From: a virus
DNA: 64,000 nt
Virus record (IMG/VR): IMGVR_UViG_3300027704_003324
Coordinates: 1 to 64,000 of that record
Strand: one strand, 5' to 3'
Shown here in pieces: positions 1 through 64,000 of this stretch. Position 1 is the first letter of the stretch, and each line of letters starts with the position of its first letter. Under the pieces are notes generated by a model. That model saw nothing but the letters and a program-made list of their open reading frames with translations. It was not told the origin of the DNA and made no database searches. The position numbers and the translations under genes were made by a program.

Positions 1-34
1 TACCTCAAGGAGGCAACTATCTTAGTAACTCTTT

Positions 35-523
35 TTAAAGAGCTGCTAATTGTGATAGTGACTCAGAGAAATCTACTCCTGCAATAACAGGCTCTAGATC
101 TTCTACTTTAACTTCGTTCATTACAAAAGCTTTACTAGCCCAAGTCTTAGAATTGACTGCTGCATATTGATTACTATCCATTAGGTTAGTATTATCAAAA
201 CAACTGTTAATAGTTCCTACTTCAAGACCTCTCATGATAGCCTCATCCATAAACTTAACCTTCTTGCCTACTCTAGCAAAGACTGTTAACCAATGGTCAG
301 TTCCAGCAGGATTAAACTCTACAGTTAGTAAAGCTCCTCTTTTAAATGCGTTAAGTAATCTACCTGGATTCTCACTATACATTTTATTCTCTCTATCAAA
401 TCTTACTTCATTACAAGTTGGATATCCAGCTCTACATTTAGAAATAAATCTAAATTTACCAGTTCTACCGTCGATGAAGTTTACTGTTCTTAAGTCCTTG
501 ATTGTGTTGATAATTTCTGTCAT
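35..523 (-). CDS. hypothetical phage protein
   Basis: 162-aa ORF on the coding strand, preceded by a class-I promoter motif (550-582). Confidence 0.7.
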   Translation of the reverse strand: MTEIINTIKDLRTVNFIDGRTGKFRFISKCRAGYPTCNEVRFDRENKMYSENPGRLLNAFKRGALLTVEFNPAGTDHWLTVFARVGKKVKFMDEAIMRGLEVGTINSCFDNTNLMDSNQYAAVNSKTWASKAFVMNEVKVEDLEPVIAGVDFSESLSQLAAL

Positions 524-549
524 AACCTCTATTTGTTTTTATTTATACT

Positions 550-582
550 TAAAGATACGAAATATTACTCGGGGAGGCAACT
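550..582 (-). promoter_or_regulatory. class-I (Bacteroidota sigma70-like) promoter
   Basis: minus strand AGTTG-N16-TTCGTATCTTTA; the -33 box lies in the loop of inverted repeat ACTCGGGGA/TCCCCGAGT (567-593). Confidence 0.75.
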
Positions 583-605
583 TTTCCCCGAGTTATTACC
601 GAGAT

Positions 606-746
606 TTATTCTTGGTCGGTTAAATTTTTATTGTATACTAAGTTGTATATATCGTCGGCGAATTCGGGTGTAATCGAATTAGATTCTAATAGAGATTGAG
701 TAATTTTTTTGATGTTGTCGTCGGTGTGATAAATTGGTTGAATCAT
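606..746 (-). CDS. small hypothetical protein (46 aa, MIQPIYHTDD...)
   Basis: translated by hand; below the ORF-track cutoff; has its own promoter motif at 802-834. Confidence 0.55.
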   Translation of the reverse strand: MIQPIYHTDDNIKKITQSLLESNSITPEFADDIYNLVYNKNLTDQE

Positions 747-801
747 ATGAGAATAAATTAAGTTAAGTATGAAGAGAGTATATCTCTCTTTCTTTAATAC
801 T

Positions 802-834
802 TAAAGATAAGAAGAATATTCCGGAAAAGCAACT
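802..834 (-). promoter_or_regulatory. class-I promoter
   Basis: AGTTG-N16-TTCTTATCTTTA with the same spacing as the other copies. Confidence 0.65.
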
Positions 835-847
835 ACTTACTAAGTTA

Positions 848-1561
848 TTATCCAAATATTTCTACTCTAATATCTTTCATCATTTCAAATCCTAGCTTAT
901 CTAAGTGAAACCTTCCTTCAGAAACCATTCTATCCCAACCACAGAAGTAAACTAATGGTTTATCATCCATCACATGAATATCATTAAGGTAATGCTCATG
1001 GACGTGTCCTTTTTTATATCCTAGTTTTTTCTCTTGAGACAGTACAGGAATATATTCAAAGTTAGGCATTTGTTTAGCTAAGAATTCAAACTCTTTTCTA
1101 TATAATATATCTTTATGAGTTCGAGTACCGAAGAATAGTTTAATGCTCTTAAATTTTATATCATTATCATATAAGTAATTGACCATTGAACGAAAAGGAC
1201 TTACTCCTGATCCAGTAGATACAAACATAATATCTCTATTCATAATGTCTTGAGGTAGTGTAAATATTCCCATAGGACCTCTATAAAGAAATTCGTCTCC
1301 TATCTCTGCTTCCAAGAATAAGTAATTAGACATATGACCTCCTTCAAGATAAGTTATAACTAGTTCGAAGTTATTACTACCGTCCGGCCATGAAGCAATG
1401 GAATAGTTTCTAACAACTGAGCCATCTGCTCCAGGCTTAGCAACTAACTGTAACAATTGCCCGGGTACATATTCTAGTTTCTCATACAAAGGTGATTCAA
1501 ATATGAACCTCCAGTTCTTATCTGTCTCTTTTATAATCTTAGTTAAGATTGCTACATTCAT
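848..1561 (-). CDS. FAD-binding ferredoxin/flavodoxin-NAD(P)+ reductase family oxidoreductase
   Basis: RNYSIAS FAD motif, GxMSNYL, GPMG.F, STGSGVSPF NAD-binding loop, YFCG, C-terminal E.F. Confidence 0.9.
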   Translation of the reverse strand: MNVAILTKIIKETDKNWRFIFESPLYEKLEYVPGQLLQLVAKPGADGSVVRNYSIASWPDGSNNFELVITYLEGGHMSNYLFLEAEIGDEFLYRGPMGIFTLPQDIMNRDIMFVSTGSGVSPFRSMVNYLYDNDIKFKSIKLFFGTRTHKDILYRKEFEFLAKQMPNFEYIPVLSQEKKLGYKKGHVHEHYLNDIHVMDDKPLVYFCGWDRMVSEGRFHLDKLGFEMMKDIRVEIFG

Positions 1562-1562
1562 A

Positions 1563-1766
1563 TTAGTAATCGTTTTTAAATATCTCTTTCAAGAAATTAT
1601 AAACAAATATAGACAGTGATAAAGGCCATAATACTATATGGTATACTCTTTCATTATTAGTCCAAGGTTGACCTAATCTTCCTTCTAAGTTATTAGTAGT
1701 CCATGTCTCTAAAGCCATAGAGTATATTACTCCTATAATAAAATAAGTTGCTATTGCTAAAATCAT
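1563..1766 (-). CDS. small membrane protein
   Basis: two hydrophobic segments, LWP motif. Confidence 0.6.
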   Translation of the reverse strand: MILAIATYFIIGVIYSMALETWTTNNLEGRLGQPWTNNERVYHIVLWPLSLSIFVYNFLKEIFKNDY

Positions 1767-1768
1767 AT

Positions 1769-1927
1769 TTATTCTTTTTTAAAAGCACGAAACGTACAAG
1801 CATTCCTTCCATTAATAAGAGGCATACCATGTGTATCGTATGTTATTGAGTCTACTTTAACTTTCTTATTCTTAAACCTTCCAGTTAAAATATAGTCTCC
1901 TGTTTTTATTCCTTGTAATTTAACCAT
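1769..1927 (-). CDS. small hypothetical protein (52 aa, MVKLQGIKTGDYILTGRFKNKK...)
   Basis: translated by hand; fills the gap and is coupled to its neighbours. Confidence 0.6.
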   Translation of the reverse strand: MVKLQGIKTGDYILTGRFKNKKVKVDSITYDTHGMPLINGRNACTFRAFKKE

Positions 1928-2720
1928 TCTTAATAGCTTTAGTTATGTGTTTAGCAAACTTATGACCACCTGCCCATCCCCAATGTCCATCTTTAATCTT
2001 ACCTTTTGTCTCTTCTTCAATACTTGAGAAGTCTCCTACTATCTCTACTAAATTCCAAATATGACATTTAATACCTTTTGTTTCTAGGTAATCAGTAACT
2101 AATTTAACTCTTAATGTATCTTCCACTTTAATTAAGTTGTTATTAGGTACTTTATAGTTACGATTAAAGTTAAGCATAGCTATAGATAAATCCTCTGTCT
2201 CTCTACCGTATAATTCAGTTAGCCTATGTTTAAATCTATCTGGGGGATAGATGTTTTCAAAGTTATTACTAATAGTCTGGCAGTAAGTAGGTCTGGTTAT
2301 ATCTCCGTTTATGTTTACCGGTTCTAAGCTTTCTCTAGTAGCTTTATCTACTATGAAATCAGTACGTTCTGTCCAGCCGATTGAATAGAGAATTGTATCT
2401 CCTTCTTTAAACTTATCTAAATCAGCTAAAAACTTCATAAATACTATATTATTAGATAGTCCACCTATTCCCCTATTTACTACGTTAGCATTAAGATTTT
2501 TACCAACTATATCTACCCAGAATTTAAACTTAAGAGGGTTAGGAACATCTATTTGGGTTTTACCATCGTCTTTAACTAATGGTACTCGAGTTCCATCTCC
2601 AGCTGTAAAGCTATCTCCGTATGTATATAATTTAATCATCGGTCTCTTCTTTATACTCATACCATGAAGGGTTAGGTAGTTCTGAATAGTGATCCCATAA
2701 ACCTCTTTTAACGATTTCAC
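1920..2720 (-). CDS. SGNH/GDSL hydrolase-like protein (true start probably near 2639-2660)
   Basis: YGDSFTAG block I, NRGIGG block II, DGHW block V. Confidence 0.75.
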   Translation of the reverse strand: MKSLKEVYGITIQNYLTLHGMSIKKRPMIKLYTYGDSFTAGDGTRVPLVKDDGKTQIDVPNPLKFKFWVDIVGKNLNANVVNRGIGGLSNNIVFMKFLADLDKFKEGDTILYSIGWTERTDFIVDKATRESLEPVNINGDITRPTYCQTISNNFENIYPPDRFKHRLTELYGRETEDLSIAMLNFNRNYKVPNNNLIKVEDTLRVKLVTDYLETKGIKCHIWNLVEIVGDFSSIEEETKGKIKDGHWGWAGGHKFAKHITKAIKNG

Positions 2721-2729
2721 TTTCTTTAC

Positions 2730-3095
2730 CTATTTCCATAGAACCTGAATTGCTACTAGTATGAAACATAATGATAAACTTACAACTGTTTTAGTATTTA
2801 TTCCTTCACTAAAGTGATGGTTAAGTAGTATTGCGTATAGTATCATACCTATACTAAATCCTATGAACCTTGCTGGCCATAGTAGTCCATCCATTCCGGC
2901 AACTGTATACTTAGTTCCGTAAATATAGAAATAAGATAATCCTATACCTGCAGCAGCTACTAGGAACTCATTCTTTCTGAACCAATCTGTGGTCTTTAAA
3001 AACTGACCATTTAATTGGTAGAATGTTATAAAATGAGCTCCTAGAAAAAATAGTATACCTATTGCTAAACTTTTACCGTTTACCATACTATGCAT
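2730..3095 (-). CDS. 4-TM membrane protein (DMT/SMR-like size)
   Basis: four hydrophobic helices in about 118 aa. Confidence 0.65.
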   Translation of the reverse strand: MHSMVNGKSLAIGILFFLGAHFITFYQLNGQFLKTTDWFRKNEFLVAAAGIGLSYFYIYGTKYTVAGMDGLLWPARFIGFSIGMILYAILLNHHFSEGINTKTVVSLSLCFILVAIQVLWK

Positions 3096-3285
3096 ATATT
3101 ACTAACTTAGTATTAGATTCAGTACTTAATAGAGTACGCTTTTTAGCTCTCCCAACTGGTCTCTTACTTAATTGTTCATACTGATACCCATCCATCATGA
3201 TGTGCATTCCTGGCATTACTAACTCTTGAATTCTAGCGTTGATTCTTGTTGCTTTAACAAAGAACATTTGTGTTGGTTTTTCCAT
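3088..3285 (-). CDS. hypothetical protein
   Basis: ORF preceded by class-I motif at 3313-3345. Confidence 0.6.
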   Translation of the reverse strand: MEKPTQMFFVKATRINARIQELVMPGMHIMMDGYQYEQLSKRPVGRAKKRTLLSTESNTKLVIYA

Positions 3286-3330
3286 AACTTTTATTTTTAT
3301 TATTTATTTCTATAAAGATACGAAATATTA

Positions 3331-3732
3331 TTATCGTATCAAACTGTCTGCTATTAATTGTTTAAACTTTGTTGTAGACCAACCGTGACTTCTATCTAAA
3401 TAATGAATAGGAACCTTTAAATTATCTCCCGTAAATGGTTTGTTTATGTAGTCATCTCCTAAGAATCTAACATCAAACTCACCCATTTTAATAAGGTCTA
3501 AGAGCTGCTCTTCGTATGTATAACGTACTACGTCATTAACATATTTCAATGAAAGCAACATATCTTTACGTTCTTCTACGCTAAGGATAGGCTTTAACTT
3601 AGATGGTCTTTCTATGGAAGGATCGGTATGAAGTAACACAACTAAGCAATCACACTTTGTTCTCATCTCTTTAAACATTGCTATGTAGCCTGGATGTATT
3701 ACATCAAAATTACCTGCTATAACTCCTTTCAT
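3331..3732 (-). CDS. cytidylyltransferase-like protein (TagD/RfaE domain II family)
   Basis: GNFDVIHPGY (HxGH-like), K.KPI.S.EER, GDDY, STT; start reassigned to MKGVIAG. Confidence 0.85.
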   Translation of the reverse strand: MKGVIAGNFDVIHPGYIAMFKEMRTKCDCLVVLLHTDPSIERPSKLKPILSVEERKDMLLSLKYVNDVVRYTYEEQLLDLIKMGEFDVRFLGDDYINKPFTGDNLKVPIHYLDRSHGWSTTKFKQLIADSLIR

Positions 3733-4010
3733 ATAAGTTTGTAAAATACAATTCCATAACCTATAATTAGGTTTAAATTTACTGCTACTAAGTTCCATTG
3801 CTTAGCTATCCATACTTGAGGAAGACATAATAATGCTCCAGCTAAATAGGTATATACTCCTATATTATCATAAGGTAGGAGGTAGGGAGACAGCATAATA
3901 AATGCTGTTCCCATATAACCTACTCTGTTTGCTAATCTCTCTATTGGTGTTAGCTTTCTAGCTTTTACTAATAGGTTGATAAACCTAGTTACTAATTTCT
4001 TACTCTTCAT
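3729..4010 (-). CDS. small membrane protein
   Basis: three hydrophobic segments. Confidence 0.6.
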   Translation of the reverse strand: MKSKKLVTRFINLLVKARKLTPIERLANRVGYMGTAFIMLSPYLLPYDNIGVYTYLAGALLCLPQVWIAKQWNLVAVNLNLIIGYGIVFYKLI

Positions 4011-4846
4011 TATATTAATGCTGTTGCTAATTTAAACAATTCTTTATTGACACTTAAGTCCTTTTCAAAAGATTTAATCTTACGTACCTTCCTTACTTTA
4101 GCTCCTTTTAATGCAGCGTGAAACTCTCCTTGAGTAATCTTCTCTTGAACTACGTTAAATACTTTCCAAAGACTATCTCCTTCATCTTCTTTTCTCTTAG
4201 GTTCTAAGATATCTACAATAGTTTCTTCATCATATTCGAACCCCTTAGCTTTATCTGAGCCAATTTTAATACCGGCTCTTACTAGCATTGCATCTACTGC
4301 TAACTTATTCTTTTCCTCTTCAGTAAGAATTCTATTTCTCATACTGTTTAGTACCTCTACCTTGTTAGGAAGATCTTTAACTGCAAGTGATACAACGTCT
4401 CTTAGCTCGTTAAACGTATACCCTTTATGCTTTATTTTGAAATCAGAAAACTTCTCATCAGCTACAACTAATCCATTCGAACAAACTAGTCTAAAAATAC
4501 CAACTGAGAATTGAAATGACTGTAAACCATCGTGAGAGTTTGTCATAATAATACGTGGGAATGCATTATCTCCATCTGTACTAGTAATTTGGATATCAGG
4601 ATTTTGAAACGATACCATGTGTTTACTAAAGATTGTACTGTCACCTCTTTGCTTTCTTTGTGCAGCAGTCACTGGTTTCCAACCTAGTTTATCTAGATCA
4701 TCAATAATAGTTTCCGTATTAACAAACAGATACTTTCCACTAACATCAGGGTTAGTAGGAGCTTCAGCGAATGCTAATGGACAAACTTCTTTTACTTGCT
4801 CTTTGGTAAGGTAAGAGTCTAAACCTTTTTGAAAATTTTGAATCAT
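4010..4846 (-). CDS. DUF932/DUF945-like protein
   Basis: NSHDG, FRLVCSNGLV, H.G, LW.VFN..QE motifs; promoter at 4877-4909. Confidence 0.85.
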   Translation of the reverse strand: MIQNFQKGLDSYLTKEQVKEVCPLAFAEAPTNPDVSGKYLFVNTETIIDDLDKLGWKPVTAAQRKQRGDSTIFSKHMVSFQNPDIQITSTDGDNAFPRIIMTNSHDGLQSFQFSVGIFRLVCSNGLVVADEKFSDFKIKHKGYTFNELRDVVSLAVKDLPNKVEVLNSMRNRILTEEEKNKLAVDAMLVRAGIKIGSDKAKGFEYDEETIVDILEPKRKEDEGDSLWKVFNVVQEKITQGEFHAALKGAKVRKVRKIKSFEKDLSVNKELFKLATALI

Positions 4847-4876
4847 AATTATAACCGTTTAATTTTATTTATAATA

Positions 4877-4909
4877 TAAAGATACGAATTAAAACGTTGT
4901 GAGGCAACT
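4877..4909 (-). promoter_or_regulatory. class-I promoter
   Basis: AGTTG-N16-TTCGTATCTTTA. Confidence 0.75.
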
Positions 4910-6098
4910 AATTTAGTGACTTTATCCAGTTACTTGAAAATAAATCTGTACCGCTAAAGTACTCGTACATCTTTTCGCCAGGAGATAATATAGGTTTGTA
5001 ACCTTTTTTTATTCTATCATCTCTAAAGTAACTATTAACTTTAAGGGCATAGTCTTTTCCAAAGTGTTTTACTATATGACCTATAAGCATAGCTTGTACC
5101 CATGCTATAGTTTTATTTGATCCTCCTACATGCCAGAATTTAAACTTATCTAAATTCAAATTAGCTTTAAACTTTGATTCGTAAGGAATAGTATGTGACA
5201 TTGAATGAGGTTGGTGACAGGAATTACAGTAAGCTTCATGCCAAAATGTTAAAGGAAAAGAAGGAAGAGATTCATTAGTAGCTGTAGAATTTTTAAGTTC
5301 ATTATAGAATGAGCATTTGACTGGATCATCTTTAAACAATACGTGAGTATCTATCTTAGTATCTTCTGCTCTAATTTGCCATTCTTGGTATTCTTTTGAC
5401 ATCGCTTTAAGGTACGTGTGAATACATCCTTGCTCTATAAAACAAGATAGTTCCCAAGGAGCTTGTTTTTCGTAATCTACTATTATACTTTCATAAACCT
5501 TTTCTACTTTCTCTATAACAGCACTGAAAGTTTTTACATCGTTGACCTTTATTATATTCATATTAGGTACTGTAGATGCATCGAAGTGGTGTATTGGAAA
5601 GTCTAATTTGGATAGGTTCTGCTGGTAGTAACTTATAAATCTGTAATAGGCTTGGTTAGCTTGCTGATACCATTCATCCTTGTTAAGATGGTTAAACATA
5701 TTAGGAAGGCTTAAACGTTTCTTCTTTGGTTTCTTCTTTACTATTGGTTGATCTATATGCGAGAATAAAAAAGGTTGTTCCGGAAATGTAGGAGGCTCAA
5801 TAACCATAGAGTCTAAGTCTAAATGTAAAAATGGCTCTGTTTGAGCTTTCATAGCTTTTAGCTTAGGCATTGCAAAAGCTTTAGCTTCTTCTTTAGATAA
5901 TACTTCTGTATCTATATTAGTATATGGAATACCTATTTCATTAAATACCTTTTTACATACTTCATTTGTATAGATATTCGATTCACCATAATGCTTATTA
6001 ATTAATAGAGAAGAAAGCATACTAACATACATCTCATCCTTTAGTGGTTGAAATTTATTTGGACTATTATACGGTATGTAACTCTGTATTACTTTCAT
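4908..6098 (-). CDS. DUF6734-like / GT-A-like protein
   Basis: MKVIQS start, LS...I..HYG...IYT, A.PKL, PFLHLDLD (DxD), PNM.I, IEQ, F.H.GG. Confidence 0.6.
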   Translation of the reverse strand: MKVIQSYIPYNSPNKFQPLKDEMYVSMLSSLLINKHYGESNIYTNEVCKKVFNEIGIPYTNIDTEVLSKEEAKAFAMPKLKAMKAQTEPFLHLDLDSMVIEPPTFPEQPFLFSHIDQPIVKKKPKKKRLSLPNMFNHLNKDEWYQQANQAYYRFISYYQQNLSKLDFPIHHFDASTVPNMNIIKVNDVKTFSAVIEKVEKVYESIIVDYEKQAPWELSCFIEQGCIHTYLKAMSKEYQEWQIRAEDTKIDTHVLFKDDPVKCSFYNELKNSTATNESLPSFPLTFWHEAYCNSCHQPHSMSHTIPYESKFKANLNLDKFKFWHVGGSNKTIAWVQAMLIGHIVKHFGKDYALKVNSYFRDDRIKKGYKPILSPGEKMYEYFSGTDLFSSNWIKSLN

Positions 6099-6400
6099 TC
6101 AGTCATAATCTTACATGCTTCTAATAGCTTCCATGTATCAATACACTTATCTGTTTCGCCTCCTTTTTCGTGATAGAAATCTAGGCACGACTGTAATGCT
6201 ATCGTCCATTGACTCTGTGGGAGAGTAATTTCATATGCTAATTCTACATCATCAAATGAAATATTAAATAATTCAGCTTGTTTCTTTTGATTAGTAAGAG
6301 CTTTTTCTACTCCTAAAACTATACCATCAGTAACTTGTGTATTCTTTTTACGGAATAAAGTTTCGAATTCTTCAGTACTTGAAAATTTTAAATTTATCAT
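6095..6400 (-). CDS. hypothetical protein
   Basis: coupled ORF (4-nt overlap). Confidence 0.65.
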   Translation of the reverse strand: MINLKFSSTEEFETLFRKKNTQVTDGIVLGVEKALTNQKKQAELFNISFDDVELAYEITLPQSQWTIALQSCLDFYHEKGGETDKCIDTWKLLEACKIMTE

Positions 6401-6401
6401 C

Positions 6402-6908
6402 CTATAGTAATTGTTTCTTAGTATTAAACCAAATTATCAGAGCTTCTCTCTTTCCAGTTATTACCTCTTTAACCTCATGTAAGTTATCATGTCCGTTAAA
6501 ATTTATATAATCTCCATTTGAGTATAGTCCTCTATCTATACCCTCTATAATAGTTTCTCCTCCTTCAATAGCTCCTTCAAGTATTAAAATTGTAGTCTGA
6601 GTTGAGCTTTTTACATCTTTATGAGGAAGAGATTTGTCTCCTTTAGAGTAACTAAGTTTATAAAATGTATCTACTACCCAATCAGGTTTGCCAAATTTAC
6701 GTACTAAGTAATCATTGAACAGTTCGTTCTCTGTACTATAATATTTTTTTGTACAATCTATAATATCTACTCCTTCAAAGGGATCAACTACATAAGGATG
6801 TTTAGAGCTGAATCTTCTCATCTCTTCATCAGATATATTAGGAGTCCTATCTAATGTAATCTTAATAATTGCTTTGTCTTCGTTACTTAATTTACCTTTA
6901 TTTATCAT
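6402..6908 (-). CDS. 2OG-Fe(II) oxygenase
   Basis: HKD (HxD), GGET, HEV..V..GKR..L..WF. Confidence 0.85.
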   Translation of the reverse strand: MINKGKLSNEDKAIIKITLDRTPNISDEEMRRFSSKHPYVVDPFEGVDIIDCTKKYYSTENELFNDYLVRKFGKPDWVVDTFYKLSYSKGDKSLPHKDVKSSTQTTILILEGAIEGGETIIEGIDRGLYSNGDYINFNGHDNLHEVKEVITGKREALIIWFNTKKQLL

Positions 6909-7240
6909 TATTCTCTTGATCCTGATTTCTTTCTAAACTCTAATGACTTAGTGCTATCGATAACCTTTTGAGTATTCTTATAATATACCTCTCTATTAGT
7001 TAGAGACATATAAACTGGTCCATCAGTAAAGTTTACAGTTCTCATAGGAACATCACTAAAAGACATTCCATGCTTTGGTTGCTGTATAGGTTGTCTATAT
7101 TGTCTAGGACCATCATAAGATCTAAATACCATAGAAGTTACTCTATGCCATCTATCTAATTTATCCATCCATATTTCTAATACTGCTTCCGTAGGGAAGT
7201 CATATCTTAGCTTCTCAGTATTTCCACCTTTTTCTGCCAT
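6908..7240 (-). CDS. hypothetical protein
   Basis: ORF with class-I promoter at 7270-7302. Confidence 0.65.
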   Translation of the reverse strand: MAEKGGNTEKLRYDFPTEAVLEIWMDKLDRWHRVTSMVFRSYDGPRQYRQPIQQPKHGMSFSDVPMRTVNFTDGPVYMSLTNREVYYKNTQKVIDSTKSLEFRKKSGSRE

Positions 7241-7261
7241 AACCTTTATTTTTATTATCTA

Positions 7262-8044
7262 TTACTCTGTAAAGATACGAAGATTATCTGTATGCTCCAA
7301 CTGTTTATACATAATATCTGCTAACATTTTTTGAGTACCTTTGTCAAAATGTTTACCATCAAACCTTCTATACTGATATGCTTTTGTTAACTTAGAAGTA
7401 AACGATTGTTGCATAACTAAATATGGAATCATCTCCATATAGTATGGATTAGTAGCAGGATTGTATAACTGTGTAGGGTATGAATCTACATGAAAATATA
7501 ACATCTTACCACCTCTATTTTCAATGAAGTTTTTAATAGAGATAATATCTAAAGCTAATTGTTCTAGAGTAACATTTTTAAGTTGTTGTGATCTAGGAGG
7601 AGCTTCATATGTAAGTATGTTACTTGGTTCAGTAATACCTACAAGTACAGTTGCGTTTGATAGATCCATATTAATTGGATCACCTTTCCAGAAAGGCTCT
7701 TTTAAAATTCTTCTGTAAAGATCTTTATTACTTATAGCATCAAAAGATATATTCTCATACTCTATGTTTATTTTATCAGCTAACAACTTACCCCAGCCGA
7801 ACTTCTCTCTTATAGATGTCATTTCATCCTCAGCTGGAGTGCCAATAATTTTAGGAGCCATAGCTTGTACGAATTCCTGAGCAAGTTTAGGTAAATTCTC
7901 TTGACCTTGTCTAATAGTTCTTAACCATGAATGTTGATTAAACTCTATTGGTACTGGACCTATAAATTTATATAGATCAGGCCACTCAGTTCCAAAACCT
8001 GCACAATGACTATCTCCTAATAATATTAACCTTTTCTTATTCAT
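7262..8044 (-). CDS. SGNH/GDSL hydrolase-like protein
   Basis: LGDSHCAG block I and DGKHF block V. Confidence 0.7.
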   Translation of the reverse strand: MNKKRLILLGDSHCAGFGTEWPDLYKFIGPVPIEFNQHSWLRTIRQGQENLPKLAQEFVQAMAPKIIGTPAEDEMTSIREKFGWGKLLADKINIEYENISFDAISNKDLYRRILKEPFWKGDPINMDLSNATVLVGITEPSNILTYEAPPRSQQLKNVTLEQLALDIISIKNFIENRGGKMLYFHVDSYPTQLYNPATNPYYMEMIPYLVMQQSFTSKLTKAYQYRRFDGKHFDKGTQKMLADIMYKQLEHTDNLRIFTE

Positions 8045-8048
8045 TTTA

Positions 8049-8642
8049 TTAATTTATATTTAATCTATACTTACTAAACTGTACCATATAAGAAGTAATT
8101 TTTACTCCATTACCGTCTTTTCTTACAGTACCATTCCTAAACCATTTCTTTACACTACCAGCTCCTCCTAAATGAGCAGCAGCTAATAATCCAGATTCAG
8201 TAACTAATACACCGTGAACTATTTGTCCGTTATATTTTTCAATATACTTACGCAGTGATCTTTTATTTCGTATCAAAAGTTGTTGCATAGCATATTCTTG
8301 TAACTTAGGGCTACTTAAAAAAGCTTCTGGAGATACTTTTATTTTTAGGGTCTTTAGAGTTGATTTACCAAATTGGTATTTACCCATGTAACCGTATCTG
8401 TTTACAATATCGTATCTATTACCTGATTCTCTATGTCCAAGAGCATCTAAGAACTCATTGTGGCCTTTTACTTTTATTTCTATTTTGACTAGTAATGGTG
8501 AATCTATTACTAAGGGTTTAATTGGTTTAGGTTCTAACTCTGTAATTGGAGTTAGCATAAAGGCAGGTCTCATCGATGGAGCAAATGCCATAACAGCTGT
8601 GATCATAATTAGAGCAACAGGTATTAAAATTATTTTTTTCAT
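8049..8642 (-). CDS. lysozyme-like/lytic transglycosylase-fold protein with N-terminal signal/TM
   Basis: ALGHRESG (catalytic Glu), Y.GKYQF, AAAHLGG. Confidence 0.7.
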   Translation of the reverse strand: MKKIILIPVALIMITAVMAFAPSMRPAFMLTPITELEPKPIKPLVIDSPLLVKIEIKVKGHNEFLDALGHRESGNRYDIVNRYGYMGKYQFGKSTLKTLKIKVSPEAFLSSPKLQEYAMQQLLIRNKRSLRKYIEKYNGQIVHGVLVTESGLLAAAHLGGAGSVKKWFRNGTVRKDGNGVKITSYMVQFSKYRLNIN

Positions 8643-8655
8643 ATTAAAGTTTTAG

Positions 8656-8805
8656 TTAAAATAAATCTAGGAAAGATGTACCTATATCTTTCTCTCGTAA
8701 CAATTCGTTACGTTCGTGTTTTCTGACTAAGTCATCAGCAACACGTCTCTCTAATGGTTTCTGCTTTTTAAACGTTGATAATTTGTTTGTTCGCTTTTTT
8801 GCCAT
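8656..8805 (-). CDS. small basic protein (49 aa, MAKKRTNKL...)
   Basis: translated by hand; class-II motif CTATTTAT lies 4 nt upstream of the ATG. Confidence 0.55.
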   Translation of the reverse strand: MAKKRTNKLSTFKKQKPLERRVADDLVRKHERNELLREKDIGTSFLDLF

Positions 8806-8819
8806 GATAATAAATAGGG

Positions 8820-9449
8820 TTATTGTCTCGATATAAACTCATCTCCAGGTTTAGAATCATCATACAGACCTAATTCCTTAAGGTGGTTAATAGTATGATC
8901 ATCCATTTCCCATTCAAATTCATCTTTAGATTTATCTACATAATGTTCCATAGCATCTACTTCTTTATCTGATATAGCTGATTTAGCGTATAGGAAAGCA
9001 CAGTTATAACATAAGAACTCTAAATTCTCTAAGTGCCAGTTCTTTCTATTACCGTCTTTATGGTTTAGTATAATTGGTACCTTAGTATCATGCACTCTTC
9101 TTTCTGAGAAAGTACAATGGTTACATTGCTCTTCTATTAAACATTCCTGTATAATTCTAGTTTTAACCTTCTGAGGGTCGAAATGTTCTATTGGAACTCT
9201 TCCTTCTAGTAAATCTATAAGAGGAGGTTGGTTACCTTTATTACTTAAGAACTTAGGTATCCCTTTACCTTCTTGGTTCTTATGAACTTCCAATAGAGCC
9301 TCACCATCTTCATCCTTATACATCTTAGCGTACTTCTTATAATGGTTATAAGAGACATGAAGATATCTGGCTGCTGCCATATTAGAACGAGTCATCTTCA
9401 TCGCTCTTAATATATCTTCTTTAGGAAGTATTTTGGAAGGTCTAGCCAT
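8820..9449 (-). CDS. HTH + HNH-like Zn-finger protein
   Basis: N-terminal HTH-like AAARYLHVSY; CNHC...HKDGNRKN..LENLEFLCYNC. Confidence 0.7.
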   Translation of the reverse strand: MARPSKILPKEDILRAMKMTRSNMAAARYLHVSYNHYKKYAKMYKDEDGEALLEVHKNQEGKGIPKFLSNKGNQPPLIDLLEGRVPIEHFDPQKVKTRIIQECLIEEQCNHCTFSERRVHDTKVPIILNHKDGNRKNWHLENLEFLCYNCAFLYAKSAISDKEVDAMEHYVDKSKDEFEWEMDDHTINHLKELGLYDDSKPGDEFISRQ

Positions 9450-9850
9450 TAGTAGTCTATTCCGGAAATGCCATGCTGAGTATCATCTACTTGAGATTGA
9501 ACTTCAGATTCGCTATCCAATATGGTTATGAGAGTTTCTTTTACTGATTGGGATACTGCTAACTCACTATGTTCTGGATCGTTCTCATAAGTTGAGTTAA
9601 TCTCTAAGGTAGCTTGCTTATCGCCTCTAAGTTCAGCATCTTTAAGTGCTAACAATCTAGCTTTACCAGCATCCATAATAATAATATCATTGTACGTATG
9701 GTCGCCAGTACCTTCTACTGTAGTAATACCTACCACTGACTCTACAGTCGAACAATTAACACAGAAATTATATCCGTATTTAGTCTTTCTTAGTTCAGGG
9801 TAGTCTTCTTGGCACTTAGGACAAGGAATCATCTTTAAATTTTCTAACAT
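9449..9850 (-). CDS. C4 zinc-finger protein (TraR/DksA-like finger)
   Basis: CPKC....PELR.......FCVNC; promoter at 9880-9912. Confidence 0.55.
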   Translation of the reverse strand: MLENLKMIPCPKCQEDYPELRKTKYGYNFCVNCSTVESVVGITTVEGTGDHTYNDIIIMDAGKARLLALKDAELRGDKQATLEINSTYENDPEHSELAVSQSVKETLITILDSESEVQSQVDDTQHGISGIDY

Positions 9851-9918
9851 ATTTATAACCTTTATATTTTAATTATAGTTAAATATACGAACATTTAAGT
9901 TCATAAGCAACTAATAGT

Positions 9919-10329
9919 TTAATTGATTGCCTGTAAAGCAGTCCATACATCATCGACTGTTTTAAAGTTTACGACTTTTTCTTGTTTATCTTTACCTACT
10001 TCTATTGTAATTGTTCCGTCCCATTCAGGATCAGGCAGCAATTGATAAAGATAGCACTGTATTAATGCTTGTTGTTCTTTATTAAAAGCCATTTTAATTA
10101 AGTTCTCTATTACATCGAAGAACTTATCTTCGTATGCAGTTACATCCATTCCTATTTCATCTTGAAGAAAGTCTCTTCTATCTTCAATCTCTCTAAGACC
10201 TTGGATAACTGCTTTAAAACTTTTTTTATCCATATCTTCTCTGCTGGGTTGTACTTGTTTTATCCTAAACTTAAGAGGATGTCCTATATCATGAAATACT
10301 TTTCTGAGTTTTTTTATTGGTTCCGTCAT
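9919..10329 (-). CDS. hypothetical protein
   Basis: 136-aa ORF in operon. Confidence 0.65.
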   Translation of the reverse strand: MTEPIKKLRKVFHDIGHPLKFRIKQVQPSREDMDKKSFKAVIQGLREIEDRRDFLQDEIGMDVTAYEDKFFDVIENLIKMAFNKEQQALIQCYLYQLLPDPEWDGTITIEVGKDKQEKVVNFKTVDDVWTALQAIN

Positions 10330-10486
10330 GCGCTTTTACTTTGAAAATTTTTTGAAATTCTGATAGAATTAAACCTTTTCTTCTTGCGAAGATGCTTGTA
10401 GCTTCATCTATTGTTTGCGCTTTAGACTTAGCGATGATCTCTTGAGAAGGATCACTTACCGAATAATATCCGTACGACCACGACAT
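10289..10486 (-). CDS. hypothetical protein (start probably MSWSYGYY)
   Basis: track ORF 10289-10522 trimmed to remove overlap with the upstream gene. Confidence 0.5.
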   Translation of the reverse strand: MSWSYGYYSVSDPSQEIIAKSKAQTIDEATSIFARRKGLILSEFQKIFKVKAHDGTNKKTQKSIS

Positions 10487-10487
10487 A

Positions 10488-10862
10488 TTAGACAGCTGGT
10501 TTTTCAAGTTCAGGTGCAGCATTAGGATTCTGTCCTGATAATGCTTTCCTTATTATCTTGTCAAAGTATTCAATATAAATAAAGAATCCAATAATAGTCT
10601 TATCTTTTAAGTTTCTATCTCTTTCGACTCTTAACTCATACTCTCCTAAACCTTTTTCTAGTCTAGTTTCTAATTCAATAGCAATATCATTCTGTTCAGT
10701 AGGTGTTATCTTACCGAAAGTAGTTGGTAGAAATTGAACCTTTACTCCTTTTTTCTGTGGATCTTCGTTAGTGTCCACTTTAAGTACAAACGTATGACCT
10801 GCAAATGTTACTTTGGCAGCTTCGTTAAGTACTTGTTTTACTATTTTTTCTAGTTGTTTCAT
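10488..10862 (-). CDS. hypothetical protein, possibly virion-associated
   Basis: N-terminal LEKIVKQVLNE helix; both promoter classes upstream (10867-10905). Confidence 0.65.
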   Translation of the reverse strand: MKQLEKIVKQVLNEAAKVTFAGHTFVLKVDTNEDPQKKGVKVQFLPTTFGKITPTEQNDIAIELETRLEKGLGEYELRVERDRNLKDKTIIGFFIYIEYFDKIIRKALSGQNPNAAPELEKPAV

Positions 10863-10917
10863 ATTATAAAGATAAGAAATAAAATTCAGTTATACAAATA
10901 AATAGCTTGTTATTATA

Positions 10918-11091
10918 CTATCCAAATAGCATTGCTTTACTATTCGTATTGTTTTCGTTTATTACATTCCACTTGGCAACTGCTCTATTTCTAGACCATT
11001 GGTCAATTGTCCACTGTAATCTGTCTGTTTCGAATGTGACTCTCTCTTTAGAGCCGTCCATCATTTTAAATTCAACTAAGTACTTCTTCAT
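10918..11091 (-). CDS. small hypothetical protein (57 aa, MKKYLVEFKMMDGSKE...)
   Basis: translated by hand; fills the gap on the coding strand. Confidence 0.6.
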   Translation of the reverse strand: MKKYLVEFKMMDGSKERVTFETDRLQWTIDQWSRNRAVAKWNVINENNTNSKAMLFG

Positions 11092-12205
11092 AATATTTTA
11101 TTATTTCTATTTTTAAATTGCCTAAGGTGAAAGTACCTTTGGACTGCTCGCTTTGTTTTACTATGGCAGCTAATTGCATCAGGTATGTAAAGTCCTGCTG
11201 GTTAAATGTCTTTCCATCTATTGTTATAAATATAGCGTTTTGCTTCTCGTTGTCAAGTGGAAGTAACTTTCGTTTCATATCCATTATGCTAACCTTCTGC
11301 TCTTTATCAATATACTCTTTATAGTCTAAGTCACTATATAATGTATCACACCAAGGTTCTAATGCTTCTAAGAGCTGTTCGTTACCATTATGTAATATAA
11401 TTCCTCTATCAAACTTAGGATTTATAGTTGGGTATTGGTACTCATCATTCTGTATCCAATCACCCCACTTACGTATGTACTCTTTACGGCAACGTTCCAT
11501 AGTATCTTTATAGTCTGAGTTCTCTATACCAACTCCAGCATTCCATTTATGACCTCTACAAGTCATATGATAACATAAAGCATCTCTAGATTGAATCATT
11601 TGATAACCTGCTTGAATCCATCTGTTAAATATATCAGAGTCTTCATATCCATAAGGAGCAAATCTTTGATCATGTCCTCCAATACTTAAATGATCTTCTT
11701 TATATAACATCCAAGGAGCAAAGATACCTTTAGTAGTAATACCAATTTGCTTATTGCTATGGTCTTCTACAAACTTCTCAAATAGATCCCATTTAAAGTC
11801 TTCAGCTTCCATACCAAAGTCTCTTACTATCTTCTCTTTACCGGCAGGATGGATTGGTGGCTCTATTCTAGTAGCACAAACTATACTCAAAGGCTTCAAA
11901 TGCTTTAACATATTTTCAAAGTATCCTGGACCTATTATCATATCTGAATGTAATATAGAGACAATAGGAGTATTAGCCATCTTCATACCCTCGTCGTACC
12001 AGTGTGTATGCCCACGTCTCTCCTTAGCAATATGAAATGTTAAGTCCTTATTAACTAATGTACCTAACCATTCAGCTGTACCGTCAGAGGATGCATCATC
12101 AATTATAATTATATCAACATCTTTAGCATACTTAAGTAAACTACTGTAAGTGTTCTTTAGATGCTCTAATGTATTATATGATGGTATTATTACTGTATGC
12201 CGCAT
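11072..12205 (-). CDS. GT2 glycosyltransferase
   Basis: VIIPSYN, IIDDASSDGT, LHSD, GG.D.RF...EDSD. Confidence 0.9.
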   Translation of the reverse strand: MRHTVIIPSYNTLEHLKNTYSSLLKYAKDVDIIIIDDASSDGTAEWLGTLVNKDLTFHIAKERRGHTHWYDEGMKMANTPIVSILHSDMIIGPGYFENMLKHLKPLSIVCATRIEPPIHPAGKEKIVRDFGMEAEDFKWDLFEKFVEDHSNKQIGITTKGIFAPWMLYKEDHLSIGGHDQRFAPYGYEDSDIFNRWIQAGYQMIQSRDALCYHMTCRGHKWNAGVGIENSDYKDTMERCRKEYIRKWGDWIQNDEYQYPTINPKFDRGIILHNGNEQLLEALEPWCDTLYSDLDYKEYIDKEQKVSIMDMKRKLLPLDNEKQNAIFITIDGKTFNQQDFTYLMQLAAIVKQSEQSKGTFTLGNLKIEIIKYYEEVLS

Positions 12206-13023
12206 ATCATTCCGTATTCGTTCTTTTTAGGCATTCCGCCCCATTTCTTATAAAATTTTTGAGCATTTATTTGCTCATGTTTACTTTGTCTAGCTGAGGT
12301 CTTATTATCATTCTCTTCTAATCTATGTGAACCTCTTGCACCGAAGTGCCATACTACTGATTTAGTAGGCATCATAAACTCTACTCCATTCTGTATCATT
12401 CTCCAAAATAGATCATAATCATCCCAGCTTGTAGGAGCGAATTGAGGATCATTACCTCCTGTTTCGTCCCATACTTCTTTCTTAACCAATCCAGATACTC
12501 CTTCACCTTTAGGTATCATAAAATCATTCATCTTAGCTAACTCTTTAGCATACTTGAACATAGCATGTTGGTTAAAGTCATCATGATATGCTCCGAATGC
12601 TTCTTTAGGAACAAAATGAGTACCGGGTCTATCTGTATCGTTAAACATATTAGGCTCTATTCTAAAAGAATTAACCCATAGTTTTTTATCTTCATTATCA
12701 TCATGCACCTTCATTAATTCTAAGTCCCAGTTAGGAGTTACAACAAAGTCTGAATGTAAGAAGTTAATGTATTCTGTCTCTACTCTTTCAGCACAGAAGT
12801 TCATTCCTCCTCCTATACCTTTTGGCTTATCGTTTGTATCTATATAATAGGTTACGTCGTAGCTCTCAGCAAAACCCTTTAGCCATTCATTAGTTCCGTC
12901 GGTACAATTCTCTGCATGAATAATAAATGGAGCGTCTTTCCAATATGAATGCTGCCTTACAGATCTTATAGCAAGCTTAAGGTACGGTAAGTTGTTATGT
13001 GTACTAATACAATGTGTTATCAT
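12190..13023 (-). CDS. GT2 glycosyltransferase
   Basis: ISTHNN, ENCTDGT, LHSD, GGND..F....WDDYD, WHFG. Confidence 0.9.
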   Translation of the reverse strand: MITHCISTHNNLPYLKLAIRSVRQHSYWKDAPFIIHAENCTDGTNEWLKGFAESYDVTYYIDTNDKPKGIGGGMNFCAERVETEYINFLHSDFVVTPNWDLELMKVHDDNEDKKLWVNSFRIEPNMFNDTDRPGTHFVPKEAFGAYHDDFNQHAMFKYAKELAKMNDFMIPKGEGVSGLVKKEVWDETGGNDPQFAPTSWDDYDLFWRMIQNGVEFMMPTKSVVWHFGARGSHRLEENDNKTSARQSKHEQINAQKFYKKWGGMPKKNEYGMICGIQ

Positions 13024-13901
13024 AGTTCTGTTAAAAATTTACTCATAGCTGCTATACTAGCTGTTTGATAGTCTTTAAATACTTGATCGTTTCTAGTAGC
13101 ATCTGTTCCTATACGCTTACTAGGATGTTTATAGTTATGTCCTTTCAATCTAGAAGTAACACATAATTGTATTATTTCTTTCTTTCTACAATACTCCTCA
13201 AAGCAAGTATCTTCTCTAACAAAATGCATGCCTGGTGCTATAAATGGAGTATCGAATCCTGAAGAGATACAAACTAAGCTTCCATCTATCTTAAGAGGAA
13301 CTTGTTTAATATTTATGTCACCAGCCTCGTCGTTAAATTTATCTAATTCTTTCTGAGATATATAATCCTTATATTTTAAAGGTGCTTCTAATAATTCTAT
13401 ACAGTCTTCTCTATGATCTGAGGTACATTGACAGGGCTTACTATATCCTTGAAGCTTATCATGAGTAACTATATCCCAAGAGTTATCCCACATAGGTCTT
13501 GAAGCAAACGTTACTACATGCTTAACAGGTACTTGTAATGCTCCTAACACAGCAAAGAAGTCTCTCGGCATTAGACAATCAGACTCTCCCCATACAGTAT
13601 ACTTTGCATCTACATCGTATATTTCTCTTCTCCAATCAGCTATATTATAGAATGGATCTTTATCTGTCTTAATAGTTAATTCCGGATTAAACTCCTGCAT
13701 TAGTCTATGAGTCTCAAACTTGTTAAAGAAGTCTCTAGGGGATGCATGCTTAGGTTTTTCTATATAAGTCTGTTCGTTATAACAGATCTTAATTTTAACC
13801 TCAACAGCTGGTGCTGACTTAATAGCTCTGTATATAGAGTCCCAACATTCTTCTATAATGTTAGACTCGTACCACATATGGTGTAATTGTAATAGTATCA
13901 T
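13020..13901 (-). CDS. putative GT-A fold protein
   Basis: WGESD and RED motifs; position within the glycosylation cluster. Confidence 0.5.
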   Translation of the reverse strand: MILLQLHHMWYESNIIEECWDSIYRAIKSAPAVEVKIKICYNEQTYIEKPKHASPRDFFNKFETHRLMQEFNPELTIKTDKDPFYNIADWRREIYDVDAKYTVWGESDCLMPRDFFAVLGALQVPVKHVVTFASRPMWDNSWDIVTHDKLQGYSKPCQCTSDHREDCIELLEAPLKYKDYISQKELDKFNDEAGDINIKQVPLKIDGSLVCISSGFDTPFIAPGMHFVREDTCFEEYCRKKEIIQLCVTSRLKGHNYKHPSKRIGTDATRNDQVFKDYQTASIAAMSKFLTEL

Positions 13902-14713
13902 GTCCAGTTGCTTTGTAATATTATTCCGTTATAATTTTTAGATATCTTATCCTTATCGAACCATTGGTTAGTGACTTCGAAATCATATAACTCTTTCCAG
14001 TGATATACTTTAAAGAATGGACCGCAAGGTATAATTGGTATAGGTCTAACAGCATGTAGATACTCACCATACGTTAATGTCTCTCTAAAATGAATACCAT
14101 ATTGACTCTTCATAGCTAAACAAAACTCTTCCATCTTAATATTATTAACCTGAAGGTATGTTCGCTTGAAGCTATCGATTACTTCTCTATTCCATAGATG
14201 AGGATTAGGACCGTAGTCGTATATCTTATCTCCTTTACCGCCAAAGATAGTTCTATAAGCTCTTACTGCTTTAGCGTAACCTGTATTATTATAGTCTCCT
14301 CCTTTAAGTAACGTTTCATACTCCATCATTTGCTTATTCTCATACATAATAGTATATGGAATATTATCATACGCAATGAAGTCTTTTATGTAAAATGGTT
14401 TAATAAAGTAAGCATCTGAGTCTAATATAAGAATATTATCTGCAGGTATCTCATCGAAAGCATGAAGCTTTATTAACATTTGGTCTTCCCATCCTCCTAG
14501 TTGATTCTTAATTTTATATATCTCTTCATCAGATATAAAAGTATACCCTTCATCACCTATAAGGTCTTCAAGCATTCCTTCTTCTAACTTAGGACAAGAT
14601 ATAAAGAAAGGTATATCATCTTCATTCCATTGCTCTATTGAGTCTAATAGTCTCTTTACTCTTTTAAAGTCTCCTTTATATGTCTTACAGTATAGTGCTA
14701 ATTTACAATTCAT
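13898..14713 (-). CDS. DUF6492-like putative glycosyltransferase
   Basis: KTY..DF.R...L, GW..Q..IKL, LILDSD.YFIKPF...DF. Confidence 0.65.
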   Translation of the reverse strand: MNCKLALYCKTYKGDFKRVKRLLDSIEQWNEDDIPFFISCPKLEEGMLEDLIGDEGYTFISDEEIYKIKNQLGGWEDQMLIKLHAFDEIPADNILILDSDAYFIKPFYIKDFIAYDNIPYTIMYENKQMMEYETLLKGGDYNNTGYAKAVRAYRTIFGGKGDKIYDYGPNPHLWNREVIDSFKRTYLQVNNIKMEEFCLAMKSQYGIHFRETLTYGEYLHAVRPIPIIPCGPFFKVYHWKELYDFEVTNQWFDKDKISKNYNGIILQSNWT

Positions 14714-15491
14714 CTATATTTATTCGTTCAAACCTATTATCCGCTGGGTTACTCTTAGACAAGATACGAACTTTTATTTTATTATCCAAGAACCAATCGT
14801 ACATTTCTTTAGTACAATCGATAGTTTCTTTTAGTTCTAAATAGTCTGGTCCTCCATCTGCTTTTATTTTATACAGTTCATGAGCATGTTCTTCATGCCA
14901 AGCATCACCTAACTTGAATCCCTTCTCAGGCTCAAATTTAGATAAGTCTCCTATGTCCCATCCAATAGTAACAATGTCTTTACATCCTAAATGTAATGCT
15001 AAAGGGAAGCCTGACTCATACATAATACCGGGACCCCATATCGCTTTACCTTCTCCATATGCTTTCCAGTTATCAAACTCTCTACTAAATGCAGTTGTTT
15101 GTTTCATCTGTATCCATGGAGTAGAGTAACAAGGTATTAATATATCAGCTGGTGACTTCCATTCGTTCTGAATTCTATTAATTTCGTATGGCATATTCAT
15201 TGCTGTTAACTGCCAATGTACAATCGTATCTTCGTTATGATATTCATATGGTTGGTAAGAATAGCAAGACATTAAATGAAACGTTGCTACTTCTTTAACA
15301 TACTCATAGGATTGTTTACATGCTATTACTAGTTTACCTTCTAGCTTTTCAAGTAACTTAGATCTATCTAGCTCTGTTAGTGAAGGTCCGGCAGTAATTA
15401 AGTATGCTGTTTGATCTTTAAACTTATCTTTGAGTAACTTAATTCTTTCGTAACTGTCTTCAACTTTATATATTTCCTTCTTTAAACTCAT
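14703..15491 (-). CDS. Maf/DUF115-like putative nonulosonate transferase
   Basis: LKDKFKDQTAYLITAGPSL, IAC, LALHLGCKDI..IGWD. Confidence 0.7.
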   Translation of the reverse strand: MSLKKEIYKVEDSYERIKLLKDKFKDQTAYLITAGPSLTELDRSKLLEKLEGKLVIACKQSYEYVKEVATFHLMSCYSYQPYEYHNEDTIVHWQLTAMNMPYEINRIQNEWKSPADILIPCYSTPWIQMKQTTAFSREFDNWKAYGEGKAIWGPGIMYESGFPLALHLGCKDIVTIGWDIGDLSKFEPEKGFKLGDAWHEEHAHELYKIKADGGPDYLELKETIDCTKEMYDWFLDNKIKVRILSKSNPADNRFERINIDEL

Positions 15492-16167
15492 TGTATAGTA
15501 TTTCTCCTACTTTAAATTGCCATTCATAATCTATATCGAAAGCTTCTAGTTCAGCCATAGGGAATAACTTTATACCACCTTCTCTCTCAAAGTCTCCCAT
15601 GAACCTGTCATCCTTTATTATATCTAATCGTGAAGCGTATAAGACATGAGCTGCTTCAGATGTAGGTTCTACAACTTTAGTGTTCATTATTGTTTGACTT
15701 TCAGGCCAAGGAGTAACTAAAGAGCCTTCTTTATTCCAATAGTATTGTTTCTTCTCCATTACAGCAAATAAGTTCTCTTCATCTTGCAGAACTAGTTCAT
15801 TGTAAAACTCTCTAATTGTTTCTGGTTTGAGAAGTGGATTACATCCAGATACTAACATTACATATTTGTAATTATTTGGTAGCTTATCATGCCATTCGTA
15901 TATCTTCTGCAATGAGTTATCATTATTAGCCGACTCATGACTTCTATTGAAGATATTAACTCCCTGCTTCTTAGCTATTTCTACTAACTCAGGTTCGTAT
16001 ACTGAAGCCCATATATGTTCTTGTTTACTTGGTAGTGCTTCTTTGATCTTCTCTAATACTAAATCATATAGAGTAGTATCGGCGAATGGCCTTATCATCT
16101 TTTGTGGCACCCTTTGACTGTTTAGTCTAGCTTGTACTACTATTGCTATCTCATCTAATCGTTTCAT
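15466..16167 (-). CDS. neuA: CMP-nonulosonic acid synthetase (acylneuraminate cytidylyltransferase)
   Basis: ARLNSQRVPQKMIR, PLL, DIDYEWQF. Confidence 0.85.
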   Translation of the reverse strand: MKRLDEIAIVVQARLNSQRVPQKMIRPFADTTLYDLVLEKIKEALPSKQEHIWASVYEPELVEIAKKQGVNIFNRSHESANNDNSLQKIYEWHDKLPNNYKYVMLVSGCNPLLKPETIREFYNELVLQDEENLFAVMEKKQYYWNKEGSLVTPWPESQTIMNTKVVEPTSEAAHVLYASRLDIIKDDRFMGDFEREGGIKLFPMAELEAFDIDYEWQFKVGEILYNEFKEGNI

Positions 16168-16855
16168 ATATATCTTTTGATAATGGAAAATACTTCTTAC
16201 TAAGCTCAGTACCTAAATTATAATCTAATCCTTCTCCTAAGTTCCTAAGTCTATTATTATCTTCTAAAGAAGCTAAAACTGTATAGGCATCTACAAATAC
16301 ATTTACAAACGAATGAATTGAATCATTCCAATCTCTTCTAGTATCAGTATCTTTTAATCCTACTCTACCTGAGAATGCATGAGCATTACTAAATTCTTTA
16401 TTGAATCCATCAAATCCTACAAAATTAACTTTACGAGCTCTTGTTGCTTGCATAGCTAATAGTATCATTCTAAATGTAGCTCCTGATTTTTGAGCTGGAT
16501 TATACTGAACTTCACCTAAGTCTATATTCATTGCAAGAATAGGAGTATCTATATACTCTTTGAATGCTATGAACTCATCTGATTTTTCTTTATTGTTCCT
16601 AAAATGCTCTGGTTCGTAATATACGAATGGTTTATCTGCCTTTAGCTTATCCATTAATACCTTACTAGTTATATCAGTTTCATAACCTAATTGGTATAGG
16701 TCTATCTTCTTTGACAATACCTTATCATTCTTATAGAAATCATTACAGGTCCAAAGGAAATCATAATCTAACTTATCCCAATTTCTGTCTAAAGTAGATG
16801 TTCCTCCACCTACTATTAAAATTGATTTACCTATATAGTCTTTTCTAAAATCCAT
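16151..16855 (-). CDS. GT42/Maf-like putative sialyltransferase
   Basis: ILIVGGGTS, TCNDFY, KSGA, FVGFDG; resembles the Cst-II/Maf fold. Confidence 0.6.
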   Translation of the reverse strand: MDFRKDYIGKSILIVGGGTSTLDRNWDKLDYDFLWTCNDFYKNDKVLSKKIDLYQLGYETDITSKVLMDKLKADKPFVYYEPEHFRNNKEKSDEFIAFKEYIDTPILAMNIDLGEVQYNPAQKSGATFRMILLAMQATRARKVNFVGFDGFNKEFSNAHAFSGRVGLKDTDTRRDWNDSIHSFVNVFVDAYTVLASLEDNNRLRNLGEGLDYNLGTELSKKYFPLSKDIYETIR

Positions 16856-17927
16856 ATTTTTCCGGCTCTAAATAGTAAAGCTCTTTAAAGTCTTTTTCTA
16901 TTTCATTAAAGTCTAACATATGCTCCATACCTTCTGTATTATTATCTATTGTACATTCAATATGTCCTTTAAAATAAGGTTTAAGTCTTGTATATTTATC
17001 ATTTAGTTCAAGAGTATCTACTTCACGGTTACTATAGTTCTCCATAATAAAAGAGTATAGCTCTTTCTCATTATTAGCAGCGAAGTGAAAGTATCCATTA
17101 GGGCCGTAAAGCATCTGATCTCCTTCTGTCTTCCACATATTAGAATCAAAGGAAGCTGATGGAGTCTTACCTGCAAAAGCCATAACCATTCCGTGATGAC
17201 GGCCTGTAATATTATACTTAGCAGTCTTAACAGCATCATAGTAATTCTCAAATCCTCCTGTAATATGTTTAATAGCTGGATGTAATCTAGAGCCTGCAAT
17301 GTTTAGGTCACTTGCTGGGTTGCTGGGAAAATCTAAGAAAGCACATTTGTATCCTTCTTCAGCTATTTTATTAATTACATTAATATAGTTCTGTAAAGGT
17401 TTTTCAATTTTTTCTCTCATCTTAGTAATAGCTCCTAATCCGAAACAAAAGTCTAATGTCTTTTTGTCTATACTTTCTTCTTCAAAGTAAGCTGTACCCA
17501 AGTCCGGAAACAATTTGATATTAGTTAACCCTAATTTCTTACAGTACATATAACTTAGAGGCTCTCTTAATGCTACTACTTCTAAACGATTTAGTAAAGG
17601 AATATGAGGCTCTAGTATTTCCTTACTTACTTGTATGGTTACATTTACTAAGTATATAGGAGTATTGGAACTTAAAAAGTGTTTAATTATTCCTATCATT
17701 TGAGCTTTAAAGCCTCCGGGAAGTTGAAACCTATGCCCGAATGATCCTTCTCCATTGATAATTACCTTATCGAATGTTCTAGTCTCTTTTGAATAAGAGC
17801 CCATAGGTTGATAATAAATACTAGCTGATGGGTATACTTCTCTCATAGTCTTTCTAATGGAATGACTAACAAGTTGGCAACCGTAATTGTCGCTGTTAAT
17901 TGTATCGTTTAGTATTAGAATATCCAT
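16845..17927 (-). CDS. polysaccharide pyruvyl transferase family protein
   Basis: NYGC, INGEGS, LREPLS, FPD, ITGRHHG. Confidence 0.8.
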   Translation of the reverse strand: MDILILNDTINSDNYGCQLVSHSIRKTMREVYPSASIYYQPMGSYSKETRTFDKVIINGEGSFGHRFQLPGGFKAQMIGIIKHFLSSNTPIYLVNVTIQVSKEILEPHIPLLNRLEVVALREPLSYMYCKKLGLTNIKLFPDLGTAYFEEESIDKKTLDFCFGLGAITKMREKIEKPLQNYINVINKIAEEGYKCAFLDFPSNPASDLNIAGSRLHPAIKHITGGFENYYDAVKTAKYNITGRHHGMVMAFAGKTPSASFDSNMWKTEGDQMLYGPNGYFHFAANNEKELYSFIMENYSNREVDTLELNDKYTRLKPYFKGHIECTIDNNTEGMEHMLDFNEIEKDFKELYYLEPEKYGF

Positions 17928-18778
17928 TACCCTCTTAGTTTTTTCCTTACTGGCTTTTCTGATTCTGTAACTTTAATTACTCCATCACCATAAGCTAATT
18001 CTAATTCTCTAATGCCTGATACTAATTTGAATAGTCCATGAGGAGTTACTGATGCGCTATGATCAGATCCTTCCATTGACCTATCTAATGTTATATGTCT
18101 CTCTATAATAGAAGCTCCTAATAGAACGGATGCTACTGTTGTACCTAATAACATTTCATGACCTGAGTATCCTATTTCAAAGTCAGGGTATTTATCTGCT
18201 AAAGTCTTAATAGCTGATAGGTTTAATTCATCTACTGGTGCTGGGTATGTTGAATTGCAATGTAGTAACCCTATTGGTTCGTCTTTTCTAAAGTAAGCCT
18301 TAGCCTGTCTTAGTATCTCAACTGCATGATCAATTTCTTCTTCAGTAGACATTCCTGTAGAGAATATTACTTTAGGGAACCTTTTAACACATGCTGTAAG
18401 TAGTGCATCGTCCGTAAGAGATGCTGATGGGAGTTTAATAAATGGTAAGTTATACTGTTCTAAGAAATCAACTGAATCTAAGTCCCAAGGAGAAGCTGAC
18501 CATGCAATTCCTTGCTGCTTACAATAGCGATCAATTTCATCATACTCTTCTTTACCGAATTCAACTTTATACTTGTACTCTAAGTATGTCATATCTTCTC
18601 CAGCCCAACGTCTAGGTTTATTCTTCTGTGCTTCTGGAACACATACGTCAGGGTTTCTCTTTTGAAACTTAACTGCATCACAACCTGATGCTGCTGCTAT
18701 GTCGATTAACCTCTTAGCAATCTTCATGTCTCCTTGGTGATTGATTCCAATCTCTCCAATAATGTATGTTTTTTTCAT
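17927..18778 (-). CDS. neuB: N-acetylneuraminate/nonulosonate synthase (no C-terminal antifreeze-like domain)
   Basis: EIGINHQG, DAVKFQKR, STGMS, LHCNSTYP, GYSGHE, IERHITLDR, GSDH. Confidence 0.95.
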   Translation of the reverse strand: MKKTYIIGEIGINHQGDMKIAKRLIDIAAASGCDAVKFQKRNPDVCVPEAQKNKPRRWAGEDMTYLEYKYKVEFGKEEYDEIDRYCKQQGIAWSASPWDLDSVDFLEQYNLPFIKLPSASLTDDALLTACVKRFPKVIFSTGMSTEEEIDHAVEILRQAKAYFRKDEPIGLLHCNSTYPAPVDELNLSAIKTLADKYPDFEIGYSGHEMLLGTTVASVLLGASIIERHITLDRSMEGSDHSASVTPHGLFKLVSGIRELELAYGDGVIKVTESEKPVRKKLRG

Positions 18779-18781
18779 AAC

Positions 18782-19090
18782 TTAAATTTCTTCTATTCGT
18801 TTAGTTTTATCGCATATCATTAAGTCATATGCTGGCTTTTCGCCGGTAATTAAATTGTGATACTTTGCACCAGCTTCTCCTAATTGATCTCTAGTTAGTT
18901 CATAATAGTCAATACCTGATACAGATCCTCTAGCTGTATAGTAGGTAATGGTATTACCTTCATCATACAGTTTGTTTATCTTATCGATATTCATATCAAT
19001 AGGTCTTGCTAATGAGTATTCTGTACTATCTTCTCCTGGCTCATAGTCCATAATAGTATCGTCTATATCTACATATATATTTTTTCCCAT
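18782..19090 (-). CDS. HAD-family phosphatase (capsule biosynthesis type)
   Basis: VDIDDT, YTARG, KP.YD...CDK; promoter at 19095-19127. Confidence 0.8.
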   Translation of the reverse strand: MGKNIYVDIDDTIMDYEPGEDSTEYSLARPIDMNIDKINKLYDEGNTITYYTARGSVSGIDYYELTRDQLGEAGAKYHNLITGEKPAYDLMICDKTKRIEEI

Positions 19091-19116
19091 ATATACAATA
19101 TACGAACTTTAATTGG

Positions 19117-19611
19117 TTAAAGCAACGATAATGATGGAAACTTTTCAGGCAAATATTTCTTATATCTTTCTAAATAATTACTGTATTTAGCTTTATTAGT
19201 ATGCATAGCTTTTTGTAACCATTTTATTTTATCTAATGCTGTTCTATGTTTAACTATTACTTCTCTTTCGTTACATAAAAGAGTAGTTGAAGTAAGTTCA
19301 TTGACTTCATCTGATATAAATACTTCTACTTTAAGATTAGAAATACCATCGTATGCTCGCCATTTTGGCTCAACCAGATGTGTTAGCTTTAAACTACATG
19401 CCATTGCATCTGGGAACATTATGTGCCATTGCTCTAATGCGTCCTCAGTATAGATTCTTATATCAAAATCTCCTACGGGTCTTTTCCTAAATCGTGAACC
19501 TAATATGCAAAAGTCTTCCATACTACCAATAAAACTCCAACTGTTGTCAGGTAAATAGTAGTTAAGCTTTTCAATCATATTAAGCTGATCTTGTGTCAGC
19601 TTGTCAGTCAT
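19117..19611 (-). CDS. pol-beta-superfamily nucleotidyltransferase-like protein
   Basis: FIGS...GDFDI (GS/DxD) motif. Confidence 0.5.
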   Translation of the reverse strand: MTDKLTQDQLNMIEKLNYYLPDNSWSFIGSMEDFCILGSRFRKRPVGDFDIRIYTEDALEQWHIMFPDAMACSLKLTHLVEPKWRAYDGISNLKVEVFISDEVNELTSTTLLCNEREVIVKHRTALDKIKWLQKAMHTNKAKYSNYLERYKKYLPEKFPSLSLL

Positions 19612-20198
19612 TAAGTCATAACGGAACGAGTACGTTTAACTCCGGATTGAATTGGAGTTATTGTTCTCTTTGTTAACTTAGCAAAAGCTTTGTTAGTTTC
19701 TAATTTGAATTCAGATGCATGTAACGCATAAAATTCATCCACAGCTGATTTAGTTCCTGGAAATGCTTCGTAATCTGTTATTATAAAGGAACCGTTTACT
19801 TCCAGCTTGGAAGCTAGTTTTTCTAATGCAAACTCTGTACTAGTATAGCTTACTAAGTGTGAGTGTACTAGTGCTACTGGTTCTGTTGATACTTCTTTAA
19901 GTAAAGTGTCCTCTATATATCCTACTTGTACTTTAATATCTCTATTAATTAGATGTATCATATCAAATGCTGGTTGAGGAGGTCTTTTAAATTCACCTTT
20001 CTGGAATGCGTTATTATCTTTTTCTGATGGTGTATTATATCCTGAGAAAGATTCGTAAATAAGGATGTTTCTTTTTATTATACTTCCTTCATTCATGTAT
20101 CCTATAAATTCTTTAAGGCTATTTCCTTTGCCAAACCCTAACTCTACCAGGCTGCCTGGGATGTTATTTGCTGTCGCTAATGCTGCTTTGTAGTTCAT
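19611..20198 (-). CDS. TylF/MycF-like O-methyltransferase (degenerate motifs)
   Basis: GSLVELGFGKGNS, ESFSG, GYIEDTL, Y.ST, DY...PG...AVDEF. Confidence 0.75.
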   Translation of the reverse strand: MNYKAALATANNIPGSLVELGFGKGNSLKEFIGYMNEGSIIKRNILIYESFSGYNTPSEKDNNAFQKGEFKRPPQPAFDMIHLINRDIKVQVGYIEDTLLKEVSTEPVALVHSHLVSYTSTEFALEKLASKLEVNGSFIITDYEAFPGTKSAVDEFYALHASEFKLETNKAFAKLTKRTITPIQSGVKRTRSVMT

Positions 20199-20211
20199 AC
20201 TTATAAATATA

Positions 20212-20838
20212 CTAAGTTAATGTATCATAGTAATCGTTTTGCTTTTCTTGCTTTACAATATCTTTTGGATGATAAAGTGCAAGTTCTTCTTGAGGCGGTA
20301 AAGCTGAATGAGATTTAAATCCTTCTAGAACTTCATGTACTTTATTGACCCATTTAATTTCAGGTTTGTTCTTCCAAATTCTCATTTGATAATCAGGCCA
20401 ATTAATCCACCCTTTATCGCTTACATTCCATCTCCATTTATTAATATGCTCTTCTGTAAGTCCTTCTACTGTATTTACTCTTGGTACATAGTATACATCC
20501 GTGTCGCTATTACTTTCTAATATGGTTGGTAAGTTCTTTATAAGTAATTCATTAGGAAGTTCATCGGCATCAATTTGAAATATATAATCTCCGTCACAAT
20601 ATTCAGTTAATTTATTTTTCCAATCTGCAAAATGTCCTTCAAAATATCCTCTCCAAAATTGATGATTAGGTTTAATATTCATCTTCGTTAGCCATTTAGC
20701 TACCTCCGGGTCACCATTCTTCTGATCGTATAGAACTACAATATCATCATGAGTTCTTTTATGTTTCAGAAGAAACGTAACTAGTCTTTGTATCTCTACA
20801 AATTCAGTACAGACTGTTATTGCATAAGTTATATTCAT
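20212..20838 (-). CDS. GT2-like glycosyltransferase
   Basis: YIFQIDADE, PRVN, PDYQ.R, VHE.L. Confidence 0.85.
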   Translation of the reverse strand: MNITYAITVCTEFVEIQRLVTFLLKHKRTHDDIVVLYDQKNGDPEVAKWLTKMNIKPNHQFWRGYFEGHFADWKNKLTEYCDGDYIFQIDADELPNELLIKNLPTILESNSDTDVYYVPRVNTVEGLTEEHINKWRWNVSDKGWINWPDYQMRIWKNKPEIKWVNKVHEVLEGFKSHSALPPQEELALYHPKDIVKQEKQNDYYDTLT

Positions 20839-21306
20839 CTATCCTGCTACTACTTGAAAGAATCCGATATGATCAACTGCATCCATAAAGTCGTTTTGTC
20901 CGAACATCTTTCTATTTTGCATATCCATTTTAAACTTTTGATCGGCTGGGAAAGCTTTTTGTTTTCTATCTACTTCTGTAATAGGGACTGCCTTAACAGC
21001 AGACCAAGTCCAACTATCTTTATCAGAACCGTCTAAGAATACCATTCCTTTTTCTGGTACTGTAATAGTAGCTGGAGCCCATATGTATCCTTTATCATCT
21101 TTATATAGTAAGTCCACATAAAGTGAAGGAGAAGTTTCTTTTAAGTTAGTTACTATAGTACTTCCTTCAGTCATTAAAGTAGAAGTTGTAAAACCACAAC
21201 CCATACAAGTCCAAGTAGTAATCTCTTCTGTTGATCCTTCAGGTGTAAAGCTTTGCTCGTAGCAGGCATCACTTCCACATTTTCTGCATTCAGTTAATTT
21301 ATCCAT
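20839..21306 (-). CDS. Zn-ribbon protein
   Basis: CRKCGS...CMGCG. Confidence 0.65.
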   Translation of the reverse strand: MDKLTECRKCGSDACYEQSFTPEGSTEEITTWTCMGCGFTTSTLMTEGSTIVTNLKETSPSLYVDLLYKDDKGYIWAPATITVPEKGMVFLDGSDKDSWTWSAVKAVPITEVDRKQKAFPADQKFKMDMQNRKMFGQNDFMDAVDHIGFFQVVAG

Positions 21307-21309
21307 TTT

Positions 21310-22587
21310 TTATAGTTTAGGAAGCTCAAGCTTCGGTAATGTTAATTTTATTTCTTTAGGAAACTCTGGTAAGTTATTATCTAATGTTTTATCTAAAAGC
21401 TCTACCATTTTGTCAAACGTAAAATTGTTTTTAATTTTATGTGCTTGTCTCTTAGCTCCTTCTTGTGTCTTTTTATAATGCTTAGTAACTTGTTTATATG
21501 CTTTACTTACATCGCTATCATTAGGTCTAAACCATAATGCTTCTTGTGTAATCATATTTTTAAGTACCGCTGATGGATGTACCTTTTGCAAAGTACCTCC
21601 TAATAGTATAGAATCTTCTCTATTTAAGAAGTCTACTTGTCCTGACCAACCTGAAGCAATAACTGGTTTACCTGTTGCTGCAAATTCTAATAAAGGTCTT
21701 CCAAATCCTTCTCCTTTTGTATGACTAACATATGCTTTTACTTTAGGATGATTATACAAATCAGCCATTTCATCATCAGTAACTTCTCCATGAAGTAAGT
21801 ATATGTTCGGTAGAGTACCTGTAACTGTAGAACGTATTTGATCTATTTTAGCTAGTATTTTATCTCTATCCATAATAGAAGTACCTACTGAGTGAGTCTT
21901 AAGAATTAAAGCAGGTATCTTTTTTGACTTAAATGCTCCATTTTTATATGTCTCTAAGAACGTTTTAATAGTGTACCCTATATTCTTTCTATCTTCTCCA
22001 AAGTCTCCTTGCATCCAATGCCCTACACTAAGAAAGCAAAACTCTTCTTTTATCGTACTAATAGATTTAAATAAATCTGATTGTTTATTTACTGTTAAGT
22101 ATTTCTGTACGTCGATACCTTCAAATAATACTTCGACTGGTTTCTCTACTTTAAGCTCTTTAATTTTTTGCTTAGTCTTAGAATCGAAAGCATCTAACTT
22201 AGTTCCTAAGAATACATTTTTAGCATGCTCAGATGATACCAGGTTTAAGTCCATTCTATTGAGTCCTTCTATCCAGCTACCATCACATAGTGTAGTTTCT
22301 ATACCAGCTGTCATACCTATATTATATTTACCTACAGCTTGGAACTCGTTAGGAACTGATATTTGAATCCATACGTCAGGTTTAAATGATAGTTGAGGTA
22401 TTACTAAAGATGTTAATTCATCTTCGTTATGGTCTCTTAAGTACCCACTTCTCGTATTGCCCCATCGTTGTGATAGTACATTTATATCGTACTTACCAGT
22501 CTTTATTAAAGCTTTTACTACATCTCTTGCTCTAGCTCCATAACCTGAATATGTATTAATTGGTGCGCTTATAACTAATGATATCAT
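21310..22587 (-). CDS. GT4 (GT-B) glycosyltransferase
   Basis: SGYG, RKNI, GEGFGRPLLEF..TGKPVIAS. Confidence 0.9.
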   Translation of the reverse strand: MISLVISAPINTYSGYGARARDVVKALIKTGKYDINVLSQRWGNTRSGYLRDHNEDELTSLVIPQLSFKPDVWIQISVPNEFQAVGKYNIGMTAGIETTLCDGSWIEGLNRMDLNLVSSEHAKNVFLGTKLDAFDSKTKQKIKELKVEKPVEVLFEGIDVQKYLTVNKQSDLFKSISTIKEEFCFLSVGHWMQGDFGEDRKNIGYTIKTFLETYKNGAFKSKKIPALILKTHSVGTSIMDRDKILAKIDQIRSTVTGTLPNIYLLHGEVTDDEMADLYNHPKVKAYVSHTKGEGFGRPLLEFAATGKPVIASGWSGQVDFLNREDSILLGGTLQKVHPSAVLKNMITQEALWFRPNDSDVSKAYKQVTKHYKKTQEGAKRQAHKIKNNFTFDKMVELLDKTLDNNLPEFPKEIKLTLPKLELPKL

Positions 22588-22588
22588 A

Positions 22589-24034
22589 TTAATAATTTAA
22601 AAGTTTATGTTTAATATATTTTTTAGGTAACGTTTCTATTTTGATTAAGTCGAACTTAGTCCTTGGAACAAACTTATCTAATGCTTCGTTGATAGTAGTA
22701 CCAATAGCAAATGACATATTCTTAGCTGTAAAACCAGACTCATCTGACATTGACCATTCTCTACCTTTAAGTCCTCTATTATTTCTCTCTTCTTTAGATA
22801 AGTTAAATGATTCTAGGATAGCTTGTGCTACATCTTCTGGTCTACATCTATCGTCAAATATATAAGGAGTAGGTACTGAGCCAGTTAGAGATATATTAGA
22901 TGGAAAAACTGGTATAGCCCATTCACCATGATCTTTTACTGTCCCTCTATGGTTAGAAGGAAAATCAGAATCAAAGTCAATCCATTTACCATCTTTTTCA
23001 AATCTCATTTGATCTTGCATTCCTCCTGTAACATTGGCTATAATCATAGTCCCTGCCATCATAGATTCTGTCAATGATAAACCCCAGCCTTCGTTAGAAG
23101 ATATTAAACAAGTTACATCTGCAATATTATACAGAGCATTCATTTGAGCTGGATTAATTTTCTCTTGAGAAAAATATACGTTCACATATTCTGGATCACA
23201 TAGTGCTTCTTTTACTGCATTTAAGTCTGTTCCGTTAGGATCAACTGCTGCTGTATGCATTACTAAAGCACATTTTTTAGCTTTCTCTTTTGGTATTGAA
23301 TCACAGAACATTCTAAAAGCTAGTATTACATCTGCTGTCTTTTTACGTTGGATGTTCCTAGAGTTATAAAACATTACAAAATCAATATCTTTACCAGTAA
23401 ATAATTCTTTCCTAAAATTAGTAAACGTTTCGAATTCAGGATCTTCTTTCTTTATAGGTTTAAATACATTTTCATCTATACCATGTGGAATATACTTTAA
23501 TACTTTATTCTCTGCTTCTTCTTCTAATACTAGTTTATTAATGTTTAATGTCTGTTTAGATATAGCCATTAAAGCATCTACTGAGTTATAGTAAGTTTTA
23601 TTGTATAAAGGAGAAGGATAATCATCCCATATGTTTAACCATACAATAGGTATTTTAGATCTAATCTCTCTTTCTATATCAAATAACCAAATCCAATATC
23701 TTGGATCAGTAAAAATAAAGATAGCATCTGGCTTTTCTTTTTCAATTAACTGACGTACTACGTCTGCATTACCGTATCCATTACTAGGAAGTATCTTGAC
23801 GTAACTATCTGTTAATTTTTTACTTTTATTGATATCATCTGATAGATCGAATATCTTTCCTTCATCTTGATGACCTACAGCTGCACCTAAATTAAGCCAG
23901 TTAAAATGTTGCGCACTATTTACTACAAATTCTCTAGCCATTGTAGCAATCCCTGAATGCATACGAATGTCATCGCAAAGGAGTAGTATTTTCTTTCTAT
24001 CTTCCTTTGGAATATATGGTAACTCTTTATTCAT
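22589..24034 (-). CDS. GT4 (GT-B) glycosyltransferase
   Basis: SGIAT, IPHGID, RN..RK, EGWGLSLTESM. Confidence 0.9.
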   Translation of the reverse strand: MNKELPYIPKEDRKKILLLCDDIRMHSGIATMAREFVVNSAQHFNWLNLGAAVGHQDEGKIFDLSDDINKSKKLTDSYVKILPSNGYGNADVVRQLIEKEKPDAIFIFTDPRYWIWLFDIEREIRSKIPIVWLNIWDDYPSPLYNKTYYNSVDALMAISKQTLNINKLVLEEEAENKVLKYIPHGIDENVFKPIKKEDPEFETFTNFRKELFTGKDIDFVMFYNSRNIQRKKTADVILAFRMFCDSIPKEKAKKCALVMHTAAVDPNGTDLNAVKEALCDPEYVNVYFSQEKINPAQMNALYNIADVTCLISSNEGWGLSLTESMMAGTMIIANVTGGMQDQMRFEKDGKWIDFDSDFPSNHRGTVKDHGEWAIPVFPSNISLTGSVPTPYIFDDRCRPEDVAQAILESFNLSKEERNNRGLKGREWSMSDESGFTAKNMSFAIGTTINEALDKFVPRTKFDLIKIETLPKKYIKHKLLNY

Positions 24035-24039
24035 AAACC

Positions 24040-24225
24040 TTATTTAATTTTTATATTATTTTGATTGTGTACTTTATGCTTAAACTCCTTATCAGTAAGA
24101 TAAAGAAAAATACTACGATCGGCAAGCTTTTTAAAAGAAAAATTATTTTGTAAGCAAGCCATTTTAAACTCATCAAAGAGTGGTTGGGTAATTTTAACTG
24201 ATGTCAGTTTTTCATCTCGTTTCAT
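24040..24225 (-). CDS. small ribbon-helix-helix-like DNA-binding protein
   Basis: LTSVKI beta strand followed by two helices; class-II motif at 24250-24257. Confidence 0.55.
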   Translation of the reverse strand: MKRDEKLTSVKITQPLFDEFKMACLQNNFSFKKLADRSIFLYLTDKEFKHKVHNQNNIKIK

Positions 24226-24265
24226 AATGCATAACTTTAATTGATTATATATAAATATATATAGA

Positions 24266-25201
24266 TTACAAAACCGCTACAGAACATATTCTCATATTCT
24301 TAACCTCACAGAATCTGCAGTTGTCTTTTGAAGGAGTAGGTTCTAAGTCTTCAGTGACATAGTTACCATTCCCATCTAGTGCCTTGTCAACAAAGTTTTG
24401 CATCAAATCGATTGCTCCTTTAATCTTTCTTGGTCCAGAGGCGGGTCTAAATTCTTGTACTCTTCGTTGCATTGCAGCAAAGTCTGCATCTACAGGTACT
24501 CTTCTCTTAACTATAAAGTACTCAACGTCTATTTTATCTATAGGAATATTGAACTGCTTAGAAAAGAACTCTTTGTACAGTAACAATTGTGACTGGGTTT
24601 TAGTATCTTTCTTTTGTTCGGCACTCCAGCCTTTAGTACTTGTTTTAATATCTACAATTGTCCATTTATCTAATGTTTCATTATAGAATACTAAATCAAT
24701 ATATCCTTTGAAAAATACTCCGGGTTTTAATTCTTGATAGAGTAGAGTTTCAATTCCAGCTAAATAAGTATTTTTAGTAGAGAAGTATCCGCCTCTTTTG
24801 CTCTTTAAGAACTTAAGAATATGTTTACCGTCTAGCCAAAATTGCCTAAGCTCGTCAGGAGTAGTAAAGTTTTGATGAGCATTTTGAGCTCTTCCACTCT
24901 TATATGCTTTAATCATATTTTCATACAATAGAGCATCTAAGTCCATTGCATTAGCATCCTTTACCTTACCGTTATATATGGTGTCTAACCAAGTTTGAAT
25001 AGTTTCATGCATTGCAGTACCAAACGTCATATGAATAGATGGCGTAAACGCTACTATTTTACGTACGTATGTAAGTTGCCACTTTTTAGGGCATGTAGCA
25101 AAGTTGGATAACTGACTATAAGAAATATGTTTATTCTTTTTAGACTGTTTAATATAACTTTCCTGTACAAGCTTAACTTGACTTGGAATTTTCTTCGGCA
25201 T
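24266..25201 (-). CDS. PD-(D/E)XK nuclease (Cas4/RecB-like phage exonuclease)
   Basis: SYSQ....CP, FGTAMHE, GYIDLV, IVDIKT, QL.LY, C-terminal CRFC...C. Confidence 0.9.
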   Translation of the reverse strand: MPKKIPSQVKLVQESYIKQSKKNKHISYSQLSNFATCPKKWQLTYVRKIVAFTPSIHMTFGTAMHETIQTWLDTIYNGKVKDANAMDLDALLYENMIKAYKSGRAQNAHQNFTTPDELRQFWLDGKHILKFLKSKRGGYFSTKNTYLAGIETLLYQELKPGVFFKGYIDLVFYNETLDKWTIVDIKTSTKGWSAEQKKDTKTQSQLLLYKEFFSKQFNIPIDKIDVEYFIVKRRVPVDADFAAMQRRVQEFRPASGPRKIKGAIDLMQNFVDKALDGNGNYVTEDLEPTPSKDNCRFCEVKNMRICSVAVL

Positions 25202-25204
25202 AAA

Positions 25205-25588
25205 TTATTTTTTCCAACGGTCACTAGCTACTAATTGAGCTATGATTCCGTAATTAGCTAGATCTTGAAATGTATCTACTAGCGTTTCGTTTTGTGGATC
25301 TCTTTCTGTGATGATCATATTCTTCCATCTGTTTACTTTATCTGAGATTCTATACCAAAGCCCTGTTAGAGCAAAGTCCCTTTCATCATCAGTCTCAAGC
25401 CCAGTACCAGCAGAAATATTACCCATACCGTAGTCCAGATGTTTTTTACTAAATAACTCCAACTGCTCTTCCATGATATCCATATAGCCATTGTAAATAT
25501 TAGGATACTCTTCTTTAAGGATTTCACTAGCTTTTTTGTTAGGTGCTGTTTTTCCATGTTTTGCGTTCATAATTTCTCTATCGCTCAT
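25205..25588 (-). CDS. DUF1599/Nmad1-like all-alpha nucleotide-modification-associated protein
   Basis: KKHLDYG..NI, R..DK..R..N, ETL.DT..DLANY. Confidence 0.8.
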   Translation of the reverse strand: MSDREIMNAKHGKTAPNKKASEILKEEYPNIYNGYMDIMEEQLELFSKKHLDYGMGNISAGTGLETDDERDFALTGLWYRISDKVNRWKNMIITERDPQNETLVDTFQDLANYGIIAQLVASDRWKK

Positions 25589-25799
25589 TTTTTCCGTAGT
25601 AAGTTTCTATTGTTTTTAACATATCGTCTGCGTCTGTAAGTCTATTAATTGATTCCTTAGCGTCCTTAAAAAAGTCTTCAGCGGTATGATCACCGATACC
25701 TACTCCATTTTCTGTTAAGAGTTCTAAAGCCATTAGAGCTTTATCTTTTTCTGCTTGTGCATAAGATTTAAGTGCAACTATAACCTTGTATTGTGCCAT
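25578..25799 (-). CDS. hypothetical protein
   Basis: helical ORF with GIGDH; promoter at 25832-25864. Confidence 0.65.
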   Translation of the reverse strand: MAQYKVIVALKSYAQAEKDKALMALELLTENGVGIGDHTAEDFFKDAKESINRLTDADDMLKTIETYYGKNER

Positions 25800-25866
25800 T
25801 TATAACTTGTTTTTAATGATTAACTTATATGTAAAGATACGAATAAATATTATCGTAGGCAACTAA

Positions 25867-27057
25867 TTACATATATTTTATTGTTAAAGAATCGTCGTCT
25901 ATATCCTTTCTATTAACCCATTCTATTGAACCGTCTGAGAATTCTATTCTTCTAGAGCTTGGAGATTTCTGTAGTACCTTAACTGGCTTCTTATGATCAA
26001 TTGGTTTATCATTTTCATCCAGAGTAATCCAACCTTCGTTGTTTTTTTCTGAGAAGTCTCCTTTTTGCTTTTTCTCTACAATAGGAGCTTCAACTGGAGG
26101 ATCTATTTCATCCTCGTCATCCTGTTCACCCCTTAAGTACTCTTCATAGCCAGGGTCATATTCTTCAAACACTTCTGGACCTTCATTATCTAAGTCACTC
26201 CATAAGTCTGGTTTGGGTTTGTCTTCTAATTCACCGTAAAGGTTTCTCTTATAAGCTTGATCAAATGCAAAGTTTGCTGCTACTACTAATGCTATTGCTA
26301 ATGGATCGAATACAAATATAATAATTAACAATAGTATGTTAATAATCTTATCCATAGGAGTGCCTGTAAGTCCGGAAAGGTACTGCAATGGTCCTAACTC
26401 TCCTGCTACTTCAGTATTGTTATCTAATTCTAATATTTCTAATTGAAACTTTTGTAAACTATCTGCTGCTACGACTCTTTTCTCTTGAACAGCTTTTCTA
26501 TTCTCTTCTTCAACTTCAATTCGTTTAGATGCCATTCTAATCTCTGAAGTCGAGATGGTGGTTCTAAAGCCTGCAGCCAACGATGTGTCCTTAACTTGGA
26601 TTGAGGAAGATTTTGCGTTACTGAGAGTAGAAATATTGCTAGATATTCTTTCAAGTTCTGAGTCAAAACGTATAACGTCTTTTTCATAAAAGTCTTTTTT
26701 CTGTGTAAGGTATGCTGTTTGGTTTTCTTTAGTAGTTAGTTGTCTATAAGTATCTTGATATGCAGCACTTAAAAATCCGTATATACCCATACTAGTAATC
26801 AATACTAGAACTACTGTAGCCACTGTTAGGTACGTTCTAAGACCTTTATTTATTGTATCCCAGTACTTATATAATAAAGAAGCTATCACTAGCTTAGCTA
26901 CTTCTAAAGATCCTGCCATTATAATAACTTCTAGCGAAGCTCCAGCAAATAACTTACTCAGTCCACTTACAGAGTAGAATGCAGCTGATGCAGATACAGA
27001 TAGTGCTGATAGTGCAATAATACCTGGGAAGATCCCTTTAGTAAATCGTTTAAGCAT
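25867..27057 (-). CDS. membrane protein with coiled coil
   Basis: 3 N-terminal TMs, coiled coil, GPL.Y, IFVFDPLA TM, acidic tail. Confidence 0.75.
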   Translation of the reverse strand: MLKRFTKGIFPGIIALSALSVSASAAFYSVSGLSKLFAGASLEVIIMAGSLEVAKLVIASLLYKYWDTINKGLRTYLTVATVVLVLITSMGIYGFLSAAYQDTYRQLTTKENQTAYLTQKKDFYEKDVIRFDSELERISSNISTLSNAKSSSIQVKDTSLAAGFRTTISTSEIRMASKRIEVEEENRKAVQEKRVVAADSLQKFQLEILELDNNTEVAGELGPLQYLSGLTGTPMDKIINILLLIIIFVFDPLAIALVVAANFAFDQAYKRNLYGELEDKPKPDLWSDLDNEGPEVFEEYDPGYEEYLRGEQDDEDEIDPPVEAPIVEKKQKGDFSEKNNEGWITLDENDKPIDHKKPVKVLQKSPSSRRIEFSDGSIEWVNRKDIDDDSLTIKYM

Positions 27058-27089
27058 GTTTATATTTTGATTATAAATAGTTGGATATT

Positions 27090-27497
27090 TTACTTAGCCA
27101 GTAGAATTAGTGTTACTACGGCTCCTATACCTGTACCAACCTTATAGAAAAACGTACGTCTTTTTTGCCTCTTTAATGCTTTCTCTAAATCTTTTACTAA
27201 CTGAGTATTCAGTGATTGTTGCTGATCTTTAGTGTTTATTATAGATCCAAAGTTTATTATCTTTTGATTAAGCGATATTATAATAGTATCCTTAGTAGAT
27301 AACTGAATGCTTTTCTGTGCTATGATGTCATTAAGCACTACGACTTCTTTCTTAGAAGCATCTCCTTTAATAAGGTCTTTAATTACCTCCTTTACTATTA
27401 CTTTCGGTAATGGAATCTTTAAGGTATCTGTAACGCTCTGTGAAAAAGCTGATAAGCTCATCGTCAGAGTAAGTGTTAATAGAAATAAGTTTCTCAT
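27090..27497 (-). CDS. exported coiled-coil protein with C-terminal TM (spanin-like candidate)
   Basis: signal peptide, coiled coil, C-terminal hydrophobic helix; overlaps the upstream gene. Confidence 0.55.
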   Translation of the reverse strand: MRNLFLLTLTLTMSLSAFSQSVTDTLKIPLPKVIVKEVIKDLIKGDASKKEVVVLNDIIAQKSIQLSTKDTIIISLNQKIINFGSIINTKDQQQSLNTQLVKDLEKALKRQKRRTFFYKVGTGIGAVVTLILLAK

Positions 27498-27765
27498 CTG
27501 TCTGTTTTTTAATGGTCCAAATACGGCCGTTTAGTTGTTTAATTTTAGCATTAGACTCTTCTAAATTAATAGCCATGGTTTTTATTCTAGCAGTTAACTT
27601 TGAGTTTAGGGTATATGTTGAGTCTACTACTTTTTCTAGATTTGAAATTTTAGTTTCATATCCTTTCACATCAACGTTGATGGGTTCTTGTCCGAATATC
27701 ATCCAAGCTACAAATCCTCCAAGAATTGCAAACATTAAATAGCTCTGTAATTTTTTTAGCTTCAT
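27379..27765 (-). CDS. N-terminal TM coiled-coil protein (i-spanin-like candidate)
   Basis: single TM followed by a long coiled coil; next to the endolysin-like gene. Confidence 0.55.
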   Translation of the reverse strand: MKLKKLQSYLMFAILGGFVAWMIFGQEPINVDVKGYETKISNLEKVVDSTYTLNSKLTARIKTMAINLEESNAKIKQLNGRIWTIKKQTDEKLISINTYSDDELISFFTERYRYLKDSITESNSKGGN

Positions 27766-27803
27766 AACTATAATATAAGAAATATATATCTAATTAGCAA
27801 CTT

Positions 27804-28412
27804 TTATACTATATCATTACTTTCTAATAAAGTATAGGTAAAAGAGTTACCCCATTTTTCTCTTGCGATTTGACATATATCTAGAAACTCATGCCAATCA
27901 TCGTTATCAGCTATGACTTGACATCCTGCTGACCATTTGTCTACTCTGGTAGATGTACCACCAGATCTGCTAGTTGCTCTATGAATGTTAATTCCAAATA
28001 TACCTTCTTCTACTCTTTCTTCAAATAAATCGTATTTACTATCTCTATTACTATCTCTGTATACTTTAACGGGTTTTTGTTGCCCTAAAGCTAAGTATTT
28101 TCCTTGATGTAATCTTAATTTATGAGAGCTTCTGTATTGACCTGGTTTCAATATTGCTACTCCATTTTCATTTAGTACATTCTCTACCCAATGTGTTCCT
28201 GGATCAGTAGTACAATTATAGCAATGAAATTGCCATTCACCTTCTACTTTATATGATATAGTAATACAGTCATCGAAAGCATTAGTAACTCTGTTTTTAG
28301 TTGCTGAGTTTCTTATTCCGATAATGTTTACATCGTAATCACCACCTGTAAAGTACTTATACCCTTTACTCTTCATTGTGGCTTCTACGTCTTCTCTTTT
28401 ATAACATGCCAT
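27804..28412 (-). CDS. putative endolysin, YkuD/L,D-transpeptidase-like fold
   Basis: GINIHRA ... WSAGCQV (His/Cys dyad pattern). Confidence 0.6.
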   Translation of the reverse strand: MACYKREDVEATMKSKGYKYFTGGDYDVNIIGIRNSATKNRVTNAFDDCITISYKVEGEWQFHCYNCTTDPGTHWVENVLNENGVAILKPGQYRSSHKLRLHQGKYLALGQQKPVKVYRDSNRDSKYDLFEERVEEGIFGINIHRATSRSGGTSTRVDKWSAGCQVIADNDDWHEFLDICQIAREKWGNSFTYTLLESNDIV

Positions 28413-28430
28413 GTTTTTTTTATTTTGAAT

Positions 28431-28667
28431 TTAACTACATTTATTTTTAATCTCGTTATACAACTCATCAGCATATCCTTGTGGGTTTTCGAAGTGTTGT
28501 TTAGTAGATTCCATTTTACCTATCAAACAATTTTTAAAATGTTTACCACTTTTACCTTTCAATAAAGTATCTATTGCACATGCTTTCATCCAAGTTCTTG
28601 GGTCATTACCTTGAACTGAGGACTTTACGTCGTTAATTGCTAAAATACATTGTACTGCATCTGCCAT
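28431..28667 (-). CDS. Cys-containing hypothetical protein
   Basis: 78-aa ORF in operon. Confidence 0.55.
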   Translation of the reverse strand: MADAVQCILAINDVKSSVQGNDPRTWMKACAIDTLLKGKSGKHFKNCLIGKMESTKQHFENPQGYADELYNEIKNKCS

Positions 28668-28672
28668 AATCT

Positions 28673-28897
28673 TTATTTTTTATTAAATATTTTTCCTGCT
28701 TCTGCTATACCAAAGGAACCTAATACTACCCAAACAAAAGAATTGTAGATTATATCATTTATTACTAAATCTTTACCGAGGTAACCAGTAATTAAGTCTG
28801 CAAAGGCAAATATAATCATAATTGCGAATGCTATAAATCCAATTACAGATTTTTCGTTGATATTGTTGTCGTCTTTAAATAGGTCTGAGAATTTCAT
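28673..28897 (-). CDS. holin-like 2-TM protein
   Basis: two TMs, charged ends, upstream of the endolysin-like gene. Confidence 0.5.
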   Translation of the reverse strand: MKFSDLFKDDNNINEKSVIGFIAFAIMIIFAFADLITGYLGKDLVINDIIYNSFVWVVLGSFGIAEAGKIFNKK

Positions 28898-28908
28898 AGG
28901 GTGTGTTT

Positions 28909-29313
28909 TTAGAATTTACTTTCTTGTAACAATTCATCTATAACTTCTTGTATCTCTTCTAATGTTGCGTTCAATGTAAAACCAATTCCAGCTTTAAAAT
29001 GCTTAGAATCTTCTCCATCTTTAAATATAATAATGTGGGGTATTGTACGAACACTATGTTCTTTTTTAGCTTTAGGTGCTTTAGATATATCTACTCTGTA
29101 GTATTTACATCCTTCAAGTTCGTCCCATTCTTTGAAAGCATTTGCATCATTAAAAGATGCCCAGAATTCAACTACAATTATACTATAGTCTTCATCTCCG
29201 AATGCGTCGCCGTTGGTAACCTTTTTGTCAAAGTCTTCATCTGTAATAACTGTTTGTGAATAACCCACATAACAGGTAAATAAGAAAACTAGTGATAGTA
29301 GTAACTTTTTCAT
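28909..29313 (-). CDS. exported thioredoxin-fold protein lacking CxxC
   Basis: signal peptide; VVEFWASFN in place of WCxxC; cis-Pro loop TIP.IIIFKDG. Confidence 0.75.
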   Translation of the reverse strand: MKKLLLSLVFLFTCYVGYSQTVITDEDFDKKVTNGDAFGDEDYSIIVVEFWASFNDANAFKEWDELEGCKYYRVDISKAPKAKKEHSVRTIPHIIIFKDGEDSKHFKAGIGFTLNATLEEIQEVIDELLQESKF

Positions 29314-29324
29314 TTATTTATTAA

Positions 29325-29648
29325 TTATTGTCTAGACTGTAAATCATATAGTCTTTCATCTATTTTATCAAGTTGTTTTTTAATCTCTTCAACATCGTTT
29401 TGAGTATTCATAATTGCATCACGTATTGCCTCATCCTTCATTTGAAACTCAATTCTTTGAATTTCAGCTTCCGGAAGTTCTTTTGCTAATTCAATATCAG
29501 CTTTTAATGTAAACCACATTCCAATTACAGTAGAGATTAGTACTAAAAACATCCCTACTGTTTTAAGATCAATTGAAAAGTCAGGTTTACCGTCTCCGTC
29601 TACATCTATGCCTAACTTTACTTTGTTTGTATCTATCTTCTTCGCCAT
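29325..29648 (-). CDS. single-TM coiled-coil protein
   Basis: DVDGDG motif, TM, heptad repeats. Confidence 0.65.
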   Translation of the reverse strand: MAKKIDTNKVKLGIDVDGDGKPDFSIDLKTVGMFLVLISTVIGMWFTLKADIELAKELPEAEIQRIEFQMKDEAIRDAIMNTQNDVEEIKKQLDKIDERLYDLQSRQ

Positions 29649-29665
29649 TTTTATTTTTTCTGCTT

Positions 29666-30880
29666 TTACTTAAATGTGTAATTAAATCCGAATGTAGTTT
29701 GATAGAATTTACTATCCCACATCTTAGAGTATTCACCTTCTACGAATATTCCTATATTTTTACCTAACTTAGTTCCTAATGAAGCTCCGAATGAATAATC
29801 TACCCATTGTTCTAATTCATTATCTAATATTAGTCCACCTTTACCCCAATTATTTCTGTTTAAGTAAGATGCTCTTTCATCACCTTTAATGTATTTGTGC
29901 ATTGGAAGTATGTAGTTAGCATAACCATGGAACCAGAAGTCTCTTTTATAATGATAAAAATCTACTCCAATGATTGGTGCCACTTCAACCCATGAATCTA
30001 ATTCATCCCAAGCTTCTCCGTTAAATCGATTCATTAAATTTGGAAATATACTTTCTCTAAAATCTAAATCAGAATAAGCTACTATTTCTCCATCTTGATC
30101 TTTCCAAATCCAATCTTGAGTTTCTTCACCTGTTGTTTGATCTGTATAGGTTGTAAAATGGTCTGAGTAGCCATATTCAAATCCTAAAGTGTACCAAGGA
30201 TTCTTAGAACCTTCAAAGGGGTTGCCATTTTCATCATAATATGTTTCAGTTTCGTTCAACCATATCTCTATTGGATTATATCCATATGCTCTTTGGTGAC
30301 CTCTTGCTATAGCTCCTGCTGATATTGAAAACTTCTTACCTATTGGCAGTCTAGCTCTTACTTCTGCAGAATTAAAGTTAAGGTTTATTTTATCTACTTG
30401 TCTTGATTGAACTTTTACTATATGGTATTTACCTGTATGCTTAAGAAAGAAGTTATGATTAGTAAAATCTTCTCCTCTCCATCTTTCTTTTTCAAAGTGG
30501 AATTGATACTCTAGTCCTATAACTGCTGAGGAAGGAGCTGAAAATGTCAATTGTGATTCAGTACCGTCATAGAAGTTTTTAGGTTTTCTTTCGTATCCAA
30601 ACCTTGCTAGTTTTCTAATACCAAAACCGTATCTAAAATCGTATGGATAGATTGGGGTGTTGTCTACTACATCTGGTATAGAGTAAATGCTTCCGTCAGG
30701 ATTAGTTCTTAGAAAGTAAGTTGGTTCTGCTGCTTCAATGGAATTTGAGATATCACCAGCTGCATATACTGTACCGTATTTAAGAAAGTCTTTATATACA
30801 GAGGTAAAGAAAGAATCTTTATCCTGTGCTAATGCACTACTGGTGATCAGTAATGAAAGAATTAATAGTATGTGTTTCAT
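29666..30880 (-). CDS. putative outer-membrane beta-barrel protein
   Basis: signal peptide MKHILLILSLLITSSALA (start reassigned to 30880), amphipathic beta strands, C-terminal YQTTFGFNYTFK. Confidence 0.65.
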   Translation of the reverse strand: MKHILLILSLLITSSALAQDKDSFFTSVYKDFLKYGTVYAAGDISNSIEAAEPTYFLRTNPDGSIYSIPDVVDNTPIYPYDFRYGFGIRKLARFGYERKPKNFYDGTESQLTFSAPSSAVIGLEYQFHFEKERWRGEDFTNHNFFLKHTGKYHIVKVQSRQVDKINLNFNSAEVRARLPIGKKFSISAGAIARGHQRAYGYNPIEIWLNETETYYDENGNPFEGSKNPWYTLGFEYGYSDHFTTYTDQTTGEETQDWIWKDQDGEIVAYSDLDFRESIFPNLMNRFNGEAWDELDSWVEVAPIIGVDFYHYKRDFWFHGYANYILPMHKYIKGDERASYLNRNNWGKGGLILDNELEQWVDYSFGASLGTKLGKNIGIFVEGEYSKMWDSKFYQTTFGFNYTFK

Positions 30881-30930
30881 ATTATATAGTATTGTATTAT
30901 TATACGTATATAAATAGTAAAGGTAAAACA

Positions 30931-30959
30931 AAAAAGAGACCTTTTCAGGCCTCTCTTTT
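30931..30959. terminator. bidirectional intrinsic terminator
   Basis: imperfect hairpin AAAAAGAGACCTTTTCAGGCCTCTCTTTT with A/T tails on both sides. Confidence 0.6.
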
Positions 30960-30995
30960 CTTCAGTCGTAAATGTCTTCTTGTATACCTGAGTAG

Positions 30996-31217
30996 TTACT
31001 CCAACGCTTTGCCTTTTTTGGGCTGGAATTCGGAGTTGACGTGTCCACAGGCTTTGCAGCTGAAGACGGGGATTGGTATGTATGAAGCTTCGGCTTGGCC
31101 AGTGAGGATACCTGAGACCTTTCTGATTGTAAGGGCTTGTTCGAAGTATATTCCTCCACATTCTTCACATAGGACCGGAACAGTTTGATTAATGTCCACA
31201 TTGATGTTATTCTGCAT
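30996..31217 (-). CDS. Zn-ribbon protein
   Basis: CEECG...FSCKACGHVN. Confidence 0.75.
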   Translation of the reverse strand: MQNNINVDINQTVPVLCEECGGIYFEQALTIRKVSGILTGQAEASYIPIPVFSCKACGHVNSEFQPKKGKALE

Positions 31218-31225
31218 AAAATTAG

Positions 31226-31525
31226 TTATTTTTTAGCCTTAGGTTTTCTACCTCTACGAGGTTTTCCTTGAGCTGCTTCTTTAATGTCCTTGACCTGTGC
31301 TGCTGCTTCTTTTAATTCTGCTGCAACGTCGCCAATCTCCTCTTTCACTCGCCTAGCACGTCTCTTGACTTCCTTAGCTGTGTCTTGTACTTTCTTAGCA
31401 CTATCTTCAACTACATCGGGGATATAATCACCATCGCGGTCTCCTATAATACCTTTTTTCTGGAGTACGATTACAACGGCTGCTGCAATAAGTATAACTC
31501 CTAAGATAATTAAAATTGTGTTCAT
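31226..31525 (-). CDS. membrane-anchored basic coiled-coil protein
   Basis: N-terminal TM, DRDGDYIPD, KPRRGRKPK tail. Confidence 0.7.
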   Translation of the reverse strand: MNTILIILGVILIAAAVVIVLQKKGIIGDRDGDYIPDVVEDSAKKVQDTAKEVKRRARRVKEEIGDVAAELKEAAAQVKDIKEAAQGKPRRGRKPKAKK

Positions 31526-31570
31526 TTCTTTCTAGATTAATTAATGTTAATTTATATATAAATAGCTCTT

Positions 31571-32098
31571 TTACTTTAAAGATACGTAGCTGAGCTTCTT
31601 CTTGTATCTTTTCTCTAAGTTACGTACAATAGTAGATATCTTCTCCGCTTTACTATTCACCACATCTTCTTCCGCTTGTCTACGGGTAATGCCATACCTG
31701 CCAGTAATTGCACTAAAGAGTGAGTCTAGTTTAGTTTGTTCGTCCTTTATATAGTCTGCTTTAAGCCTCTTACGTCTTGCTAGGTTAACTGCTTGATCTT
31801 CTAAGAATCGGCCTTGATCAGGGTGCAGTTCTAGATAACGTTTACGTAGCTTATGCTCAACTAAGTCTATTTCAAATTTAAAAGGACTAATATCAAAATC
31901 TCCATTATCGGCTCTTTGCGATAAAGATGCTCTGCTACTCAACGGCTTAGTTTTTGTAGTATAGCTTCTCCACCACATAAACCTATCGTAGGGTTTAGTA
32001 TAGTAGTTCTTCTTGAAGAATTTAGACAGCCATTCTTCACTTCTTTGCGGCTGATAAGGGCATTGGTCAAATTTATCGTACTCTATTACATCGCTCAT
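31571..32098 (-). CDS. hypothetical protein
   Basis: ORF with promoter at 32104-32136. Confidence 0.65.
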   Translation of the reverse strand: MSDVIEYDKFDQCPYQPQRSEEWLSKFFKKNYYTKPYDRFMWWRSYTTKTKPLSSRASLSQRADNGDFDISPFKFEIDLVEHKLRKRYLELHPDQGRFLEDQAVNLARRKRLKADYIKDEQTKLDSLFSAITGRYGITRRQAEEDVVNSKAEKISTIVRNLEKRYKKKLSYVSLK

Positions 32099-32134
32099 AT
32101 ACCTTAATATACGAAAGTTTATTTAAGTAAGCAA

Positions 32135-32650
32135 CTATATGAAAGATTCTTTTAAGATAAATTTTTGGTAATCTTTAAATACTCTAACAGAAGCTTTATT
32201 CCAAGGTTCAATTATAGCATATAAATACTCATAATTTTCACAGCAGTATTTCATTACATAACTACCAAAGTCCATTGCTGCATCAGCAGGGAGTTTTTGA
32301 TCTAAACATTTATACATTCCTCCTATATAGATACTATTAGGTTTAGGTAATGGTTTAGTATCAATCCAATCATGAGTAAATTCTGAGTTAAGCCAAAACC
32401 AACCACTTAACTCGCCTTTATAGTACTGATACATTACAAATGAACCGTTCTGGAATCTTTCTTTAACTGTTTCTATTGTAGGTCTAGTTGTCCAGAGAGG
32501 AAGTGAATCTTTAATGCTTTTTATTATATGGGCATTAGGAGCTTCTTCATTGTACTTAGAAACTCTATAAATATATTCACTATTATAATTGTAACTCTCA
32601 GCTATTACAATACCTTCTTTTGTAGGCATTTCATATTCTAAATAAGACAT
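32135..32650 (-). CDS. GNAT-like acyltransferase
   Basis: GELSGWFW, IYIGG, AIIEPWNKAS.RVF. Confidence 0.6.
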   Translation of the reverse strand: MSYLEYEMPTKEGIVIAESYNYNSEYIYRVSKYNEEAPNAHIIKSIKDSLPLWTTRPTIETVKERFQNGSFVMYQYYKGELSGWFWLNSEFTHDWIDTKPLPKPNSIYIGGMYKCLDQKLPADAAMDFGSYVMKYCCENYEYLYAIIEPWNKASVRVFKDYQKFILKESFI

Positions 32651-33420
32651 TTTTTCGTATTTTCAAATTGAATTATATCTTTTGCTTTCTTCTGTACGTG
32701 CTTATCAAATTTCCATACTCCGTAATAATGGTCGTATTGTGCTTTACTCTTAGTGTATCCTACATTAATATTATGATTCATAACAATACATCCAAAAAGG
32801 TATTGACATATTACTATAGAAGGGATATATTTAGAGGTTACTAATTTTTCCTTTGGTTCTATTATTTCCAAAAAATATTTTCTAAAAGCTAGGTAATTGT
32901 TTATACATAAGTCTTTAGTTTTTTGGTTATTAAATTTTATTATACCAACATTACAAGCTAATGCTCCATCATGTACATATTCTTTTATAGTATCTCCTAT
33001 AGGATATTTTTTAAATATATTAAGCAAATAAATATAACCAATGTACATAGCTCTTTTAGCATTTAAAGCATTTGCTCTTGTTTCTGGGTATTCAAATATA
33101 ACGTCTTTGTCTCTGTATTCATCAAAAGGTAATTTAGATTTTAAAATTAAGTCTCCATCAATAGTAGCGCAATTAAGATCTTCTCTTTGATGAATGTAAA
33201 TTTTTAAATCATCTGTAAGTACAAACTCTTCTTTTTCTACATTGAAAGAATTATCGTAATGTCCTTTGAGATATTTTAATGTATAGTCGCAACCGTATAG
33301 CTTTATACCGTAGCCTAATTTCTTAGCCCTGATCATAGAAGCTTTGTAAAGCTGCAATACAGGATTAGGGTCTTTATACCCACCCTCCATTTTAGTAGTA
33401 AAGCTCCATATTAGTATCAT
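32638..33420 (-). CDS. DUF6734-like / GT-A-like protein
   Basis: IDGDLIL (DxD), NVGIIKF, Y.HY.G..K; similar layout to 4908-6098. Confidence 0.55.
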   Translation of the reverse strand: MILIWSFTTKMEGGYKDPNPVLQLYKASMIRAKKLGYGIKLYGCDYTLKYLKGHYDNSFNVEKEEFVLTDDLKIYIHQREDLNCATIDGDLILKSKLPFDEYRDKDVIFEYPETRANALNAKRAMYIGYIYLLNIFKKYPIGDTIKEYVHDGALACNVGIIKFNNQKTKDLCINNYLAFRKYFLEIIEPKEKLVTSKYIPSIVICQYLFGCIVMNHNINVGYTKSKAQYDHYYGVWKFDKHVQKKAKDIIQFENTKKCLI

Positions 33421-34001
33421 ATCATTGACCGTTTACCGTTGCGTAATCTTCTTGCTGGGTTTAATTCTGCTTTTGCTTTAGAAGTAAACTCTAATCCCAT
33501 TTCTGAGAATTCATTTTTAGTATCTCCGTAAAATAAAGCTTCATAAGATGTAATAGGTACGTTAACAGATCTAGATAATTTTACTAGTATCTCTTTAAGA
33601 CCCTTTAGTTCTTCTGTGTGTACTTCTGGTGAAGTAGTATAATCCTTATCTTCATAAGGTACCATTATTTCAATTCCGTTCTCATTGCAATATTTCAATC
33701 TAGCATAAGCAATAAGGTGGTCATTAAAATCGAACCTGTCTATTAAAAGAGTTTTATCAAATAAGGATACTAACCTTTTCCAAAATCTAGCTCTCTTAAT
33801 ATCAGAAGTACAATCTAATGGGTACTGTTCTACAGTTAGCTTTATGTTATTATCTTTTTCTAATAAGTCTTCAATCATACTGATAGCATCGTTGCTATGC
33901 TCGAACCTATTATAGAATGGTTCACTAACGTATTTATCTGACACTGCTTTTATAAGGCTTGTTGTACCGGATCTAGGTACTCCTATAACTAATAATTTCA
34001 T
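33417..34001 (-). CDS. sulfotransferase-like protein
   Basis: IGVPRSGTTSL PAPS-binding loop, SEPF, YEAL. Confidence 0.75.
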   Translation of the reverse strand: MKLLVIGVPRSGTTSLIKAVSDKYVSEPFYNRFEHSNDAISMIEDLLEKDNNIKLTVEQYPLDCTSDIKRARFWKRLVSLFDKTLLIDRFDFNDHLIAYARLKYCNENGIEIMVPYEDKDYTTSPEVHTEELKGLKEILVKLSRSVNVPITSYEALFYGDTKNEFSEMGLEFTSKAKAELNPARRLRNGKRSMI

Positions 34002-34690
34002 AATATTCTTTTTGGAATGAGAGTTGACATAAACTCTTTAGCTATAAAAAGATGTCCTTTTACATTAGGGTGTAAGTCTTCTTCTGATATGTTAAGCTTA
34101 TTACTGTATATTATATCAACCCAACCAACTTTACCTTCATTAGATAGAGGTGTCCATAAATTTGTAGAAATAGTAGATGGTGATTCAGATACATTATCAT
34201 TAAACCTTGAATCGTTGTCTGTATTGTTTAACGCTGTAAGGTTCCATAGTATAACTTTAGCTCCTATATTTTTATCTATAAAGTTAACTAAGTTAATTAT
34301 ATTATTTATACATCTATCAGTTTCTACAATTTCCGGAAGGTACTGTGTATCGTAATACCACTGAATGCTTTTCTGTTCTTTAAATGTAAGTTTCTGCTTA
34401 TTACTGTCATCTACAGACAAAAAGAAATCTTGGTCGTTAAACCAAGACTTCCTGCTGTTTGCTCCTATCGGCAATCTTCCTTGACCTGATAGGTTAATAA
34501 TTATAATGTCATTGCTTGTGATTGACGGTAACTGTTCTATTATCGTATGAAGAATGTATAGATTAGTAGCTCCTGCTTTTGCAACGTTAAGTAACGGTTT
34601 GTTTAAAGTTCTTTCAATAATAGAAAACCATTGATTTTGGTGGTGATCCTTAATGATAGCAGAGAACGAGTCTCCAAAAACTTTTAACAT
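33998..34690 (-). CDS. SGNH hydrolase/acyltransferase-like protein
   Basis: FGDSFS, N.A..GATN, DLHPN.KGH. Confidence 0.8.
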   Translation of the reverse strand: MLKVFGDSFSAIIKDHHQNQWFSIIERTLNKPLLNVAKAGATNLYILHTIIEQLPSITSNDIIIINLSGQGRLPIGANSRKSWFNDQDFFLSVDDSNKQKLTFKEQKSIQWYYDTQYLPEIVETDRCINNIINLVNFIDKNIGAKVILWNLTALNNTDNDSRFNDNVSESPSTISTNLWTPLSNEGKVGWVDIIYSNKLNISEEDLHPNVKGHLFIAKEFMSTLIPKRIL

Positions 34691-34717
34691 AACATTTACA
34701 ATAAAATTAGTACTCCT

Positions 34718-34876
34718 TTATGAACTGTGCTTTACTACGATCTGGCTTAGCAATGCTTCAACCGTATTACGGATTGTCAATTGCTCTGCTTCAGTAGCAG
34801 GTACAAATGTTCTAATGTCATTAGTATCTTTTCTTTTATATACTAGTGCTTCTACTTGTTCTTTAGTTAATGCCAT
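34718..34876 (-). CDS. small protein (52 aa, MALTKEQVEALVYKRK...)
   Basis: translated by hand; preferred over the + strand shadow ORF 34653-34946. Confidence 0.6.
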   Translation of the reverse strand: MALTKEQVEALVYKRKDTNDIRTFVPATEAEQLTIRNTVEALLSQIVVKHSS

Positions 34877-34942
34877 ATTATTCTATTTGTTAATTATAGG
34901 TCTTGTAAAAAATCTCTTAAAATATCTCACTTTTGTTAAATT

Positions 34943-36343
34943 CTAAATAAATCCTTTTCTGTTGTGAGTTACGAATGCAAAAGATTGATCTCCAACCAAT
35001 AAGTTATCTACTGACTCTACATCTGCTGTAAAGAAGCTACCTGTTGCTACAGATAACTGTAACATTTCAGCTTTTACAATAGGGATTTTAGATCCATCTA
35101 GAGCTATAAGTGAGTGATGATCTTGATTGATTTCAAATACAGGTGTATACCTAGTTACTCCAACTTCAGTAGATTCATAATTGTGGGCTAATACTGCTGT
35201 ACTACCTCCAATGTAGAAATCTGTATCTGCTGTTTCTATTCTATACAATTCACCGCTAAGGTTTTTATTAGTATATACTGCAGTTTGTACTACTGAAGAT
35301 GTAACTGCTGTTCCTTCTGGCCATTGAGAACCTGTCATATTCCATGATAAGTAAACATCTGGTATATCTGTATCAGGTAAACCTGGCACATAAAAGGTTT
35401 TAAGGGTCTGTCCAACTTTAACGTCGTGAATACCTACTGCTTCTTCTGCTGCAGATGCTGAAGTATATGTTTCGTTTTCAAACATTCCGTCTTTAACATC
35501 TTTTGTTTTCCATGTAGAAGTAGAATACTCCATTCTGTGTTTAAGTCCAAACTTCCAGTTAGATGTTCCATCCCAGTCTAGTCCAGCTGCTGAAGGTATA
35601 TCAAATGTAGCTTGTGTAGTAATGGTACCTAAATCTATATAATTTAATCCACCACCATATGCGATTCCGTAGTTTCTATAAGACTTCATTATACCTGCTG
35701 CAATATCATCAGCATGTGTTTCGTAGCTAGTCATATAATAACTACCTGTTAATTCACTTTTTGCTGTATCCCAGTCTCCTACTTTTCCAAATTCAATAGG
35801 TCCGAATACATCCATCTTAGGTTTGTAAACTACATCTGGAATATTAGCTGCATTTGAAGAACTTACTAACGTAGATGTTACAATTCCTTCGTCTACTGAG
35901 TAGAACGGTACGGCTAATGAACCAGATCCATTCTCTTCAAAAAGAGCTAAAGGATTGATTGCTGACGCTGCATAGTAAGAATCTAAGATTGCATTCTCAT
36001 CATATGCTAAACGTAAAATAAATTTGTTTGCTGCATCTTCTACTGCTGTAGGAAATGAATTGTGTAGAGCTTCGTTTTGTAAAGTTATAGTTGTTATACC
36101 TGAACATCCTGCTGCTACTTTGCTTTTTATATCTTGTACAGCTGCTAAGTGAAGTTCTGCTTTGTATATAATATGTAATGTATTAAAGCCTGCATCTGCA
36201 TTTAAGAAGCTTACTAAAGCTTGCCAATCTGCATCATGTCTTAAGAAGTTACCGTATAACACGGTATCAGTGTTCATTTCAAGAAATTTTAAGTCGCCAT
36301 TTCTATCTTTGACAAAATCGTTTGATATTAGTGTTCCTTTCAT
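34943..36343 (-). CDS. protein with N-terminal ATP-grasp-like motif and C-terminal Hint-like domain
   Basis: DFVKDRNGDLKFLEMNT; IHDVKVGQ (Hint block A-like) and DVESVDNLLV...VTHN (block F/G-like). Confidence 0.55.
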   Translation of the reverse strand: MKGTLISNDFVKDRNGDLKFLEMNTDTVLYGNFLRHDADWQALVSFLNADAGFNTLHIIYKAELHLAAVQDIKSKVAAGCSGITTITLQNEALHNSFPTAVEDAANKFILRLAYDENAILDSYYAASAINPLALFEENGSGSLAVPFYSVDEGIVTSTLVSSSNAANIPDVVYKPKMDVFGPIEFGKVGDWDTAKSELTGSYYMTSYETHADDIAAGIMKSYRNYGIAYGGGLNYIDLGTITTQATFDIPSAAGLDWDGTSNWKFGLKHRMEYSTSTWKTKDVKDGMFENETYTSASAAEEAVGIHDVKVGQTLKTFYVPGLPDTDIPDVYLSWNMTGSQWPEGTAVTSSVVQTAVYTNKNLSGELYRIETADTDFYIGGSTAVLAHNYESTEVGVTRYTPVFEINQDHHSLIALDGSKIPIVKAEMLQLSVATGSFFTADVESVDNLLVGDQSFAFVTHNRKGFI

Positions 36344-36403
36344 AATTTGTTTTATTGTAAATCTACGTTATTAATAAATATCACGTTTTAACCAATTCCA
36401 TTG

Positions 36404-36634
36404 TCAATTTAGCAGTTCATCACAAGCAACTTGTAAACCCAGTAGTAAGGAGGCTCCTCCAAACATTTTTTGTACCTCCGTGGCACGAATTTGCACTGCT
36501 GCTAATTTATTTTGTTTAGCTGCTTCGGCTAATAATCCCATAATCTTATCATCACGGTCTTTCAGGGGTATCCTCTTAGGATCTATCTTCCCTTGCTCTA
36601 CTAGTTCCTGATATTTTTTTATTGAATCTGACAT
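36404..36634 (-). CDS. hypothetical protein
   Basis: 76-aa ORF. Confidence 0.6.
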   Translation of the reverse strand: MSDSIKKYQELVEQGKIDPKRIPLKDRDDKIMGLLAEAAKQNKLAAVQIRATEVQKMFGGASLLLGLQVACDELLN

Positions 36635-36730
36635 AACATTTATTTTTAATTAACTCGGTTAATATATAGATTAATAAGCCCGTAGGATTATTTGATATTT
36701 TTAGTCTAGTGCTTACTCTTAATGCCTTCA

Positions 36731-36892
36731 TTAGTCTTCATCCTGCCAATTATTACGCTTATGCTTTAGCTTACGCTTGTAAAGACTTTCGTCCCCGTGG
36801 CTTTTTTGAATCATCTTTCGTCTTATCAACTGGCTCAACTCTCGTTGCCCGTACTGCTCGTCCCCGACCAGGTTTTTCTTCTTCTTTTTCAT
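36731..36892 (-). CDS. small basic protein (start probably MKKKKKNL)
   Basis: K/R-rich C-terminal part of track ORF 36731-36967. Confidence 0.45.
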   Translation of the reverse strand: MKKKKKNLVGDEQYGQRELSQLIRRKMIQKSHGDESLYKRKLKHKRNNWQDED

Positions 36893-37024
36893 TCCAACTA
36901 TCTTCGAAATAAATAAATTGCGGTTCCATACTTGTATAAATATAAGAACCTTTTGGTTCCGATGCAACTAAAGCACCATGTTTAATGTAATTAATATATG
37001 CCCATATTTGAGCTATAAGTAGTA

Positions 37025-37115
37025 AAAACACGCCCCCCAATGAAGGAGGGGTGAATTTAATTCGCGCGTGTCGACTTCGTCGACGAGAGAGTAATGCTCC
37101 CCCGCCGCCTCCATC
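37025..37115 (-). other. GC-rich multi-hairpin element ending in a terminator-like stem
   Basis: GGGGGAG-CATTA-CTCTCTC, GTCGAC-GAA-GTCGAC, CACCCCTCC-TTCATT-GGGGGGCGTG-TTTTT on the minus strand. Confidence 0.55.
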
Positions 37116-37286
37116 TTACTTGCTTTCCGAAACAGATGCTGCCCTGTAGTCAGTGATTAATTTCTTAATCTCTCCTGCTGCTTTTCTTGCTCTCTGTTGC
37201 GATGCCTTAGTAGAACCACTGTTCTCTTCAGCTAATGTATTGAAGTGACCTTCAATAACTTCGAATAATTCTTGCTTACTTGCCAT
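37116..37286 (-). CDS. Bacteroidota-type histone H1-like (Hc1 family) nucleoid protein, 56 aa
   Basis: translated by hand: MASKQELFEVIEGHFNTLAEENSGSTKASQQRARKAAGEIKKLITDYRAASVSESK (KA...RARK...E..K.....R..S pattern). Confidence 0.75.
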   Translation of the reverse strand: MASKQELFEVIEGHFNTLAEENSGSTKASQQRARKAAGEIKKLITDYRAASVSESK

Positions 37287-37288
37287 AA

Positions 37289-38029
37289 TTAATTTGATTT
37301 AGTGTTTTGACATACGGGTATTGCTACCATCTTATGTCGGTTATTAAAATTAAAACTATAAAAGATTTTTAAGACTTCTTTTTGTCTTTTGTTTAGCTTA
37401 CGTTTATCTCCGCCAAAAGTCATTGCCCATTCTAATTCATCATATGTAGCACCTATTTGGTCTTCGTCTGTTCTACCGTCTTCCCATAAGCCATCTGTAG
37501 GCTGAGCGTTGATGATTTCTAAGAGAATACCTAATTCACAAGCTGCTTCCTTTACTTCTGATTTCATTAGATCAGCAATTGGACTAATATCAACTCCTCC
37601 ATCACCGTATTTGGTGAAGAATCCAATACCAAAGTCCTCTACCTTATTACCGGTACCAACTACTAAGGCGTTAACCTTAGCAGCGGTGTGGTAAAGAGTC
37701 ATCATTCTTAGCCTAGCAGCAGAGTTTGCCGATGCTAAAGCGTCCGGTTCCATGAATAGTCCTTCAAAGCTTTTAAATGTATCCGTTAAATCAAATTCTA
37801 ACGGTGTTACATTCTCATACTTATTGTCTAACCATTCCATATGATCGTCTGCTAAATCCGACGTACCATTAATTGGAAGAGAAACTACATAGGTTGGTAT
37901 ACCTGTCTCAGCACATAGCGTTGATGTTACTGCTGAATCTATTCCTCCTGAGATTCCAATTACGAAGCCTTTATCTTGAGCACCTTTGCTATACTCCTTT
38001 AGCCAATTTATGATGAATTTATATTTCAT
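37289..38029 (-). CDS. nadE: NH3-dependent NAD+ synthetase
   Basis: GISGGIDSAV, ARLRM, GTGNKVE, FFTKYGDG, PTDGL, TDE.QIG.TY. Confidence 0.95.
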   Translation of the reverse strand: MKYKFIINWLKEYSKGAQDKGFVIGISGGIDSAVTSTLCAETGIPTYVVSLPINGTSDLADDHMEWLDNKYENVTPLEFDLTDTFKSFEGLFMEPDALASANSAARLRMMTLYHTAAKVNALVVGTGNKVEDFGIGFFTKYGDGGVDISPIADLMKSEVKEAACELGILLEIINAQPTDGLWEDGRTDEDQIGATYDELEWAMTFGGDKRKLNKRQKEVLKIFYSFNFNNRHKMVAIPVCQNTKSN

Positions 38030-38030
38030 A

Positions 38031-39692
38031 TTATCCCATTAACATTGCTGGATCGATTCCTCCTGGCATACCTGCTGGTTCACCGTCTTTTGGTGGATCG
38101 ATTGATACAACTGCTTCCGTCGTTAACATTGTAGCTGCAACTGATGCTGCATTTTCTAATGCTAATCGTGTAACTTTAGTAGGGTCAATAATACCTGCTT
38201 TTAACATATCAGTATACTCTTCGAATCTACTATTATAACCGTACCATTGGTTCTTCTTACCTTCTACTACTTCTTTGATCTCTGCAACTTTCTCTGGTTC
38301 TACGCCTGCATTCCATAAGATCTGAGTAAATGGTGTTGTAAGTGCTTCGGTTAGAATATCTAATCCTATCAATTCACTCACAGTAAGGTCTTTAAACTTT
38401 CCTTTTCCTCGTTGCTTAGTTAAGTCTAAAGCAGAGTTCAATAAAGCGATTCCACCTCCAGGTAGTATACCTTCTTCTAATGCTGCTTTTGTAGCATGTA
38501 AAGCATCGTCTACTCTATCTTTCTTCTCCTTCATTTCGATTTCAGTATGACCTCCTACGTGAACTACTGCTACTCCTCCGATAAACTTAGCTAATCTAGC
38601 TTGTAAGTTTTCAATTTCGAATGGTGAATTTGCTTCATCAATTTGAGTTTTAATCTCTTCAACTCTTGCTGTAATAGCTGCATCTTCTCCTTTAGCATCA
38701 ATAATCGTAGTAATATCTTTACTAACTGTAACCTTTCCGGCTTTACCTAACCATTTAGGATCAAATCTATCTAATCGCATTCCTTTTTCACTAGAGATTA
38801 CTTGTGCTCCAGTCATAATAGCAATATCTTCTAAGATAGCTTTCTTACGATCACCAAAATCAGGGGCTTTAACAGCTACTGCTGGTAATATACCTCTCAT
38901 CTTGTTTACTACTAAGGTAGACAGTGCCTCTCCATCAAGATCATCTGCAATTAGTAATAGTGATTTGTTCTGTACTTGTACTGCTTCTAAGACGGGTAAT
39001 AACTCTTTAATACTACTCAACCTCTTATCTACAATTAGTACATACGGTGATTGAAGAACAGCTGTCATTGATGGATTGTCTGTTACGAAGTATGGAGACT
39101 TATAACCACGATTAAATTGCATTCCTTCTACTGTTTCTAGATAGGTTTCTCCAGTTTTAGATTCTTCGATTGTAACAACTCCATCACGGCCAACTTTTTC
39201 CATTGATGTTGCAATTAACTCACCAACTTCTTTATCGCTATTCGCTGATATAGTAGCTACTTGTTTTAACTGCTCTTCATCCGTAATATCTTTAGATAGA
39301 TTTTCTAAATACTCTACAATTACTTTTGTACCTTTTAGAATACCTCTCTGTACTTCAACTGCATTATAGTCTCCGATAGTACCTAGTCCTTTATTATAAA
39401 GCTCTCTAGCTAATAATGTTGACGTAGTTGTACCATCTCCAGCTTGTTCTGCAGTTTTAATAGATGCTTGCTTAACTAGCTGAGCTCCTATATTTTCTAA
39501 CTTATCTTCTAAGTCTATTGATTTAGCTACTGTAACTCCATCTTTAGTAGACTGTGGGTTACCCATTGCACTTTCAATAATAACATTACGTCCTGATGGT
39601 CCTAATGTGCTTATAACTGCTTGAGCTAACTTCTCAATTCCATCGCTAAGACCTTGTCTTGCTGCATGGTTAAATGTAATACTTTTACTCAT
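38031..39692 (-). CDS. groEL: chaperonin GroEL
   Basis: [51 protein letters not shown]. Confidence 0.97.
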
Positions 39693-40005
39693 TGTCTTCT
39701 TTTTCTTTTACAACCGCTAGTATTTCTCTATCTTGAGCTAAATAGTATTCTTCTCCTTCAAAGTCAATACGTAAAGTACCAATTTTAGGAACCAATACCA
39801 CATCGCCTGCTTTACATGAACGTACTGTGATTAATTTACTTGGATCTAATTCGGACTGACGTCCAGGACCTACTGCTAGTACAGTGCCCATTTCCGGTTT
39901 TTCTTTTCCTAAATCTGGAATTACTAAGTTTCCATACATTTGTTCGCCTTCATCTATAGGCTTGATAAGAATCCGATCATTAGTCGGAGATAACTGTTTT
40001 GTCAT
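39685..40005 (-). CDS. groES: co-chaperonin GroES
   Basis: P.NDRILI, GTVLAVGPG, GD.V, EILAV; promoter at 40026-40058. Confidence 0.95.
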   Translation of the reverse strand: MTKQLSPTNDRILIKPIDEGEQMYGNLVIPDLGKEKPEMGTVLAVGPGRQSELDPSKLITVRSCKAGDVVLVPKIGTLRIDFEGEEYYLAQDREILAVVKEKEDNE

Positions 40006-40073
40006 ATAACTTTATTTGTTAATTATTAATATACGATTAATTTATAAAAGAAACAACCCTAGAGCGGGTTAAT

Positions 40074-40487
40074 TTAGCTAATTTTCAAAGTTTTTGATTC
40101 TTTTCCTTTAGCATACGGTATTGTAACTTGCAATAAGCCATTTATAAACTCAGCTTTTGCTTTTTGTAGATCAAATCTACTGTCTATCTTCCAACCTAAG
40201 TTAAATGATCGTTTGGCTATACCTTTATGTATATAGTCAGTTGCTTCACCTTCTAAGGTTGGTTTGTTGTAATTGATTTTAATAATATTACCCTCAATTA
40301 AGATTTCGATATCTTCTTTTGGAATTCCGGTACAGGCTATATCTAAGCCAAGGCCGTTTTCTAATTCGTAAATATCTACTGGGTGGGGTAATTTTGACTC
40401 TTCTAACGTTTGGTAGTTGTGAGTCTTTTGCAAAAAATTGCGGACTAAAATGTCGAACGGATTACGTTCTTGAAAAATGTTACTCAT
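40074..40487 (-). CDS. Hsp20 small heat-shock protein
   Basis: P.DIYE, YIHKGIAKRSF, A.F.NGLL.V.IP. Confidence 0.92.
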   Translation of the reverse strand: MSNIFQERNPFDILVRNFLQKTHNYQTLEESKLPHPVDIYELENGLGLDIACTGIPKEDIEILIEGNIIKINYNKPTLEGEATDYIHKGIAKRSFNLGWKIDSRFDLQKAKAEFINGLLQVTIPYAKGKESKTLKIS

Positions 40488-40588
40488 AATGATATAAAAT
40501 TGTGGAGTCCTAAGATCTCCGGTTAATAAAAATAAAAATTGCTCTAGGGTCGATCTTTATTCTTTAAATAAATAGGTTTAATTTAAGT

Positions 40589-42952
40589 TTAATGCCCTTC
40601 ACTCCAGTTATTAGCGATTTCAGGAGGTGCTTTTAAAGTAACTCCAGGTAGTACTGTAGTATCTTCCATAATCTGTTGAACATGAGGAGCAAACATTGCA
40701 GCATCCTTTTCAGATACGTTAATAATCAATTGATCATGAACCTGAGCTTGAACAATAGCATCTATGCCTAGTTCTTTTGCTTTACGGTTAATCATTACAG
40801 CAGCTCTATTTACTACGGCAGCTGCTAGTGACTGCAATTGAAAGTTAAGACAGTTATTAAGTCCGTTACGGTAATCTCTATAAGCTTGCATAACAGCTTC
40901 TTTACCGTATTGAGGAGTAATACTTTGTCTGAATCTCCAATCCATCATTTGATCTCCGTACTTGCCAAAGATCTTTTTCACTTTAGGTAAGTGCCTAACT
41001 CTACCAACATAGTTTTTAATATAACCATGATCTTTAACTTGAGTTCTAGAATCTAACCTCCATTGCTTAAGTTGAGGAAATCCATCTAGATAACCTTTTA
41101 CTAATCCTTCAGCAGACTTTTGATCAATACCTAAAGTCATTTTAAGAGCATAAGCTTCCATACCGTATGCAATACCTAATGAATAAGCTTTAGCTTTATT
41201 ACGAGCAGGCCCATCTAACTTCTTTAAGTAGTTATCTGCTTTCTTATCTGCAGATACTCCGTTAGGAAAACGAGATTTCTGATCGTCTAACTTCTCAGTT
41301 TTAATAGCTACAGTAGAGTAGAAGTCCCATCCTTTATTAAAGATCTCTTGAAGAGCAGTATCACCAGTAACAGAAGCAAAGCAATGAGGCTCTAGAGATT
41401 CGTAATCGGCATCGATTACTTTTCTACCTTTACCTGCAATCATAAATTCTCTAACTATATTAGTATACTTAACGATAATAGGAGCATCCTCACCTTCTTC
41501 TTTAGGTTTAGGAAGCTGCTGAGCATCAGAACCATATCTACCGGATACAGTACCGTTCTGCTTATAGTAGAAGTAGTATCTACCGTCCTCTTGACGATCT
41601 CTAAAACGATCTACATAAGTAGATTTAATCTTAAGAAGCTTATTGTATACACGTAAATTTTCAGCCCAAGAATAAGTCTTCGCTAAATCTTCTATCATAT
41701 CCATATCGAATTGAGCTCTACCGCTTTTAGTCTGACCAGCAGCTTTTAGAGGTTTAATGCCCATATACCCAAATACTATTTCACCTAAATGCTTTTTAGA
41801 TTGAATATTTAAGTATTCACCGTCGTTAGACTCTTTCCACATAGCCATAGATATTCTAGCTTGCTCTACTTCTTCGATAAGATCTACGTTACCAGTCATT
41901 AAGAACTCTTTTACTTTTTCTTCTTTATCGTTAGACGGTTCATAAGCTTCTATATTCTTCTGAGTAAGAGAGTACTTGCCAGTCTTTTCAGATTTCGGTA
42001 AAGGTATAGAGTAACGAGTAACTAGGTTCTGAGCCCAATTACCTTTATGGGATACGGGATATTGATCTAATGCAGTAGCTACTATCCAACTCTTAGTTTC
42101 ATCTAAAGCTAATAAAGACTTCATTACGATCTCTTTATTATTAATCAAATCTGCTGCAATAGCAGTATAAGTAGATTCTATTAAGTCCATATCTAAATCA
42201 ACTCCTTCAGCTTCCATAGGTACAGTAACTTCTCTGTAGATAGGCATTACCTCATCCTCAAAGAAGAACTTCTCTAGTCCTTCCTCTTTAAGTTTCTTTA
42301 AATATAAATTACATATACGTAAAGTTAAATCCGTATCTGCCGATGCATACTTACTAAGTATATCTAAATCAGCTTTAAAGATTTCATAGAGTAGTTTAGT
42401 AGTAGAACCACCATTCTTCTTAATAGACTCTTTAAGCTCTAATTGCTCTTGGTTAGCAGCTTCCTGAACATCTAATCCTAACTCTTTTTGATTCATTATA
42501 GCAATAGACTTTAATCCAAAAGGATTACCAAATCCAAAAGCTCCTTCTTCGTATACCGTATGAACTAATAGTCCAGTATCGACATATATATCTTCTATCA
42601 AATCTACTCCGAAGTAGTTCTTAATAAACTGAACATCAAAGGAAGCATTATGGAAGACTAGTTTCTTACCTTTAAGTAACTTAAGTAAATTCCTAGATAA
42701 TAGTTCAGTAGAAGTACCGTCAATCTCTTGCAGCACTAATTCATCTTTCTCATAATCAAAAACTAAGGTTGGTAGATAAAAACCTACTCCTTCATCTCCA
42801 GATACAGACCATCCGATGATCTTATTCTTTCTAGGGTTTAAACCAGTAGTCTCAGTATCGACTGCTATTACGTCAGAGTCAATAATGTGTTGATGTAGTA
42901 GTTCAAGAGTTTCTTTATCTTGAACCGTGTAATACTTTTTTTCTAATTGCAT
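40589..42952 (-). CDS. polA: family A DNA polymerase with 3'-5' exonuclease domain
   Basis: Exo DTETTGL, HNASFD, YA..D; TVSGRY; motif A DADYESLE, motif B RNKAK..LGIAYG, motif C VHDQ. Confidence 0.95.
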   Translation of the reverse strand: MQLEKKYYTVQDKETLELLHQHIIDSDVIAVDTETTGLNPRKNKIIGWSVSGDEGVGFYLPTLVFDYEKDELVLQEIDGTSTELLSRNLLKLLKGKKLVFHNASFDVQFIKNYFGVDLIEDIYVDTGLLVHTVYEEGAFGFGNPFGLKSIAIMNQKELGLDVQEAANQEQLELKESIKKNGGSTTKLLYEIFKADLDILSKYASADTDLTLRICNLYLKKLKEEGLEKFFFEDEVMPIYREVTVPMEAEGVDLDMDLIESTYTAIAADLINNKEIVMKSLLALDETKSWIVATALDQYPVSHKGNWAQNLVTRYSIPLPKSEKTGKYSLTQKNIEAYEPSNDKEEKVKEFLMTGNVDLIEEVEQARISMAMWKESNDGEYLNIQSKKHLGEIVFGYMGIKPLKAAGQTKSGRAQFDMDMIEDLAKTYSWAENLRVYNKLLKIKSTYVDRFRDRQEDGRYYFYYKQNGTVSGRYGSDAQQLPKPKEEGEDAPIIVKYTNIVREFMIAGKGRKVIDADYESLEPHCFASVTGDTALQEIFNKGWDFYSTVAIKTEKLDDQKSRFPNGVSADKKADNYLKKLDGPARNKAKAYSLGIAYGMEAYALKMTLGIDQKSAEGLVKGYLDGFPQLKQWRLDSRTQVKDHGYIKNYVGRVRHLPKVKKIFGKYGDQMMDWRFRQSITPQYGKEAVMQAYRDYRNGLNNCLNFQLQSLAAAVVNRAAVMINRKAKELGIDAIVQAQVHDQLIINVSEKDAAMFAPHVQQIMEDTTVLPGVTLKAPPEIANNWSEGH

Positions 42953-42969
42953 ATATATAACCGTTTTAT

Positions 42970-43515
42970 TTATTTAATAATATACGAAAAATTATTCAGA
43001 ATAAAAAATTCTTGAACAGCTTTTTTTCCGTCTTTTATATTTAACTTGTCTTGGTACATTTTTTCTATTGTATCCAATCTTGGAGTATAATCTACTTCTA
43101 TATCATCGTCCATTTGCGTAATTTTATCATCAAATGCTCTAGTATAAATTTCAAATTCTCCTCCAAACTCTTTTAAGAATTCATGCATTGCTGGAGCTAG
43201 CCATCCTGTATTGGCTCCTGATCCTTGTAAGTAGTTTCTTCCTATTCTCTGGTAAAGTTTCTGTGTACATCCTATTTTAAAATGTTGCTGTTTTCCGTCA
43301 GGAGCTTTATACACAAGGTCATAAATTGCTCTTTGCATAGGAAAGTCTGTTGGGACCATAGTAATATGATCTTTAGTATCTCTTCTGACTTTTAGTTTAA
43401 GGAAATACTTGTATCTATTTACTTCTGTAATATGCTCTGTTAGAGCTCTTTTGCTTTGTTCTAGTTCTCTCGGCAAAACAAATGAGTCTAGGTACTCAAA
43501 ATTCTTTGGAATCAT
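42970..43515 (-). CDS. GIY-YIG-like endonuclease
   Basis: AIYDL...FKIGCT..L..RI..Y, distal Glu (IEK); promoter at 43543-43575. Confidence 0.55.
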   Translation of the reverse strand: MIPKNFEYLDSFVLPRELEQSKRALTEHITEVNRYKYFLKLKVRRDTKDHITMVPTDFPMQRAIYDLVYKAPDGKQQHFKIGCTQKLYQRIGRNYLQGSGANTGWLAPAMHEFLKEFGGEFEIYTRAFDDKITQMDDDIEVDYTPRLDTIEKMYQDKLNIKDGKKAVQEFFILNNFSYIIK

Positions 43516-43559
43516 TATAACCTTTTTAATTATTAATATACCTTAAGATACGAAATATT

Positions 43560-44138
43560 CTACAACTTACCAACTAATTCTTCAGGTAAATCTTCATCTT
43601 TTATCTTAATATTATTTTCTTTTTCTATCTGAATCAGACACATACGTTTCATATTAATGTCTCCTGTAGAATATGCCCAAATAATAGAAGCTTTAAGTCC
43701 TTCTATTTTATTGCCAAAACTTGAACAGCTTTTTTCTAGAAGCTCTTTCTCGTTTTCAGATACTTCAAAAGTAATATCATTGTTAGTAGCCCAATTGAGC
43801 AGTCCCATAAAATCATTAGAGTCATAGTACTCTTTTATTTCATTGAAATCTTCCAATGAGCCTCCTTTATCCGGATGAGCTTTAATTGATACTTTTCGGT
43901 ATAATTTTTTTAGCTTCTCTGGTTTCTCTTTCTTTTTAGCTATATTGTCTCCAGGAGGAGTATCTCTCATCTCTCCTGTGTCTTTATTTACCCAATATTC
44001 TTTTTTTACTTTATCAAAATACTTACCAAAAGTTGACTCCCATATTTTCTCATATTCTTTAAACTCCTCTTGAGTTTCTTCAAACTCTAGTTTTAAAAAT
44101 TGGTACTTATGAGAGTACTTCTTTATGAATTTTGACAT
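43560..44138 (-). CDS. J-domain (DnaJ-like) protein
   Basis: LKKLYRK.....HPDKGG...F..I...Y. Confidence 0.8.
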   Translation of the reverse strand: MSKFIKKYSHKYQFLKLEFEETQEEFKEYEKIWESTFGKYFDKVKKEYWVNKDTGEMRDTPPGDNIAKKKEKPEKLKKLYRKVSIKAHPDKGGSLEDFNEIKEYYDSNDFMGLLNWATNNDITFEVSENEKELLEKSCSSFGNKIEGLKASIIWAYSTGDINMKRMCLIQIEKENNIKIKDEDLPEELVGKL

Positions 44139-44407
44139 TAATATTCTCCGTATAAGTCGAATACCTTAGCTTCCGGAACTTCTTCTTCTACTATAAATTC
44201 TTTAATTGCAAATAGTTTTCCGTTTAATGGCTCTAACCTATAATGTCCTTTAAATTTAGTTTTTCGTAAGTACTGAGTTAATGCTTCTACTAGACCTTCA
44301 ACAACTGTCTCTTTATCTATTACTAGTTCCCAGTTATCTCCAGGAGGAACACGAACTGCAATTAGTTCGTATTCTTCTTCGATCTTTGTTTTGTTATCTT
44401 CAGCCAT
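44138..44407 (-). CDS. hypothetical protein
   Basis: coupled ORF. Confidence 0.65.
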   Translation of the reverse strand: MAEDNKTKIEEEYELIAVRVPPGDNWELVIDKETVVEGLVEALTQYLRKTKFKGHYRLEPLNGKLFAIKEFIVEEEVPEAKVFDLYGEY

Positions 44408-45348
44408 TATTGTCTTAATGTTTTCTTAATTCTATAGTCTCTTGAAGTAAAGAATTCAGGTATTAAAGATGAATGGCTAGCTCTAACAGGGTTAATATCT
44501 AAACCTCCTCTACGAGTATACAGACAAGATACCATTAACTGTTCTGGTTCGTATGCGTCTGATAGATGCTTATATACCATTTCGCAAATCTCTTCATGAA
44601 AATGACTTACTGTACGGTGAGAAACTATATACTTAGCTAGTGAATCAGCAGATGGTAATTTCTTACCTACCATTTTAATAAATACATCTCCCCAATCAGG
44701 TTGATTAGTAACTCTACAATTAGATCTAAGTAAGTTAGATTTTAATTTAACCTCTTTAGCTACATCTGATGTATCTTCTACTGCTAATTGAGTAGCATCA
44801 GATTGAAACGATGTAAAGTCAATTTGATCTAAATCTACTAATCCTCCTAAGTCTTCGTAACCTTCAAAAGATAGTTCTAATCCTTCTTCTTCACTTGCAA
44901 AGAAAGTAACAATTGTATTAGTTTCTAAAAGTTCATCTAAGTCTCTTTTAACAGTAGCTTCTATTCCAGTAATACAGTCCATAGCATTATCAGCTATTCT
45001 AGTCATATTGAAAGAATTCAAATATAACTTAATAGATTTAGACTCTACGTGAAATTCAGAATCAGAAGGGCATGTAATTTTAAGGAGTCCTGCTACTGGT
45101 TGACCTTTAGTCGTAATAGCAGATACTTCATAACAGTTCCATGTATCAACTCCTACAAAACTATCTGATGTTAGGTCGTAGCCTTCTCTATTTAAGTATC
45201 TAGGGATTTTAACTAATAGCTCTCTATTATACTGGTCAGAGTATCCATCTCCACCAACTTTACCTAAGTGCTTTCCAGCAATTGCTACTACTTCGTCGTA
45301 ATTTTTTACTTTTTCCATTTTATTTATTTTATTATATAATCTATCCAC
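44407..45348 (-). CDS. queF: NADPH-dependent preQ0 reductase, bimodular (type II) QueF
   Basis: D.WNCYEVS, VESKSIKLYLNSFN, LLRSNCRVTNQPDWG, FHEEICE, YTRRGGLDINP. Confidence 0.93.
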   Translation of the reverse strand: MDRLYNKINKMEKVKNYDEVVAIAGKHLGKVGGDGYSDQYNRELLVKIPRYLNREGYDLTSDSFVGVDTWNCYEVSAITTKGQPVAGLLKITCPSDSEFHVESKSIKLYLNSFNMTRIADNAMDCITGIEATVKRDLDELLETNTIVTFFASEEEGLELSFEGYEDLGGLVDLDQIDFTSFQSDATQLAVEDTSDVAKEVKLKSNLLRSNCRVTNQPDWGDVFIKMVGKKLPSADSLAKYIVSHRTVSHFHEEICEMVYKHLSDAYEPEQLMVSCLYTRRGGLDINPVRASHSSLIPEFFTSRDYRIKKTLRQ

Positions 45349-45938
45349 TTTGTTCCTTTAGTATCTATATTAGGAAATTCAAATACTCTTACAATAGCGT
45401 GTTTATCATCACCAATTGTAATTGTCTTTCTAAACCCTGAGGGTATAGTTGCACCAGTCGGTAAAACTACTTCTTCTCCTTCAAATAATACGTCTACTCT
45501 TACTTTAACATCTTCGTTAAAGAAGTTTGCTGCTGATCTTTCAAAAGCCTCTAATTTACTCCATTGACCTCTATTTAACCCTTGATGCTGTAAAGCTGAA
45601 TTAAGGTAAGAGAACGTTTTATACAGCATACCGGTATTACAGCTAAATGATGCTGCTGGTGCTAAATGACCTTTATCCCATATATTGTCTTTATAGTCTT
45701 CATCATCTGAGGTTACAATCATGTCTGGTTCCCAGAATTCCATACCTACTCTTGAAGCATTTCCATTAGAACAGAGTACTGTATATTCTACCCATAATGG
45801 TTGCTGTCTCTGTTGATCGTACTCTACTGTGAATATATCGGTTACTATAACTTGTGCGTTTGCAGTAGTTGAAGAAATGATAAAAGCAAAAGCCAATAAC
45901 ATCATCCAAAACAATTCTACTTTATCTAATTTTTTCAT
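45324..45938 (-). CDS. DNA/RNA non-specific endonuclease (NucA-like) with signal peptide
   Basis: WDKGHLAPA, N...Q...LNRG.W..LE, IPSGF.K. Confidence 0.9.
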   Translation of the reverse strand: MKKLDKVELFWMMLLAFAFIISSTTANAQVIVTDIFTVEYDQQRQQPLWVEYTVLCSNGNASRVGMEFWEPDMIVTSDDEDYKDNIWDKGHLAPAASFSCNTGMLYKTFSYLNSALQHQGLNRGQWSKLEAFERSAANFFNEDVKVRVDVLFEGEEVVLPTGATIPSGFRKTITIGDDKHAIVRVFEFPNIDTKGTKWIDYIIK

Positions 45939-45939
45939 A

Positions 45940-46458
45940 CTATTTTATAAATTTTAATATTTGCTCTACTCTTTGCATAGGAGAACCTGTTATCGTCAAA
46001 TAAGGTTGACGTACACCTTCTAATACTGCTTTAAACTCTTCATCAATATCTGTTCTCCACTTTTCATTTACACTTCTTACTCCATCATCTACTGATTCAA
46101 ATTCAATAGGGAAGTAAACATAGTGAGTATATTCTCCTTTTACTCTATTCCAAGTATCATTTATATAGTTATATGTCTTAATAGATAATTCATCCATAAA
46201 CTTAGAATATACGAGTAAATCCATATAACACCTATCTAAGACTAGGTTATAAGGTTGAAGTAAAGCCTCTAAATGAAAACTACTAATAGCTAACTGAGTA
46301 GCATCAGTACCTTTCTCATTAATAGGAAATCCGTAACTACCTACAGTTCTAGTAGATTCATTTACGAATTCATATTTAGGTAATTTATTTTTAAGTAATT
46401 CATAAACAGTAGTCTTACCTGTACTACTAGCTCCTACTAATGCAATTCTCTTTATCAT
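45940..46458 (-). CDS. P-loop nucleotide kinase-like protein (AAA_28/NadR-Ttd14/dNMP kinase-like)
   Basis: GASSTGKTT, LDRCY.D..VY, DDGVR, G...QRV. Confidence 0.8.
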   Translation of the reverse strand: MIKRIALVGASSTGKTTVYELLKNKLPKYEFVNESTRTVGSYGFPINEKGTDATQLAISSFHLEALLQPYNLVLDRCYMDLLVYSKFMDELSIKTYNYINDTWNRVKGEYTHYVYFPIEFESVDDGVRSVNEKWRTDIDEEFKAVLEGVRQPYLTITGSPMQRVEQILKFIK

Positions 46459-46507
46459 ATAACCTCTTTATTTACTTAAAGATACGAATTATTTCTCTAA
46501 TAACCTA

Positions 46508-47050
46508 CTACACACCTGCTTTTCTTAAAAAATGAATCCATAAGTATTCAGATCTCTGCTGTAATGCTTTAAACATTTCGTCCTTAGTAATACGCCAAGC
46601 ATTAAATCTTTCCTCTGATATTATTTTACCTTCATCTACTCCTGCAGTTACCTTATGTAATACACATCCCATAACATCATGTTTAGCTTCATAAGCTCTA
46701 ATTTGAGGGTCTTTACCTTTTAATTCTGGGTACTCAGTAATAAGGCCTGGATGACCGTTATAAATTCCATGCTTTTCGCATATTGATGGAGGAACTACTC
46801 TTAACCATCCGTGTAAAGTAATTAAACTATCTGGAAAGTATACAAGTAGGTCTTCATACTCTTCTAAGGTAGGTTTATTACTCATAGTGAAATAACCTTT
46901 CTTTTCTATTCTAGAATCTATTGTTCTAAGGTGTTCAGGTCTATCATTAGTAATTATCCTATCAGGCCAGCGTCCTAAGCTTTCCGCTAAGTTAGCTATT
47001 TCAGAACCTGTTTGACTAAAAAACGCTATCCAAGTATTTGATTCACTCAT
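46508..47050 (-). CDS. dpdN: PurN-like formyltransferase, predicted preQ1 formyltransferase (DpdN)
   Basis: FSQTGSE, HGWLR, YNGHPG, H.VTAGVDEG; located in the que/dpdA cluster. Confidence 0.8.
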   Translation of the reverse strand: MSESNTWIAFFSQTGSEIANLAESLGRWPDRIITNDRPEHLRTIDSRIEKKGYFTMSNKPTLEEYEDLLVYFPDSLITLHGWLRVVPPSICEKHGIYNGHPGLITEYPELKGKDPQIRAYEAKHDVMGCVLHKVTAGVDEGKIISEERFNAWRITKDEMFKALQQRSEYLWIHFLRKAGV

Positions 47051-47672
47051 TTAATGTTGTTGATTTAATTCTAATATTTTCTATCTGTATAGGTTTTATA
47101 CCTCTAAGTTTAAAACTCAAACCTAATGCAAGACCTGGTCCATTACCTTTACCGCTAAAACTATTATCTTCAGATCCTATTTCAATCCATAGTTTTTCAG
47201 CTAAAGTTAAGTCTAAAACTATACCCTTAAGATACGAATTATAAGGCAGTATTCCAACTTGTTCTAGTACTGGTGTTACTTCAGTTGGGTCTACTCCTAA
47301 AGATTCCATATACTTTACTGCTTTGCTCCAGTATGCCTTTGTATACCAAGATCCTTTCCAACCACTTTGTACATAAAAATTATCGTCTGGTGGTATATGT
47401 GATGCTTTTACAGCATCTTTAAGTTTATCAGCGTCTGCATAAATAACTTGTTGTTTAATACATTGTGATATGAATATTGGCCAATAGTACTGTTCGAAAT
47501 AATTAAAAACTCCTTTGTTTGTCGGAGCCATATTAAAGATATTATAACCCTCTACTTCTATGTGAACATCGGTTTGAAGATATATAGTTGACTTCTTATC
47601 AATATATTTTATATTATTTAAAAAATCTTTTCTATGTTCATCTCCTATTGCTATGATACAATAATTAGCCAT
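47043..47672 (-). CDS. hypothetical protein with GT-A-like DxD motif
   Basis: start reassigned to MANYCIIAIG; VIYADAD; lies between dpdA and dpdN. Confidence 0.5.
   Translation of the reverse strand: MANYCIIAIGDEHRKDFLNNIKYIDKKSTIYLQTDVHIEVEGYNIFNMAPTNKGVFNYFEQYYWPIFISQCIKQQVIYADADKLKDAVKASHIPPDDNFYVQSGWKGSWYTKAYWSKAVKYMESLGVDPTEVTPVLEQVGILPYNSYLKGIVLDLTLAEKLWIEIGSEDNSFSGKGNGPGLALGLSFKLRGIKPIQIENIRIKSTTLNE
47227..47259 (-). promoter_or_regulatory. internal class-I promoter upstream of dpdN
   Basis: AGTTG-N16-TTCGTATCTTAA inside the coding sequence, exact spacing. Confidence 0.6.
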
Positions 47673-48462
47673 TTGTAAACCATTTAAATTTTTGTATATT
47701 ATTTTTAATAGTATCCAACTGCTCAATTGTGAGCTCTGAGTTAATTAGTTCATGAAGTTTCTGACGCTCTTTAGACCATAGTCCATCGGTTCCGTATGTA
47801 ATTCCTTTAATTCCATGTACTACAGGATTTGAAGTATCTAATGAGTAGATCCAATCATAGTCAGAATGCTTATAAAAACTAAACTCTTGAGGAAGTCCAC
47901 ATCCTAATAAGTGATGAGGCTTATCTTTATTAATTACCCCGTCTTTAAGTAAGTCTCCTAGTAGCTTAACACGTCCTAGCATCCAACTAACGTACTTGTT
48001 AGCATGAGGAAAAGAATCGGTGTAATACGAATAATCAAAAGAGATAGCAATCATATCTACATTAGCTATTTCATCCATAGCTTTGTAACATTCTCTGATT
48101 TGCTTATAATTTTTACCTTGAACAACCCCTATACTTTTACCAGGGACATCACTATGGTTTTTAGTCCAATTTGCAGCTTGTTGCATAGTCTTATGAGCAT
48201 CTTCTAAAGCATCCGGAATAATATACCAAGTAGGTCTTATTTCTTTAACCCAATATGCAAATTTATGTGCATCAAACGCTTCTTCTAATTCAAAGATAGA
48301 GTTATCTAAAATAACCTCTCTACCACTAGCTATTGCTTTCTTAAATTGTTCCAAATAAATTGGATCCTCTTCAAAGAGGTGCACTAAGGCATAATCGTAA
48401 TCAGTTAAATACTGTACTTCATCAAAAATACTCTTCGGACTTTCGTGTGCTATTTTAATCAT
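47665..48462 (-). CDS. dpdA: TGT-like DNA 7-deazaguanine transglycosylase (DpdA, probably DpdA3 type)
   Basis: ILDNSIFE, IIPD, GVVQG, HHLLG, SLDTS TIM-barrel motifs; que gene context. Confidence 0.8.
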   Translation of the reverse strand: MIKIAHESPKSIFDEVQYLTDYDYALVHLFEEDPIYLEQFKKAIASGREVILDNSIFELEEAFDAHKFAYWVKEIRPTWYIIPDALEDAHKTMQQAANWTKNHSDVPGKSIGVVQGKNYKQIRECYKAMDEIANVDMIAISFDYSYYTDSFPHANKYVSWMLGRVKLLGDLLKDGVINKDKPHHLLGCGLPQEFSFYKHSDYDWIYSLDTSNPVVHGIKGITYGTDGLWSKERQKLHELINSELTIEQLDTIKNNIQKFKWFTNG

Positions 48463-48643
48463 TTATTTCTGTTCTAAAACCTTTATCTAAATTAACCAAT
48501 GACTTTTGTACCATATTTACTACCTCATCTAATTTTAAAGTAACTAAATCAATGGCTGCAGTTGCAGTATCAAGAGGTATATACTTTACTCCCTCTATCT
48601 CTTTTACATCTTTCAGTAGATCTATTTGCTTATCTTTACTCAT
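48455..48643 (-). CDS. hypothetical protein
   Basis: coupled ORF. Confidence 0.6.
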   Translation of the reverse strand: MSKDKQIDLLKDVKEIEGVKYIPLDTATAAIDLVTLKLDEVVNMVQKSLVNLDKGFRTEIND

Positions 48644-49227
48644 TATATTCCTATTGATTCGTTTCTAAATTTAGCTAATTCATCATCAGAGAAGAATTGA
48701 TGTAAGTCTGGTCTGAAGTAATTAGTTGCTTTCATTACTTTTCGGTCTCTAGATCGATAGACAATATACCGTCCTTCCTTAACCTTCTCAAAATGGCAGG
48801 CCTCACCTTGCTCCGTACTTCTTTGGCTGACGGCCTGTATGGCTTCTTCTTCAGTAGTACAAGCTTTTGACATATTGCTTGCTTGTACTTCTGCATATGC
48901 GGGCCGTATCTTATCCTTAAGGCCATGTAGCATAACACCGTTCCCAAGGGAAACATAAGTAATGTCGCACAAAGCGTCCAGAACTTCCACAATGTCTCCG
49001 TTTTCGCAAGCGACTCTATATTCTTCAAGTTCTTCGAGTATGAAGTCGTAAACGAATTGCCACTCTTTCTTAGCTGGTATAGTAGGTTCATAATTATTTG
49101 GTTTATTAAAAGTATCGTTAAAAATCTCTACTTCATCTACGAAAGGAACTGGGTTGATAGTAACCTTACCATCCGCCTCACTCCAGTTTCCAGCTTTTTC
49201 AGGAAATAATTTTAATTGCTCACTCAT
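48643..49227 (-). CDS. MazG-like (PRA-PH/DR2231-type) NTP pyrophosphohydrolase
   Basis: ILEELEEY, EVLDALCDITYV, V..SNMSK, KV.K. Confidence 0.85.
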   Translation of the reverse strand: MSEQLKLFPEKAGNWSEADGKVTINPVPFVDEVEIFNDTFNKPNNYEPTIPAKKEWQFVYDFILEELEEYRVACENGDIVEVLDALCDITYVSLGNGVMLHGLKDKIRPAYAEVQASNMSKACTTEEEAIQAVSQRSTEQGEACHFEKVKEGRYIVYRSRDRKVMKATNYFRPDLHQFFSDDELAKFRNESIGI

Positions 49228-49228
49228 C

Positions 49229-49432
49229 TTAATATACTTTAATAATTCTAGATTCTGTTAAGCTAATAATTTTAAAGTTAGTCTCACTAAGCTCTTCTAA
49301 CATTTTATATGTTTTAGCTTCAGCTTCTGTTCCTGTCATAGCATCTACTAAGTATACTTCTTTTACTTTTTGAATTCTACCATTATCGTTTTCTCTTTCA
49401 AACTGGGTAGTTACTTGCCAATAATTTGTCAT
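49229..49432 (-). CDS. DUF4494-like protein (Bacteroidota family)
   Basis: ENDNG..QKVKEVYLVDAM...EAEA. Confidence 0.7.
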   Translation of the reverse strand: MTNYWQVTTQFERENDNGRIQKVKEVYLVDAMTGTEAEAKTYKMLEELSETNFKIISLTESRIIKVY

Positions 49433-49439
49433 ATCTCTT

Positions 49440-49967
49440 TTATTTATTTAATTTATTAGTATTTTCTTTAGGCATTGTTAAACCTCCTATAAGGTTTATG
49501 TCATCTCTTTCGTCCTGTCTTTCATCTGGTTCGTTTGCTAAAAGCTCATTAGCCATTTCTATCCACTCCGGTAGGTCTACTTGTTCTTTATCTAAGACCT
49601 CTTGCATAGTTCCGATCCATTCATCTTCTCTTTTATAATCATCTTCTAATCGTACTATATCATCTTCTCCGAAGTAGGTACCAGTCTGTACTTCTATAAA
49701 TCTTACTGGTTTATCTGTTTCATTCCAAGCTCTATGTTTAGCTCCTAATGGTATTTTAATAGATTCTCCTGCTTTTCTAAATACTTTCTCATCATCAAGT
49801 ATAATAGTTAGTTCACCGTAGATAACAGTCCACTGCTCTTTACGTTTCGTGTGGTACTGGTAAGAGAGTCTTTGTCCGGGTTCAACTTCTATAATCTTAA
49901 CTTTAGCTTCTGAGGTATCATGTAATACTTCATATGCACCCCAAGGTCTATATTCTAATGACGACAT
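49440..49967 (-). CDS. type II mannose-6-phosphate isomerase cupin
   Basis: RPWG.Y, V.PGQRLSYQYH..R.E.W, IEVQTG.Y.GEDDIVRLEDDY.R. Confidence 0.9.
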   Translation of the reverse strand: MSSLEYRPWGAYEVLHDTSEAKVKIIEVEPGQRLSYQYHTKRKEQWTVIYGELTIILDDEKVFRKAGESIKIPLGAKHRAWNETDKPVRFIEVQTGTYFGEDDIVRLEDDYKREDEWIGTMQEVLDKEQVDLPEWIEMANELLANEPDERQDERDDINLIGGLTMPKENTNKLNK

Positions 49968-50668
49968 ATGCTTGCTAATTCTATATTCTTATAAAACTCT
50001 GCTTTTGCAGAATCCTCATTTAAAAATGCTCCTGTTAACTTAGCAGTCTGCATTGAAGCTCCTTGATGCTTCACTCCTCTACAACTTACACAATTATGTG
50101 TTGCAGATATCATAACTGCTACTCCTAAATTACCTTCACATATCTTATTAACAGCATTATGAATAGCAACTGTTAATTGTTCTTGAATAGCACCTCTTCT
50201 TCCGAATTGCTCTACTATTCTATTTAATTTAGATAAGCCGACAACCTTCCCGGTCTCTGAAGCTATATAAGCTATGCTCACTTGTCCACCAATATTTTGG
50301 TGGTGGTGGGAGCACATAGACGTAACTGGAATATTAGATTCTTGTACGATTCCGTCGTAGCCGTCGCTAGGGAATGCCGTAATTCTGTCTAATGGCTCAT
50401 ATCGGCCCTTCCATAAATCGTTAACGTATGCTTTCGCTACTCTACGGGGAGTCTCAGAAGAGTTCGGATCATTTTTCCAATCCGTACCAAGAGCAGTCAA
50501 GAAGTCTCCAAATGCTTTTTCAGCATTATTAATGATAACTTCCTTCTCTTCTGATGTTAATCTAGCCTCAGGTCCGTCGGTTGCCTGCTTATCTGCTAGT
50601 TGAATGGATATACCGTTTGCATATCCAGCTTTTACTAATTCTGTTCCTTCTATAAACTTCTTTGCCAT
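49955..50668 (-). CDS. folE: GTP cyclohydrolase I
   Basis: TPRRVAK, SMCSHH, GLSKLNR, IQEQLT, HNCVSCRGV; start reassigned to MAKKFIEG. Confidence 0.95.
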   Translation of the reverse strand: MAKKFIEGTELVKAGYANGISIQLADKQATDGPEARLTSEEKEVIINNAEKAFGDFLTALGTDWKNDPNSSETPRRVAKAYVNDLWKGRYEPLDRITAFPSDGYDGIVQESNIPVTSMCSHHHQNIGGQVSIAYIASETGKVVGLSKLNRIVEQFGRRGAIQEQLTVAIHNAVNKICEGNLGVAVMISATHNCVSCRGVKHQGASMQTAKLTGAFLNEDSAKAEFYKNIELASICRH

Positions 50669-50678
50669 TTTCTCTTTA

Positions 50679-50705
50679 CTTGTTTTGTAGTGGTGCTTCA
50701 ACACT
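50679..50705 (-). ncRNA. preQ1-I-like riboswitch aptamer (folE leader)
   Basis: AGUG-UUGAAGCAC-CACU-ACAAAACAAG, between the promoter (50716-50748) and the folE start. Confidence 0.65.
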
Positions 50706-50734
50706 TATTAATACTTTAATATACGATTTTATTT

Positions 50735-51142
50735 TCATTTAACCAAATAATCTTGTATAGGATTTGAATTATCTTTTTCCCATGGATAAACTATCCACCC
50801 ATAATCATCTGCTATTTCTTGTGCATAGTACTCTGGTTTTGCTACTGATGTTGTCTTATAGTGAAGAGTAGCAAATTTAGGGTTAAACATAGTACCTCTT
50901 AAATCAAAGATTGTTTTACCGCTATCTGCTATATCATCTATAATCAATAGCTTAGGATAGTGGTTACTTGTGTACTGCATATAAGGTACTTCAAACCTAT
51001 GTGAGTACATTATTGCTAAAATGGTGCCTCCTCTTGGTATTCCAGTAACGTAGTCTATACTACCTTTACATTGTTCGTGTACTTTATCTAATAGTTCATA
51101 GACATCATCCCAAGTTAAGAATATTTTTTTTATTTCTCCCAT
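50735..51142 (-). CDS. type I purine phosphoribosyltransferase (Gpt-like)
   Basis: GIPRGG, LLIIDDIADSGKT, WIVYPWE; start probably MGEIKK. Confidence 0.9.
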   Translation of the reverse strand: MGEIKKIFLTWDDVYELLDKVHEQCKGSIDYVTGIPRGGTILAIMYSHRFEVPYMQYTSNHYPKLLIIDDIADSGKTIFDLRGTMFNPKFATLHYKTTSVAKPEYYAQEIADDYGWIVYPWEKDNSNPIQDYLVK

Positions 51143-51270
51143 GTTGTTGTTGTTGTCCATATCGTAGGATCTATTACGTAGTTAAGTTCTTTCTCAAAGT
51201 TTAATTCTCTTACTTTTTTGCCTAATTCTTGATCATTAGGTGTGTCGTGTATTATTTGTTTAAGGTTCAT
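51130..51270 (-). CDS. small hypothetical protein (46 aa, [11 protein letters not shown] motif)
   Basis: translated by hand; overlaps both neighbours slightly. Confidence 0.45.
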
Positions 51271-51571
51271 ATTTTAATCCAAAAAATTTATAATTATTTA
51301 TAACTGCTTCTTTTTCTCCGTCGGCGATTGCATCTTCTTCTGTTTCGTATATTGCGTCTACTGGGCATTCTGGTATACAGGCTCCACAATCAATACATTC
51401 GTCTGGGTTGATATAAAGGCTTTTGCCTATTAGTTGTGATTTGGTCATTTCTGCAACTTCTGCTCCTGCTCCTGTTATATCTATAGGACCATGTATACAG
51501 TCTACAGGGCAAACTGTTACGCAAGCTGTATCGCAGGTACTAATGCACGGACTTCCTATTATATAACTCAT
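51260..51571 (-). CDS. dicluster 4Fe-4S ferredoxin
   Basis: C...CD.ACV.VCPVDCI and [13 protein letters not shown]. Confidence 0.92.
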
Positions 51572-52350
51572 TATACTTCTCTTTGATCTTCAAATGCAAT
51601 GATATGGGGTCTCCAAGTCATTCTATACCCATTATCTCTAACCCAATCAAACAATACAGGGTAAGACTTAAATAGAGATTCTCTTGAGTCTCCTGCAGGC
51701 ATAAACCATACTTTATCTTGAGGTGCTTCTAAAGTATCTATACATTCCATTATTTCTTTTAATGCTGCTTTATCTTTACCATCCCATACCGGCTTTAAGT
51801 GGTAGTTAGAATGGTATGCAATACTTTTTTTCATTGCTTCATAATTAAGTCTAAACTTATTATGTTGTTTAATCATCCTTTCATCAGTAATCTTACCTTG
51901 TGGTGTTGCCACTCCAAGTACAGGTACCGAGTTAGAGAATTTGGGACTGATAGAAAGCAAATTGATAGGATAATCCGTAGGTAGAAAATGACTACCTTCG
52001 TTCTCCATAGTAATAAAAATATCTTTTTCATTAGCAAAATGTGTTAATTCATTAACTAGTTTTCCATGCATTGAAGGTGATCCTCCAGTAAGCATCATTT
52101 CTTTAATATGAGGATTCTTCTCATATGCTTTAATTATATCATTAAAGTTATATTGACCTTTATCTGGATGAATAGATGTATACCAGCTATCACACCAGCC
52201 TCCTTCTCCAAAATAACATCTATGAGTACATCCTGTAGTTCTAATCACTACCGTTGGATAACCTGCTCTACTACCTTCTGACTGTACCGCTGTATATATT
52301 TCTACAATCGGTAAATTTTTATCGTAATCTTCTACTCTACCTAGGGACAT
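51571..52350 (-). CDS. queE: 7-carboxy-7-deazaguanine synthase (radical SAM)
   Basis: QSEG..AG.P, RTTGC...C........CDS, LTGG.P, SISPK. Confidence 0.92.
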
Positions 52351-52804
52351 ATATTGCTGAGTTTTTACCGTGTTCTCTAAATTCTACTTTTATAACTTTT
52401 ACTCTACCTTCAGTTTCCGTTTCTATGAATGGAGCTAACTTTTCGTATATATACTGTGAGAACTTCTCTGCTCCTGTAGCAGGTACTACTCTAACCTGTG
52501 CTATACCTATTTGATTAAGCCTCATTGCTTCAGGTAGAAATGGATCGTCTTCTGCTATTAAGTAGGTATGGTCAAACATATGATCCATCCATACTTTTGG
52601 AGACATTCCATCTATTAAGGTCTTAGCTCTTTTCATTCCTCCGAAATCCCATACCCAGTTTCTTTCATCTAAATCTCCTTCAAACCATAGTTTAAAAGAT
52701 ACTCCATAACCGTGTAGAAATCTACAATGAGTAGTTTCGGCTTTCCATTGTCGAAAGACTGTACTGAATCCATCGAATACTTTTGTTGATTGATATTTTG
52801 CCAT
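52337..52804 (-). CDS. queD: 6-carboxytetrahydropterin synthase
   Basis: HCRFLHGY, WVWDFG, FDH, AE, VEFREH. Confidence 0.9.
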   Translation of the reverse strand: MAKYQSTKVFDGFSTVFRQWKAETTHCRFLHGYGVSFKLWFEGDLDERNWVWDFGGMKRAKTLIDGMSPKVWMDHMFDHTYLIAEDDPFLPEAMRLNQIGIAQVRVVPATGAEKFSQYIYEKLAPFIETETEGRVKVIKVEFREHGKNSAIYVPR

Positions 52805-52812
52805 AATATAAT

Positions 52813-53064
52813 TTAAACTAATTCTTCCCCAATTCCAACTAATTCAGCTAAAAATAATAAAATAAAGCCTAACTCAAATAATCCGAAGAATCCAAAAGCA
52901 CATGCTCCTAGTCGAATTGCGGATTTAATAAAAGATATTTTTTGGTGTAAACTAGGATCGGGTATTTTTTGACCGTTGATCTCTAATGACGGTTTCATAA
53001 CTACTTGCCCTCGATCGTCTCTGTAATAAAGATCATCGTTCAATTTCTCTTGTAACTTTTTCAT
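52813..53064 (-). CDS. small membrane protein leading the queD operon
   Basis: C-terminal hydrophobic hairpin ending AELVGIGEELV. Confidence 0.65.
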   Translation of the reverse strand: MKKLQEKLNDDLYYRDDRGQVVMKPSLEINGQKIPDPSLHQKISFIKSAIRLGACAFGFFGLFELGFILLFLAELVGIGEELV

Positions 53065-53066
53065 TT

Positions 53067-53094
53067 CGTGTTTTTAAAGTGGTACTGTGACACT
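53067..53094 (-). ncRNA. preQ1-I-like riboswitch aptamer (queD/queE operon leader)
   Basis: AGUG-UCACAGUAC-CACU-UUAAAAACACG followed by AA-AUG; promoter at 53111-53143. Confidence 0.7.
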
Positions 53095-53120
53095 ATCGCC
53101 TTATATTAATACAATATACG

Positions 53121-53152
53121 AAAAAAGGAGATAGTAACCAACTATCCCCCCT
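53121..53152 (-). terminator. intrinsic terminator overlapping the next promoter
   Basis: minus strand GGGGATAGT-TGGTT-ACTATCTCC-TTTTTT; contains the AGTTG -33 box. Confidence 0.7.
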
Positions 53153-53171
53153 TAATCTTCTGTATTTTATT

Positions 53172-54845
53172 TTATAAAGCTGCTATAGATGCTGTAAATG
53201 CATTATAGCTTGGAGCTGCTGCAACTAAATTCTTTAAAGCTGTTATGCTTATATAATTAGCAGATAGTGCATAAGAGCCTGTAGCTGCGTTAAGAGCACT
53301 AACTGATGGTAAGCTAGTAGTTAAAGCGTATGAACCTGTGGCTGAGTTAAGAGCTGTTAGGTCTACGTTAGTTAATACTGTTGAACCTGATAATAGTAAA
53401 GATCCTGTAACGTTTAAAGTTGTTGCAACGTTTACTTTTTTATTGAATAGCCATCTCTTATTAGATCTAACATATCCATCTTTTCGTGCTTCAAGTACTA
53501 CATCAGTTCCTCCTAATGACCCTGTTCCACCTCCTGTAAGTTGCATAGCAGGTTGTGTAGAGCCTGAGATAGCATACGAAGTTATAGAGATACCTGCATT
53601 TGGACCTGTCTTATCTGAAATGGTATAACCAGCGTAACGTTGTACTGATCCACTTTCTGTATCTAAGTAAGTCTGTACTCCAATTGAATTCCCTGGCTCT
53701 GCATAGGAGTTAATAGAAAAGTATCCTGAACCAGATATTGTCTGGTTACCTGTAAATGAATTACCTCCAGTTAAAGTAGCATGTGAACTAGTAGCTGCAT
53801 TTAAAGCAGTTACATCTGGTATATTACTTGCTAAAGCATACGAGCTTGTAGTTGCATTTAAAGCAGTTACATCTGGTATATTACTTGCTAAAGCATACGA
53901 GCTTGTAGCTGAGTTTATACTACTAACTGCTGTAGCTACTTGTGCATCTGTAGCAAAGGTAGCATCTAATGACCCTGTAAATGTATTAAGTGCTGTTAGA
54001 TCTGCGTTAGTTAATACTGTTGAACCTGATAATAATAGAGATCCTGTAACGTTTAGTACTCCTGTAACATTTACTTTCTTATTGAATATCCATCTCTTAT
54101 TAGATCTAACGTATCCATCTTTTTGAGCCTGAAGAATTACTGTTGTACCTCCTAATGACCCTGTTCCCCCTCCTGTAAGTTGCATAGCAGGCTGTGTAGA
54201 GCCTGATATAACATATGAATTAATCGAAATACCTGCATTTGGACCTGTCTTATCTGAAATGGTGTAGCCAGCGTAACGTTGTGCTGATCCGCTTTCTGTA
54301 TCTAAGTAGGTCTGTACTCCAATTGAATTTCCTGGCTCTGCATAGGAATTAATAGAGAAGTATCCAGATCCTGATATTGTTTGGTTTCCTGTAAATGAAT
54401 TCCCTCCAGCTAAAGTAGCATGTGAACTAGTAGCTGCATTTAAAGCAACAACTGCATTTGCTAATTGTGCATCAGTCGCATATGTAGCATCTAATGAACC
54501 TGTAAATGAATGTAAATTTTGTATGTGGCTATTTGCTGTTGCAATATTAGAATCAATAGACCCTGTTTTTGTATTTAAAGAACTTACTGCTGTTGATACT
54601 TGAGCATCAGTCGCATATGTTGCATCCAGAGAAGCACTAAATTGATCTAGCTTCTGTATAGCTGCAGTTACGTTTGAATATCCTTCAATACCTAATGAAC
54701 CGGTAACACTAAGGCTACCTGTAACTTTCAAAGCTCCAATAGATCCAGATACTAGTTTTCCTAGTCCATCTTGAAATTGAGCATTGTCAACTTGTACCAA
54801 TCGCTGGTACGTCTTGTTTATCTTCTTGCTTGTGAAATTTGCCAT
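53172..54845 (-). CDS. S/T/G/A-rich repetitive fibre-like (putative virion) protein
   Basis: TGSL/SGS repeats, coiled-coil repeats, duplicated ~150-aa module; class-II motif at 54862-54869. Confidence 0.65.
   Translation of the reverse strand: MANFTSKKINKTYQRLVQVDNAQFQDGLGKLVSGSIGALKVTGSLSVTGSLGIEGYSNVTAAIQKLDQFSASLDATYATDAQVSTAVSSLNTKTGSIDSNIATANSHIQNLHSFTGSLDATYATDAQLANAVVALNAATSSHATLAGGNSFTGNQTISGSGYFSINSYAEPGNSIGVQTYLDTESGSAQRYAGYTISDKTGPNAGISINSYVISGSTQPAMQLTGGGTGSLGGTTVILQAQKDGYVRSNKRWIFNKKVNVTGVLNVTGSLLLSGSTVLTNADLTALNTFTGSLDATFATDAQVATAVSSINSATSSYALASNIPDVTALNATTSSYALASNIPDVTALNAATSSHATLTGGNSFTGNQTISGSGYFSINSYAEPGNSIGVQTYLDTESGSVQRYAGYTISDKTGPNAGISITSYAISGSTQPAMQLTGGGTGSLGGTDVVLEARKDGYVRSNKRWLFNKKVNVATTLNVTGSLLLSGSTVLTNVDLTALNSATGSYALTTSLPSVSALNAATGSYALSANYISITALKNLVAAAPSYNAFTASIAAL
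53346..54447. repeat. intragenic direct duplication (about 460 bp, offset 639 bp)
   Basis: 53346-53808 aligns with 53985-54447 (anchors 53367/54006 and 53785/54424). Confidence 0.85.
53796..53908. repeat. 57-bp period tandem repeat (19 aa)
   Basis: identical 56-mers at 53796-53851 and 53853-53908. Confidence 0.9.
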
Positions 54846-54870
54846 GTATCTGAGTATATCTTATAAATAG

Positions 54871-54987
54871 CTAAAAGTTCTTATAATTAAATGGGTCTCT
54901 GTTTTTTAACTCACGAATCTTTTTCTTATACGCTCTTGACGCTTTCCATGTGGTATAGTATTCTTTTATTACTTTAAGTATTCTCAT
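54871..54987 (-). CDS. 38-aa peptide ending RDPFNYKNF, coupled to the carbamoyltransferase
   Basis: translated by hand; ATGA overlap with the upstream stop. Confidence 0.55.
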   Translation of the reverse strand: MRILKVIKEYYTTWKASRAYKKKIRELKNRDPFNYKNF

Positions 54988-56654
54988 TTTTTCATTATTA
55001 AATAATTGTTAATAACAAGATAAGGGATATCACTATTAATGAACCTTGTTACAGCTTGTTCTGGTGTTCTAGTTATCGTCTGATCTTTAAGGTTAAACGA
55101 TGTATTTAGTACAACACCATGTCCTGATACTCTTTTTAGTTCCTGTAGTAATAAATAGTACTTTTTGTTCCTTTGTTTAGTAACTGATTGAATCCTAGCT
55201 GTATTATCTATGTGAGTAGCAGAAGGAAATAAGTTTTTAGCAGTCTCTTTTACTTTAACTACTTGATTCATATAAGGGACAGCTTCATTAGCGTCAAAAT
55301 ACTTAAGTACATCCTCATTAAGAACTGATGGAGCAAAAGGTCTAAACCCTTCTCTCTTTTTTATTGTATAGTTTAACTTATCTCTCATTTTAGCATTTGT
55401 TGGGGAAGCTAGTATACTTCTATTACCTAATGCTCTAGCTCCAAATTCCATACGGCCTTGAAACCATGCTACAATATTCTGGTTGTTAATTAGTGAAGCT
55501 GTTCGTTTTAGTAAAACTTCATAATCTAGTTTTAAAAAAGAAACTTTCCCTACGTTGTCCTCTAGTACTCCCTGTATATACTCATCTGTATAATGGTTTC
55601 CTAAATAAGGTGTAATATTGGTATGTTTAGGTCCTAAATAAGCAACTAGACAAGCTCCTATAGCTGATCCAGCATCTGAAGGTGCAAAAGGTATGTGGAT
55701 ATTTTTAAAGTACTTATAAGCTTTATTATTTGCTACTCCATTATATGCACATCCTCCTCCTAAACATAAATTGTCAGAATTACATATTAGTTTAGCTCTT
55801 TCTACTAATTTTAAAAACTCTCTTTCGTAAATATTCTGTAAAGCGCAAGCTAAATCTTTATGTTCTTGAGTAACTGGTTCTTCCGGTAAACGAGGTGCTA
55901 ACTGAAGTAATCCTGCAAGGTGTTTCGTGAACATTATATTATCTGAGTATTCCCAGGTAAAGTATCCTTGGTCTATTTCGAATTTATTAGAAGTTACATT
56001 AATAAATACTTGGTCTAATTTTTCATAGTATGTATTAGGATTTCCATACGGTGATAACCCCATTACTTTGTATTCTCCTTCATTTGGCTTAAACCCTAAA
56101 AAAGCTGTTATAGTTGAATATAACATTCCTAATGAATGTGGGAAGTCTATACTTAATTTCTTATCAATACCTTTTTCATCTCCTTTACTTATAGTAACAG
56201 TTTCAAATTCTCCAACTCCGTCTACTGTTAAAATTGCTGCGTCTTTATAAGGGGAAGTATAAAAAGAAAAAGCAGCGTGAGATAAATGATGATCTATATA
56301 TTTAATTTTACCCTTATATCCGTAGTTTTCTTTTAATAAAGTTTCTGGGTTATTTGCCTTATACTCTTTAAGGAATTTTCTACGTTTAAAAAATGTTCTT
56401 ATTGGCCTTTTTGCAAAAGACTTAAGAACTCTTTGTTTCTTCTTTTCCGGAACTTCATACCAGCATACTTCATTAACTTCTTCCATACTAATGCCAGTAT
56501 CTTTAAGGCACCAATTAATTGAATTTGTGGGAAAACTATAATCATGTTTAATCTCTGTAAATCTTTCTTCTTCTACAGCTGCTACTACTTTTCCGTCTAT
56601 TACTAAACAAGCAGCACTATCATGGTAAAAAGCAGATATTCCTAATTGTATCAT
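54984..56654 (-). CDS. NodU/CmcH-family carbamoyltransferase
   Basis: HDSAA, EEERF, HH.SHA, DGVGE, GEYKVMGL..YG, EFGARALGNRSIL, NTSFN. Confidence 0.95.
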   Translation of the reverse strand: MIQLGISAFYHDSAACLVIDGKVVAAVEEERFTEIKHDYSFPTNSINWCLKDTGISMEEVNEVCWYEVPEKKKQRVLKSFAKRPIRTFFKRRKFLKEYKANNPETLLKENYGYKGKIKYIDHHLSHAAFSFYTSPYKDAAILTVDGVGEFETVTISKGDEKGIDKKLSIDFPHSLGMLYSTITAFLGFKPNEGEYKVMGLSPYGNPNTYYEKLDQVFINVTSNKFEIDQGYFTWEYSDNIMFTKHLAGLLQLAPRLPEEPVTQEHKDLACALQNIYEREFLKLVERAKLICNSDNLCLGGGCAYNGVANNKAYKYFKNIHIPFAPSDAGSAIGACLVAYLGPKHTNITPYLGNHYTDEYIQGVLEDNVGKVSFLKLDYEVLLKRTASLINNQNIVAWFQGRMEFGARALGNRSILASPTNAKMRDKLNYTIKKREGFRPFAPSVLNEDVLKYFDANEAVPYMNQVVKVKETAKNLFPSATHIDNTARIQSVTKQRNKKYYLLLQELKRVSGHGVVLNTSFNLKDQTITRTPEQAVTRFINSDIPYLVINNYLIMKK

Positions 56655-56860
56655 TCTTTATTTATTCCGTATTTACTGTACTTATACCAAGCTCTCTCAT
56701 GAAAATAGTAAAGTATCATTTTTGTTATTACTTCTACTCCGCCAATTGAAAGTCCTATTTTCCAACTTCCTGTAATTAACCAAGATAGTATAAATGTATC
56801 TATAGTTCCAACTATTCTCCAAGATATAGTTTTAGCTAAATGTCTTTTATAATTTACCAT
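56651..56860 (-). CDS. DUF2061-like small membrane protein
   Basis: KTISWRIVGT.DT, YYFHERAW. Confidence 0.85.
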   Translation of the reverse strand: MVNYKRHLAKTISWRIVGTIDTFILSWLITGSWKIGLSIGGVEVITKMILYYFHERAWYKYSKYGINKE

Positions 56861-57203
56861 CCTCCTTCATTTGGTTCCTGATCTTAGTAGCTGAGATATC
56901 GTGTATGTCCTTGGGAGGTACGTGCTCTATTACTTCGTATCCTACTCCCCTACCGTAATTAATTGACTCAATATCCGGAATCTTAATTACCTTAACTCTT
57001 CCTTCTTCTATTAAATCTTTAAGCTCTTCTGCTAAATTCATTAGGACTTCTTGTGCAGTCCAAGGTTGTGACGAATTAGGCTCTACATCTCTAATGCAAA
57101 CTAATACGTTTTTACCTATTTTTAATCTTTGTTCGATTAACCATCTATGGCCTGGATGCCAAGGTTGCCATCTACCGATGTACATTGAAAATTGTTTGCT
57201 CAT
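56847..57203 (-). CDS. HxGH nucleotidyltransferase (cytidylyltransferase-like), candidate minimal ATP sulfurylase
   Basis: GRWQPWHPGH, ISATKIR; coupled to cysC. Confidence 0.75.
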   Translation of the reverse strand: MSKQFSMYIGRWQPWHPGHRWLIEQRLKIGKNVLVCIRDVEPNSSQPWTAQEVLMNLAEELKDLIEEGRVKVIKIPDIESINYGRGVGYEVIEHVPPKDIHDISATKIRNQMKEDGKL

Positions 57204-57640
57204 AATCCGAATACTATATGTTCTATTAAATTATATGATGCTTCTGGGGTATCTATTGTTGTGTTGATAGCAATGAAGTCTTTTTTAGGAGCTATATAAG
57301 CTTCTGCTTTAAAATGATCTCTTTCTCTAGGTTCAGTAGTATAGACGTAAAATTCACAAATATTTTTTTCACCTATTAATGTTTTAAAATCCTCTCTTTG
57401 GTCAATATAAGGAGCTATTAAAGAAACAATAACTGTTCTTCCTTTTTTATGTAGGTAGTGTGCTATTTTTTGTGCTGTAGTTACGTTTTCTACTCTTCCT
57501 TTTATTGAATAGTCTTTATTAGTTGTTAACTCTCTTAAATCGTCTCCATCAATATGAAAAGAGCCTGGTATTGCTGTATGTAGCTTTTTAGCTAATGTAG
57601 TCTTTCCAGCTGCTGGCTGGCCTGTAAACCAATATATCAT
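57200..57640 (-). CDS. cysC: adenylyl-sulfate kinase
   Basis: WFTG...AGKTTLA, IDGDDLR, YS..GR.EN, SLIAPY..QR. Confidence 0.88.
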   Translation of the reverse strand: MIYWFTGQPAAGKTTLAKKLHTAIPGSFHIDGDDLRELTTNKDYSIKGRVENVTTAQKIAHYLHKKGRTVIVSLIAPYIDQREDFKTLIGEKNICEFYVYTTEPRERDHFKAEAYIAPKKDFIAINTTIDTPEASYNLIEHIVFGL

Positions 57641-57641
57641 A

Positions 57642-57836
57642 TTACTGTTTTGTTTTAGCTATTCTAGCTGCTTCAATTATTGCTTCTGTTGAATATTTAG
57701 TTAGGATTGTATAAGCTTCCTTAACCTCTTCTGGGGTAGGTATATAGTTGTTTATATACCTTACTGAAGGAATGTTCTGTATGAGACTTGTTGTCTCATC
57801 ATTATTTTCATACCATTTACTAATTGTATCGCTCAT
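57642..57836 (-). CDS. hypothetical protein
   Basis: coupled ORF. Confidence 0.55.
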   Translation of the reverse strand: MSDTISKWYENNDETTSLIQNIPSVRYINNYIPTPEEVKEAYTILTKYSTEAIIEAARIAKTKQ

Positions 57837-58420
57837 AACTTTAAATCTTTTCTAATATCTTTTTTTACTACGTTTAAATACTCAGCTCTTTTCTTTGCAT
57901 CTACAAATGGTACTGACCAGAATTGTTTTGTTTTAAACCATCTATTTAGATTCCATCCGAATACAAATGTATAGACTCCCATTACTAATCTCAATTTAAC
58001 TGAATTAAGGTATAACGTAATAACAGGTAACATCGGTGCTCCATGTGTAATATATGTTCTAACTTTCTTATCACTTAACCTTGGTTTAGGATAAGCATAT
58101 TTACCTGTAATAGGTACAAAGTTATATGCAAAACCTGGTGTTAGTACTTCATCAAAAAATGTTTCCATCTTCGGTGTCATTCTAAACCACCAAACAGGTG
58201 ATACAAAGTATATGTGAGTAGACCAAGTAATTAGCTTTTTATATTCCTTTATCAATTCTGTTCTATCACGATGTAGTTTATCATCATATACATCGATGAT
58301 TTCATATACTTCGTTATTCTTTTCCAATTGCCTTATGATAGTTTTAAATATACCATTATAACAAAATGATTTTTGATCAGGATGCCCTATTACTACTAAA
58401 TGTTTGAACTTCTTTTTCAC
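57833..58420 (-). CDS. flavodoxin-2 family NAD(P)H:quinone oxidoreductase
   Basis: GHPD..SF, PVWWF..P, FFD.V..PGFAY, ITHG.P. Confidence 0.85.
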   Translation of the reverse strand: MKKKFKHLVVIGHPDQKSFCYNGIFKTIIRQLEKNNEVYEIIDVYDDKLHRDRTELIKEYKKLITWSTHIYFVSPVWWFRMTPKMETFFDEVLTPGFAYNFVPITGKYAYPKPRLSDKKVRTYITHGAPMLPVITLYLNSVKLRLVMGVYTFVFGWNLNRWFKTKQFWSVPFVDAKKRAEYLNVVKKDIRKDLKL

Positions 58421-58438
58421 TTACATTATTTTAATTTG

Positions 58439-58512
58439 TGGAGAATATCGGAGTCGAACCGATGACCTCCTGCGTGCAAGGCAGGCGCTCTAGCCAGCTG
58501 AGCTAATCCCCC
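58439..58512 (-). tRNA. tRNA-Ala(TGC)
   Basis: GGGGGATTAGCTCAGCTGGCTAGAGCGCCTGCCTTGCACGCAGGAGGTCATCGGTTCGACTCCGATATTCTCCA; G3:U70 identity pair; CCA not fully encoded. Confidence 0.97.
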
Positions 58513-58514
58513 AT

Positions 58515-58610
58515 AAAAGAGACATTTCGGGTCTTTCAAGGTTACTGCATTAATGACAAGGTTAACCTTTACCTATATCTGTCAATTTAATCAGCTTTAC
58601 TGTCTCTCTT
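58515..58610 (-). ncRNA. candidate 6S-like rod-shaped RNA
   Basis: closing stem AAGAGAGACA/UGUCUCUUUU, asymmetric bubble, inner helices GCUG/CAGU, AUUAA/UUAAU, UGACA/UGUCA. Confidence 0.55.
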
Positions 58611-58614
58611 AATT

Positions 58615-58767
58615 TTAAATAGAACGATGTCTTCTTTTACTGTCCCATTCTACTTTTCTTGTACTACCTAACATAGATAGATTTGCTACTTTACTGTTAA
58701 AGGAATCCCTCATACCGTTTACTTGGGTATTTCCGTTTTGCTGACTACTTGAATCTACTTTTACCAT
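58615..58767 (-). CDS. small protein (50 aa, MVKVDSSSQQNGN...)
   Basis: translated by hand; class-II motif at 58811-58818. Confidence 0.5.
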   Translation of the reverse strand: MVKVDSSSQQNGNTQVNGMRDSFNSKVANLSMLGSTRKVEWDSKRRHRSI

Positions 58768-58844
58768 TACTTTTACTTACTAAATTAATATATATTGTTG
58801 TTTACGAACATATAAATATACAAAAAATATTTTAAGTCGCTTAA

Positions 58845-59660
58845 TTAATCTCTTCCTTTAATAACGGCTGAATTATGGTCTGAAAGTATAAGCTCTACAT
58901 GCGTTTTCGCAACGTTGTATTCAACTTCTCCACTTTCATCCTCATATTGTACAGGGTCATCCACACCCAACATGATAAATGCTTCAATTCTTTCAACAGA
59001 TGATGCTGATTTATAGTCGCTATTACCGCTAGGATAAGGCTTATAGGAAGTATTAGTACGTTTGTACACTTCATTAAAATCAATTCCCAACTCTTTAACC
59101 AGTTTCTGTCCATCTTTTAATATTCCAAATTTGTCTGTATCTAAGTAAGGAGTAAAATACCCTACTCTTTCTGCATCCCAATTCCCTTCTCGAAATGCTA
59201 AATCATCCGCGTCTCTAAACTCTTGTCTACAGTCCGGATATACTGCATGATCACCTGCGTGAATACCTAAAGCAATATCACAGGTCTCTTCTGCTTTATT
59301 AGCTACTGATAATGCTACAGCTTGTGTAATAGAAGCAAATATCTTATTCCTATTAGGTACTACTGTTTCTTTCATATTATCATTCTCATAATGTCCTTCA
59401 GGTACATCATCTCCTCCTTCAACTAATGCTGAATCTAGAAGGCTTGCAAGTCCGTCTAGTTTAATTTGACGATAATTAACTCTATGACCATTATCAGCTA
59501 GATAATTAATTAAAGATTGAGCCTTTTCTAACTCTACTCTATGCTTTTGACCATAATCAAATGAAATACCAGTTACGGTATCGTACTCTTTTAATGCTCT
59601 TAATAATAATGTGGAACTATCCATTCCACCACTTAATGATACTACTACATGCTTTGCCAT
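58845..59660 (-). CDS. queC: 7-cyano-7-deazaguanine synthase
   Basis: SLSGGMDS, FDYGQKH, VVPNRN, YPDCR.EF, S..ER..AF; the usual C-terminal Zn cysteines are replaced (SYKP...SASS). Confidence 0.93.
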   Translation of the reverse strand: MAKHVVVSLSGGMDSSTLLLRALKEYDTVTGISFDYGQKHRVELEKAQSLINYLADNGHRVNYRQIKLDGLASLLDSALVEGGDDVPEGHYENDNMKETVVPNRNKIFASITQAVALSVANKAEETCDIALGIHAGDHAVYPDCRQEFRDADDLAFREGNWDAERVGYFTPYLDTDKFGILKDGQKLVKELGIDFNEVYKRTNTSYKPYPSGNSDYKSASSVERIEAFIMLGVDDPVQYEDESGEVEYNVAKTHVELILSDHNSAVIKGRD

Positions 59661-59748
59661 GTTCTATTATTTTTTAATTTGCCAGGTATTGATAACGTAT
59701 AGGCGGACGTTTTATTTAATATATGAAATATACTTCTATATTCCAACC

Positions 59749-60054
59749 TTATACTTCTAAAACTGAGGTTAGTGAATTACTAACAGTTTTCCATTTAGCA
59801 GCATACTCTTTTAAACTGTATACTTTTTTAGTAGGGTCACCATTAAGTAACTCTTTAGCAACTGTTTTTAAAGCTCCACCGAAGTGGGCTGGGTAGCATA
59901 TGGTTTTAATGTATTCGGTATCGTTATCTCCTTTGATAACTCTTTCGTAAACCGTATAACCTCCTGATTGAGATTTAGCGATAAAAAACGGTTCCATTAC
60001 CGGATCTTGAATCACGGTATCTCCTGCGGGTATTGAATCTGGTTTTCTTAACAT
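59749..60054 (-). CDS. hypothetical protein
   Basis: 101-aa ORF. Confidence 0.65.
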   Translation of the reverse strand: MLRKPDSIPAGDTVIQDPVMEPFFIAKSQSGGYTVYERVIKGDNDTEYIKTICYPAHFGGALKTVAKELLNGDPTKKVYSLKEYAAKWKTVSNSLTSVLEV

Positions 60055-60072
60055 AACTGATTTTAGTTTATT

Positions 60073-60336
60073 TTAAAATAATATTAACTCTTTTAGGGCT
60101 TGCTCTCTTAATTGCCCTACTTCTTTCTTTACTTCTTTACCTTCCTGTAGTACGACTGTAAAAGGAATACTCTTAACTTTATATTCTGCTGCTAATCCAG
60201 TAGTATCCGTTTCAATATTTACATTAACGAATTCTACCTTATCTTTTAGCTCTTCAGCTACTTTATCAAAAGTTTTAGCATAGACTTTACATGGTCCACA
60301 CCAATCGGCGTAGAACTTAATTACTTTTGTTCCCAT
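60073..60336 (-). CDS. trxA: thioredoxin
   Basis: FYADWCGPCK, VKSIP. Confidence 0.92.
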   Translation of the reverse strand: MGTKVIKFYADWCGPCKVYAKTFDKVAEELKDKVEFVNVNIETDTTGLAAEYKVKSIPFTVVLQEGKEVKKEVGQLREQALKELILF

Positions 60337-60500
60337 AAGGCTTGGTGTTGTTGTAAGAATCGGCTTTTGAAAACTTAGCTCGAGGCTTTGAAGTTGATGT
60401 TGTTCTTGTTGGTTTATCCAACCAGCTCATTAGTTGAGCTACAGTTTGTTTTGCGGAATTTTGCGACATAAATAACTTATTTTGTTTATATTCTATATAT

Positions 60501-60533
60501 ACAATATACGAACTATAAGGGGTAAAAGCAACT
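60501..60533 (-). promoter_or_regulatory. class-I promoter
   Basis: AGTTG-N16-TTCGTATATTGT. Confidence 0.7.
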
Positions 60534-60534
60534 G

Positions 60535-61074
60535 TTAATAGTAATAACTTCCTAATTGATATCTAGCGTACCAGTTAAGGTTTCCGTCGTGGCTACCAGA
60601 AGTAATTGTTATTGGGGAGTTACCTAATGTTGAACCACTAAATGCGTTGTTTGCAAACCATCCAGCAAATTCATATGGGTAGGTTGCTGTAGCTGTTAGA
60701 GTCATTGAAGGGCTACTACCAAAGTCTTGACGGTAACTGACTTCTGCTGTGGTAGTTACTTCTGTTGATCCTACTATCTCTACTGATCCATATGTTCCAG
60801 CGTTTACTGTATAAAAGTAAACGTTTTGGGCTAATTCACCAATACTTCCGGAACCTAAGTTAACGCATGTTGTAAGGTTTTGAACGTAGAACTGTGTAGC
60901 ATTGTCTTCAACGGTAAAAAACAGTCCATCATATAGGTCTTCTCCAGTAAATACTCCACTTGCAGAAACACTACTAGTTAGCAGGTTAGATGCAGAGATG
61001 GAGTTCTTAAATATATTCAGTGTGAGTATATCACCTGAAATTGCTGTGTTTTTTATTTTAACTACTTTGCTCAT
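60535..61074 (-). CDS. beta-rich putative structural protein (C-terminal Flg_new/InlB-B-repeat-like)
   Basis: TLTATA...YEFAGW...WYARY; class-II motif 4 nt upstream of the ATG. Confidence 0.55.
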   Translation of the reverse strand: MSKVVKIKNTAISGDILTLNIFKNSISASNLLTSSVSASGVFTGEDLYDGLFFTVEDNATQFYVQNLTTCVNLGSGSIGELAQNVYFYTVNAGTYGSVEIVGSTEVTTTAEVSYRQDFGSSPSMTLTATATYPYEFAGWFANNAFSGSTLGNSPITITSGSHDGNLNWYARYQLGSYYY

Positions 61075-61088
61075 ATATTATAAATAGG

Positions 61089-62804
61089 TTAACCATCACA
61101 ACTTAGACACTCAGTAGATGTTCTACTACCTATATCCCCATTAATAACACTATCAGTACGTAAGTAGTATAGTGTTTTGACACCTAATCTCCAGGCTGTT
61201 TGGTGAACTTCGTTAATAAATTTAGGACTATCAGTAGGATCGAAAGCTAAATTAAGTGATTGAGTCTGGTCAATGTACTTTTGTCTAGCTGCTGCTTGCT
61301 CTACTAACTTTAATTGGTTAATTTCAGCAAAAGTAAGGAATATTGGTTTATCCTCTGAAGGCATTACATCTTCGGGTAAATTAGCGATAGAACCTCTATC
61401 TTTCATAATTTGATCCCAAATTTCTTCACTATTATGACCTCTTTCCTCTAAATAGGATTCTAGAGCTCCGTTTTTACGTATAAAAGTGCCTTTTGCAGAG
61501 TTAAATGTGTATACATTAGCTGGTACTGGTTCTATTCCTGCAGATACTCCTCCTGCTATAGTACTATTAGAAACTGTTGGTGCAATAGCCATAACATGAG
61601 TATTTCTCATACCAGTACCTTTACACCATAGCGGTTCTCCGTATTCATCTGCTAATTTTCTTGAAGCATTTTCAGCTTTCTGTTTGATATCAGAAAATAT
61701 CTGATGAGTATATGATGTTGCAGCTATAGAATCGAAAGGAATTCTTTCGTTCTGTAAAAATGTATGCCATCCTAATACTCCTAATCCAATTGCTCTTCCT
61801 TTCTTAGCAGATCTATGAGACCTTACTAAAGATTCTTTACCATTAGTTTTAACTAAAAACTCTTCCATTACTCCGTCTAAGAAGTAAATTGCAGTTTCAA
61901 TTAAGTCACTATTCTTCCATTCGTGGTATTTAGATAAATTAACAGATGAAAGACAGCATATAAAAGAGTGCTCTTCGTCAGTATGTAATGTAATCTCAGA
62001 ACATATATTAGTCATAGATACATCTAAATTATTTTTCTTATATGCTGGTGGGTTAGCATTATTAACAGTATCGGAGAACATAATATAAGGTTCACCTGTT
62101 TCTACTCTAGATTTTAGTATTTTTACCCAAGTACCCATTGCCTCAGGGTCTCTATGATCAAGTTTTTGCATAAAGTTATCATCCACTACAACACATTGGT
62201 GTAGGTTTAGACACTGTCTGTTAGGGTCTCCTTTAGGTCGTCTAATCTCTAAGTATTCGTTAATATCTGGGTGATTTATATCTAGGTTTACTGATGCTGC
62301 TCCTCTACGAACTGATCCTTGATTTGTAGCAATTATAGTAGAATCGTATATCTTAGCCCAAGGTACTATACCTTCGGATTGTCCTGTATCTCCGTTTCCT
62401 ATTTTACCGCCTCTACCTCTTACCTTAGATAATCCAATTCCGACTCCTCCTCCTAATGAAGTTAGTCTCATTAATTCTGCGTTAGTAAGTCCTATACCTC
62501 TTATAGAGTCTGGAGTATCTATACCGAAACAAGAGATTGGGAGTCCCTTGTCTGTACCGGTATTAGATAAAACAGGTGAGGCTAAGTTCAACCAACCTTT
62601 CCACATATAACGAAAAAACTTATTTGCTAAGTCAGGTCGATCTAATCTTCTAGCTACTGTATCAGCAACTCTTTTAAATGCTTTTTTAGGAGTTTCGTCC
62701 GAAAGTAAATATCCTTTGGATATAGTTGCAATTGAAACTTCATTCATCCATTCTGGATAATCTTTACCTTTTTCCCACACAGAGGTATCTATTTCTATAC
62801 TCAT
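61089..62804 (-). CDS. nrdA: class Ia ribonucleotide reductase alpha subunit, short form without ATP cone
   Basis: SPVL.N, ISCF, GGGVG, RRGA, TNICSEI, APT.S, LYY, C-terminal CLSCDG. Confidence 0.96.
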   Translation of the reverse strand: MSIEIDTSVWEKGKDYPEWMNEVSIATISKGYLLSDETPKKAFKRVADTVARRLDRPDLANKFFRYMWKGWLNLASPVLSNTGTDKGLPISCFGIDTPDSIRGIGLTNAELMRLTSLGGGVGIGLSKVRGRGGKIGNGDTGQSEGIVPWAKIYDSTIIATNQGSVRRGAASVNLDINHPDINEYLEIRRPKGDPNRQCLNLHQCVVVDDNFMQKLDHRDPEAMGTWVKILKSRVETGEPYIMFSDTVNNANPPAYKKNNLDVSMTNICSEITLHTDEEHSFICCLSSVNLSKYHEWKNSDLIETAIYFLDGVMEEFLVKTNGKESLVRSHRSAKKGRAIGLGVLGWHTFLQNERIPFDSIAATSYTHQIFSDIKQKAENASRKLADEYGEPLWCKGTGMRNTHVMAIAPTVSNSTIAGGVSAGIEPVPANVYTFNSAKGTFIRKNGALESYLEERGHNSEEIWDQIMKDRGSIANLPEDVMPSEDKPIFLTFAEINQLKLVEQAAARQKYIDQTQSLNLAFDPTDSPKFINEVHQTAWRLGVKTLYYLRTDSVINGDIGSRTSTECLSCDG

Positions 62805-62818
62805 TTCTTATTTATTTT

Positions 62819-63799
62819 TTAAAACATTGTTTCTGCATCCCAGTCCATATGACCTTTAGCATAATTTGTAACTCTATTAGCAAAGAAATCTGTTTGTTGT
62901 TTACCTGCTATTACAGCATCAAACCATTTCATCGTTTTTAAAGCTCCTTTGTTGATATCCGCTGAAGGAATTAAAGGCTTTAGCCCTAAGTCCCCCATTT
63001 TAGTATTGACTCTATGTTTTATAAAGTTCTTAAGCTCGTCTTTAGTTAAATTTTCTAAATCACCCATTTCAAATACCTTATCAATAAAGTCAAACTCTAA
63101 CTTAATAGCTGCTGTAGCTGCTTCTCTAATATCTTCTTCTAATTTAGGAGTTTTAAACTCAGGATGTTCTTCCATAAGAGTTCTAAATAACCAGCATCCA
63201 GCATTACTATGAAGAGATTCATCTCTTACTGACCATTCTACTATCTGTCCGACTCCTTTCAATAGGTTTCTCATTTTAAAAGACAGTAACACTGCAAAGG
63301 AACTAAATAAGTTAACACCTTCTGTAAAGGCAGAAAAGATAGCTAGAGAGACAGCTCTTTGATGCCAATCTGGTTTATCATGACTATCCCGAACATTCAT
63401 TAAGTTCTCTATTTTAGCCATAGTTGCCTCATCTTCCATAAATTCCGCAAAGTTATCTAATCCTAATTGTTCATTGAGAAGTGAATAAGCTTCTGCATGA
63501 ATAGTTTCAAAAGAACCAAACGTTACGCCCATCATAATTACTTCTGGTTTTCTAAACCAAGTGGTAACCAAGTTTGTCCAGTAATCATTTACTACTGTTT
63601 CTGTTTGTGCAAAGCCTTTTAGAATACCTCCTATTAGGTTCTTTTCATGTTCTTTTAGATTAGAATTCCAATCTGTTACATCTTGTGACATGGGTACTTC
63701 CGTATGTAACCAGTGTGCCTGCTGTTGTTTAAGCCAGTAGTCATATGCTTGTGGGTACTCAAAGGGTTTGTAGACGATTCTTTCGTTTAATAAACTCAT
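62819..63799 (-). CDS. nrdB: class Ia ribonucleotide reductase beta subunit
   Basis: KPFEYP, W...EV, ETIHAEAY, EG..LFSSF, RDESLH, DFF..RV..Y. Confidence 0.96.
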   Translation of the reverse strand: MSLLNERIVYKPFEYPQAYDYWLKQQQAHWLHTEVPMSQDVTDWNSNLKEHEKNLIGGILKGFAQTETVVNDYWTNLVTTWFRKPEVIMMGVTFGSFETIHAEAYSLLNEQLGLDNFAEFMEDEATMAKIENLMNVRDSHDKPDWHQRAVSLAIFSAFTEGVNLFSSFAVLLSFKMRNLLKGVGQIVEWSVRDESLHSNAGCWLFRTLMEEHPEFKTPKLEEDIREAATAAIKLEFDFIDKVFEMGDLENLTKDELKNFIKHRVNTKMGDLGLKPLIPSADINKGALKTMKWFDAVIAGKQQTDFFANRVTNYAKGHMDWDAETMF

Positions 63800-63838
63800 A
63801 TATTCTTATATATTATTGGTTGATAGTTAGACAAAAAC

Positions 63839-63864
63839 GTCTCCGAAACGTGAATATCGGAGAC
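63839..63864. other. 8-bp perfect hairpin in the nrdB leader
   Basis: GTCTCCGA-N10-TCGGAGAC followed on the minus strand by GTTTTTG. Confidence 0.6.
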
Positions 63865-63885
63865 TAAAATAAATAGCATATATAT

Positions 63886-64000
63886 TTAGGTTTTGTCGAA
63901 TATTTTTTCCATTTTTTCTTTAGTTAAGCTGTAAATCGGCTTATCGTCGGGAATTAAGTCTGAAGCGTTAGCTTCTCCGTCAAAAGTAATATGACCATTA
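63886..64000 (-). CDS. 3' end of an upstream gene (partial)
   Basis: open frame ...NGHITFDGEANASDLIPDDKPIYSLTKEKMEKIFDKT* running off the window edge. Confidence 0.5.
   Translation of the reverse strand, partial: NGHITFDGEANASDLIPDDKPIYSLTKEKMEKIFDKT

Follow-up and report, generated by a model that had tools for sequence, protein, structure and literature searches.

The 64,000-nt window comes from an uncultured, immuto-like phage of the Flavobacteriia (Flavobacterium type) and carries a system for replacing every G of the genome with 7-formylaminomethyl-7-deazaguanine (fdPreQ1). In systems of this type the transglycosylase DpdA3 has a small kinase and a MazG-type NTP pyrophosphatase as specific, conserved partners. 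We tentatively take this context, with a little less than even confidence, to mean that DpdA3, flanked in the pathway by the pyrophosphatase and the kinase, would exchange the base of free guanine deoxynucleotides before replication. The gene set for replacing every G with formyl-preQ1 is itself already known; what our analysis covers is which genes are present, their homology and folds, and how far their context is conserved. All genes from PolA through RNR (40589-63799) lie on the minus strand:

40589..42952, minus strand: PolA, family A DNA polymerase with 3'-5' exonuclease, 787 aa (Pfam DNA_pol_A E 3.2e-53, DNA_pol_A_exo1 E 1.5e-11; 70% identity to immuto PolA)
44407..45348, minus strand: QueF, preQ0 to preQ1 reductase, bimodular type, 313 aa (Pfam QueF_N E 1.4e-27, QueF E 3.4e-18; 64% identity to immuto QueF)
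45324..45938, minus strand: Endonuclease_NS, accessory non-specific DNA/RNA endonuclease, 204 aa (PF01223 E 1.1e-24)
45940..46458, minus strand: P-loop nucleoside/nucleotide kinase, dNK / dTMP-kinase / NadR-RNK fold, 172 aa (AAA_28 E 3.6e-17)
46508..47050, minus strand: DpdN, PurN-like formyltransferase, 180 aa (Pfam Formyl_trans_N E 1.7e-9; 53% identity to immuto DpdN)
47043..47726, minus strand: accessory ORF of unknown function overlapping dpdA3 and dpdN, 227 aa (no match in Pfam, PHROG or NCBIfam)
47665..48462, minus strand: DpdA3, minimal TGT-like TIM-barrel transglycosylase, 265 aa (no Pfam match; 74% identity to immuto DpdA)
48643..49227, minus strand: MazG/HisE-like all-alpha NTP pyrophosphohydrolase, 194 aa (Pfam PRA-PH E 5.5e-10, 40 bits with the cut-off at 21.3; PHROG 671 nucleotide pyrophosphohydrolase E 5.5e-28; 73% identity to the immuto homologue; no match in a PDB sequence search)
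49955..50704, minus strand: FolE, GTP cyclohydrolase I, 249 aa (Pfam E 1.5e-43; 79% identity to immuto FolE, 74% to phiST FolE)
50735..51160, minus strand: small Gpt-type 6-oxopurine PRTase, 141 aa (Pribosyltran 30 bits with the cut-off at 26.3; PHROG 8995 E 2.4e-18)
51260..51571, minus strand: 4Fe-4S ferredoxin, accessory, 103 aa (Pfam Fer4 E 3.7e-10)
51571..52350, minus strand: QueE, 7-carboxy-7-deazaguanine synthase, 259 aa (81% identity to immuto QueE; weak Pfam Radical_SAM match)
52337..52804, minus strand: QueD, CPH4 synthase, 155 aa (Pfam PTPS E 5.4e-14; 73% identity to immuto QueD)
58845..59660, minus strand: QueC, preQ0 synthase, 271 aa (Pfam QueC E 2.2e-38)
60082..60330, minus strand: thioredoxin (PF00085, 70.7 bits, above the cut-off)
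61089-62804, minus strand: class I RNR large subunit (Pfam Ribonuc_red_lgC E 3.8e-99)
62819-63799, minus strand: class I RNR small subunit (Pfam Ribonuc_red_sm E 6.8e-66)

The original prediction had the que genes intermixed with a PRTase, a MazG-like pyrophosphatase and a P-loop kinase; all named genes are present, at or near any position it gave them (DpdA, for which it gave none, is the ORF at 47665-48462), and the nearby thioredoxin and RNR (61089-63799) are borne out by Pfam. Its finer gene order needs adjusting: the kinase and dpdN are neighbours but are separated by 49 nt, and polA does lie downstream of the kinase but only past queF and three small ORFs. By ORF coordinates, that 49-nt gap is the sole exception in a run from the MazG-like gene to a DnaJ-like gene in which neighbouring ORFs abut or overlap; Endonuclease_NS sits between the kinase and queF. 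The arrangement is no chance juxtaposition. Its core genes recur almost throughout 80 related IMG/VR loci (counting, for each gene, only loci with sufficient flank): the kinase in 64/64, MazG in 73/74, the PRTase in 63/70 and DpdN in 62/67, with PolA kept in 55/55. The accessory genes are variable (cupin 16/71, ferredoxin 15/67, Endonuclease_NS 34/63, the 227-aa ORF 2/73). The cluster consists of two modules; the one for insertion is the compact series MazG-like pyrophosphatase - DpdA3 - DpdN - kinase.

Fourteen proteins of the window are 40-81% identical to those of immuto (Cui 2023, NAR 51:9214) and follow the same order (PolA, QueF, kinase, DpdN, DpdA3, NTP pyrophosphohydrolase, DUF4494, FolE, PRTase, QueE, QueD), and the window's gene set is expected to give the same product, fdPreQ1 for all G; immuto DNA gives no dG peak and contains 345,000 fdPreQ1 per 10^6 nt (Cui 2023, PMC10516641). 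The window additionally holds Endonuclease_NS, the 227-aa ORF between dpdA3 and dpdN, the cupin, the ferredoxin and a carbamoyltransferase/APS-kinase-like block; Endonuclease_NS, which possibly serves host-DNA breakdown, finds no counterpart at E<=1e-3 in the compared stretch of immuto. The words 'kinase' and 'phosphoribosyl' are absent from the main text of Cui 2023 (PMC10516641), where MazG appears for phiST alone.

The partners of DpdA3 emerge from an unbiased ranking of IMG/VR neighbours within 10 kb of 69 representative DpdA3 loci, forming 25 lineages at 60% identity, with 80 loci (62 lineages) around phiSM-type DpdA as control. DpdN is found in 17 of the 25, the kinase in 16, QueF in 14, QueE and QueD in 12 each, FolE and QueC in 11 each, and replication genes in at most 7. 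With the phiST-type AAA_18 kinase counted, a dNK/TMPK-fold kinase is present in 18/25 DpdA3 lineages versus 0/62 phiSM-type lineages; MazG-type pyrophosphatases are present in 10/25 versus 3/62, and a ParB-like protein in 0/25 versus 19/62 (Fisher p on lineages 2.5e-13, 1.3e-4 and 1e-3, values that overstate the evidence because the lineages are not phylogenetically independent). DpdN is absent from all 62 control lineages, and the phage's own contig has no ParB-like gene. In 15 of the 18 kinase-bearing lineages the distance between DpdA3 and the kinase is 0-80 nt, or about 500 nt where DpdN lies in between (the other gaps are 807, 1463 and 1493 nt); loci without the kinase have a small MazG at 0-523 nt from DpdA3. 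Among distant isolates, CP220 has the order HD/P-loop protein - DpdA3 - kinase, the first of which could equally be a polynucleotide kinase-phosphatase, and phiST the order MazG-like - DpdL - P-loop kinase-like - DpdA3. The window kinase is 27% identical to CP220 gp057, whose gene adjoins CP220 DpdA3; its best PDB match by profile is the NadR RNK domain (E 3.7e-5), and its AF2 model (pLDDT 88.9) finds deoxyadenosine kinases, dTMP kinases and NadR as top Foldseek matches, so that by profile and modelled fold it is a small-molecule kinase. It is not obligatory, because five phage genomes (36-44 kb, 99-100% complete), with the order MazG - DUF3310 - ThyX-like - DpdA3 - DpdN - PolA, all lack this kinase family, the PRTase and FolE. 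Nor can these phages supply enough base on their own for full replacement.

DpdA3 itself has no Pfam match; it shares 74% identity with the DpdA annotated in phage immuto_2-6A, 41% with CP220 gp056 and 26% with phiST CGPG_00065, and its family comprises 1461 clusters (50% identity) at E<=1e-3. Foldseek places its AF2 model (pLDDT 97.8) closest to tRNA-guanine transglycosylases (E 2e-8) and DpdA 7ui4. Nothing can be read from its small size or its lack of a Zn site, since both also hold for phiSM DpdA (240 aa). If exchange precedes replication, the MazG-like enzyme would convert dGTP to dGMP, draining the canonical pool while feeding the next step; DpdA3 would put preQ1 in the place of guanine while the deoxynucleotide, or else the deoxynucleoside, is still free, DpdN would formylate the aminomethyl group, and the dNK/TMPK-fold kinase would re-phosphorylate the product, leaving the triphosphate to be finished by host NDP kinase. 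PolA would then synthesise DNA free of G from the start; no special role for it is indicated, and this PolA was not noticed in the Campylobacter and Cellulophaga phages that carry the module. The best PDB matches of DpdN are nearly all GAR transformylases, and its N98/H100/D139 align with N106/H108/D144 of E. coli PurN; its N-terminal loop reads SQTGSE where PurN has SGNGSN, by which a phosphate site is neither proven nor excluded.

This scheme is favoured by the DpdA3-specific kinase and MazG linkage, the absence of a ParB-like partner and the small-molecule type of the kinase. It is also favoured by precedent, since the known complete phage base substitutions (hmC, hmU, U, 2-aminoadenine) are made before replication. 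Moreover, attempts to obtain DpdA3 activity in an E. coli DNA-modification model failed (discussion of Cui 2023, PMC10516641), and cells infected with CP220 contained the ADG nucleoside in their cytoplasm (Crippen 2019, as cited in Cui 2023, PMC10516641); a modified-dGTP route has been 'proposed for Campylobacter phages' (Hutinet 2019). Against it, the five small genomes do without the kinase, MazG-type enzymes are within 10 kb in only 10 of the 25 lineages, none of 150 DpdA3 representatives is fused to a kinase, MazG or PRTase, and a mononucleotide substrate is known for no member of the TGT/DpdA superfamily, whose characterised members all use tRNA or DNA (PMC10164549; Cui 2023, PMC10516641).

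That polynucleotide precedent sustains the main alternative, the published model of exchange after replication, which we regard as a serious possibility though short of probable: PolA would make ordinary G-containing DNA, DpdA3 would replace each G of the polymer by preQ1, DpdN would formylate the base or the DNA, the PRTase would recycle the released guanine, and the kinase and MazG-like enzyme would be general nucleotide-economy genes travelling with the cassette, the kinase perhaps as the phage's only dNMP kinase. Indeed, no other dNMP/dTMP-kinase-like gene was detected in the 139-kb contig, which makes a general role possible. The abstract of Cui 2023 (PMC10516641), the only paper on this system, takes the DpdA in every modified phage as a sign that insertion is post-replicative, a 2024 opinion from the Campylobacter phage group has the exchange 'into an existing DNA strand' (PMC10877033), and the five small genomes would fit a self-sufficient DpdA3/DpdN pair working at DNA level on a host-made base. 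However, a post-replicative exchange leaves unexplained why DpdA3 is specifically linked to a small-molecule kinase and to NTP pyrophosphatases of several families. Bacterial Dpd (DpdA, ParB-like ATPase DpdB and DpdC; Salmonella Montevideo, PMC10164549) and the phiSM type share with DpdA3 a homologous TIM-barrel fold and the same 7-deazaguanine precursors, but they act on DNA at low stoichiometry with a ParB-like partner, which bacterial DpdA requires for this action (PMC10164549), whereas DpdA3 loci have the kinase and NTP pyrophosphatases instead. In the discussion of Cui 2023 (PMC10516641) other DpdA types are reported to reach modification levels of 0.1-30%, and a 100% exchange of G on both strands with no sequence preference would be unprecedented among known DNA transglycosylases. 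A putative division of labour, with bulk replacement in the pool and DpdA3 correcting residual G (primers, repair patches), would square the TGT-family precedent with the nucleotide-enzyme context, but it demands that one small enzyme take both monomer and polymer substrates and we consider it unlikely.

The PRTase or DpdA had been predicted to load the 7-deazaguanine base, with guanine recycling as the alternative for the PRTase, and here it is the alternative that fits best. A profile of the family hits the P. horikoshii purine PRTase 1vdm at E 8e-26 and E. coli XGPRT at E 1e-19, and the protein carries the PRPP motif LLIIDDIADSGKT and a C-terminal WIVYPWE. The gene adjoins FolE in the window phage, immuto and StAshley, 15 of the 80 phiSM-type control loci have PRTase-FolE fusion ORFs, and the PRTase shows no DpdA3 enrichment (10/25 DpdA3 versus 18/62 phiSM-type lineages). 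Because it neighbours or is fused to FolE and does not track DpdA3, its likeliest role is salvage: it probably converts free guanine to GMP and hence GTP, which would also suit a large guanine release by exchange on DNA. Of the predicted pool route, the kinase and MazG-like components are supported, whereas base loading by the PRTase is not.

A tubercidin-like ribonucleotide route, in which preQ1 or a precursor is coupled to PRPP by the PRTase, turned into the diphosphate by the kinase, reduced by the phage RNR and incorporated by PolA as the deoxy-triphosphate while DpdA3 only clears residual G, strikes us as the most improbable reading. TubE, which joins CDG and PRPP in tubercidin biosynthesis, offers a precedent (PMC6112128), RNR and thioredoxin genes are nearby, queuosine-type genes accompany this PRTase in 6/6 examined of 27 phage-database records, and cyanophage BUCT-ZZ01 has QueE-PRTase-x-QueD-FolE with no detectable DpdA3. 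TubE and ToyH (tubercidin, toyocamycin; PMC6112128) resemble the window in setting a purine-type PRTase among FolE/QueD/QueE homologues; the phage enzyme (141 aa, Gpt-like, against 194 aa for TubE) differs in size and in context, the FolE adjacency and fusions pointing to guanine salvage. Its Gpt-like motifs are retained, the conserved Asp in DDIxDSGKT among them, and the fusion partner FolE is the GTP-consuming entry enzyme rather than a late one. The PRTase is equally common with phiSM-type DpdA, yet phiSM, the one analysed isolate of that type, replaces only ~1% of G (Cui 2023, PMC10516641). Such a route would, moreover, allow the modified base to enter the NTP pool and hence RNA, and it leaves the universal DpdA3 and its tight kinase link unexplained.

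Exchange on free nucleotides before replication would instead place DpdA3 beside familiar systems of complete replacement. T4 has the triad of gp56 dCTPase, gp42 dCMP hydroxymethylase and gp1 dNMP kinase, and the 2-aminoadenine system has MazZ, PurZ, DatZ and DpoZ. By analogy, the window may likewise unite a canonical-dNTP pyrophosphatase, a nucleotide-level modifier and a kinase, with one base fully replaced; its candidate modifier differs in being a TGT-fold transglycosylase that would replace the base outright instead of decorating or rebuilding it, and no polymerase selectivity is indicated. The position of DpdA3 beside a nucleotide kinase and a pyrophosphatase may mean that in these phages the base swap precedes the copying of DNA.

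The window covers the opening 64 kb of an IMG/VR viral contig 139,240 bp long (estimated completeness 84%), with a G+C content of about 33% and nearly all genes on the minus strand. The original prediction had listed que genes, a purine phosphoribosyltransferase (PRTase), a MazG-like pyrophosphatase and a P-loop kinase next to dpdN, with polA, ribonucleotide reductase (RNR) and thioredoxin nearby, and every listed item was found in the window.

Genes of the cluster and its surroundings in the window
40589-42952, minus strand: PolA
between PolA and QueF, minus strand: two ORFs without assignment and a weak DnaJ-like ORF
44407-45348, minus strand: QueF
45324-45938, minus strand: Endonuclease_NS nuclease
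45940-46458, minus strand: AAA_28 P-loop kinase
46508-47050, minus strand: DpdN, PurN-like formyltransferase
47043-47726, minus strand: 227-aa ORF, overlapping dpdA3 and dpdN
47665-48462, minus strand: DpdA3; the next gene is a 62-aa ORF
48643-49227, minus strand: MazG/HisE-like NTP pyrophosphohydrolase
between the MazG-like gene and FolE, minus strand: DUF4494 and cupin genes
49955-50704, minus strand: FolE
50735-51160, minus strand: PRTase, 141 aa; the next gene is a ferredoxin gene
beyond the ferredoxin gene, minus strand: QueE and QueD
block between QueD and QueC, minus strand: NodU-type carbamoyltransferase, cytidylyltransferase-like, APS-kinase-like and flavodoxin-fold genes
58845-59660, minus strand: QueC
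60082-60330, minus strand: thioredoxin
61089-63799, minus strand: class I RNR

This gene set is a new member of the already described system that makes fdPreQ1 (7-formylaminomethyl-7-deazaguanine). In the DNA of Flavobacteriia phage immuto_2-6A (immuto), the closest known relative, from which the names DpdA3 and DpdN derive, dG is undetectable and fdPreQ1 reaches 345,000 per 10^6 nucleotides (Cui 2023, PMC10516641). The window's TGT-like transglycosylase is 74% identical to that of immuto (E 2e-147), 41% to that of CP220 (E 3e-56) and 26% to that of phiST (E 6e-10); measured against these three phages with complete G replacement, it appears by homology to belong to the DpdA3 subfamily.

Post-replicative exchange in DNA is the field's stated view (Cui 2023, PMC10516641; PMC10877033), and insertion has been called 'a post-replication event' with the constant presence of a DpdA as the argument (Cui 2023, PMC10516641). 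Tests of DpdA3 in E. coli are described there as unsuccessful, and the words 'kinase' and 'phosphoribosyl' are absent from the main text of that paper, whose supplements may list the PRTase, the kinase or MazG. According to Hutinet 2019 (PMC6884629), Crippen 2019 had suggested a modified-dGTP route for phages of Campylobacter, and Cui 2023 (PMC10516641) mention at second hand, citing Crippen 2019, that the ADG nucleoside occurs in CP220-infected cells. We tentatively favour, at a little short of an even chance, a DpdA3 that exchanges the guanine of free deoxynucleotides before replication, a route of which we infer every mechanistic step. To our knowledge, DpdA3 is the sole enzyme proposed for complete replacement of G by a 7-deazaguanine in phages, and its activity has never been demonstrated; we also know of no TGT-family enzyme that uses a mononucleotide, which counts against exchange in the nucleotide pool.

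Across 80 immuto-like IMG/VR loci, counting only those with enough flank, the core genes are the kinase (64/64), the MazG-like gene (73/74), the PRTase (63/70), DpdN (62/67) and QueF (62/62), and the variable ones are the cupin (16/71), the ferredoxin (15/67) and the endonuclease (34/63). The Endonuclease_NS gene lies inside the insertion module with the kinase and queF on either side, and it has no match within the compared stretch of immuto; its product could supply the pathway with breakdown products of host DNA. Only two of 73 relatives carry the 227-aa ORF, and family searches of its sequence gave no match. Between queD and queC (53172-57640) lie a 557-aa ORF without assignment, a NodU/CmcH-type carbamoyltransferase (54984-56654), seen in 14 of 50 immuto-like relatives, and the cytidylyltransferase-like and APS-kinase-like genes. 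The run of ORFs that starts with the MazG-like gene and ends with the DnaJ-like one is contiguous or overlapping, with a single gap, of 49 nt, ahead of the kinase, and no terminator-like site was found on the minus strand at positions 42165-53300. A scan of positions 40000-53300 for sigma-70-type promoters was uninformative (54 sites against 54.6 expected), and at positions 52700-53300 no Rfam preQ1 riboswitch family matched at E<=1, the only match being a weak one to the trpB motif (53115-53209, E 0.12).

A second, more diverse sample brought the total to 166 loci in 25 lineages (60% DpdA3 identity). Single-protein searches for loci had found four relatives for phiST DpdA, five for CP220 (three full-length, two weak and partial) and none for phiSM, and alignment queries were used instead. 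Neighbours were ranked by unbiased clustering of all ORFs of at least 75 aa in 69 representative loci, unnamed families being labelled by Pfam. DpdN leads with 17 of the 25 lineages, followed by the kinase (16, or 18 with the phiST-type kinase included), QueF (14), QueE and QueD (12 each), FolE and QueC (11 each), a dCTP-deaminase-like family (10), and the PRTase and small MazG (9 each); replication genes reach at most 7/25. In its ten lineages the dCTP-deaminase-like gene (PF22769) is no more than 10 kb from DpdA3, for example at 8534-9079 of locus L093 and in relatives. Of the 18 kinase-bearing lineages, 15 have the kinase either at a distance of 0-80 nt from DpdA3 or some 500 nt off, immediately past DpdN; in the others the two genes are 807, 1463 and 1493 nt apart. 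Five kinase-less lineages (2, 3, 11, 16 and 20) have a small MazG gene 0-523 nt from DpdA3. The arrangement recurs in isolates far from immuto: in CP220, DpdA3 stands between an HD/P-loop protein and a homologue of the kinase, and in phiST the order is MazG-like gene, DpdL, P-loop kinase-like gene, DpdA3. Brevundimonas phage StAshley (ON529865.1 6975-15775; L007/L012) has a weak DpdA3-like ORF (E 3.6e-6) directly before its DNA polymerase, with RNR, dNMP kinase, FolE and PRTase genes beyond.

Not all DpdA3 phages conform. Five genomes of 36-44 kb that are 99-100% complete (L137, 8866-13518; L146, L168, L179 and L117) encode MazG, DUF3310, a ThyX-like protein, DpdA3, DpdN and PolA in a row and have no kinase of this family, no PRTase and no FolE. 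The kinase is therefore dispensable in some phages, which counts against exchange in the nucleotide pool, and these five would have to rely on a base made by the host.

The control was the other phage type of DpdA, that of phiSM, whose DNA carries about 1.1% dPreQ1 (Cui 2023, PMC10516641). The phiSM cluster consists of FolE, QueF, a 240-aa DpdA, a ParB-like gene and then QueC, QueD and QueE, without kinase, MazG or PRTase. We searched 80 IMG/VR loci around phiSM-type DpdA (62 lineages) with the same profiles as the 25 DpdA3 lineages; the Fisher p-values that follow are indicative only, because lineages share ancestry. The kinase was found in 18/25 DpdA3 against 0/62 phiSM-type lineages (p 2.5e-13), DpdN in 17/25 against 0/62 (p 2.2e-12), MazG types in 10/25 against 3/62 (p 1.3e-4), the ParB-like gene in 0/25 against 19/62 (p 1e-3) and the PRTase in 10/25 against 18/62 (p 0.33). 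Bacterial DpdA needs the ParB-like ATPase DpdB to act on DNA (PMC10164549). The two DpdA types thus differ in their neighbours: phiSM-type DpdA goes with a DNA-handling ParB-like protein, and DpdA3 with enzymes of free nucleotides.

The kinase is predicted, from its model and its profile, to be a small-molecule nucleoside or nucleotide kinase of the dNK/TMPK/RNK fold. Its P-loop residues G9, G14, K15 and T17 are invariant, the closest profile is the ribosylnicotinamide kinase (RNK) domain of NadR (E 3.7e-5), and the model (pLDDT 88.9), which Foldseek matched to deoxyadenosine kinase, dNK, dCK, dTMP kinase and NadR at TMq 0.61-0.76, superposes on deoxyadenosine, deoxyguanosine and deoxycytidine kinases, dTMP kinases and NadR; a single-sequence PDB search gave nothing. 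It stays below the cut-offs for thymidylate kinase, the annotation given in immuto and CP220 (TIGR00041, 28.8 bits against 83.25; PF02223, 19.7 against 27). Homologues with 24-32% identity occur in 89 Streptomyces phage records (e.g. MF347639.1 68688-69167), often beside a methyltransferase. All 17 Campylobacter records with the kinase are CP220-like, and it matches none of the Fletchervirus (deoxyinosine) phages; most records of Campylobacter Firehammervirus (e.g. NC_027997.1) have two kinase-matching places, the second being a paralogue with about 29% identity. The MazG-like protein scores 40 bits with Pfam PRA-PH (curated cut-off 21.3) and its neighbours in the atlas are, without exception, viral PRA-PH clusters, with no PDB relative by single-sequence or profile search. 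DpdN, 53% identical to immuto DpdN, keeps the catalytic Asn/His/Asp of PurN (N98/H100/D139, aligned with PurN N106/H108/D144). The N-terminal loop of PurN binds phosphate and its conservation would indicate a 5'-phosphorylated substrate; the corresponding loop FFSQTGSEI, invariant in 19 DpdN sequences, aligns with LISGNGSNL of PurN and gives nothing firm on a phosphate group, because Glu replaces Asn13.

DpdA3 itself is modelled (AF2, pLDDT 97.8) as a bare TGT-like (beta/alpha)8 barrel of eight strand-helix units, with TGTs as best Foldseek matches (E 2e-8, TMq 0.65) and also DpdA 7ui4. In 81 sequences D53 and D84 never vary and D209 is kept in 90% or more; these candidates for the active-site aspartates occur in the order expected from D95, D130 and D256 of bacterial DpdA (compared by sequence order alone), and only about 56 residues lie beyond the putative nucleophile. 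Neither the structural Zn motif (CXCX2C...H) nor the large Ins8 insertion of bacterial DpdA/TGT was seen in DpdA3; this absence does not separate DpdA subfamilies, because phiSM DpdA (240 aa), from a partially modified phage, shares it, so it fails as an argument against DNA binding. DpdA3 is acidic (median pI 5.47; 76/81 below 7), which is uninformative since PolA of the same phage is acidic too (pI 5.65); as arguments for exchange in the nucleotide pool, the small size, the lack of a Zn site and the acidity thus all failed their controls. The family comprises 1461 clusters at 50% identity (E<=1e-3) and includes fusions to DpdN (proteins P0032 and P0105), to DUF3310 (P0149, a Pfam match, and P0141, judged by eye), to a C-terminal region that looks GNAT-like on inspection (P0093) and to a 317-aa N-terminal region of no assigned family (P0003); acyl-preQ1 derivatives besides formyl may be made. 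Among 150 representatives none is fused to a kinase or pyrophosphatase, a further point against exchange in the pool.

The PRTase does not share in this contrast. It keeps the PRPP-binding motif LLIIDDIADSGKT, and its family profile aligns from end to end with archaeal purine PRTases (1vdm, E 8e-26) and E. coli XGPRT (E 1e-19); motif and overall homology place it among the Gpt-type 6-oxopurine phosphoribosyltransferases, in a divergent viral branch, with 39.5 bits in the NCBIfam xanthine PRTase equivalog (cut-off 138). In the isolate database it occurs in 27 records, of which all but four, from three other sources, belong to the groups of immuto, CP220 and phiST, and it is absent from the listed QueE-bearing phages of phiSM-like, halovirus, mycobacterial and streptococcal type; the specificity for complete replacement suggested by these isolates was overturned by its presence in 18/62 phiSM-type lineages of the metagenomic control. 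The PRTase adjoins FolE in the window, immuto and StAshley, and lies within a QueE-QueD-FolE block in the T4-like Synechococcus phage BUCT-ZZ01 (L008, ON615601.1 69843-72623; QueE, PRTase, a 118-aa ORF, QueD, FolE), in whose record DpdA3 was not detected anywhere. In 15 of the 80 control loci PRTase and FolE are fused in a single reading frame of about 300-340 aa, with an N-terminal Gpt-like PRTase and a C-terminal GTP cyclohydrolase I (L259:7178-8122, L218:5079-6068), an arrangement that we did not encounter in the literature cited here. Adjacency and fusions link the PRTase to the first, GTP-consuming step of the pathway. It is probably a guanine salvage enzyme, through which guanine freed by base exchange would return to GMP and GTP; this had been the alternative in the original prediction and is now preferred. 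The other role considered there, the PRTase as base loader, fares badly, the gene being equally common beside both DpdA types and tied to FolE. TubE loads a 7-deazapurine onto PRPP (PMC6112128), and a TubE-like role here is highly unlikely.

Of the predicted pool route, the kinase and pyrophosphatase part thus gains from a specific, controlled genomic association, and the PRTase part gives way to salvage. DpdA3, a putative dGTP pyrophosphatase and a dedicated kinase would together form a pre-replicative pathway. That DpdA3 is the first TGT-fold enzyme to exchange the base of free guanine deoxynucleotides or deoxynucleosides and, with these two enzymes, brings about the complete pre-replicative replacement of G across a large and widespread phage group is quite conceivable, if short of probable. 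Post-replicative exchange in DNA, for which the small kinase-less genomes leave room, is a serious contender, if somewhat less likely than the nucleotide-level route given the neighbours of DpdA3; a mixed mode, which could accommodate both sets of observations, is improbable, and a ribonucleotide route through the PRTase, present beside both DpdA types, very improbable.

The contrast singles out the deciding enzymes: the company of DpdA3 is a kinase and NTP pyrophosphatases, that of the other DpdA type in phages is a ParB-like protein, and that of the PRTase is FolE. If the swap takes place in the nucleotide pool, pyrophosphatase, DpdA3 and kinase would offer enzymatic access to 7-substituted 7-deaza-dGTPs, compounds of use as reagents, and the TGT superfamily would gain a new substrate class. 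7-Deazaguanine would then join hmC, hmU and 2-aminoadenine as a replication-level substitution, and the published conclusion that 7-deazaguanine modification of DNA is all post-replicative would be overturned.

Follow-up and report, generated by a model that had tools for sequence, protein, structure and literature searches.

Introduction

Riboswitches of the preQ1-I class are told apart by the two nucleotides directly before the 3' strand of helix P1: 'AC' is the rule for types II and III, and 'UC', which goes with a two-ligand pocket, for type I (PMC11625349). In the solved T. tengcongensis aptamer, G5, C16, U6, G11, C15 and A29 contact preQ1 or stack on it, as described in PMC8222354. Riboswitches have been reported as rare in phage genomes, and the accessible part of the survey lists only the c-di-GMP-I riboswitches of C. 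difficile prophages and the glutamine riboswitches of cyanophages (PMC5473149, McCown et al. 2017).

We found no published phage preQ1 riboswitch in the literature, where the 2014 class alignments (McCown et al.) may already include kin from phages, the environment or Thalassospira/Vibrio. The same holds for work linking a riboswitch to phage 7-deazaguanine DNA modification or pairing DpdA with a riboswitch. The word 'riboswitch' is absent from the accessible text of the preprint on Flavobacterium phage immuto, a cultured relative of the phage described here that has fdPreQ1 in place of G (bioRxiv 10.1101/2023.04.13.536721), and the word 'phage' is absent from that of the 2024 preQ1 review (PMC11625349).

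Results

A hairpin-and-tail element precedes folE

The window (the whole 64,000-nt stretch of viral DNA analysed here, part of a 139,240-bp record) carries AGUG-UUGAAGCAC-CACU-ACAAAACAAG on its minus strand at 50705-50679 (27 nt, read directly from the sequence), letter for letter as in the original prediction. Its 3' end lies 10 nt from the folE start, as had also been claimed, with the spacer at 50678-50669 and the ATG at 50668-50666. The tail may resemble that of the T. tengcongensis aptamer, to which it had been likened. The element and its flanks are laid out as follows.

50744..50747, minus strand: TTTG, candidate -33 box of a promoter of the Bacteroidota type, with 20 nt between it and TATATTAA
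50716..50725, minus strand: CGTATATTAA, candidate -7 box or phage promoter motif; 10 nt separate it from P1
50702..50705, minus strand: P1 5' strand AGUG (sequence, P1 covariation); contains the GTG mis-called as folE start
50693..50701, minus strand: 9-nt loop UUGAAGCAC (sequence and alignment of 48 distinct copies)
50689..50692, minus strand: P1 3' strand CACU (sequence, covariation)
50679..50688, minus strand: whole tail ACAAAACAAG (sequence)
50683..50688, minus strand: A-rich L3 tail ACAAAA (A run invariant in the alignment)
50679..50682, minus strand: CAAG, predicted 3' strand of the pseudoknot helix P2 (loop/tail pairing counts)
50666..50678, minus strand: A-rich 10-nt spacer UAAAGAGAAA and folE start ATG at 50668-50666 (sequence, related leaders)
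53067..53094, minus strand: sister aptamer (class A), AGUG-UCACAGUAC-CACU-UUAAAAAC-ACG (sequence, pattern, covariance model)

Mapped from described aptamers (PMC8222354, PMC11625349), loop position U1 would form L1, G6 would belong to P2 and to the pocket ceiling, and A8-C9 would be the 'AC' ahead of the P1 3' strand. The cytosine predicted to pair with the ligand is C50693, with its counterpart in the sister copy at 53082, and the last A of L3 (50683) is the putative counterpart of the ligand-contacting A29 (PMC8222354). In the predicted P2, C50682 would pair with loop G50696, and G50679 faces loop A50698 in a non-standard pair.

The sister aptamer is separated from an ATG at 53064 by a gap of 2 nt. 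The genome-wide scan proposed along with the original prediction, run with a degenerate pattern that allowed up to two mismatches, matched at 50705-50679 and 53094-53067 only in the whole 139,240-bp record (control: zero matches). The family covariance model, whose training set included both window copies, also recovered just these two sites over the record, scoring 41.2 bits for the sister and 33.0 bits for the folE copy, with 13.9 bits for the next best candidate. In this record, the motif is thus confined to the leaders of two operons, as had been supposed.

The folE-type and sister-type versions are paralogous; loop position 7, P1 and the distance to the AUG (10 and 2 nt here) set them apart.

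Downstream genes of a 7-deazaguanine pathway

The genes behind the two elements are:

49955..50668, minus strand: folE (GTP cyclohydrolase I), 237 aa, first gene under the putative control (PF01227, 148.9 bits)
47665..49967, minus strand: tightly packed genes downstream of folE (ORF layout, profile searches), namely the following three
49440..49967, minus strand: cupin, followed by a 67-aa ORF
48643..49227, minus strand: MazG-like gene, followed by a 62-aa ORF
47665..48462, minus strand: DpdA-like gene (TGT superfamily at 17.4 bits only; synteny with phage immuto DpdA)
50735..53064, minus strand: operon of the sister aptamer, with an 83-aa membrane ORF, queD, queE, a ferredoxin and a phosphoribosyltransferase

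Judged from gene packing, folE and the cupin, MazG-like and dpdA genes are probably co-transcribed as one operon. Altogether, the phage encodes the full pathway, comprising FolE, QueD, QueE, QueC, QueF, a DpdA-like protein and a PurN-like formyltransferase.

The original prediction had moved the folE start from 50704 to 50668, and the leaders of homologues agree with this: in 51 of 53 distinct homologous folE leaders, an in-frame stop lies at most 45 nt upstream and no alternative start is available. The GTG at 50704 lies inside P1 and is present solely in the lineage of the window.

P1 covaries and the pocket positions are invariant

We picked 81 related phage folE loci by FolE protein homology alone, and 57 of them carry the element in the folE leader. 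All four P1 pairs form in 56 of the 57 copies and three of four in the remaining one, with six complementary versions of the helix (UGAG/CUCA 22, GGAG/CUCC 20, AGUG/CACU 5, UGUG/CACA 4, GGUG/CACC 4 and UAAG/CUUA 1). No leader aptamer is present at the other 24 loci, which indicates that the control is dispensable. The motif regex gave 98 matches in the 81 related loci and the window, all on the gene strand, compared with 0-4 in 20 mononucleotide shuffles.

Within the alignment of 48 distinct copies, 191 of 192 P1 cells are paired; this value of 99.5% is partly circular, because 47 of the 48 rows came from a regex that demanded pairing, and the unbiased counts are those of the 57/81 leader survey and of the viral-contig scan. 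Slid-register controls resulted in 29-62% pairing. Two-sided changes were observed in three of the four P1 pairs (37 cells), a level reached by 0 of 500 shuffles.

The pattern scan of viral contigs, which did not demand P1 pairing, returned 92 matches at 80 loci among the matches listed. Within this list, a pathway gene begins less than 150 nt downstream of 60 of the 68 matches in which P1 is complete (FolE 28, small ORF plus QueD/E 28, QueD 2, QueE 2), and of 1 of the 24 in which it is not. Likewise among the matches listed, the element occurs in well over a hundred viral contigs (>100). The loop variant of the folE copy, UUGAAGCAC, is rare: of 80 pattern matches inspected, 2 lie in folE leaders, and the variant is limited to two contig lineages.

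Eight positions of the loop, the closing pair and the tail do not vary among the 48 distinct copies: the closing G-C, loop U1, A5, G6, A8 and C9, and the A preceding the tail C. In the folE copy, they include C50693, U50701, the pair G50702-C50692, G50696 and A50683. Six of the invariant positions correspond to G5, C16, U6, G11, C15 and A29 of the solved T. tengcongensis aptamer (PMC8222354).

Bacterial relatives and detection by Rfam

The commonest loop of the family, UCGUAGCAC, is that of phage class A and of some folE-type copies, not of the window's own copies. Together with the tail and a P1 of CCUG/CAGG, the same loop is found ahead of queC at 10 loci of Thalassospira and ahead of queD at 6 of Vibrio or Marinomonas; Pfam, run on one ORF each, scored 205 bits for QueC and 110.8 bits for PTPS (queD). 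The family model R1 gave 28.7 bits for the Thalassospira site. Its whole-genome search scored 150 of 1149-3460 candidates per genome and missed known Vibrio and Marinomonas sites, and R1 was not used for surveys. Taken together, the conserved position, the covariation of P1, the invariant pocket and the queC/queD context in Proteobacteria indicate that the element is preQ1-I-like and not a chance hairpin, as originally proposed.

In Flavobacteriaceae, a loose pattern matched 92 of 401 sampled genomes, and the backwards control often matched too. No que-linked aptamer was found among the 30 Flavobacteriaceae loci read (about 75 further matches were seen as strings only). One recurrent match in this family is coding sequence, by eye the end of rplB.

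The Rfam model RF00522 (PreQ1) scored the folE copy at 12.4 bits against a gathering cut-off of 39 (E 2.4 in a 121-nt search), had no match to the sister copy at E<=10 and listed neither of the two when the whole record was scanned. Since the bacterial copies linked to queC and queD escape this model too, its failure is one of coverage. At gathering cut-offs, Rfam reported tRNA only for the whole window. PreQ1 was not matched in an E-value scan of 2.8 kb, and short slices of the sister copy and of a class A consensus copy yielded only weak DUF805-RNA matches of 12-13 bits. For Streptococcus phage Dp-1, RF00522 gave no match, and no riboswitch is annotated in its first 12 kb.

Pseudoknot pairing and folding energies

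Loop G6 and the tail C of P2 never vary in the 48 copies, and this pair is therefore uninformative. The second P2 pair (loop position 4 with tail +3) forms in 35 of 48 copies, and in all seven copies that carry a C at this pair, a G stands opposite. The folE copy of the window is among the 13 non-pairing ones, with an A opposite G.

In the nearest-neighbour fold of the folE copy, P1 is absent and a competing GUGU-UGAA-GCAC hairpin forms instead (-2.4 kcal/mol, z-score +1.22). Folding z-scores between +1.22 and -0.18 give no thermodynamic support, as one would expect when a helix of 4 bp closes a loop of 9 nt, and were used neither for nor against the element.

Promoter-like boxes and RNA contigs

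Upstream of the folE copy, TTTG (50747-50744) is followed after 20 nt by TATATTAA (50723-50716). The motif CGTATATTR occurs 9 times in the window, 8 times on the gene strand, and one of the occurrences lies 17 nt upstream of the sister aptamer (53112-53120). The TATATT box is kept in most related leaders. Loose forms of the promoter motif show no enrichment relative to shuffles (41 vs 35 expected; 39 vs 40.5). Of the promoter claimed at 50716-50748, the motif is accordingly present and the enrichment of its loose forms is not. A sigma-70 scan, which does not cover Bacteroidota promoters, gave promoter-like sites at a level not above shuffles. By eye, TTTG can be read at the equal relative place in many related leaders.

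A terminator scan found none in 49800-53400 and hence none between aptamer and AUG. The region is covered by four metatranscriptome runs from 2 studies, and an exact 707-nt RNA-library contig (50234-50940) spans the folE leader into the upstream gene, with DNA carry-over possible in both cases. Two contigs of one study end at 53089 and 53093 near the sister aptamer and those of the other study continue, although contigs cannot show transcript ends or regulation.

Discussion

A probable translational switch on DNA-modification genes

We consider it likely that the element is a compact preQ1-I aptamer ('AC' before P1, a 4-bp P1 and a 9-nt loop) that acts as a translational OFF switch on phage genes for 7-deazaguanine (fdPreQ1-type) DNA modification, in a host lineage without Shine-Dalgarno (SD) use. 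The carrier is a marine relative of Flavobacterium phage immuto, and the mRNA probably starts a few nucleotides upstream of P1. When free preQ1 (or preQ0) builds up, it would pair with C50693 and stack between the closing G50702-C50692 and G50696. The A-rich tail would then dock along P1, and the C50682-G50696 pair would close an H-type pseudoknot of ~27 nt, 10 nt before the folE AUG.

Bacteroidetes mRNAs are described as lacking SD sequences, with initiation tuned by mRNA structure (PMC6847099). Since Bacteroidia ribosomes ignore the SD and need an initiation region that is A-rich and open, fewer 30S subunits would load on folE once the knot has folded, and probably fewer on the cupin, MazG-like and dpdA genes coupled to it. 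For the operon of the small ORF, queD and queE, the sister aptamer would have the same effect. Acting together, both aptamers would provide end-product feedback on the GTP-consuming pathway to the 7-deazaguanine of the phage DNA, and the element probably lets the phage throttle the making of the modified base for its own DNA.

A bolder version of this model is conceivable but doubtful. Here, the family would be a distinct minimal preQ1-I subtype (~27-30 nt, 4-bp P1, 2-nt L2) and hold the first known riboswitches to control DNA base hypermodification, which would work by SD-free knotting of the A-rich Bacteroidia initiation region. The paralogues, with possibly different thresholds or ligands (preQ0, preQ1, formyl-preQ1), would shut down the early (folE) and the later (queD/queE) steps in stages during infection.

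Alternative explanations

It is unlikely, on our assessment, that the same fold senses another free 7-deazaguanine tuned to the end product of the phage, be it preQ0, 7-carboxy-7-deazaguanine or, if a DpdN-like enzyme acts on the free base, formylated preQ1. This idea draws on the pathway ending in a DNA base (fdPreQ1 in immuto) and not in tRNA queuosine (bioRxiv 10.1101/2023.04.13.536721), and on the solved type II aptamers, which exceed the element by one nt in L2 and by one bp in P1, so that the pocket ceiling could differ. In addition, preQ0 is bound well by type II and discriminated against by type III (PMC10622847), which indicates that C7 specificity varies within the class. However, every residue that reads the guanine-like face is invariant, as is the closing G, which touches the aminomethyl group through its O6, and the commonest loop of the family stands before queC and queD in bacteria making ordinary queuosine. 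Moreover, the phage encodes QueF (preQ0 to preQ1), which implies that preQ1 is made.

The folE copy of the window could also be a decaying or re-purposed relic that binds no ligand and at most forms the GUGU-UGAA-GCAC 5' hairpin, affecting mRNA stability or basal translation, with the sister copy as the sole working switch. Three loop positions are not those of the majority folE type, the second pair of P2 is A/G, the alternative hairpin is the predicted minimum-energy fold, the loop variant is limited to two contig lineages (80 pattern matches), and some relatives (24/81) have lost the folE aptamer outright. Against this, the three changes all fall outside the invariant positions, and every pocket residue is in place. 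In the second lineage that carries this loop (L040), the outer P1 pair, which lies outside the alternative hairpin, has changed in a compensatory way from A-U to G-C, and a competing hairpin in the apo state is normal for switches. We regard a relic as quite improbable.

Very improbable is an operator recognised by a protein or the ribosome (e.g. by a phage translational repressor), or a promoter or 5' UTR signal of a phage gene class, with no small-molecule sensing. The element always lies 10-20 nt after the conserved TATATT box, and its hairpin is tiny and thermodynamically weak, as such a signal might be. Yet other CGTATATTR boxes in the window have no element behind them, and the element is tied to que genes only. 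Loop and tail also recur before queC and queD in Alpha- and Gammaproteobacteria with unrelated promoters, and the invariant positions are those of the ligand pocket of a solved riboswitch.

Finally, a transcription-attenuating riboswitch in the style of the B. subtilis queC leader has hardly any chance of being correct: transcriptional members exist in the class (PMC10639078) and further hairpins are seen by eye behind the Vibrio and Marinomonas copies, but the gap between aptamer and AUG is only 10 nt (folE) or 2 nt (sister), and there are no terminator-like sites in 49800-53400.

Implications of the proposed translational switch

If the element binds preQ1, these phages would regulate an anti-restriction DNA-modification pathway via metabolite feedback, using a natural aptamer that marks the lower end of its class in size. 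It would also allow a test of how a riboswitch controls translation in Bacteroidia, which do not depend on the SD, and would reveal that the Rfam PreQ1 model has a gap, into which bacterial queC and queD leaders fall as well. Flavobacterium phage immuto, which carries a majority folE-type copy (L001 8351-8390), and its host are a cultured system for testing.

Comparison with known riboswitches

At the level of the preQ1-I class, the element combines a covarying P1, the pocket residues and a place in leaders of 7-deazaguanine synthesis genes; its RF00522 score stays below 39 bits, with a model that is rather insensitive to this subtype. The two nucleotides ahead of the 3' strand of P1 are the 'AC' of type II in all 48 copies and the 'UC' of type I in none. 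As in type II (T. tengcongensis, B. subtilis), a hairpin is joined to an A-rich tail that might close an H-type pseudoknot, the loop begins with U, and the closing G-C, the loop G facing the tail C and the preceding A are shared (PMC8222354, PMC11625349). Common to both are also the leaders of 7-deazaguanine biosynthesis genes and a 3' end that borders on the initiation region, which is also the arrangement of the translational Tte switch. In contrast to the 5-bp P1 of type II (PMC10639078), the phage element has 4 bp, and only 2 nt (L2) lie between loop G and specificity C in its 9-nt loop, whereas the L2 of type II is longer. Unlike type II, it is phage-encoded, missed by RF00522 and linked to genes for DNA base replacement rather than for tRNA queuosine. 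SD sequestration cannot be the mechanism here, because the presumed host does without SD usage.

Type III (E. coli yhhQ leader) resembles the element in its very small size and short L2, and in that 'UU' follows the 5' strand of P1 and 'AC' precedes the 3' strand (PMC10622847, PMC11625349); the folE copy of the window shows the same UU...AC. By our reading of the numbering, the closing pair G5-C15 of the Eco structure also leaves a 9-nt loop. Type III itself is described there as having a pyrimidine-rich stem-loop, three conserved P1 G-C pairs and an AAGG SD buried in P2, as almost confined to Pseudomonadota and as regulating the yhhQ transporter. The phage loop is purine-rich (UUGAAGCAC or UCGUAGAAC), P1 holds two G-C pairs here and a variable number elsewhere, and the context is folE or queD in phages, so that only UU...AC and the 9-nt loop size agree.

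The aptamers of Thalassospira, Vibrio and Marinomonas share the UU/UA-AAAAAC-A tail and the 4-bp P1 with the phage family, but their P1 is CCUG/CAGG and they belong to chromosomal genes of ordinary queuosine synthesis; the gammaproteobacterial copies have an additional expression platform between aptamer and AUG. The c-di-GMP-I and glutamine riboswitches of phages are likewise metabolite-sensing RNAs carried by a phage, although they represent other classes with other ligands.

The folE leader and its sister copy

The folE leader carries the AGUG/CACU element of the original prediction, 10 nt ahead of the folE ATG at 50668 (minus strand). Its four parts, the sister copy (class A) and queC are:

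50705-50702 (-), P1 (hairpin stem) 5' strand, AGUG
50701-50693 (-), folE-copy loop, UUGAAGCAC
50692-50689 (-), P1 3' strand, CACU
50688-50679 (-), folE-copy tail, ACAAAACAAG
53094-53067 (-), sister copy, AGUG-UCACAGUAC-CACU-UUAAAAAC-ACG
58974-59648, QueC

The ORF behind the folE copy encodes a GTP cyclohydrolase I (PF01227, 148.9 bits), with which the genes downstream of folE are presumably co-transcribed. Between the sister copy and the ATG (53064) of an 83-aa ORF lie 2 nt; queD, queE, ferredoxin and phosphoribosyltransferase genes follow this ORF. This small ORF (52813-53064, minus strand) had no Pfam or NCBIfam match; its relatives (62-107 aa) share a conserved hydrophobic C-terminal half with the end EELV and stand first in the queD/queE operon of most related phages (28 of 92 pattern matches, among the matches listed).

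Besides QueC, the IMG/VR record (139,240 bp, completeness estimate 84%) encodes QueF, a PurN-like formyltransferase and a DpdA-like protein with a weak TGT-superfamily match. Its nearest cultured relative, Flavobacterium phage vB_FspM_immuto, has the same gene order, and a preprint reports that G in immuto DNA is replaced by 7-(formylamino)methyl-7-deazaguanine (bioRxiv 10.1101/2023.04.13.536721).

Leader comparison supports translation of folE from 50668 and argues, as proposed, against the longer start at 50704. Of 53 distinct homologous leaders, 51 have an in-frame stop no more than 45 nt ahead of the conserved ATG and lack any alternative start in the interval; the upstream GTG (-36) and TTG (-33) occur only in the window's lineage. 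The GTG at 50704 is itself part of P1.

Distribution of the element

Searching the whole record with a degenerate pattern (up to two mismatches) returned the folE copy and the sister copy only, with no control match, so that the motif indeed stands only before the two operons. R1, a covariance model built from the element family with both window sites in its training set, also recovered only these sites (41.2 and 33.0 bits; next best 13.9).

Two checks were unbiased, a count of leaders chosen by FolE homology and a pattern-only viral scan. For the former, we read the folE leaders of 80 viral loci (at least 80 exist, among the matches listed) and of immuto. The motif was present in 57/81 loci, with P1 pairing at 4/4 positions in 56 and 3/4 in one, and absent from the folE leader in 24; a second, upstream copy (class A) lay within the fetched flank in 39/81. 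A motif regex applied to the 81 loci and the window gave 98 matches, every one on the gene strand (shuffles: 0-4), and 97 directly precede an ATG as read from the printed flanks. The pattern-only scan, in which P1 pairing was not demanded, gave 92 matches in 80 fetched loci. Among these listed matches, 68 have a full P1 and 24 do not; 60 of the 68 (FolE 28, small ORF with QueD/E 28, QueD 2, QueE 2), and 1 of the 24, lie less than 150 nt upstream of pathway genes.

Looser patterns repeatedly hit conserved coding sequence in six Flavobacteriaceae loci (L341, L344, L349, L355, L365, L366), by eye the 3' end of the ribosomal protein L2 gene, a trap when a small motif is searched by pattern alone.

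Stem, predicted pocket and predicted pseudoknot

Viral folE leaders use six complementary forms of P1 (UGAG/CUCA, GGAG/CUCC, AGUG/CACU, UGUG/CACA, GGUG/CACC and UAAG/CUUA). In A1, our alignment of 48 distinct copies, 191 of 192 P1 cells pair and both sides change in three of the four pairs; the percentage is partly circular because 47 rows were chosen by a pairing-demanding regex. None of 500 shuffles reached the observed values, and slid controls pair at 29-62%.

Eight positions are invariant in all 48 copies: both bases of the closing G-C pair, U1, A5 and G6 of the loop, the 'AC' directly 5' of the P1 3' strand, and the A preceding the tail C. Six of them correspond to positions that contact or stack on preQ1 in the Thermoanaerobacter tengcongensis aptamer, where the ligand pairs with C15, is recognised by A29 and U6, contacts G5 O6 and is stacked between G5-C16 and G11 (PMC8222354). 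For the predicted pseudoknot helix P2, the loop G and tail C are constant (48/48) and hence uninformative on pairing. Loop position 4 and tail +3, which would make up the next pair, are complementary in 35/48 copies, and a G stands opposite in all seven copies with a loop C at position 4; the window's folE copy has A opposite G.

Relative to UCGUAGAAC, the majority folE-type loop, the loop of the window's folE copy (UUGAAGCAC) has changes at positions 2, 4 and 7, each of them variable across the family. Scanning for exactly the folE-copy loop found 89 stretches, with 80 matches in fetched loci, two of them in folE leaders, on contigs L004 (98% FolE identity) and L040 (80%). In L040, GGUG/CACC replaces AGUG/CACU, a compensatory change of the outer P1 pair. 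For the window's folE leader, the fold of lowest energy is another 4-bp hairpin, GUGU-UGAA-GCAC (50693-50704, minus strand; -2.4 kcal/mol), which leaves the outer pair unused and competes with P1 by occupying its 5' strand and the specificity C. That this hairpin marks decay of the folE copy seems quite improbable to us; it could instead be the ligand-free state. The L040 copy can form the same hairpin.

Taken together, the leader element is genuine, conserved and structured. Its kept leader position, covarying P1 and invariant pocket bear out the preQ1-I-like assignment, and by sequence it is most likely a compact, phage-borne candidate preQ1-I riboswitch controlling a DNA-modification pathway.

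Possible mode of action

A terminator scan of 49800-53400 listed none. By eye, the region has a single terminator-like hairpin, which precedes the promoter motif of the sister copy and does not separate an aptamer from its gene: a G+C-rich hairpin with a U run at about 53121-53150 (minus strand), right after a 557-aa ORF, for which Rfam gave only a weak trpB-motif match (27.4 bits, cut-off 59). The gap from aptamer to AUG, 10 nt for folE and 2 nt for the sister copy, makes control at the level of translation likely. Bacteroidetes mRNAs lack a Shine-Dalgarno sequence, and structure and upstream nucleotides tune their initiation, according to PMC6847099; the switch would therefore fold the A-rich initiation region rather than hide such a sequence. 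The related cultured phage infects Flavobacterium; our host assignment is presumptive, as is the transcription start.

CGTATATTR occurs nine times in the window, eight times on the gene strand, and may be a phage promoter motif. Each aptamer follows such a box, the folE copy by 11 nt and the sister copy by 17 nt; looser forms showed no enrichment over shuffles. Examples of the sites are:

16617-16625 (-), CGTATATTR
19096-19104 (-), CGTATATTR
32105-32113 (-), CGTATATTR
40027-40035 (-), CGTATATTR
42978-42986 (-), CGTATATTR
50717-50725 (-), CGTATATTR ahead of the folE copy
53112-53120 (-), CGTATATTR ahead of the sister copy
60502-60510 (-), CGTATATTR

RNA-library contigs span the element's region. 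Over the conserved part of folE (50242-50583), contigs from two metatranscriptome runs with 5-8% differences exceed a word depth of 1000, probably from abundant relatives; elsewhere in the stretch word depth is in the tens, and contig depth is no measure of expression rank.

Comparison with known systems

With the majority loop and tail, a scan of one genome per prokaryotic species gave at least 80 loci (counts here are among the matches listed). P1 has at least 4 bp in 21 of 80, and 16 of these 21 share one conserved element, CCUG-UCGUAGCAC-CAGG-UU/UA-AAAAAC-A, a seventh P1 version, directly before queC in ten Thalassospira loci and before queD in six Vibrio or Marinomonas loci. One ORF of each kind matched Pfam (QueC, 205 bits; PTPS, 110.8 bits); no que context was found at the other five. 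The bacterial sites independently tie the majority loop to 7-deazaguanine genes. By eye, four Vibrio/Marinomonas queD leaders (L124, L133, L121, L159) have, between aptamer and AUG, a GUGCUGC segment complementary to the loop and part of the P1 3' strand, and after it another hairpin around the AUG, an arrangement that looks like a classical expression platform and is missing from the phage copies.

The Rfam PreQ1 model RF00522 scored the folE copy at 12.4 bits (cut-off 39; 121-nt search), did not match the sister copy and found neither when run over the whole record. It also gave no match at the gathering cut-off in any of the eight queC/queD-linked bacterial loci scanned (of the 16), and an 81-nt slice of one such site had none at E<=10. 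Because bacterial que-linked sites are missed too, the low score shows that the model is blind to the compact form and is no sign that the form lies outside the class. Class A copies (window 53040-53098, minus strand; L008 1750-1799) weakly match the Rfam DUF805 RNA (RF03081, 12-13 bits, cut-off 51), whose printed consensus likewise opens with a short hairpin, then UUAAAAAAC; this motif may distantly resemble the preQ1-I shape. In Streptococcus phage Dp-1 (L334 70-130), the 60-nt que operon leader shows by eye a GCAG/CUGC hairpin, whose long loop starts with UU and ends with UC, and behind it an A-rich tail into the annotated RBS; RF00522 did not match this leader, which may or may not be a preQ1-type element.

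Phage riboswitches are reported to be rare, with c-di-GMP-I and glutamine the only examples given by McCown et al. 2017 (PMC5473149). The accessible parts of a 2024 preQ1 review (PMC11625349) and of the fdPreQ1 preprint (bioRxiv 10.1101/2023.04.13.536721) mention no phages and no riboswitch, respectively. Our literature search found no paper pairing 'DpdA' with 'riboswitch', although McCown et al. 2014 or supplements may list such sequences; other searches returned nothing relevant.

In the review's scheme, type I preQ1-I aptamers have 'UC' before the P1 3' strand, type II 'AC', and type III, from Pseudomonadota, UU...AC and a pyrimidine-rich stem-loop (PMC11625349). With its 'AC', the phage element follows the type II rule. 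The Escherichia coli type III structure, termed the smallest natural aptamer, has the closing pair G5-C15 (PMC10622847), which implies a 9-nt loop, equal in size to that of the phage element. The phage element thus combines a type II sequence with type III size.

Follow-up and report, generated by a model that had tools for sequence, protein, structure and literature searches.

The window analysed here comprises positions 1-64,000 of the viral record IMGVR_UViG_3300027704_003324, which runs to 139,240 bases in full. On its minus strand, a 28-nt leader (53094-53067) reads AGUG-UCACAGUAC-CACU-UUAAAAACACG and is separated from an ATG by a 2-nt AA spacer. In DNA letters, the segment consists of AGTG (53094-53091), TCACAGTAC (53090-53082), CACT (53081-53078), TTAAAAACACG (53077-53067), AA (53066-53065) and the ATG (53064-53062). 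These letters confirm exactly, on the minus strand, what a first-pass annotation of this DNA had described: a hairpin-like AGUG-loop-CACU arrangement with a tail ending 2 nt from the AUG.

Five parts can be distinguished within the element. The 5′ strand of the stem P1, AGUG, occupies motif positions 1-4 (53091..53094), and G4 at 53091 closes the helix. The 9-nt loop UCACAGUAC (53082..53090) holds U5 (53090), C6 (53089), A7 (53088), C8 (53087), A9 (53086), G10 (53085), U11 (53084), A12 (53083) and C13 (53082). The 3′ strand of P1, CACU (positions 14-17, 53078..53081), is complementary to AGUG. An A-rich tail L3, UUAAAAA (positions 18-24, 53071..53077), ends in A24 at 53071. Lastly, CACG (positions 25-28, 53067..53070) would form the 3′ strand of a second helix, P2, through the proposed pairs C25-G10 and G28-C8. 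A 27-nt pattern of the element matches once in the window, where none of 100 shuffles gave any match, and once in the whole record of 139,240 bases.

Putative promoter, putative terminator and gene context

All features of this section lie on the minus strand. The upstream neighbour is a 557-aa ORF (53172-54845), at the end of which a terminator-like hairpin with a U-run is found (53121..53153; minimum free energy -16.1 kcal/mol, z -3.62, 1 of 200 shuffles folding as well). A simple terminator scan listed none, although folding shows this strong hairpin. Its loop contains the TTG of the next promoter-like pair, which spans 53111..53141 as read from the letters: TTG (53141-53139), a 20-nt spacer and TATATTGT (53118-53111). 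We take these boxes to be of the Bacteroidota -33/-7 promoter type. A promoter had already been placed at 53111-53143, and both boxes of the predicted promoter are indeed present there. Transcription would then start at about 53106-53100. Contigs from RNA libraries bridge terminator and promoter in two of four runs, and those that stop do so at different places, 53106 and 53089; such contigs show neither transcript ends nor strands and are thus uninformative on the start site either way.

The same layout recurs in relatives. Among 84 distinct leaders, 83 carry a TAnnTT box whose distance to P1 is 4-18 nt, and 76 of these 83 also have a TTG 15-28 nt further upstream. The element stands 3-11 nt, mostly 4-7 nt, from the ATG, a narrower range than the 4-18 nt that separate it from the promoter box.

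Downstream, the first ORF (52813..53064), whose ATG is reached 2 nt past the element, encodes 83 aa, of which the C-terminal half is hydrophobic. Pfam, PHROGs and the ESM Atlas assign it neither function nor family. Homologues of this ORF (orf83) stand between element and queD in many relatives and are absent where queD or folE follows directly. The second gene is QueD (PTPS, 52337-52804). Pfam and PHROG scans then identify QueE (51571-52350), a ferredoxin (51260-51571), a PRTase-like protein (50735-51160), FolE (49955-50704), a cupin (49440-49967), a MazG-like protein (48643-49227), a formyltransferase-like protein (46508-47050) and QueF (44407-45348). A 265-aa protein (47665-48462) is a candidate DpdA, named solely for a gene order and size common to phage immuto, as no family match names DpdA. 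The first-pass annotation had described the element as leading a queD-queE-ferredoxin-PRTase operon; these genes do lie downstream, but the first gene is the 83-aa ORF and queD comes second. The same-strand block from 44407 to 52804, whose gene order was compared with that of phage immuto, is presumably co-transcribed. Within it, folE is preceded by a promoter-like box of its own without the element. The window encodes both QueC and QueF, as do five of five large contigs that bear the element.

Distribution and linkage to 7-deazaguanine genes

Well over a hundred phage contigs share the element. Near-identical copies precede queD operons, folE and one folE2, both in uncultured phage contigs and in the cultured Flavobacterium phage immuto, so that the conservation in homologous leaders which the earlier annotation had named as a check is observed. 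In a search of 103 related loci (80 QueD, 23 orf83) with a 27-mer and up to 5 mismatches allowed, 32 carry it with at most one mismatch (29 of 80 QueD, 3 of 23 orf83) and their flanks have diverged. It is missing from 51 of the 80 QueD loci, among them Cellulophaga phage phiST and immuto's own queD. Taken together, the single occurrence, the shuffle result and the conservation in diverged phage contigs with differing flanks place the element beyond chance.

A first loose scan of IMG/VR left both P1 arms free and returned at least 119 matches. Among the matches listed, 71 of 119 have a perfect 4-bp P1; a control pattern one A longer gave a perfect P1 in none of 21. The linkage to pathway genes is strict: QueD, QueE or FolE is encoded within 5 kb downstream in 63 of the 71 perfect-stem matches listed and 5 more end at a contig edge, while que genes follow none of the 48 imperfect-stem matches listed. 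Three identical perfect-stem matches with TTGT/ACAA arms (L149, L237, L244) have no ATG or que gene near and were set aside; about one such chance match is expected among 48.

A second subtype, with GGAG/CUCC or UGAG/CUCA arms, first came to light in cultured phage immuto, where our own covariance model located it immediately upstream of folE. Scanning for this subtype gave a perfect P1 in 38 of 57 matches. FolE directly follows in 37 of these 38 and the last one ends at a contig edge. A further copy, mismatched (A.G) at its outer pair, stands before FolE2 (PF02649), a GTP cyclohydrolase I that is non-homologous to FolE, and que genes are found at none of the 18 other imperfect matches. Furthermore, 12 loci carry both subtypes, and here the P1 letters differ within one genome.

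Copy number is low. In five of five large contigs the covariance model reports one or two copies, with no further match at E≤0.1. All family copies found share the coding strand with the ORF that follows and sit shortly before its ATG. Outside this group, blastn of the leader against 50,697 GenBank phage records gave chance-level matches only, and the immuto variant was reached only by the covariance model. The exact form is missing from 185,579 species genomes except for one phage-like contig; two Ruminococcaceae matches in the same scan lie in apparent coding DNA and were regarded as chance.

Stem, loop and proposed pseudoknot

No Rfam 15 family matches the element. A search of the window at gathering thresholds returned only a tRNA (58439-58512). 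The first-pass annotation had proposed the Rfam preQ1-I model as a check with Infernal, and on this point the outcome is negative: RF00522 gives no match at the site at E≤10, on either 301 nt or 51 nt, against a cut-off of 39 bits. The GU-type (L040) and folE-type (immuto) variants likewise gave no PreQ1 match at E≤10. Over the 139-kb record the model yields four weak matches, all off-site; the best (109927-109968, outside the window; 16.2 bits versus the cut-off of 39) lies inside a 188-aa ORF and was taken as chance. Two Clostridia genomes examined for true preQ1-I examples had none. Other families were considered and discarded. DUF805 RNA (RF03081) reached 13.6 bits (E 6.8) on 301 nt against a cut-off of 51.1 and was gone in the 51-nt search, and nothing relevant was found in the literature on this RNA; weak matches to trpB (at the terminator hairpin), rivX, SIB, CrcZ and the S4 leader fall well short of the respective cut-offs. 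Folded thermodynamically, the 53094-53067 leader shows no stable structure (-3.1 kcal/mol, z +1.2).

The comparative evidence for P1 comes from the alignment of 48 distinct sequences, in which the stem is paired in 99.6% of cells. Compensating substitutions occur at pair 1, which is A-U in 31 sequences, G-C in 11, U-A in 5 and otherwise in 1, and at pair 3, which is U-A in 34 and A-U in 14; pairs 2 and 4 are always G-C. The covariation score is 0.364 against a shuffled mean of 0.089, with none of 500 shuffles as high and slid controls at 0.138 or below, and it reflects few independent events since only two of the four pairs vary, in four stem versions. Viral scans run to completion for a changed G4-C14 or G2-C16 returned 8 and 20 matches, respectively, with no family member among them. 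Covariation of the leaders, a further check named earlier, is therefore borne out for the 4-bp P1 at two pairs.

Conservation extends well beyond the stem. Seventeen of the 28 positions are invariant in the 48 distinct sequences. In the loop, U5, C6, A9, G10, A12 and C13 are the same in 48 of 48; positions 7-8 are either GU or AC, and position 11 varies. In the tail and beyond it, A20-A24, C25 and A26 do not change. A12 and C13 (53083, 53082) directly precede the 3′ strand of P1, and an AC at this place is a feature of type II.

In the accessible text of two papers, the ligand pocket of the T. tengcongensis aptamer is built from a floor pair G5-C16, U6, a C7-G11-C30 ceiling, the specificity base C15, which follows an A, and A29 (PMC8222354; PMC11625349). 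By a position mapping that rests on the residue names in these papers, the bases named there correspond to G4-C14, U5, C6, G10, C25 and A24 of the phage element, all of which are invariant. By analogy, C13 (53082) is presumed to be the ligand-pairing base, G4 with C14 the presumed floor of the pocket, and A24 (53071) the presumed equivalent of the adenine which, in the parts of the same two papers at hand, reads the edge of the ligand (PMC8222354, PMC11625349). The first-pass annotation had claimed equivalents of the preQ1-I loop U, the last-loop C and the G-C pseudoknot pair, and each of these proves invariant in the 48 distinct sequences.

For P2, G10 and C8 are the presumed 5′ partners. The G10-C25 pair can form in 48 of 48 sequences and never varies. 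Of the distinct leaders with the window's AC loop variant, which supplies C8, all 11 also have G28, in keeping with the C-G pseudoknot pair claimed earlier. In 49 distinct sequences the 8-28 pair is UA in 20, UG in 12, CG in 10 and otherwise in 7, and an alternative scheme with 7-27/8-26 pairs fails in 10. Position 27 is mostly A in the folE subtype. The pseudoknot pairing is only partly supported by the aligned letters, and beyond G10-C25 it is tentative.

Interpretation and comparison with known systems

We consider it likely, by analogy with known aptamers, that the element is a phage-specific, Shine-Dalgarno-independent relative of the type II preQ1-I riboswitches, with a 4-bp stem, through which accumulating preQ1 or preQ0 would stop translation. 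The comparative data support the preQ1-I-like reading of the first-pass annotation in this form. Ligand binding, the identity of the ligand, the OFF direction, the start site and the operon-wide effects are what we infer from this analogy.

The following sequence of events is envisaged. The mRNA would start a few nucleotides before P1, at a Bacteroidota-type promoter, and its leader would be a miniature 28-nt H-type pseudoknot aptamer with 4 bp in P1, 9 nt in the loop, 7 nt in the A-rich tail and a short P2. At low ligand, the leader of about 40 nt may be unstructured, leaving the A-rich stretch upstream of the AUG free for Shine-Dalgarno-independent initiation. An accumulating free 7-deazaguanine base, most likely preQ1 and possibly preQ0, would pair with C13 (53082) and be stacked between the P1 closing pair G4-C14 and G10-C25. 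The A-rich tail could then dock along P1, and the tail through G28, 3 nt from the AUG, would be locked in the knot. Translation of the first ORF would fall, and the genes from queD and queE to folE might follow by coupling or mRNA decay. The net effect would be feedback control of the pathway from GTP to the G-replacing base of phage DNA. Through the element, the phage probably limits how much of its modified DNA base it makes.

A bolder version of this reading is, in our judgement, slightly favoured over its negation. It holds that the element is the smallest natural aptamer yet seen (28 nt, 4-bp P1), a phage-only offshoot of preQ1-I which, in place of a Shine-Dalgarno sequence, conceals the A-rich initiation region of Bacteroidota-type mRNAs, and which feeds back on GTP flux into the G-replacing 7-deazaguanine; its ligand might be a phage-specific derivative such as formyl-preQ1, or preQ0, rather than preQ1. 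In the related phage immuto, fdPreQ1 amounts to 345,000 per 10^6 nucleotides (Table 1 of PMC10516641), and the discussion of that paper calls the genome completely modified.

Four alternatives have to be weighed. It is unlikely, though the best placed of the four, that a phage protein (for example the PRTase-like one, compare PyrR, or the 83-aa one) or a host factor binds the leader as a structured RNA operator, with the protein sensing a metabolite or the timing of infection. Conservation, P1 covariation and the proximity to the start codon fit such an operator equally well, many of the operons contain a PRTase-family gene, and thermodynamic folding alone predicts no stable structure. However, the invariant bases match a known small-molecule pocket one for one, which would be a coincidence under protein binding. 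Moreover, no partner gene is consistently present: many loci have no PRTase homologue within 5 kb, orf83 is lacking where the element is directly followed by queD or folE, and behind the folE-type copies come only FolE, the MazG-like protein and the 265-aa protein.

Less probable still is a constitutive translation-initiation or mRNA-stability element that senses nothing, its A-rich tract serving Shine-Dalgarno-independent initiation and its hairpin guarding the 5′ end. Bacteroidota mRNAs that lack a Shine-Dalgarno sequence are said to need an A-rich stretch before the AUG, and the element does sit 3-11 nt before the ATG. Yet a generic enhancer needs no invariant asymmetric loop bases, other genes of the same phages do without the element, and its one or two copies per genome stand only before 7-deazaguanine genes, including those of two non-homologous GTP cyclohydrolases.

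We give little credence to a DNA operator at which a repressor or activator would bind an inverted repeat just downstream of the promoter. Read as DNA, the P1 arms are indeed an inverted repeat, and a promoter-like box precedes the element by 4-18 nt. The arms are only 4 bp long, however, and both the 9-bp spacer between them and the tail behind them are invariant despite being asymmetric. Where a genome has two copies, their arms differ in letters and keep complementarity, which suffices for a helix and not for a sequence-reading protein. The spacing to the promoter box also varies more than that to the ATG, and all family copies found share the coding strand and the place just upstream of an ATG. 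Finally, that resemblance and conservation reflect mere chance or recent common descent without function is very improbable: many contigs do come from related phages and the extreme conservation leaves little variation, but the element keeps most of its positions invariant amid flanks, promoter spacers and first ORFs that change, as does even the family of the gene downstream, and on the QueD tree the AC and GU loop variants are interleaved, requiring 7 changes of which at least 5 are forced by well-supported branches.

The preferred reading, a translational preQ1-I-like switch, would carry several implications. If the element binds a 7-deazaguanine, these phages meter a costly pathway by a metabolite-sensing RNA rather than by a protein. 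The minimum size of a natural aptamer would be lowered, and riboswitch control of Shine-Dalgarno-independent initiation in Bacteroidota-type mRNAs would have its first example. The element also serves as a compact virome marker of operons for 7-deazaguanine DNA modification. We found no description of the element in open-access PMC papers or on bioRxiv, nor a riboswitch reported there for DNA hypermodification pathways, which agrees with the earlier statement that such control is undescribed for phage 7-deazaguanine pathways.

Phage Dp-1 presumably encodes queuosine genes and may also harbour a catalogued preQ1 riboswitch close to a gene for a transporter. This would make it a precedent for a phage with a bacterial-type preQ1 riboswitch and not for the present element. 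Riboswitches are rare in phages, and the glnA RNA of marine myophages is thought to regulate phage genes, according to the accessible part of PMC9004378. Like these glutamine riboswitches, the element is a candidate metabolite-sensing RNA carried by a phage. It differs from them in class, ligand and targets, and whereas the glnA copies match a catalogued bacterial family, the phage element matches none.

The type III preQ1-I riboswitch of the E. coli yhhQ leader is described, in the available text of PMC10622847, as the smallest naturally occurring aptamer. It resembles the phage element as a very small class I aptamer with the AC specificity motif, and it acts on translation. In contrast, the portions of PMC10622847 and PMC11625349 that we could consult give type III a UU after the 5′ strand of P1 and a pyrimidine-rich loop, where the phage element has UC and a purine-containing loop. 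Type III also buries an AAGG Shine-Dalgarno and is almost confined to Pseudomonadota according to the same portions, whereas the phage element has no Shine-Dalgarno.

The closest likeness is to type II preQ1-I (T. tengcongensis, B. subtilis; RF00522). Both consist of a hairpin P1 and an A-rich tail, which in the phage element may likewise pair back to the loop in an H-type pseudoknot, and both are linked to 7-deazaguanine biosynthesis genes. As far as the accessible text of PMC8222354 and PMC11625349 goes, they also share the G-C closing pair of P1, the U after its 5′ strand, the C-G-C ceiling and the adenine before the ceiling C, as well as the AC directly before the 3′ strand, whose C is the specificity base of type II (PMC11625349). 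The position directly before the start codon is that of the translational T. tengcongensis switch, as far as our sources describe it. That aptamer has a 5-bp P1 and 33 nt in the same accessible text (PMC8222354), compared with 4 bp and 28 nt in the phage, where by position mapping the loop is one base shorter than in type II and the tail two. Unlike type II, the phage element has no Shine-Dalgarno to hide, and its tail would itself make up the A-rich initiation region. The element is phage-borne and stands beside genes for DNA modification, not beside those for tRNA queuosine.

The leader and the genes behind it

The candidate riboswitch lies on the minus strand and combines a short hairpin with an A-rich tail. 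A 5′ arm AGUG (53094-53091), a loop UCACAGUAC (53090-53082) and a 3′ arm CACU (53081-53078) are followed by the tail UUAAAAACACG (53077-53067), after which AA leads to an ATG at 53064; these letters and coordinates agree exactly with the first-pass annotation. We number the 28 positions from A1 (53094) and refer to the 4-bp stem as P1 and to the proposed loop-tail pseudoknot as P2. Upstream on the same strand, a 557-aa ORF (53172-54845) ends at 53172. A terminator-like hairpin with a U-run (~53153-53121; -16.1 kcal/mol, z -3.6 by folding), a promoter-like TTG (53141-53139) and, 20 nt from it, a promoter-like box TATATTGT (53118-53111) precede the element.

The element had been thought to head a que operon directly. 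QueD, QueE, a ferredoxin and a PRTase-like protein do follow, but the ATG at 53064 opens an 83-aa ORF (52813-53064, minus strand) with a hydrophobic C-terminal half. Neither Pfam nor PHROGs assigns it to a known family, and its matches in the ESM Atlas are viral hypothetical clusters only. Homologues occur in many phage contigs, either between element and queD or beside a thioredoxin-like gene before queD. Behind the PRTase-like gene, the same strand encodes FolE, a cupin, a MazG-like protein, a 265-aa protein, a formyltransferase-like protein and QueF. Its size and its place in the gene order, both shared with phage immuto, are the only grounds for regarding the 265-aa protein as a candidate DpdA. 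QueC (58845-59660) belongs to a separate unit further upstream. The ferredoxin, with two 4Fe-4S motifs, and the 141-aa PRTase-like protein, together at 50735-51571 on the minus strand, are conserved within many of these 7-deazaguanine operons. Genes for a Nol-like carbamoyltransferase, an APS-kinase-like protein and a flavodoxin-like protein (54984-56654 and 57200-58420, minus strand) separate QueC from the queD operon, and a tRNA is found at 58439-58512.

By DNA, the closest cultured relatives are Flavobacterium phage vB_FspM_immuto and Cellulophaga phages. QueC and a two-domain QueF are encoded by all five large element-bearing contigs tested, as in the window and in immuto, whose DNA is listed in Table 1 of PMC10516641 with 7-(formylamino)methyl-7-deazaguanine at 345,000 per 10^6 nucleotides. 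This gene content and modification fit preQ1, or a pathway neighbour, as the sensed base.

Conservation, gene linkage and covariation

A 27-nt pattern of the element occurs once in the window (0/100 shuffles matched) and once in the whole 139,240-base virus record, of which the window forms the first 64 kb. For comparison, 23 viral loci were gathered via the 83-aa protein and 80 via QueD, and the 27-mer was searched with up to five mismatches. The expected conservation in related phages is borne out: among the 103 loci, 32 have it with one mismatch or none, always a few bases 5′ of the ATG that opens the queD operon, while promoter spacer, upstream gene and first ORF vary. The element is missing from 51/80 QueD loci, where queD mostly lies within a longer operon.

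Furthermore, IMG/VR was scanned with loop and tail letters fixed and both arms free, which gave at least 119 stretches. Among the matches listed, 71/119 have a perfect 4-bp stem, against 0/21 for a shifted control pattern with one extra A. QueD, QueE or FolE is encoded within 5 kb downstream of 63 of the 71 perfect stems listed and behind none of the 48 imperfect ones, so that context and stem complementarity select the same set. For five of the listed 71 the contig ends within 1.5 kb; the other three, copies of one TTGT/ACAA sequence with neither ATG nor que gene, were taken as chance. Five loci of the listed perfect-stem set replace AGUG/CACU by GGUG/CACC, directly before folE.

A second, folE-type subtype emerged from a covariance model built from 57 leaders. 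The model matches a diverged copy directly before folE in immuto (NC_055915), GGAG-UCGUAGAAC-CUCC-AUAAAAACAA, with a TTG and a TATATTAA box upstream of it. A second scan demanding a non-A at base 2 of the 3′ arm returned 57 stretches, of which 38 have a perfect stem (27 GGAG/CUCC, 11 UGAG/CUCA). FolE follows immediately behind 37 of these, the remaining copy being on a shortened contig, and 18 of the 19 imperfect-stem matches have no que gene. The nineteenth, a third stem version, AGAG/CUCG with an outer A.G mismatch, precedes FolE2 (PF02649) rather than FolE (PF01227) in the contig L212 (8330-8942), which also bears a queD-type copy. FolE2 and FolE catalyze one and the same reaction, although their families are unrelated. 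Twelve loci contain both queD-type and folE-type copies. Applied to five large contigs at E<=0.1, the model matches one or two copies in each and nothing beyond them; the record of the window has one. Many relatives carry the folE-type copy where the window has a bare promoter-like box (cgTATATTAA) ~15 nt upstream of the GTG with which folE starts (50705-50735, minus strand), without an aptamer. Since this folE lacks the element, it and the genes behind it may escape control.

Among 185,579 prokaryote species (one genome each), the strict pattern matched three times. Two Ruminococcaceae matches fall in coding-like DNA and were rejected. The third, the contig L253 (NYWG01000135.1, 5,922 bases), had been assigned to a Verrucomicrobiales MAG; it carries both element copies and a phage QueD-QueE-ferredoxin-PRTase-FolE cluster, and appears to be of phage origin and misplaced in binning. 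In its strict form the element thus appears phage-restricted. Two marine RNA-library contigs match window 53062-53096 by the 35 bases of the element only. Both flanks are unlike, and one contains a TATATT box; they probably represent leaders of further phages in that sample which share the element.

The covariation sought in homologous leaders was found in P1. With both subtypes pooled, 99.6% of the P1 cells in 48 distinct sequences are paired. Compensating changes occur at pair 1 (A-U 31, G-C 11, U-A 5, other 1) and pair 3 (U-A 34, A-U 14), while pairs 2 and 4 are G-C without exception. The covariation score of 0.364 was reached by none of 500 shuffles (mean 0.089), and slid controls stayed at or below 0.138. 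Two complete scans for a non-C at base 1 or base 3 of the 3′ arm gave 8 and 20 matches, none of them family members because stem complementarity does not exceed 3 and que genes are absent downstream; the closing G-C pair is therefore constant while its neighbours change. With few independent events, in four stem versions, the support that covariation gives to P1 is good, though short of overwhelming.

For the putative P2, which is no more than plausible, the originally proposed pairs fared unequally. G10-C25 is possible in 48/48 sequences, with no variation. The 8-28 pair is mixed among the 49 distinct queD-type rows (U-A 20, U-G 12, C-G 10, other 7), and an alternative 7-27/8-26 scheme is broken in 10 AC-loop rows of the 49. 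G28 accompanies the AC loop (A7 C8, as in the window) in 11/11 distinct leaders, while the GU-loop variant has A 22, G 15, U 6 and C 2 at position 28. On the QueD tree the AC label changes 7 times, at least 5 of them forced by well-supported branches, a count that exchange of whole leaders could inflate; all 9 AC rows have G28. A post-hoc rule, G10-C25 plus either U8-A26 or C8-G28, fits every sequence.

Proposed mode of action and competing explanations

A TAnnTT box stands 4-18 nt before P1 in 83 of 84 distinct leaders, with a TTG 15-28 nt further upstream in 76 of these 83, an arrangement which we take to be the Bacteroidota -33/-7 promoter type. From the end of the element to the ATG there are 3-11 nt, mostly 4-7. 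The leader contains no terminator after the element and no Shine-Dalgarno sequence, and its folding alone predicts no stable structure. RNA-library contigs from two studies, which cannot show transcript ends, include two with ends at 53106 and 53089, and another two that bridge terminator and promoter.

We consider it likely that the element is a riboswitch. The likeliest mode would be a translational OFF switch, for which we infer the direction, the ligand and an operon-wide effect. Once the ligand is bound, the knot would fold and make the A-rich stretch, which spans about -3 to -14, inaccessible to the ribosome.

Recognition by a protein, with the leader as an RNA operator, is improbable: the agreement with an established ligand pocket would then be coincidence, and no partner gene accompanies the element. 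Still less probable is an initiation element that senses nothing, given the restriction to one pathway, including two unrelated GTP cyclohydrolases. A DNA operator is very improbable, as the arms measure 4 bp and symmetry is lacking in the invariant parts; moreover, where one genome has two copies, their arms remain complementary although the letters are not the same.

Relation to known riboswitches

The riboswitch reading does not extend to membership in the curated preQ1-I family. The Rfam model RF00522 gave no match at E<=10 on 301 nt and 51 nt around the site, nor on the GU-type and immuto variants. Over the whole record it gave four weak matches, the site not among them; the best (109927-109968, outside the window; 16.2 bits, cut-off 39) lies inside a 188-aa ORF and was taken as chance. 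No other Rfam 15 family matched the site, so the element is not filed as an RF00522 member. The best nearby is the DUF805 RNA (RF03081) at 53037-53098 on the minus strand (13.6 bits, cut-off 51.1; E 6.8). Its printed consensus starts with a similar layout, a 4-bp hairpin, a ~10-nt loop and a U/A-rich tail with C as its last base; a literature search found no link between DUF805 and riboswitches.

Riboswitches in phages are described as rare in PMC9004378. The element appears to be undescribed, as first supposed: open-access PMC papers and bioRxiv yielded no description of it and no paper with both 'riboswitch' and 'DpdA'. A 2024 review of the preQ1 family contains neither 'phage' nor 'virus', and PMC10516641, on the DNA modifications of these phages, does not contain 'riboswitch'.

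In the 33-nt T. tengcongensis aptamer, as described in sections of PMC8222354 and PMC11625349, the ligand pairs with C15, its other edge is read by A29 and U6, and it stacks between the P1-closing G5-C16 and G11, which forms the C7-G11-C30 triple. Type II preQ1-I riboswitches have AC immediately before the P1 3′ strand, according to the same sources. Matched by order, the phage counterparts are G4-C14, U5, C6, G10, C25, A12-C13 and A24, all invariant in 48/48 sequences. Conservation, covariation and this invariance support the preQ1-I-like interpretation with reasonable confidence. The phage element is smaller than the T. tengcongensis aptamer, with a P1 of 4 bp, one base less in the loop and two less in the tail, and we call it a new, smaller variant that would work like type II preQ1-I.
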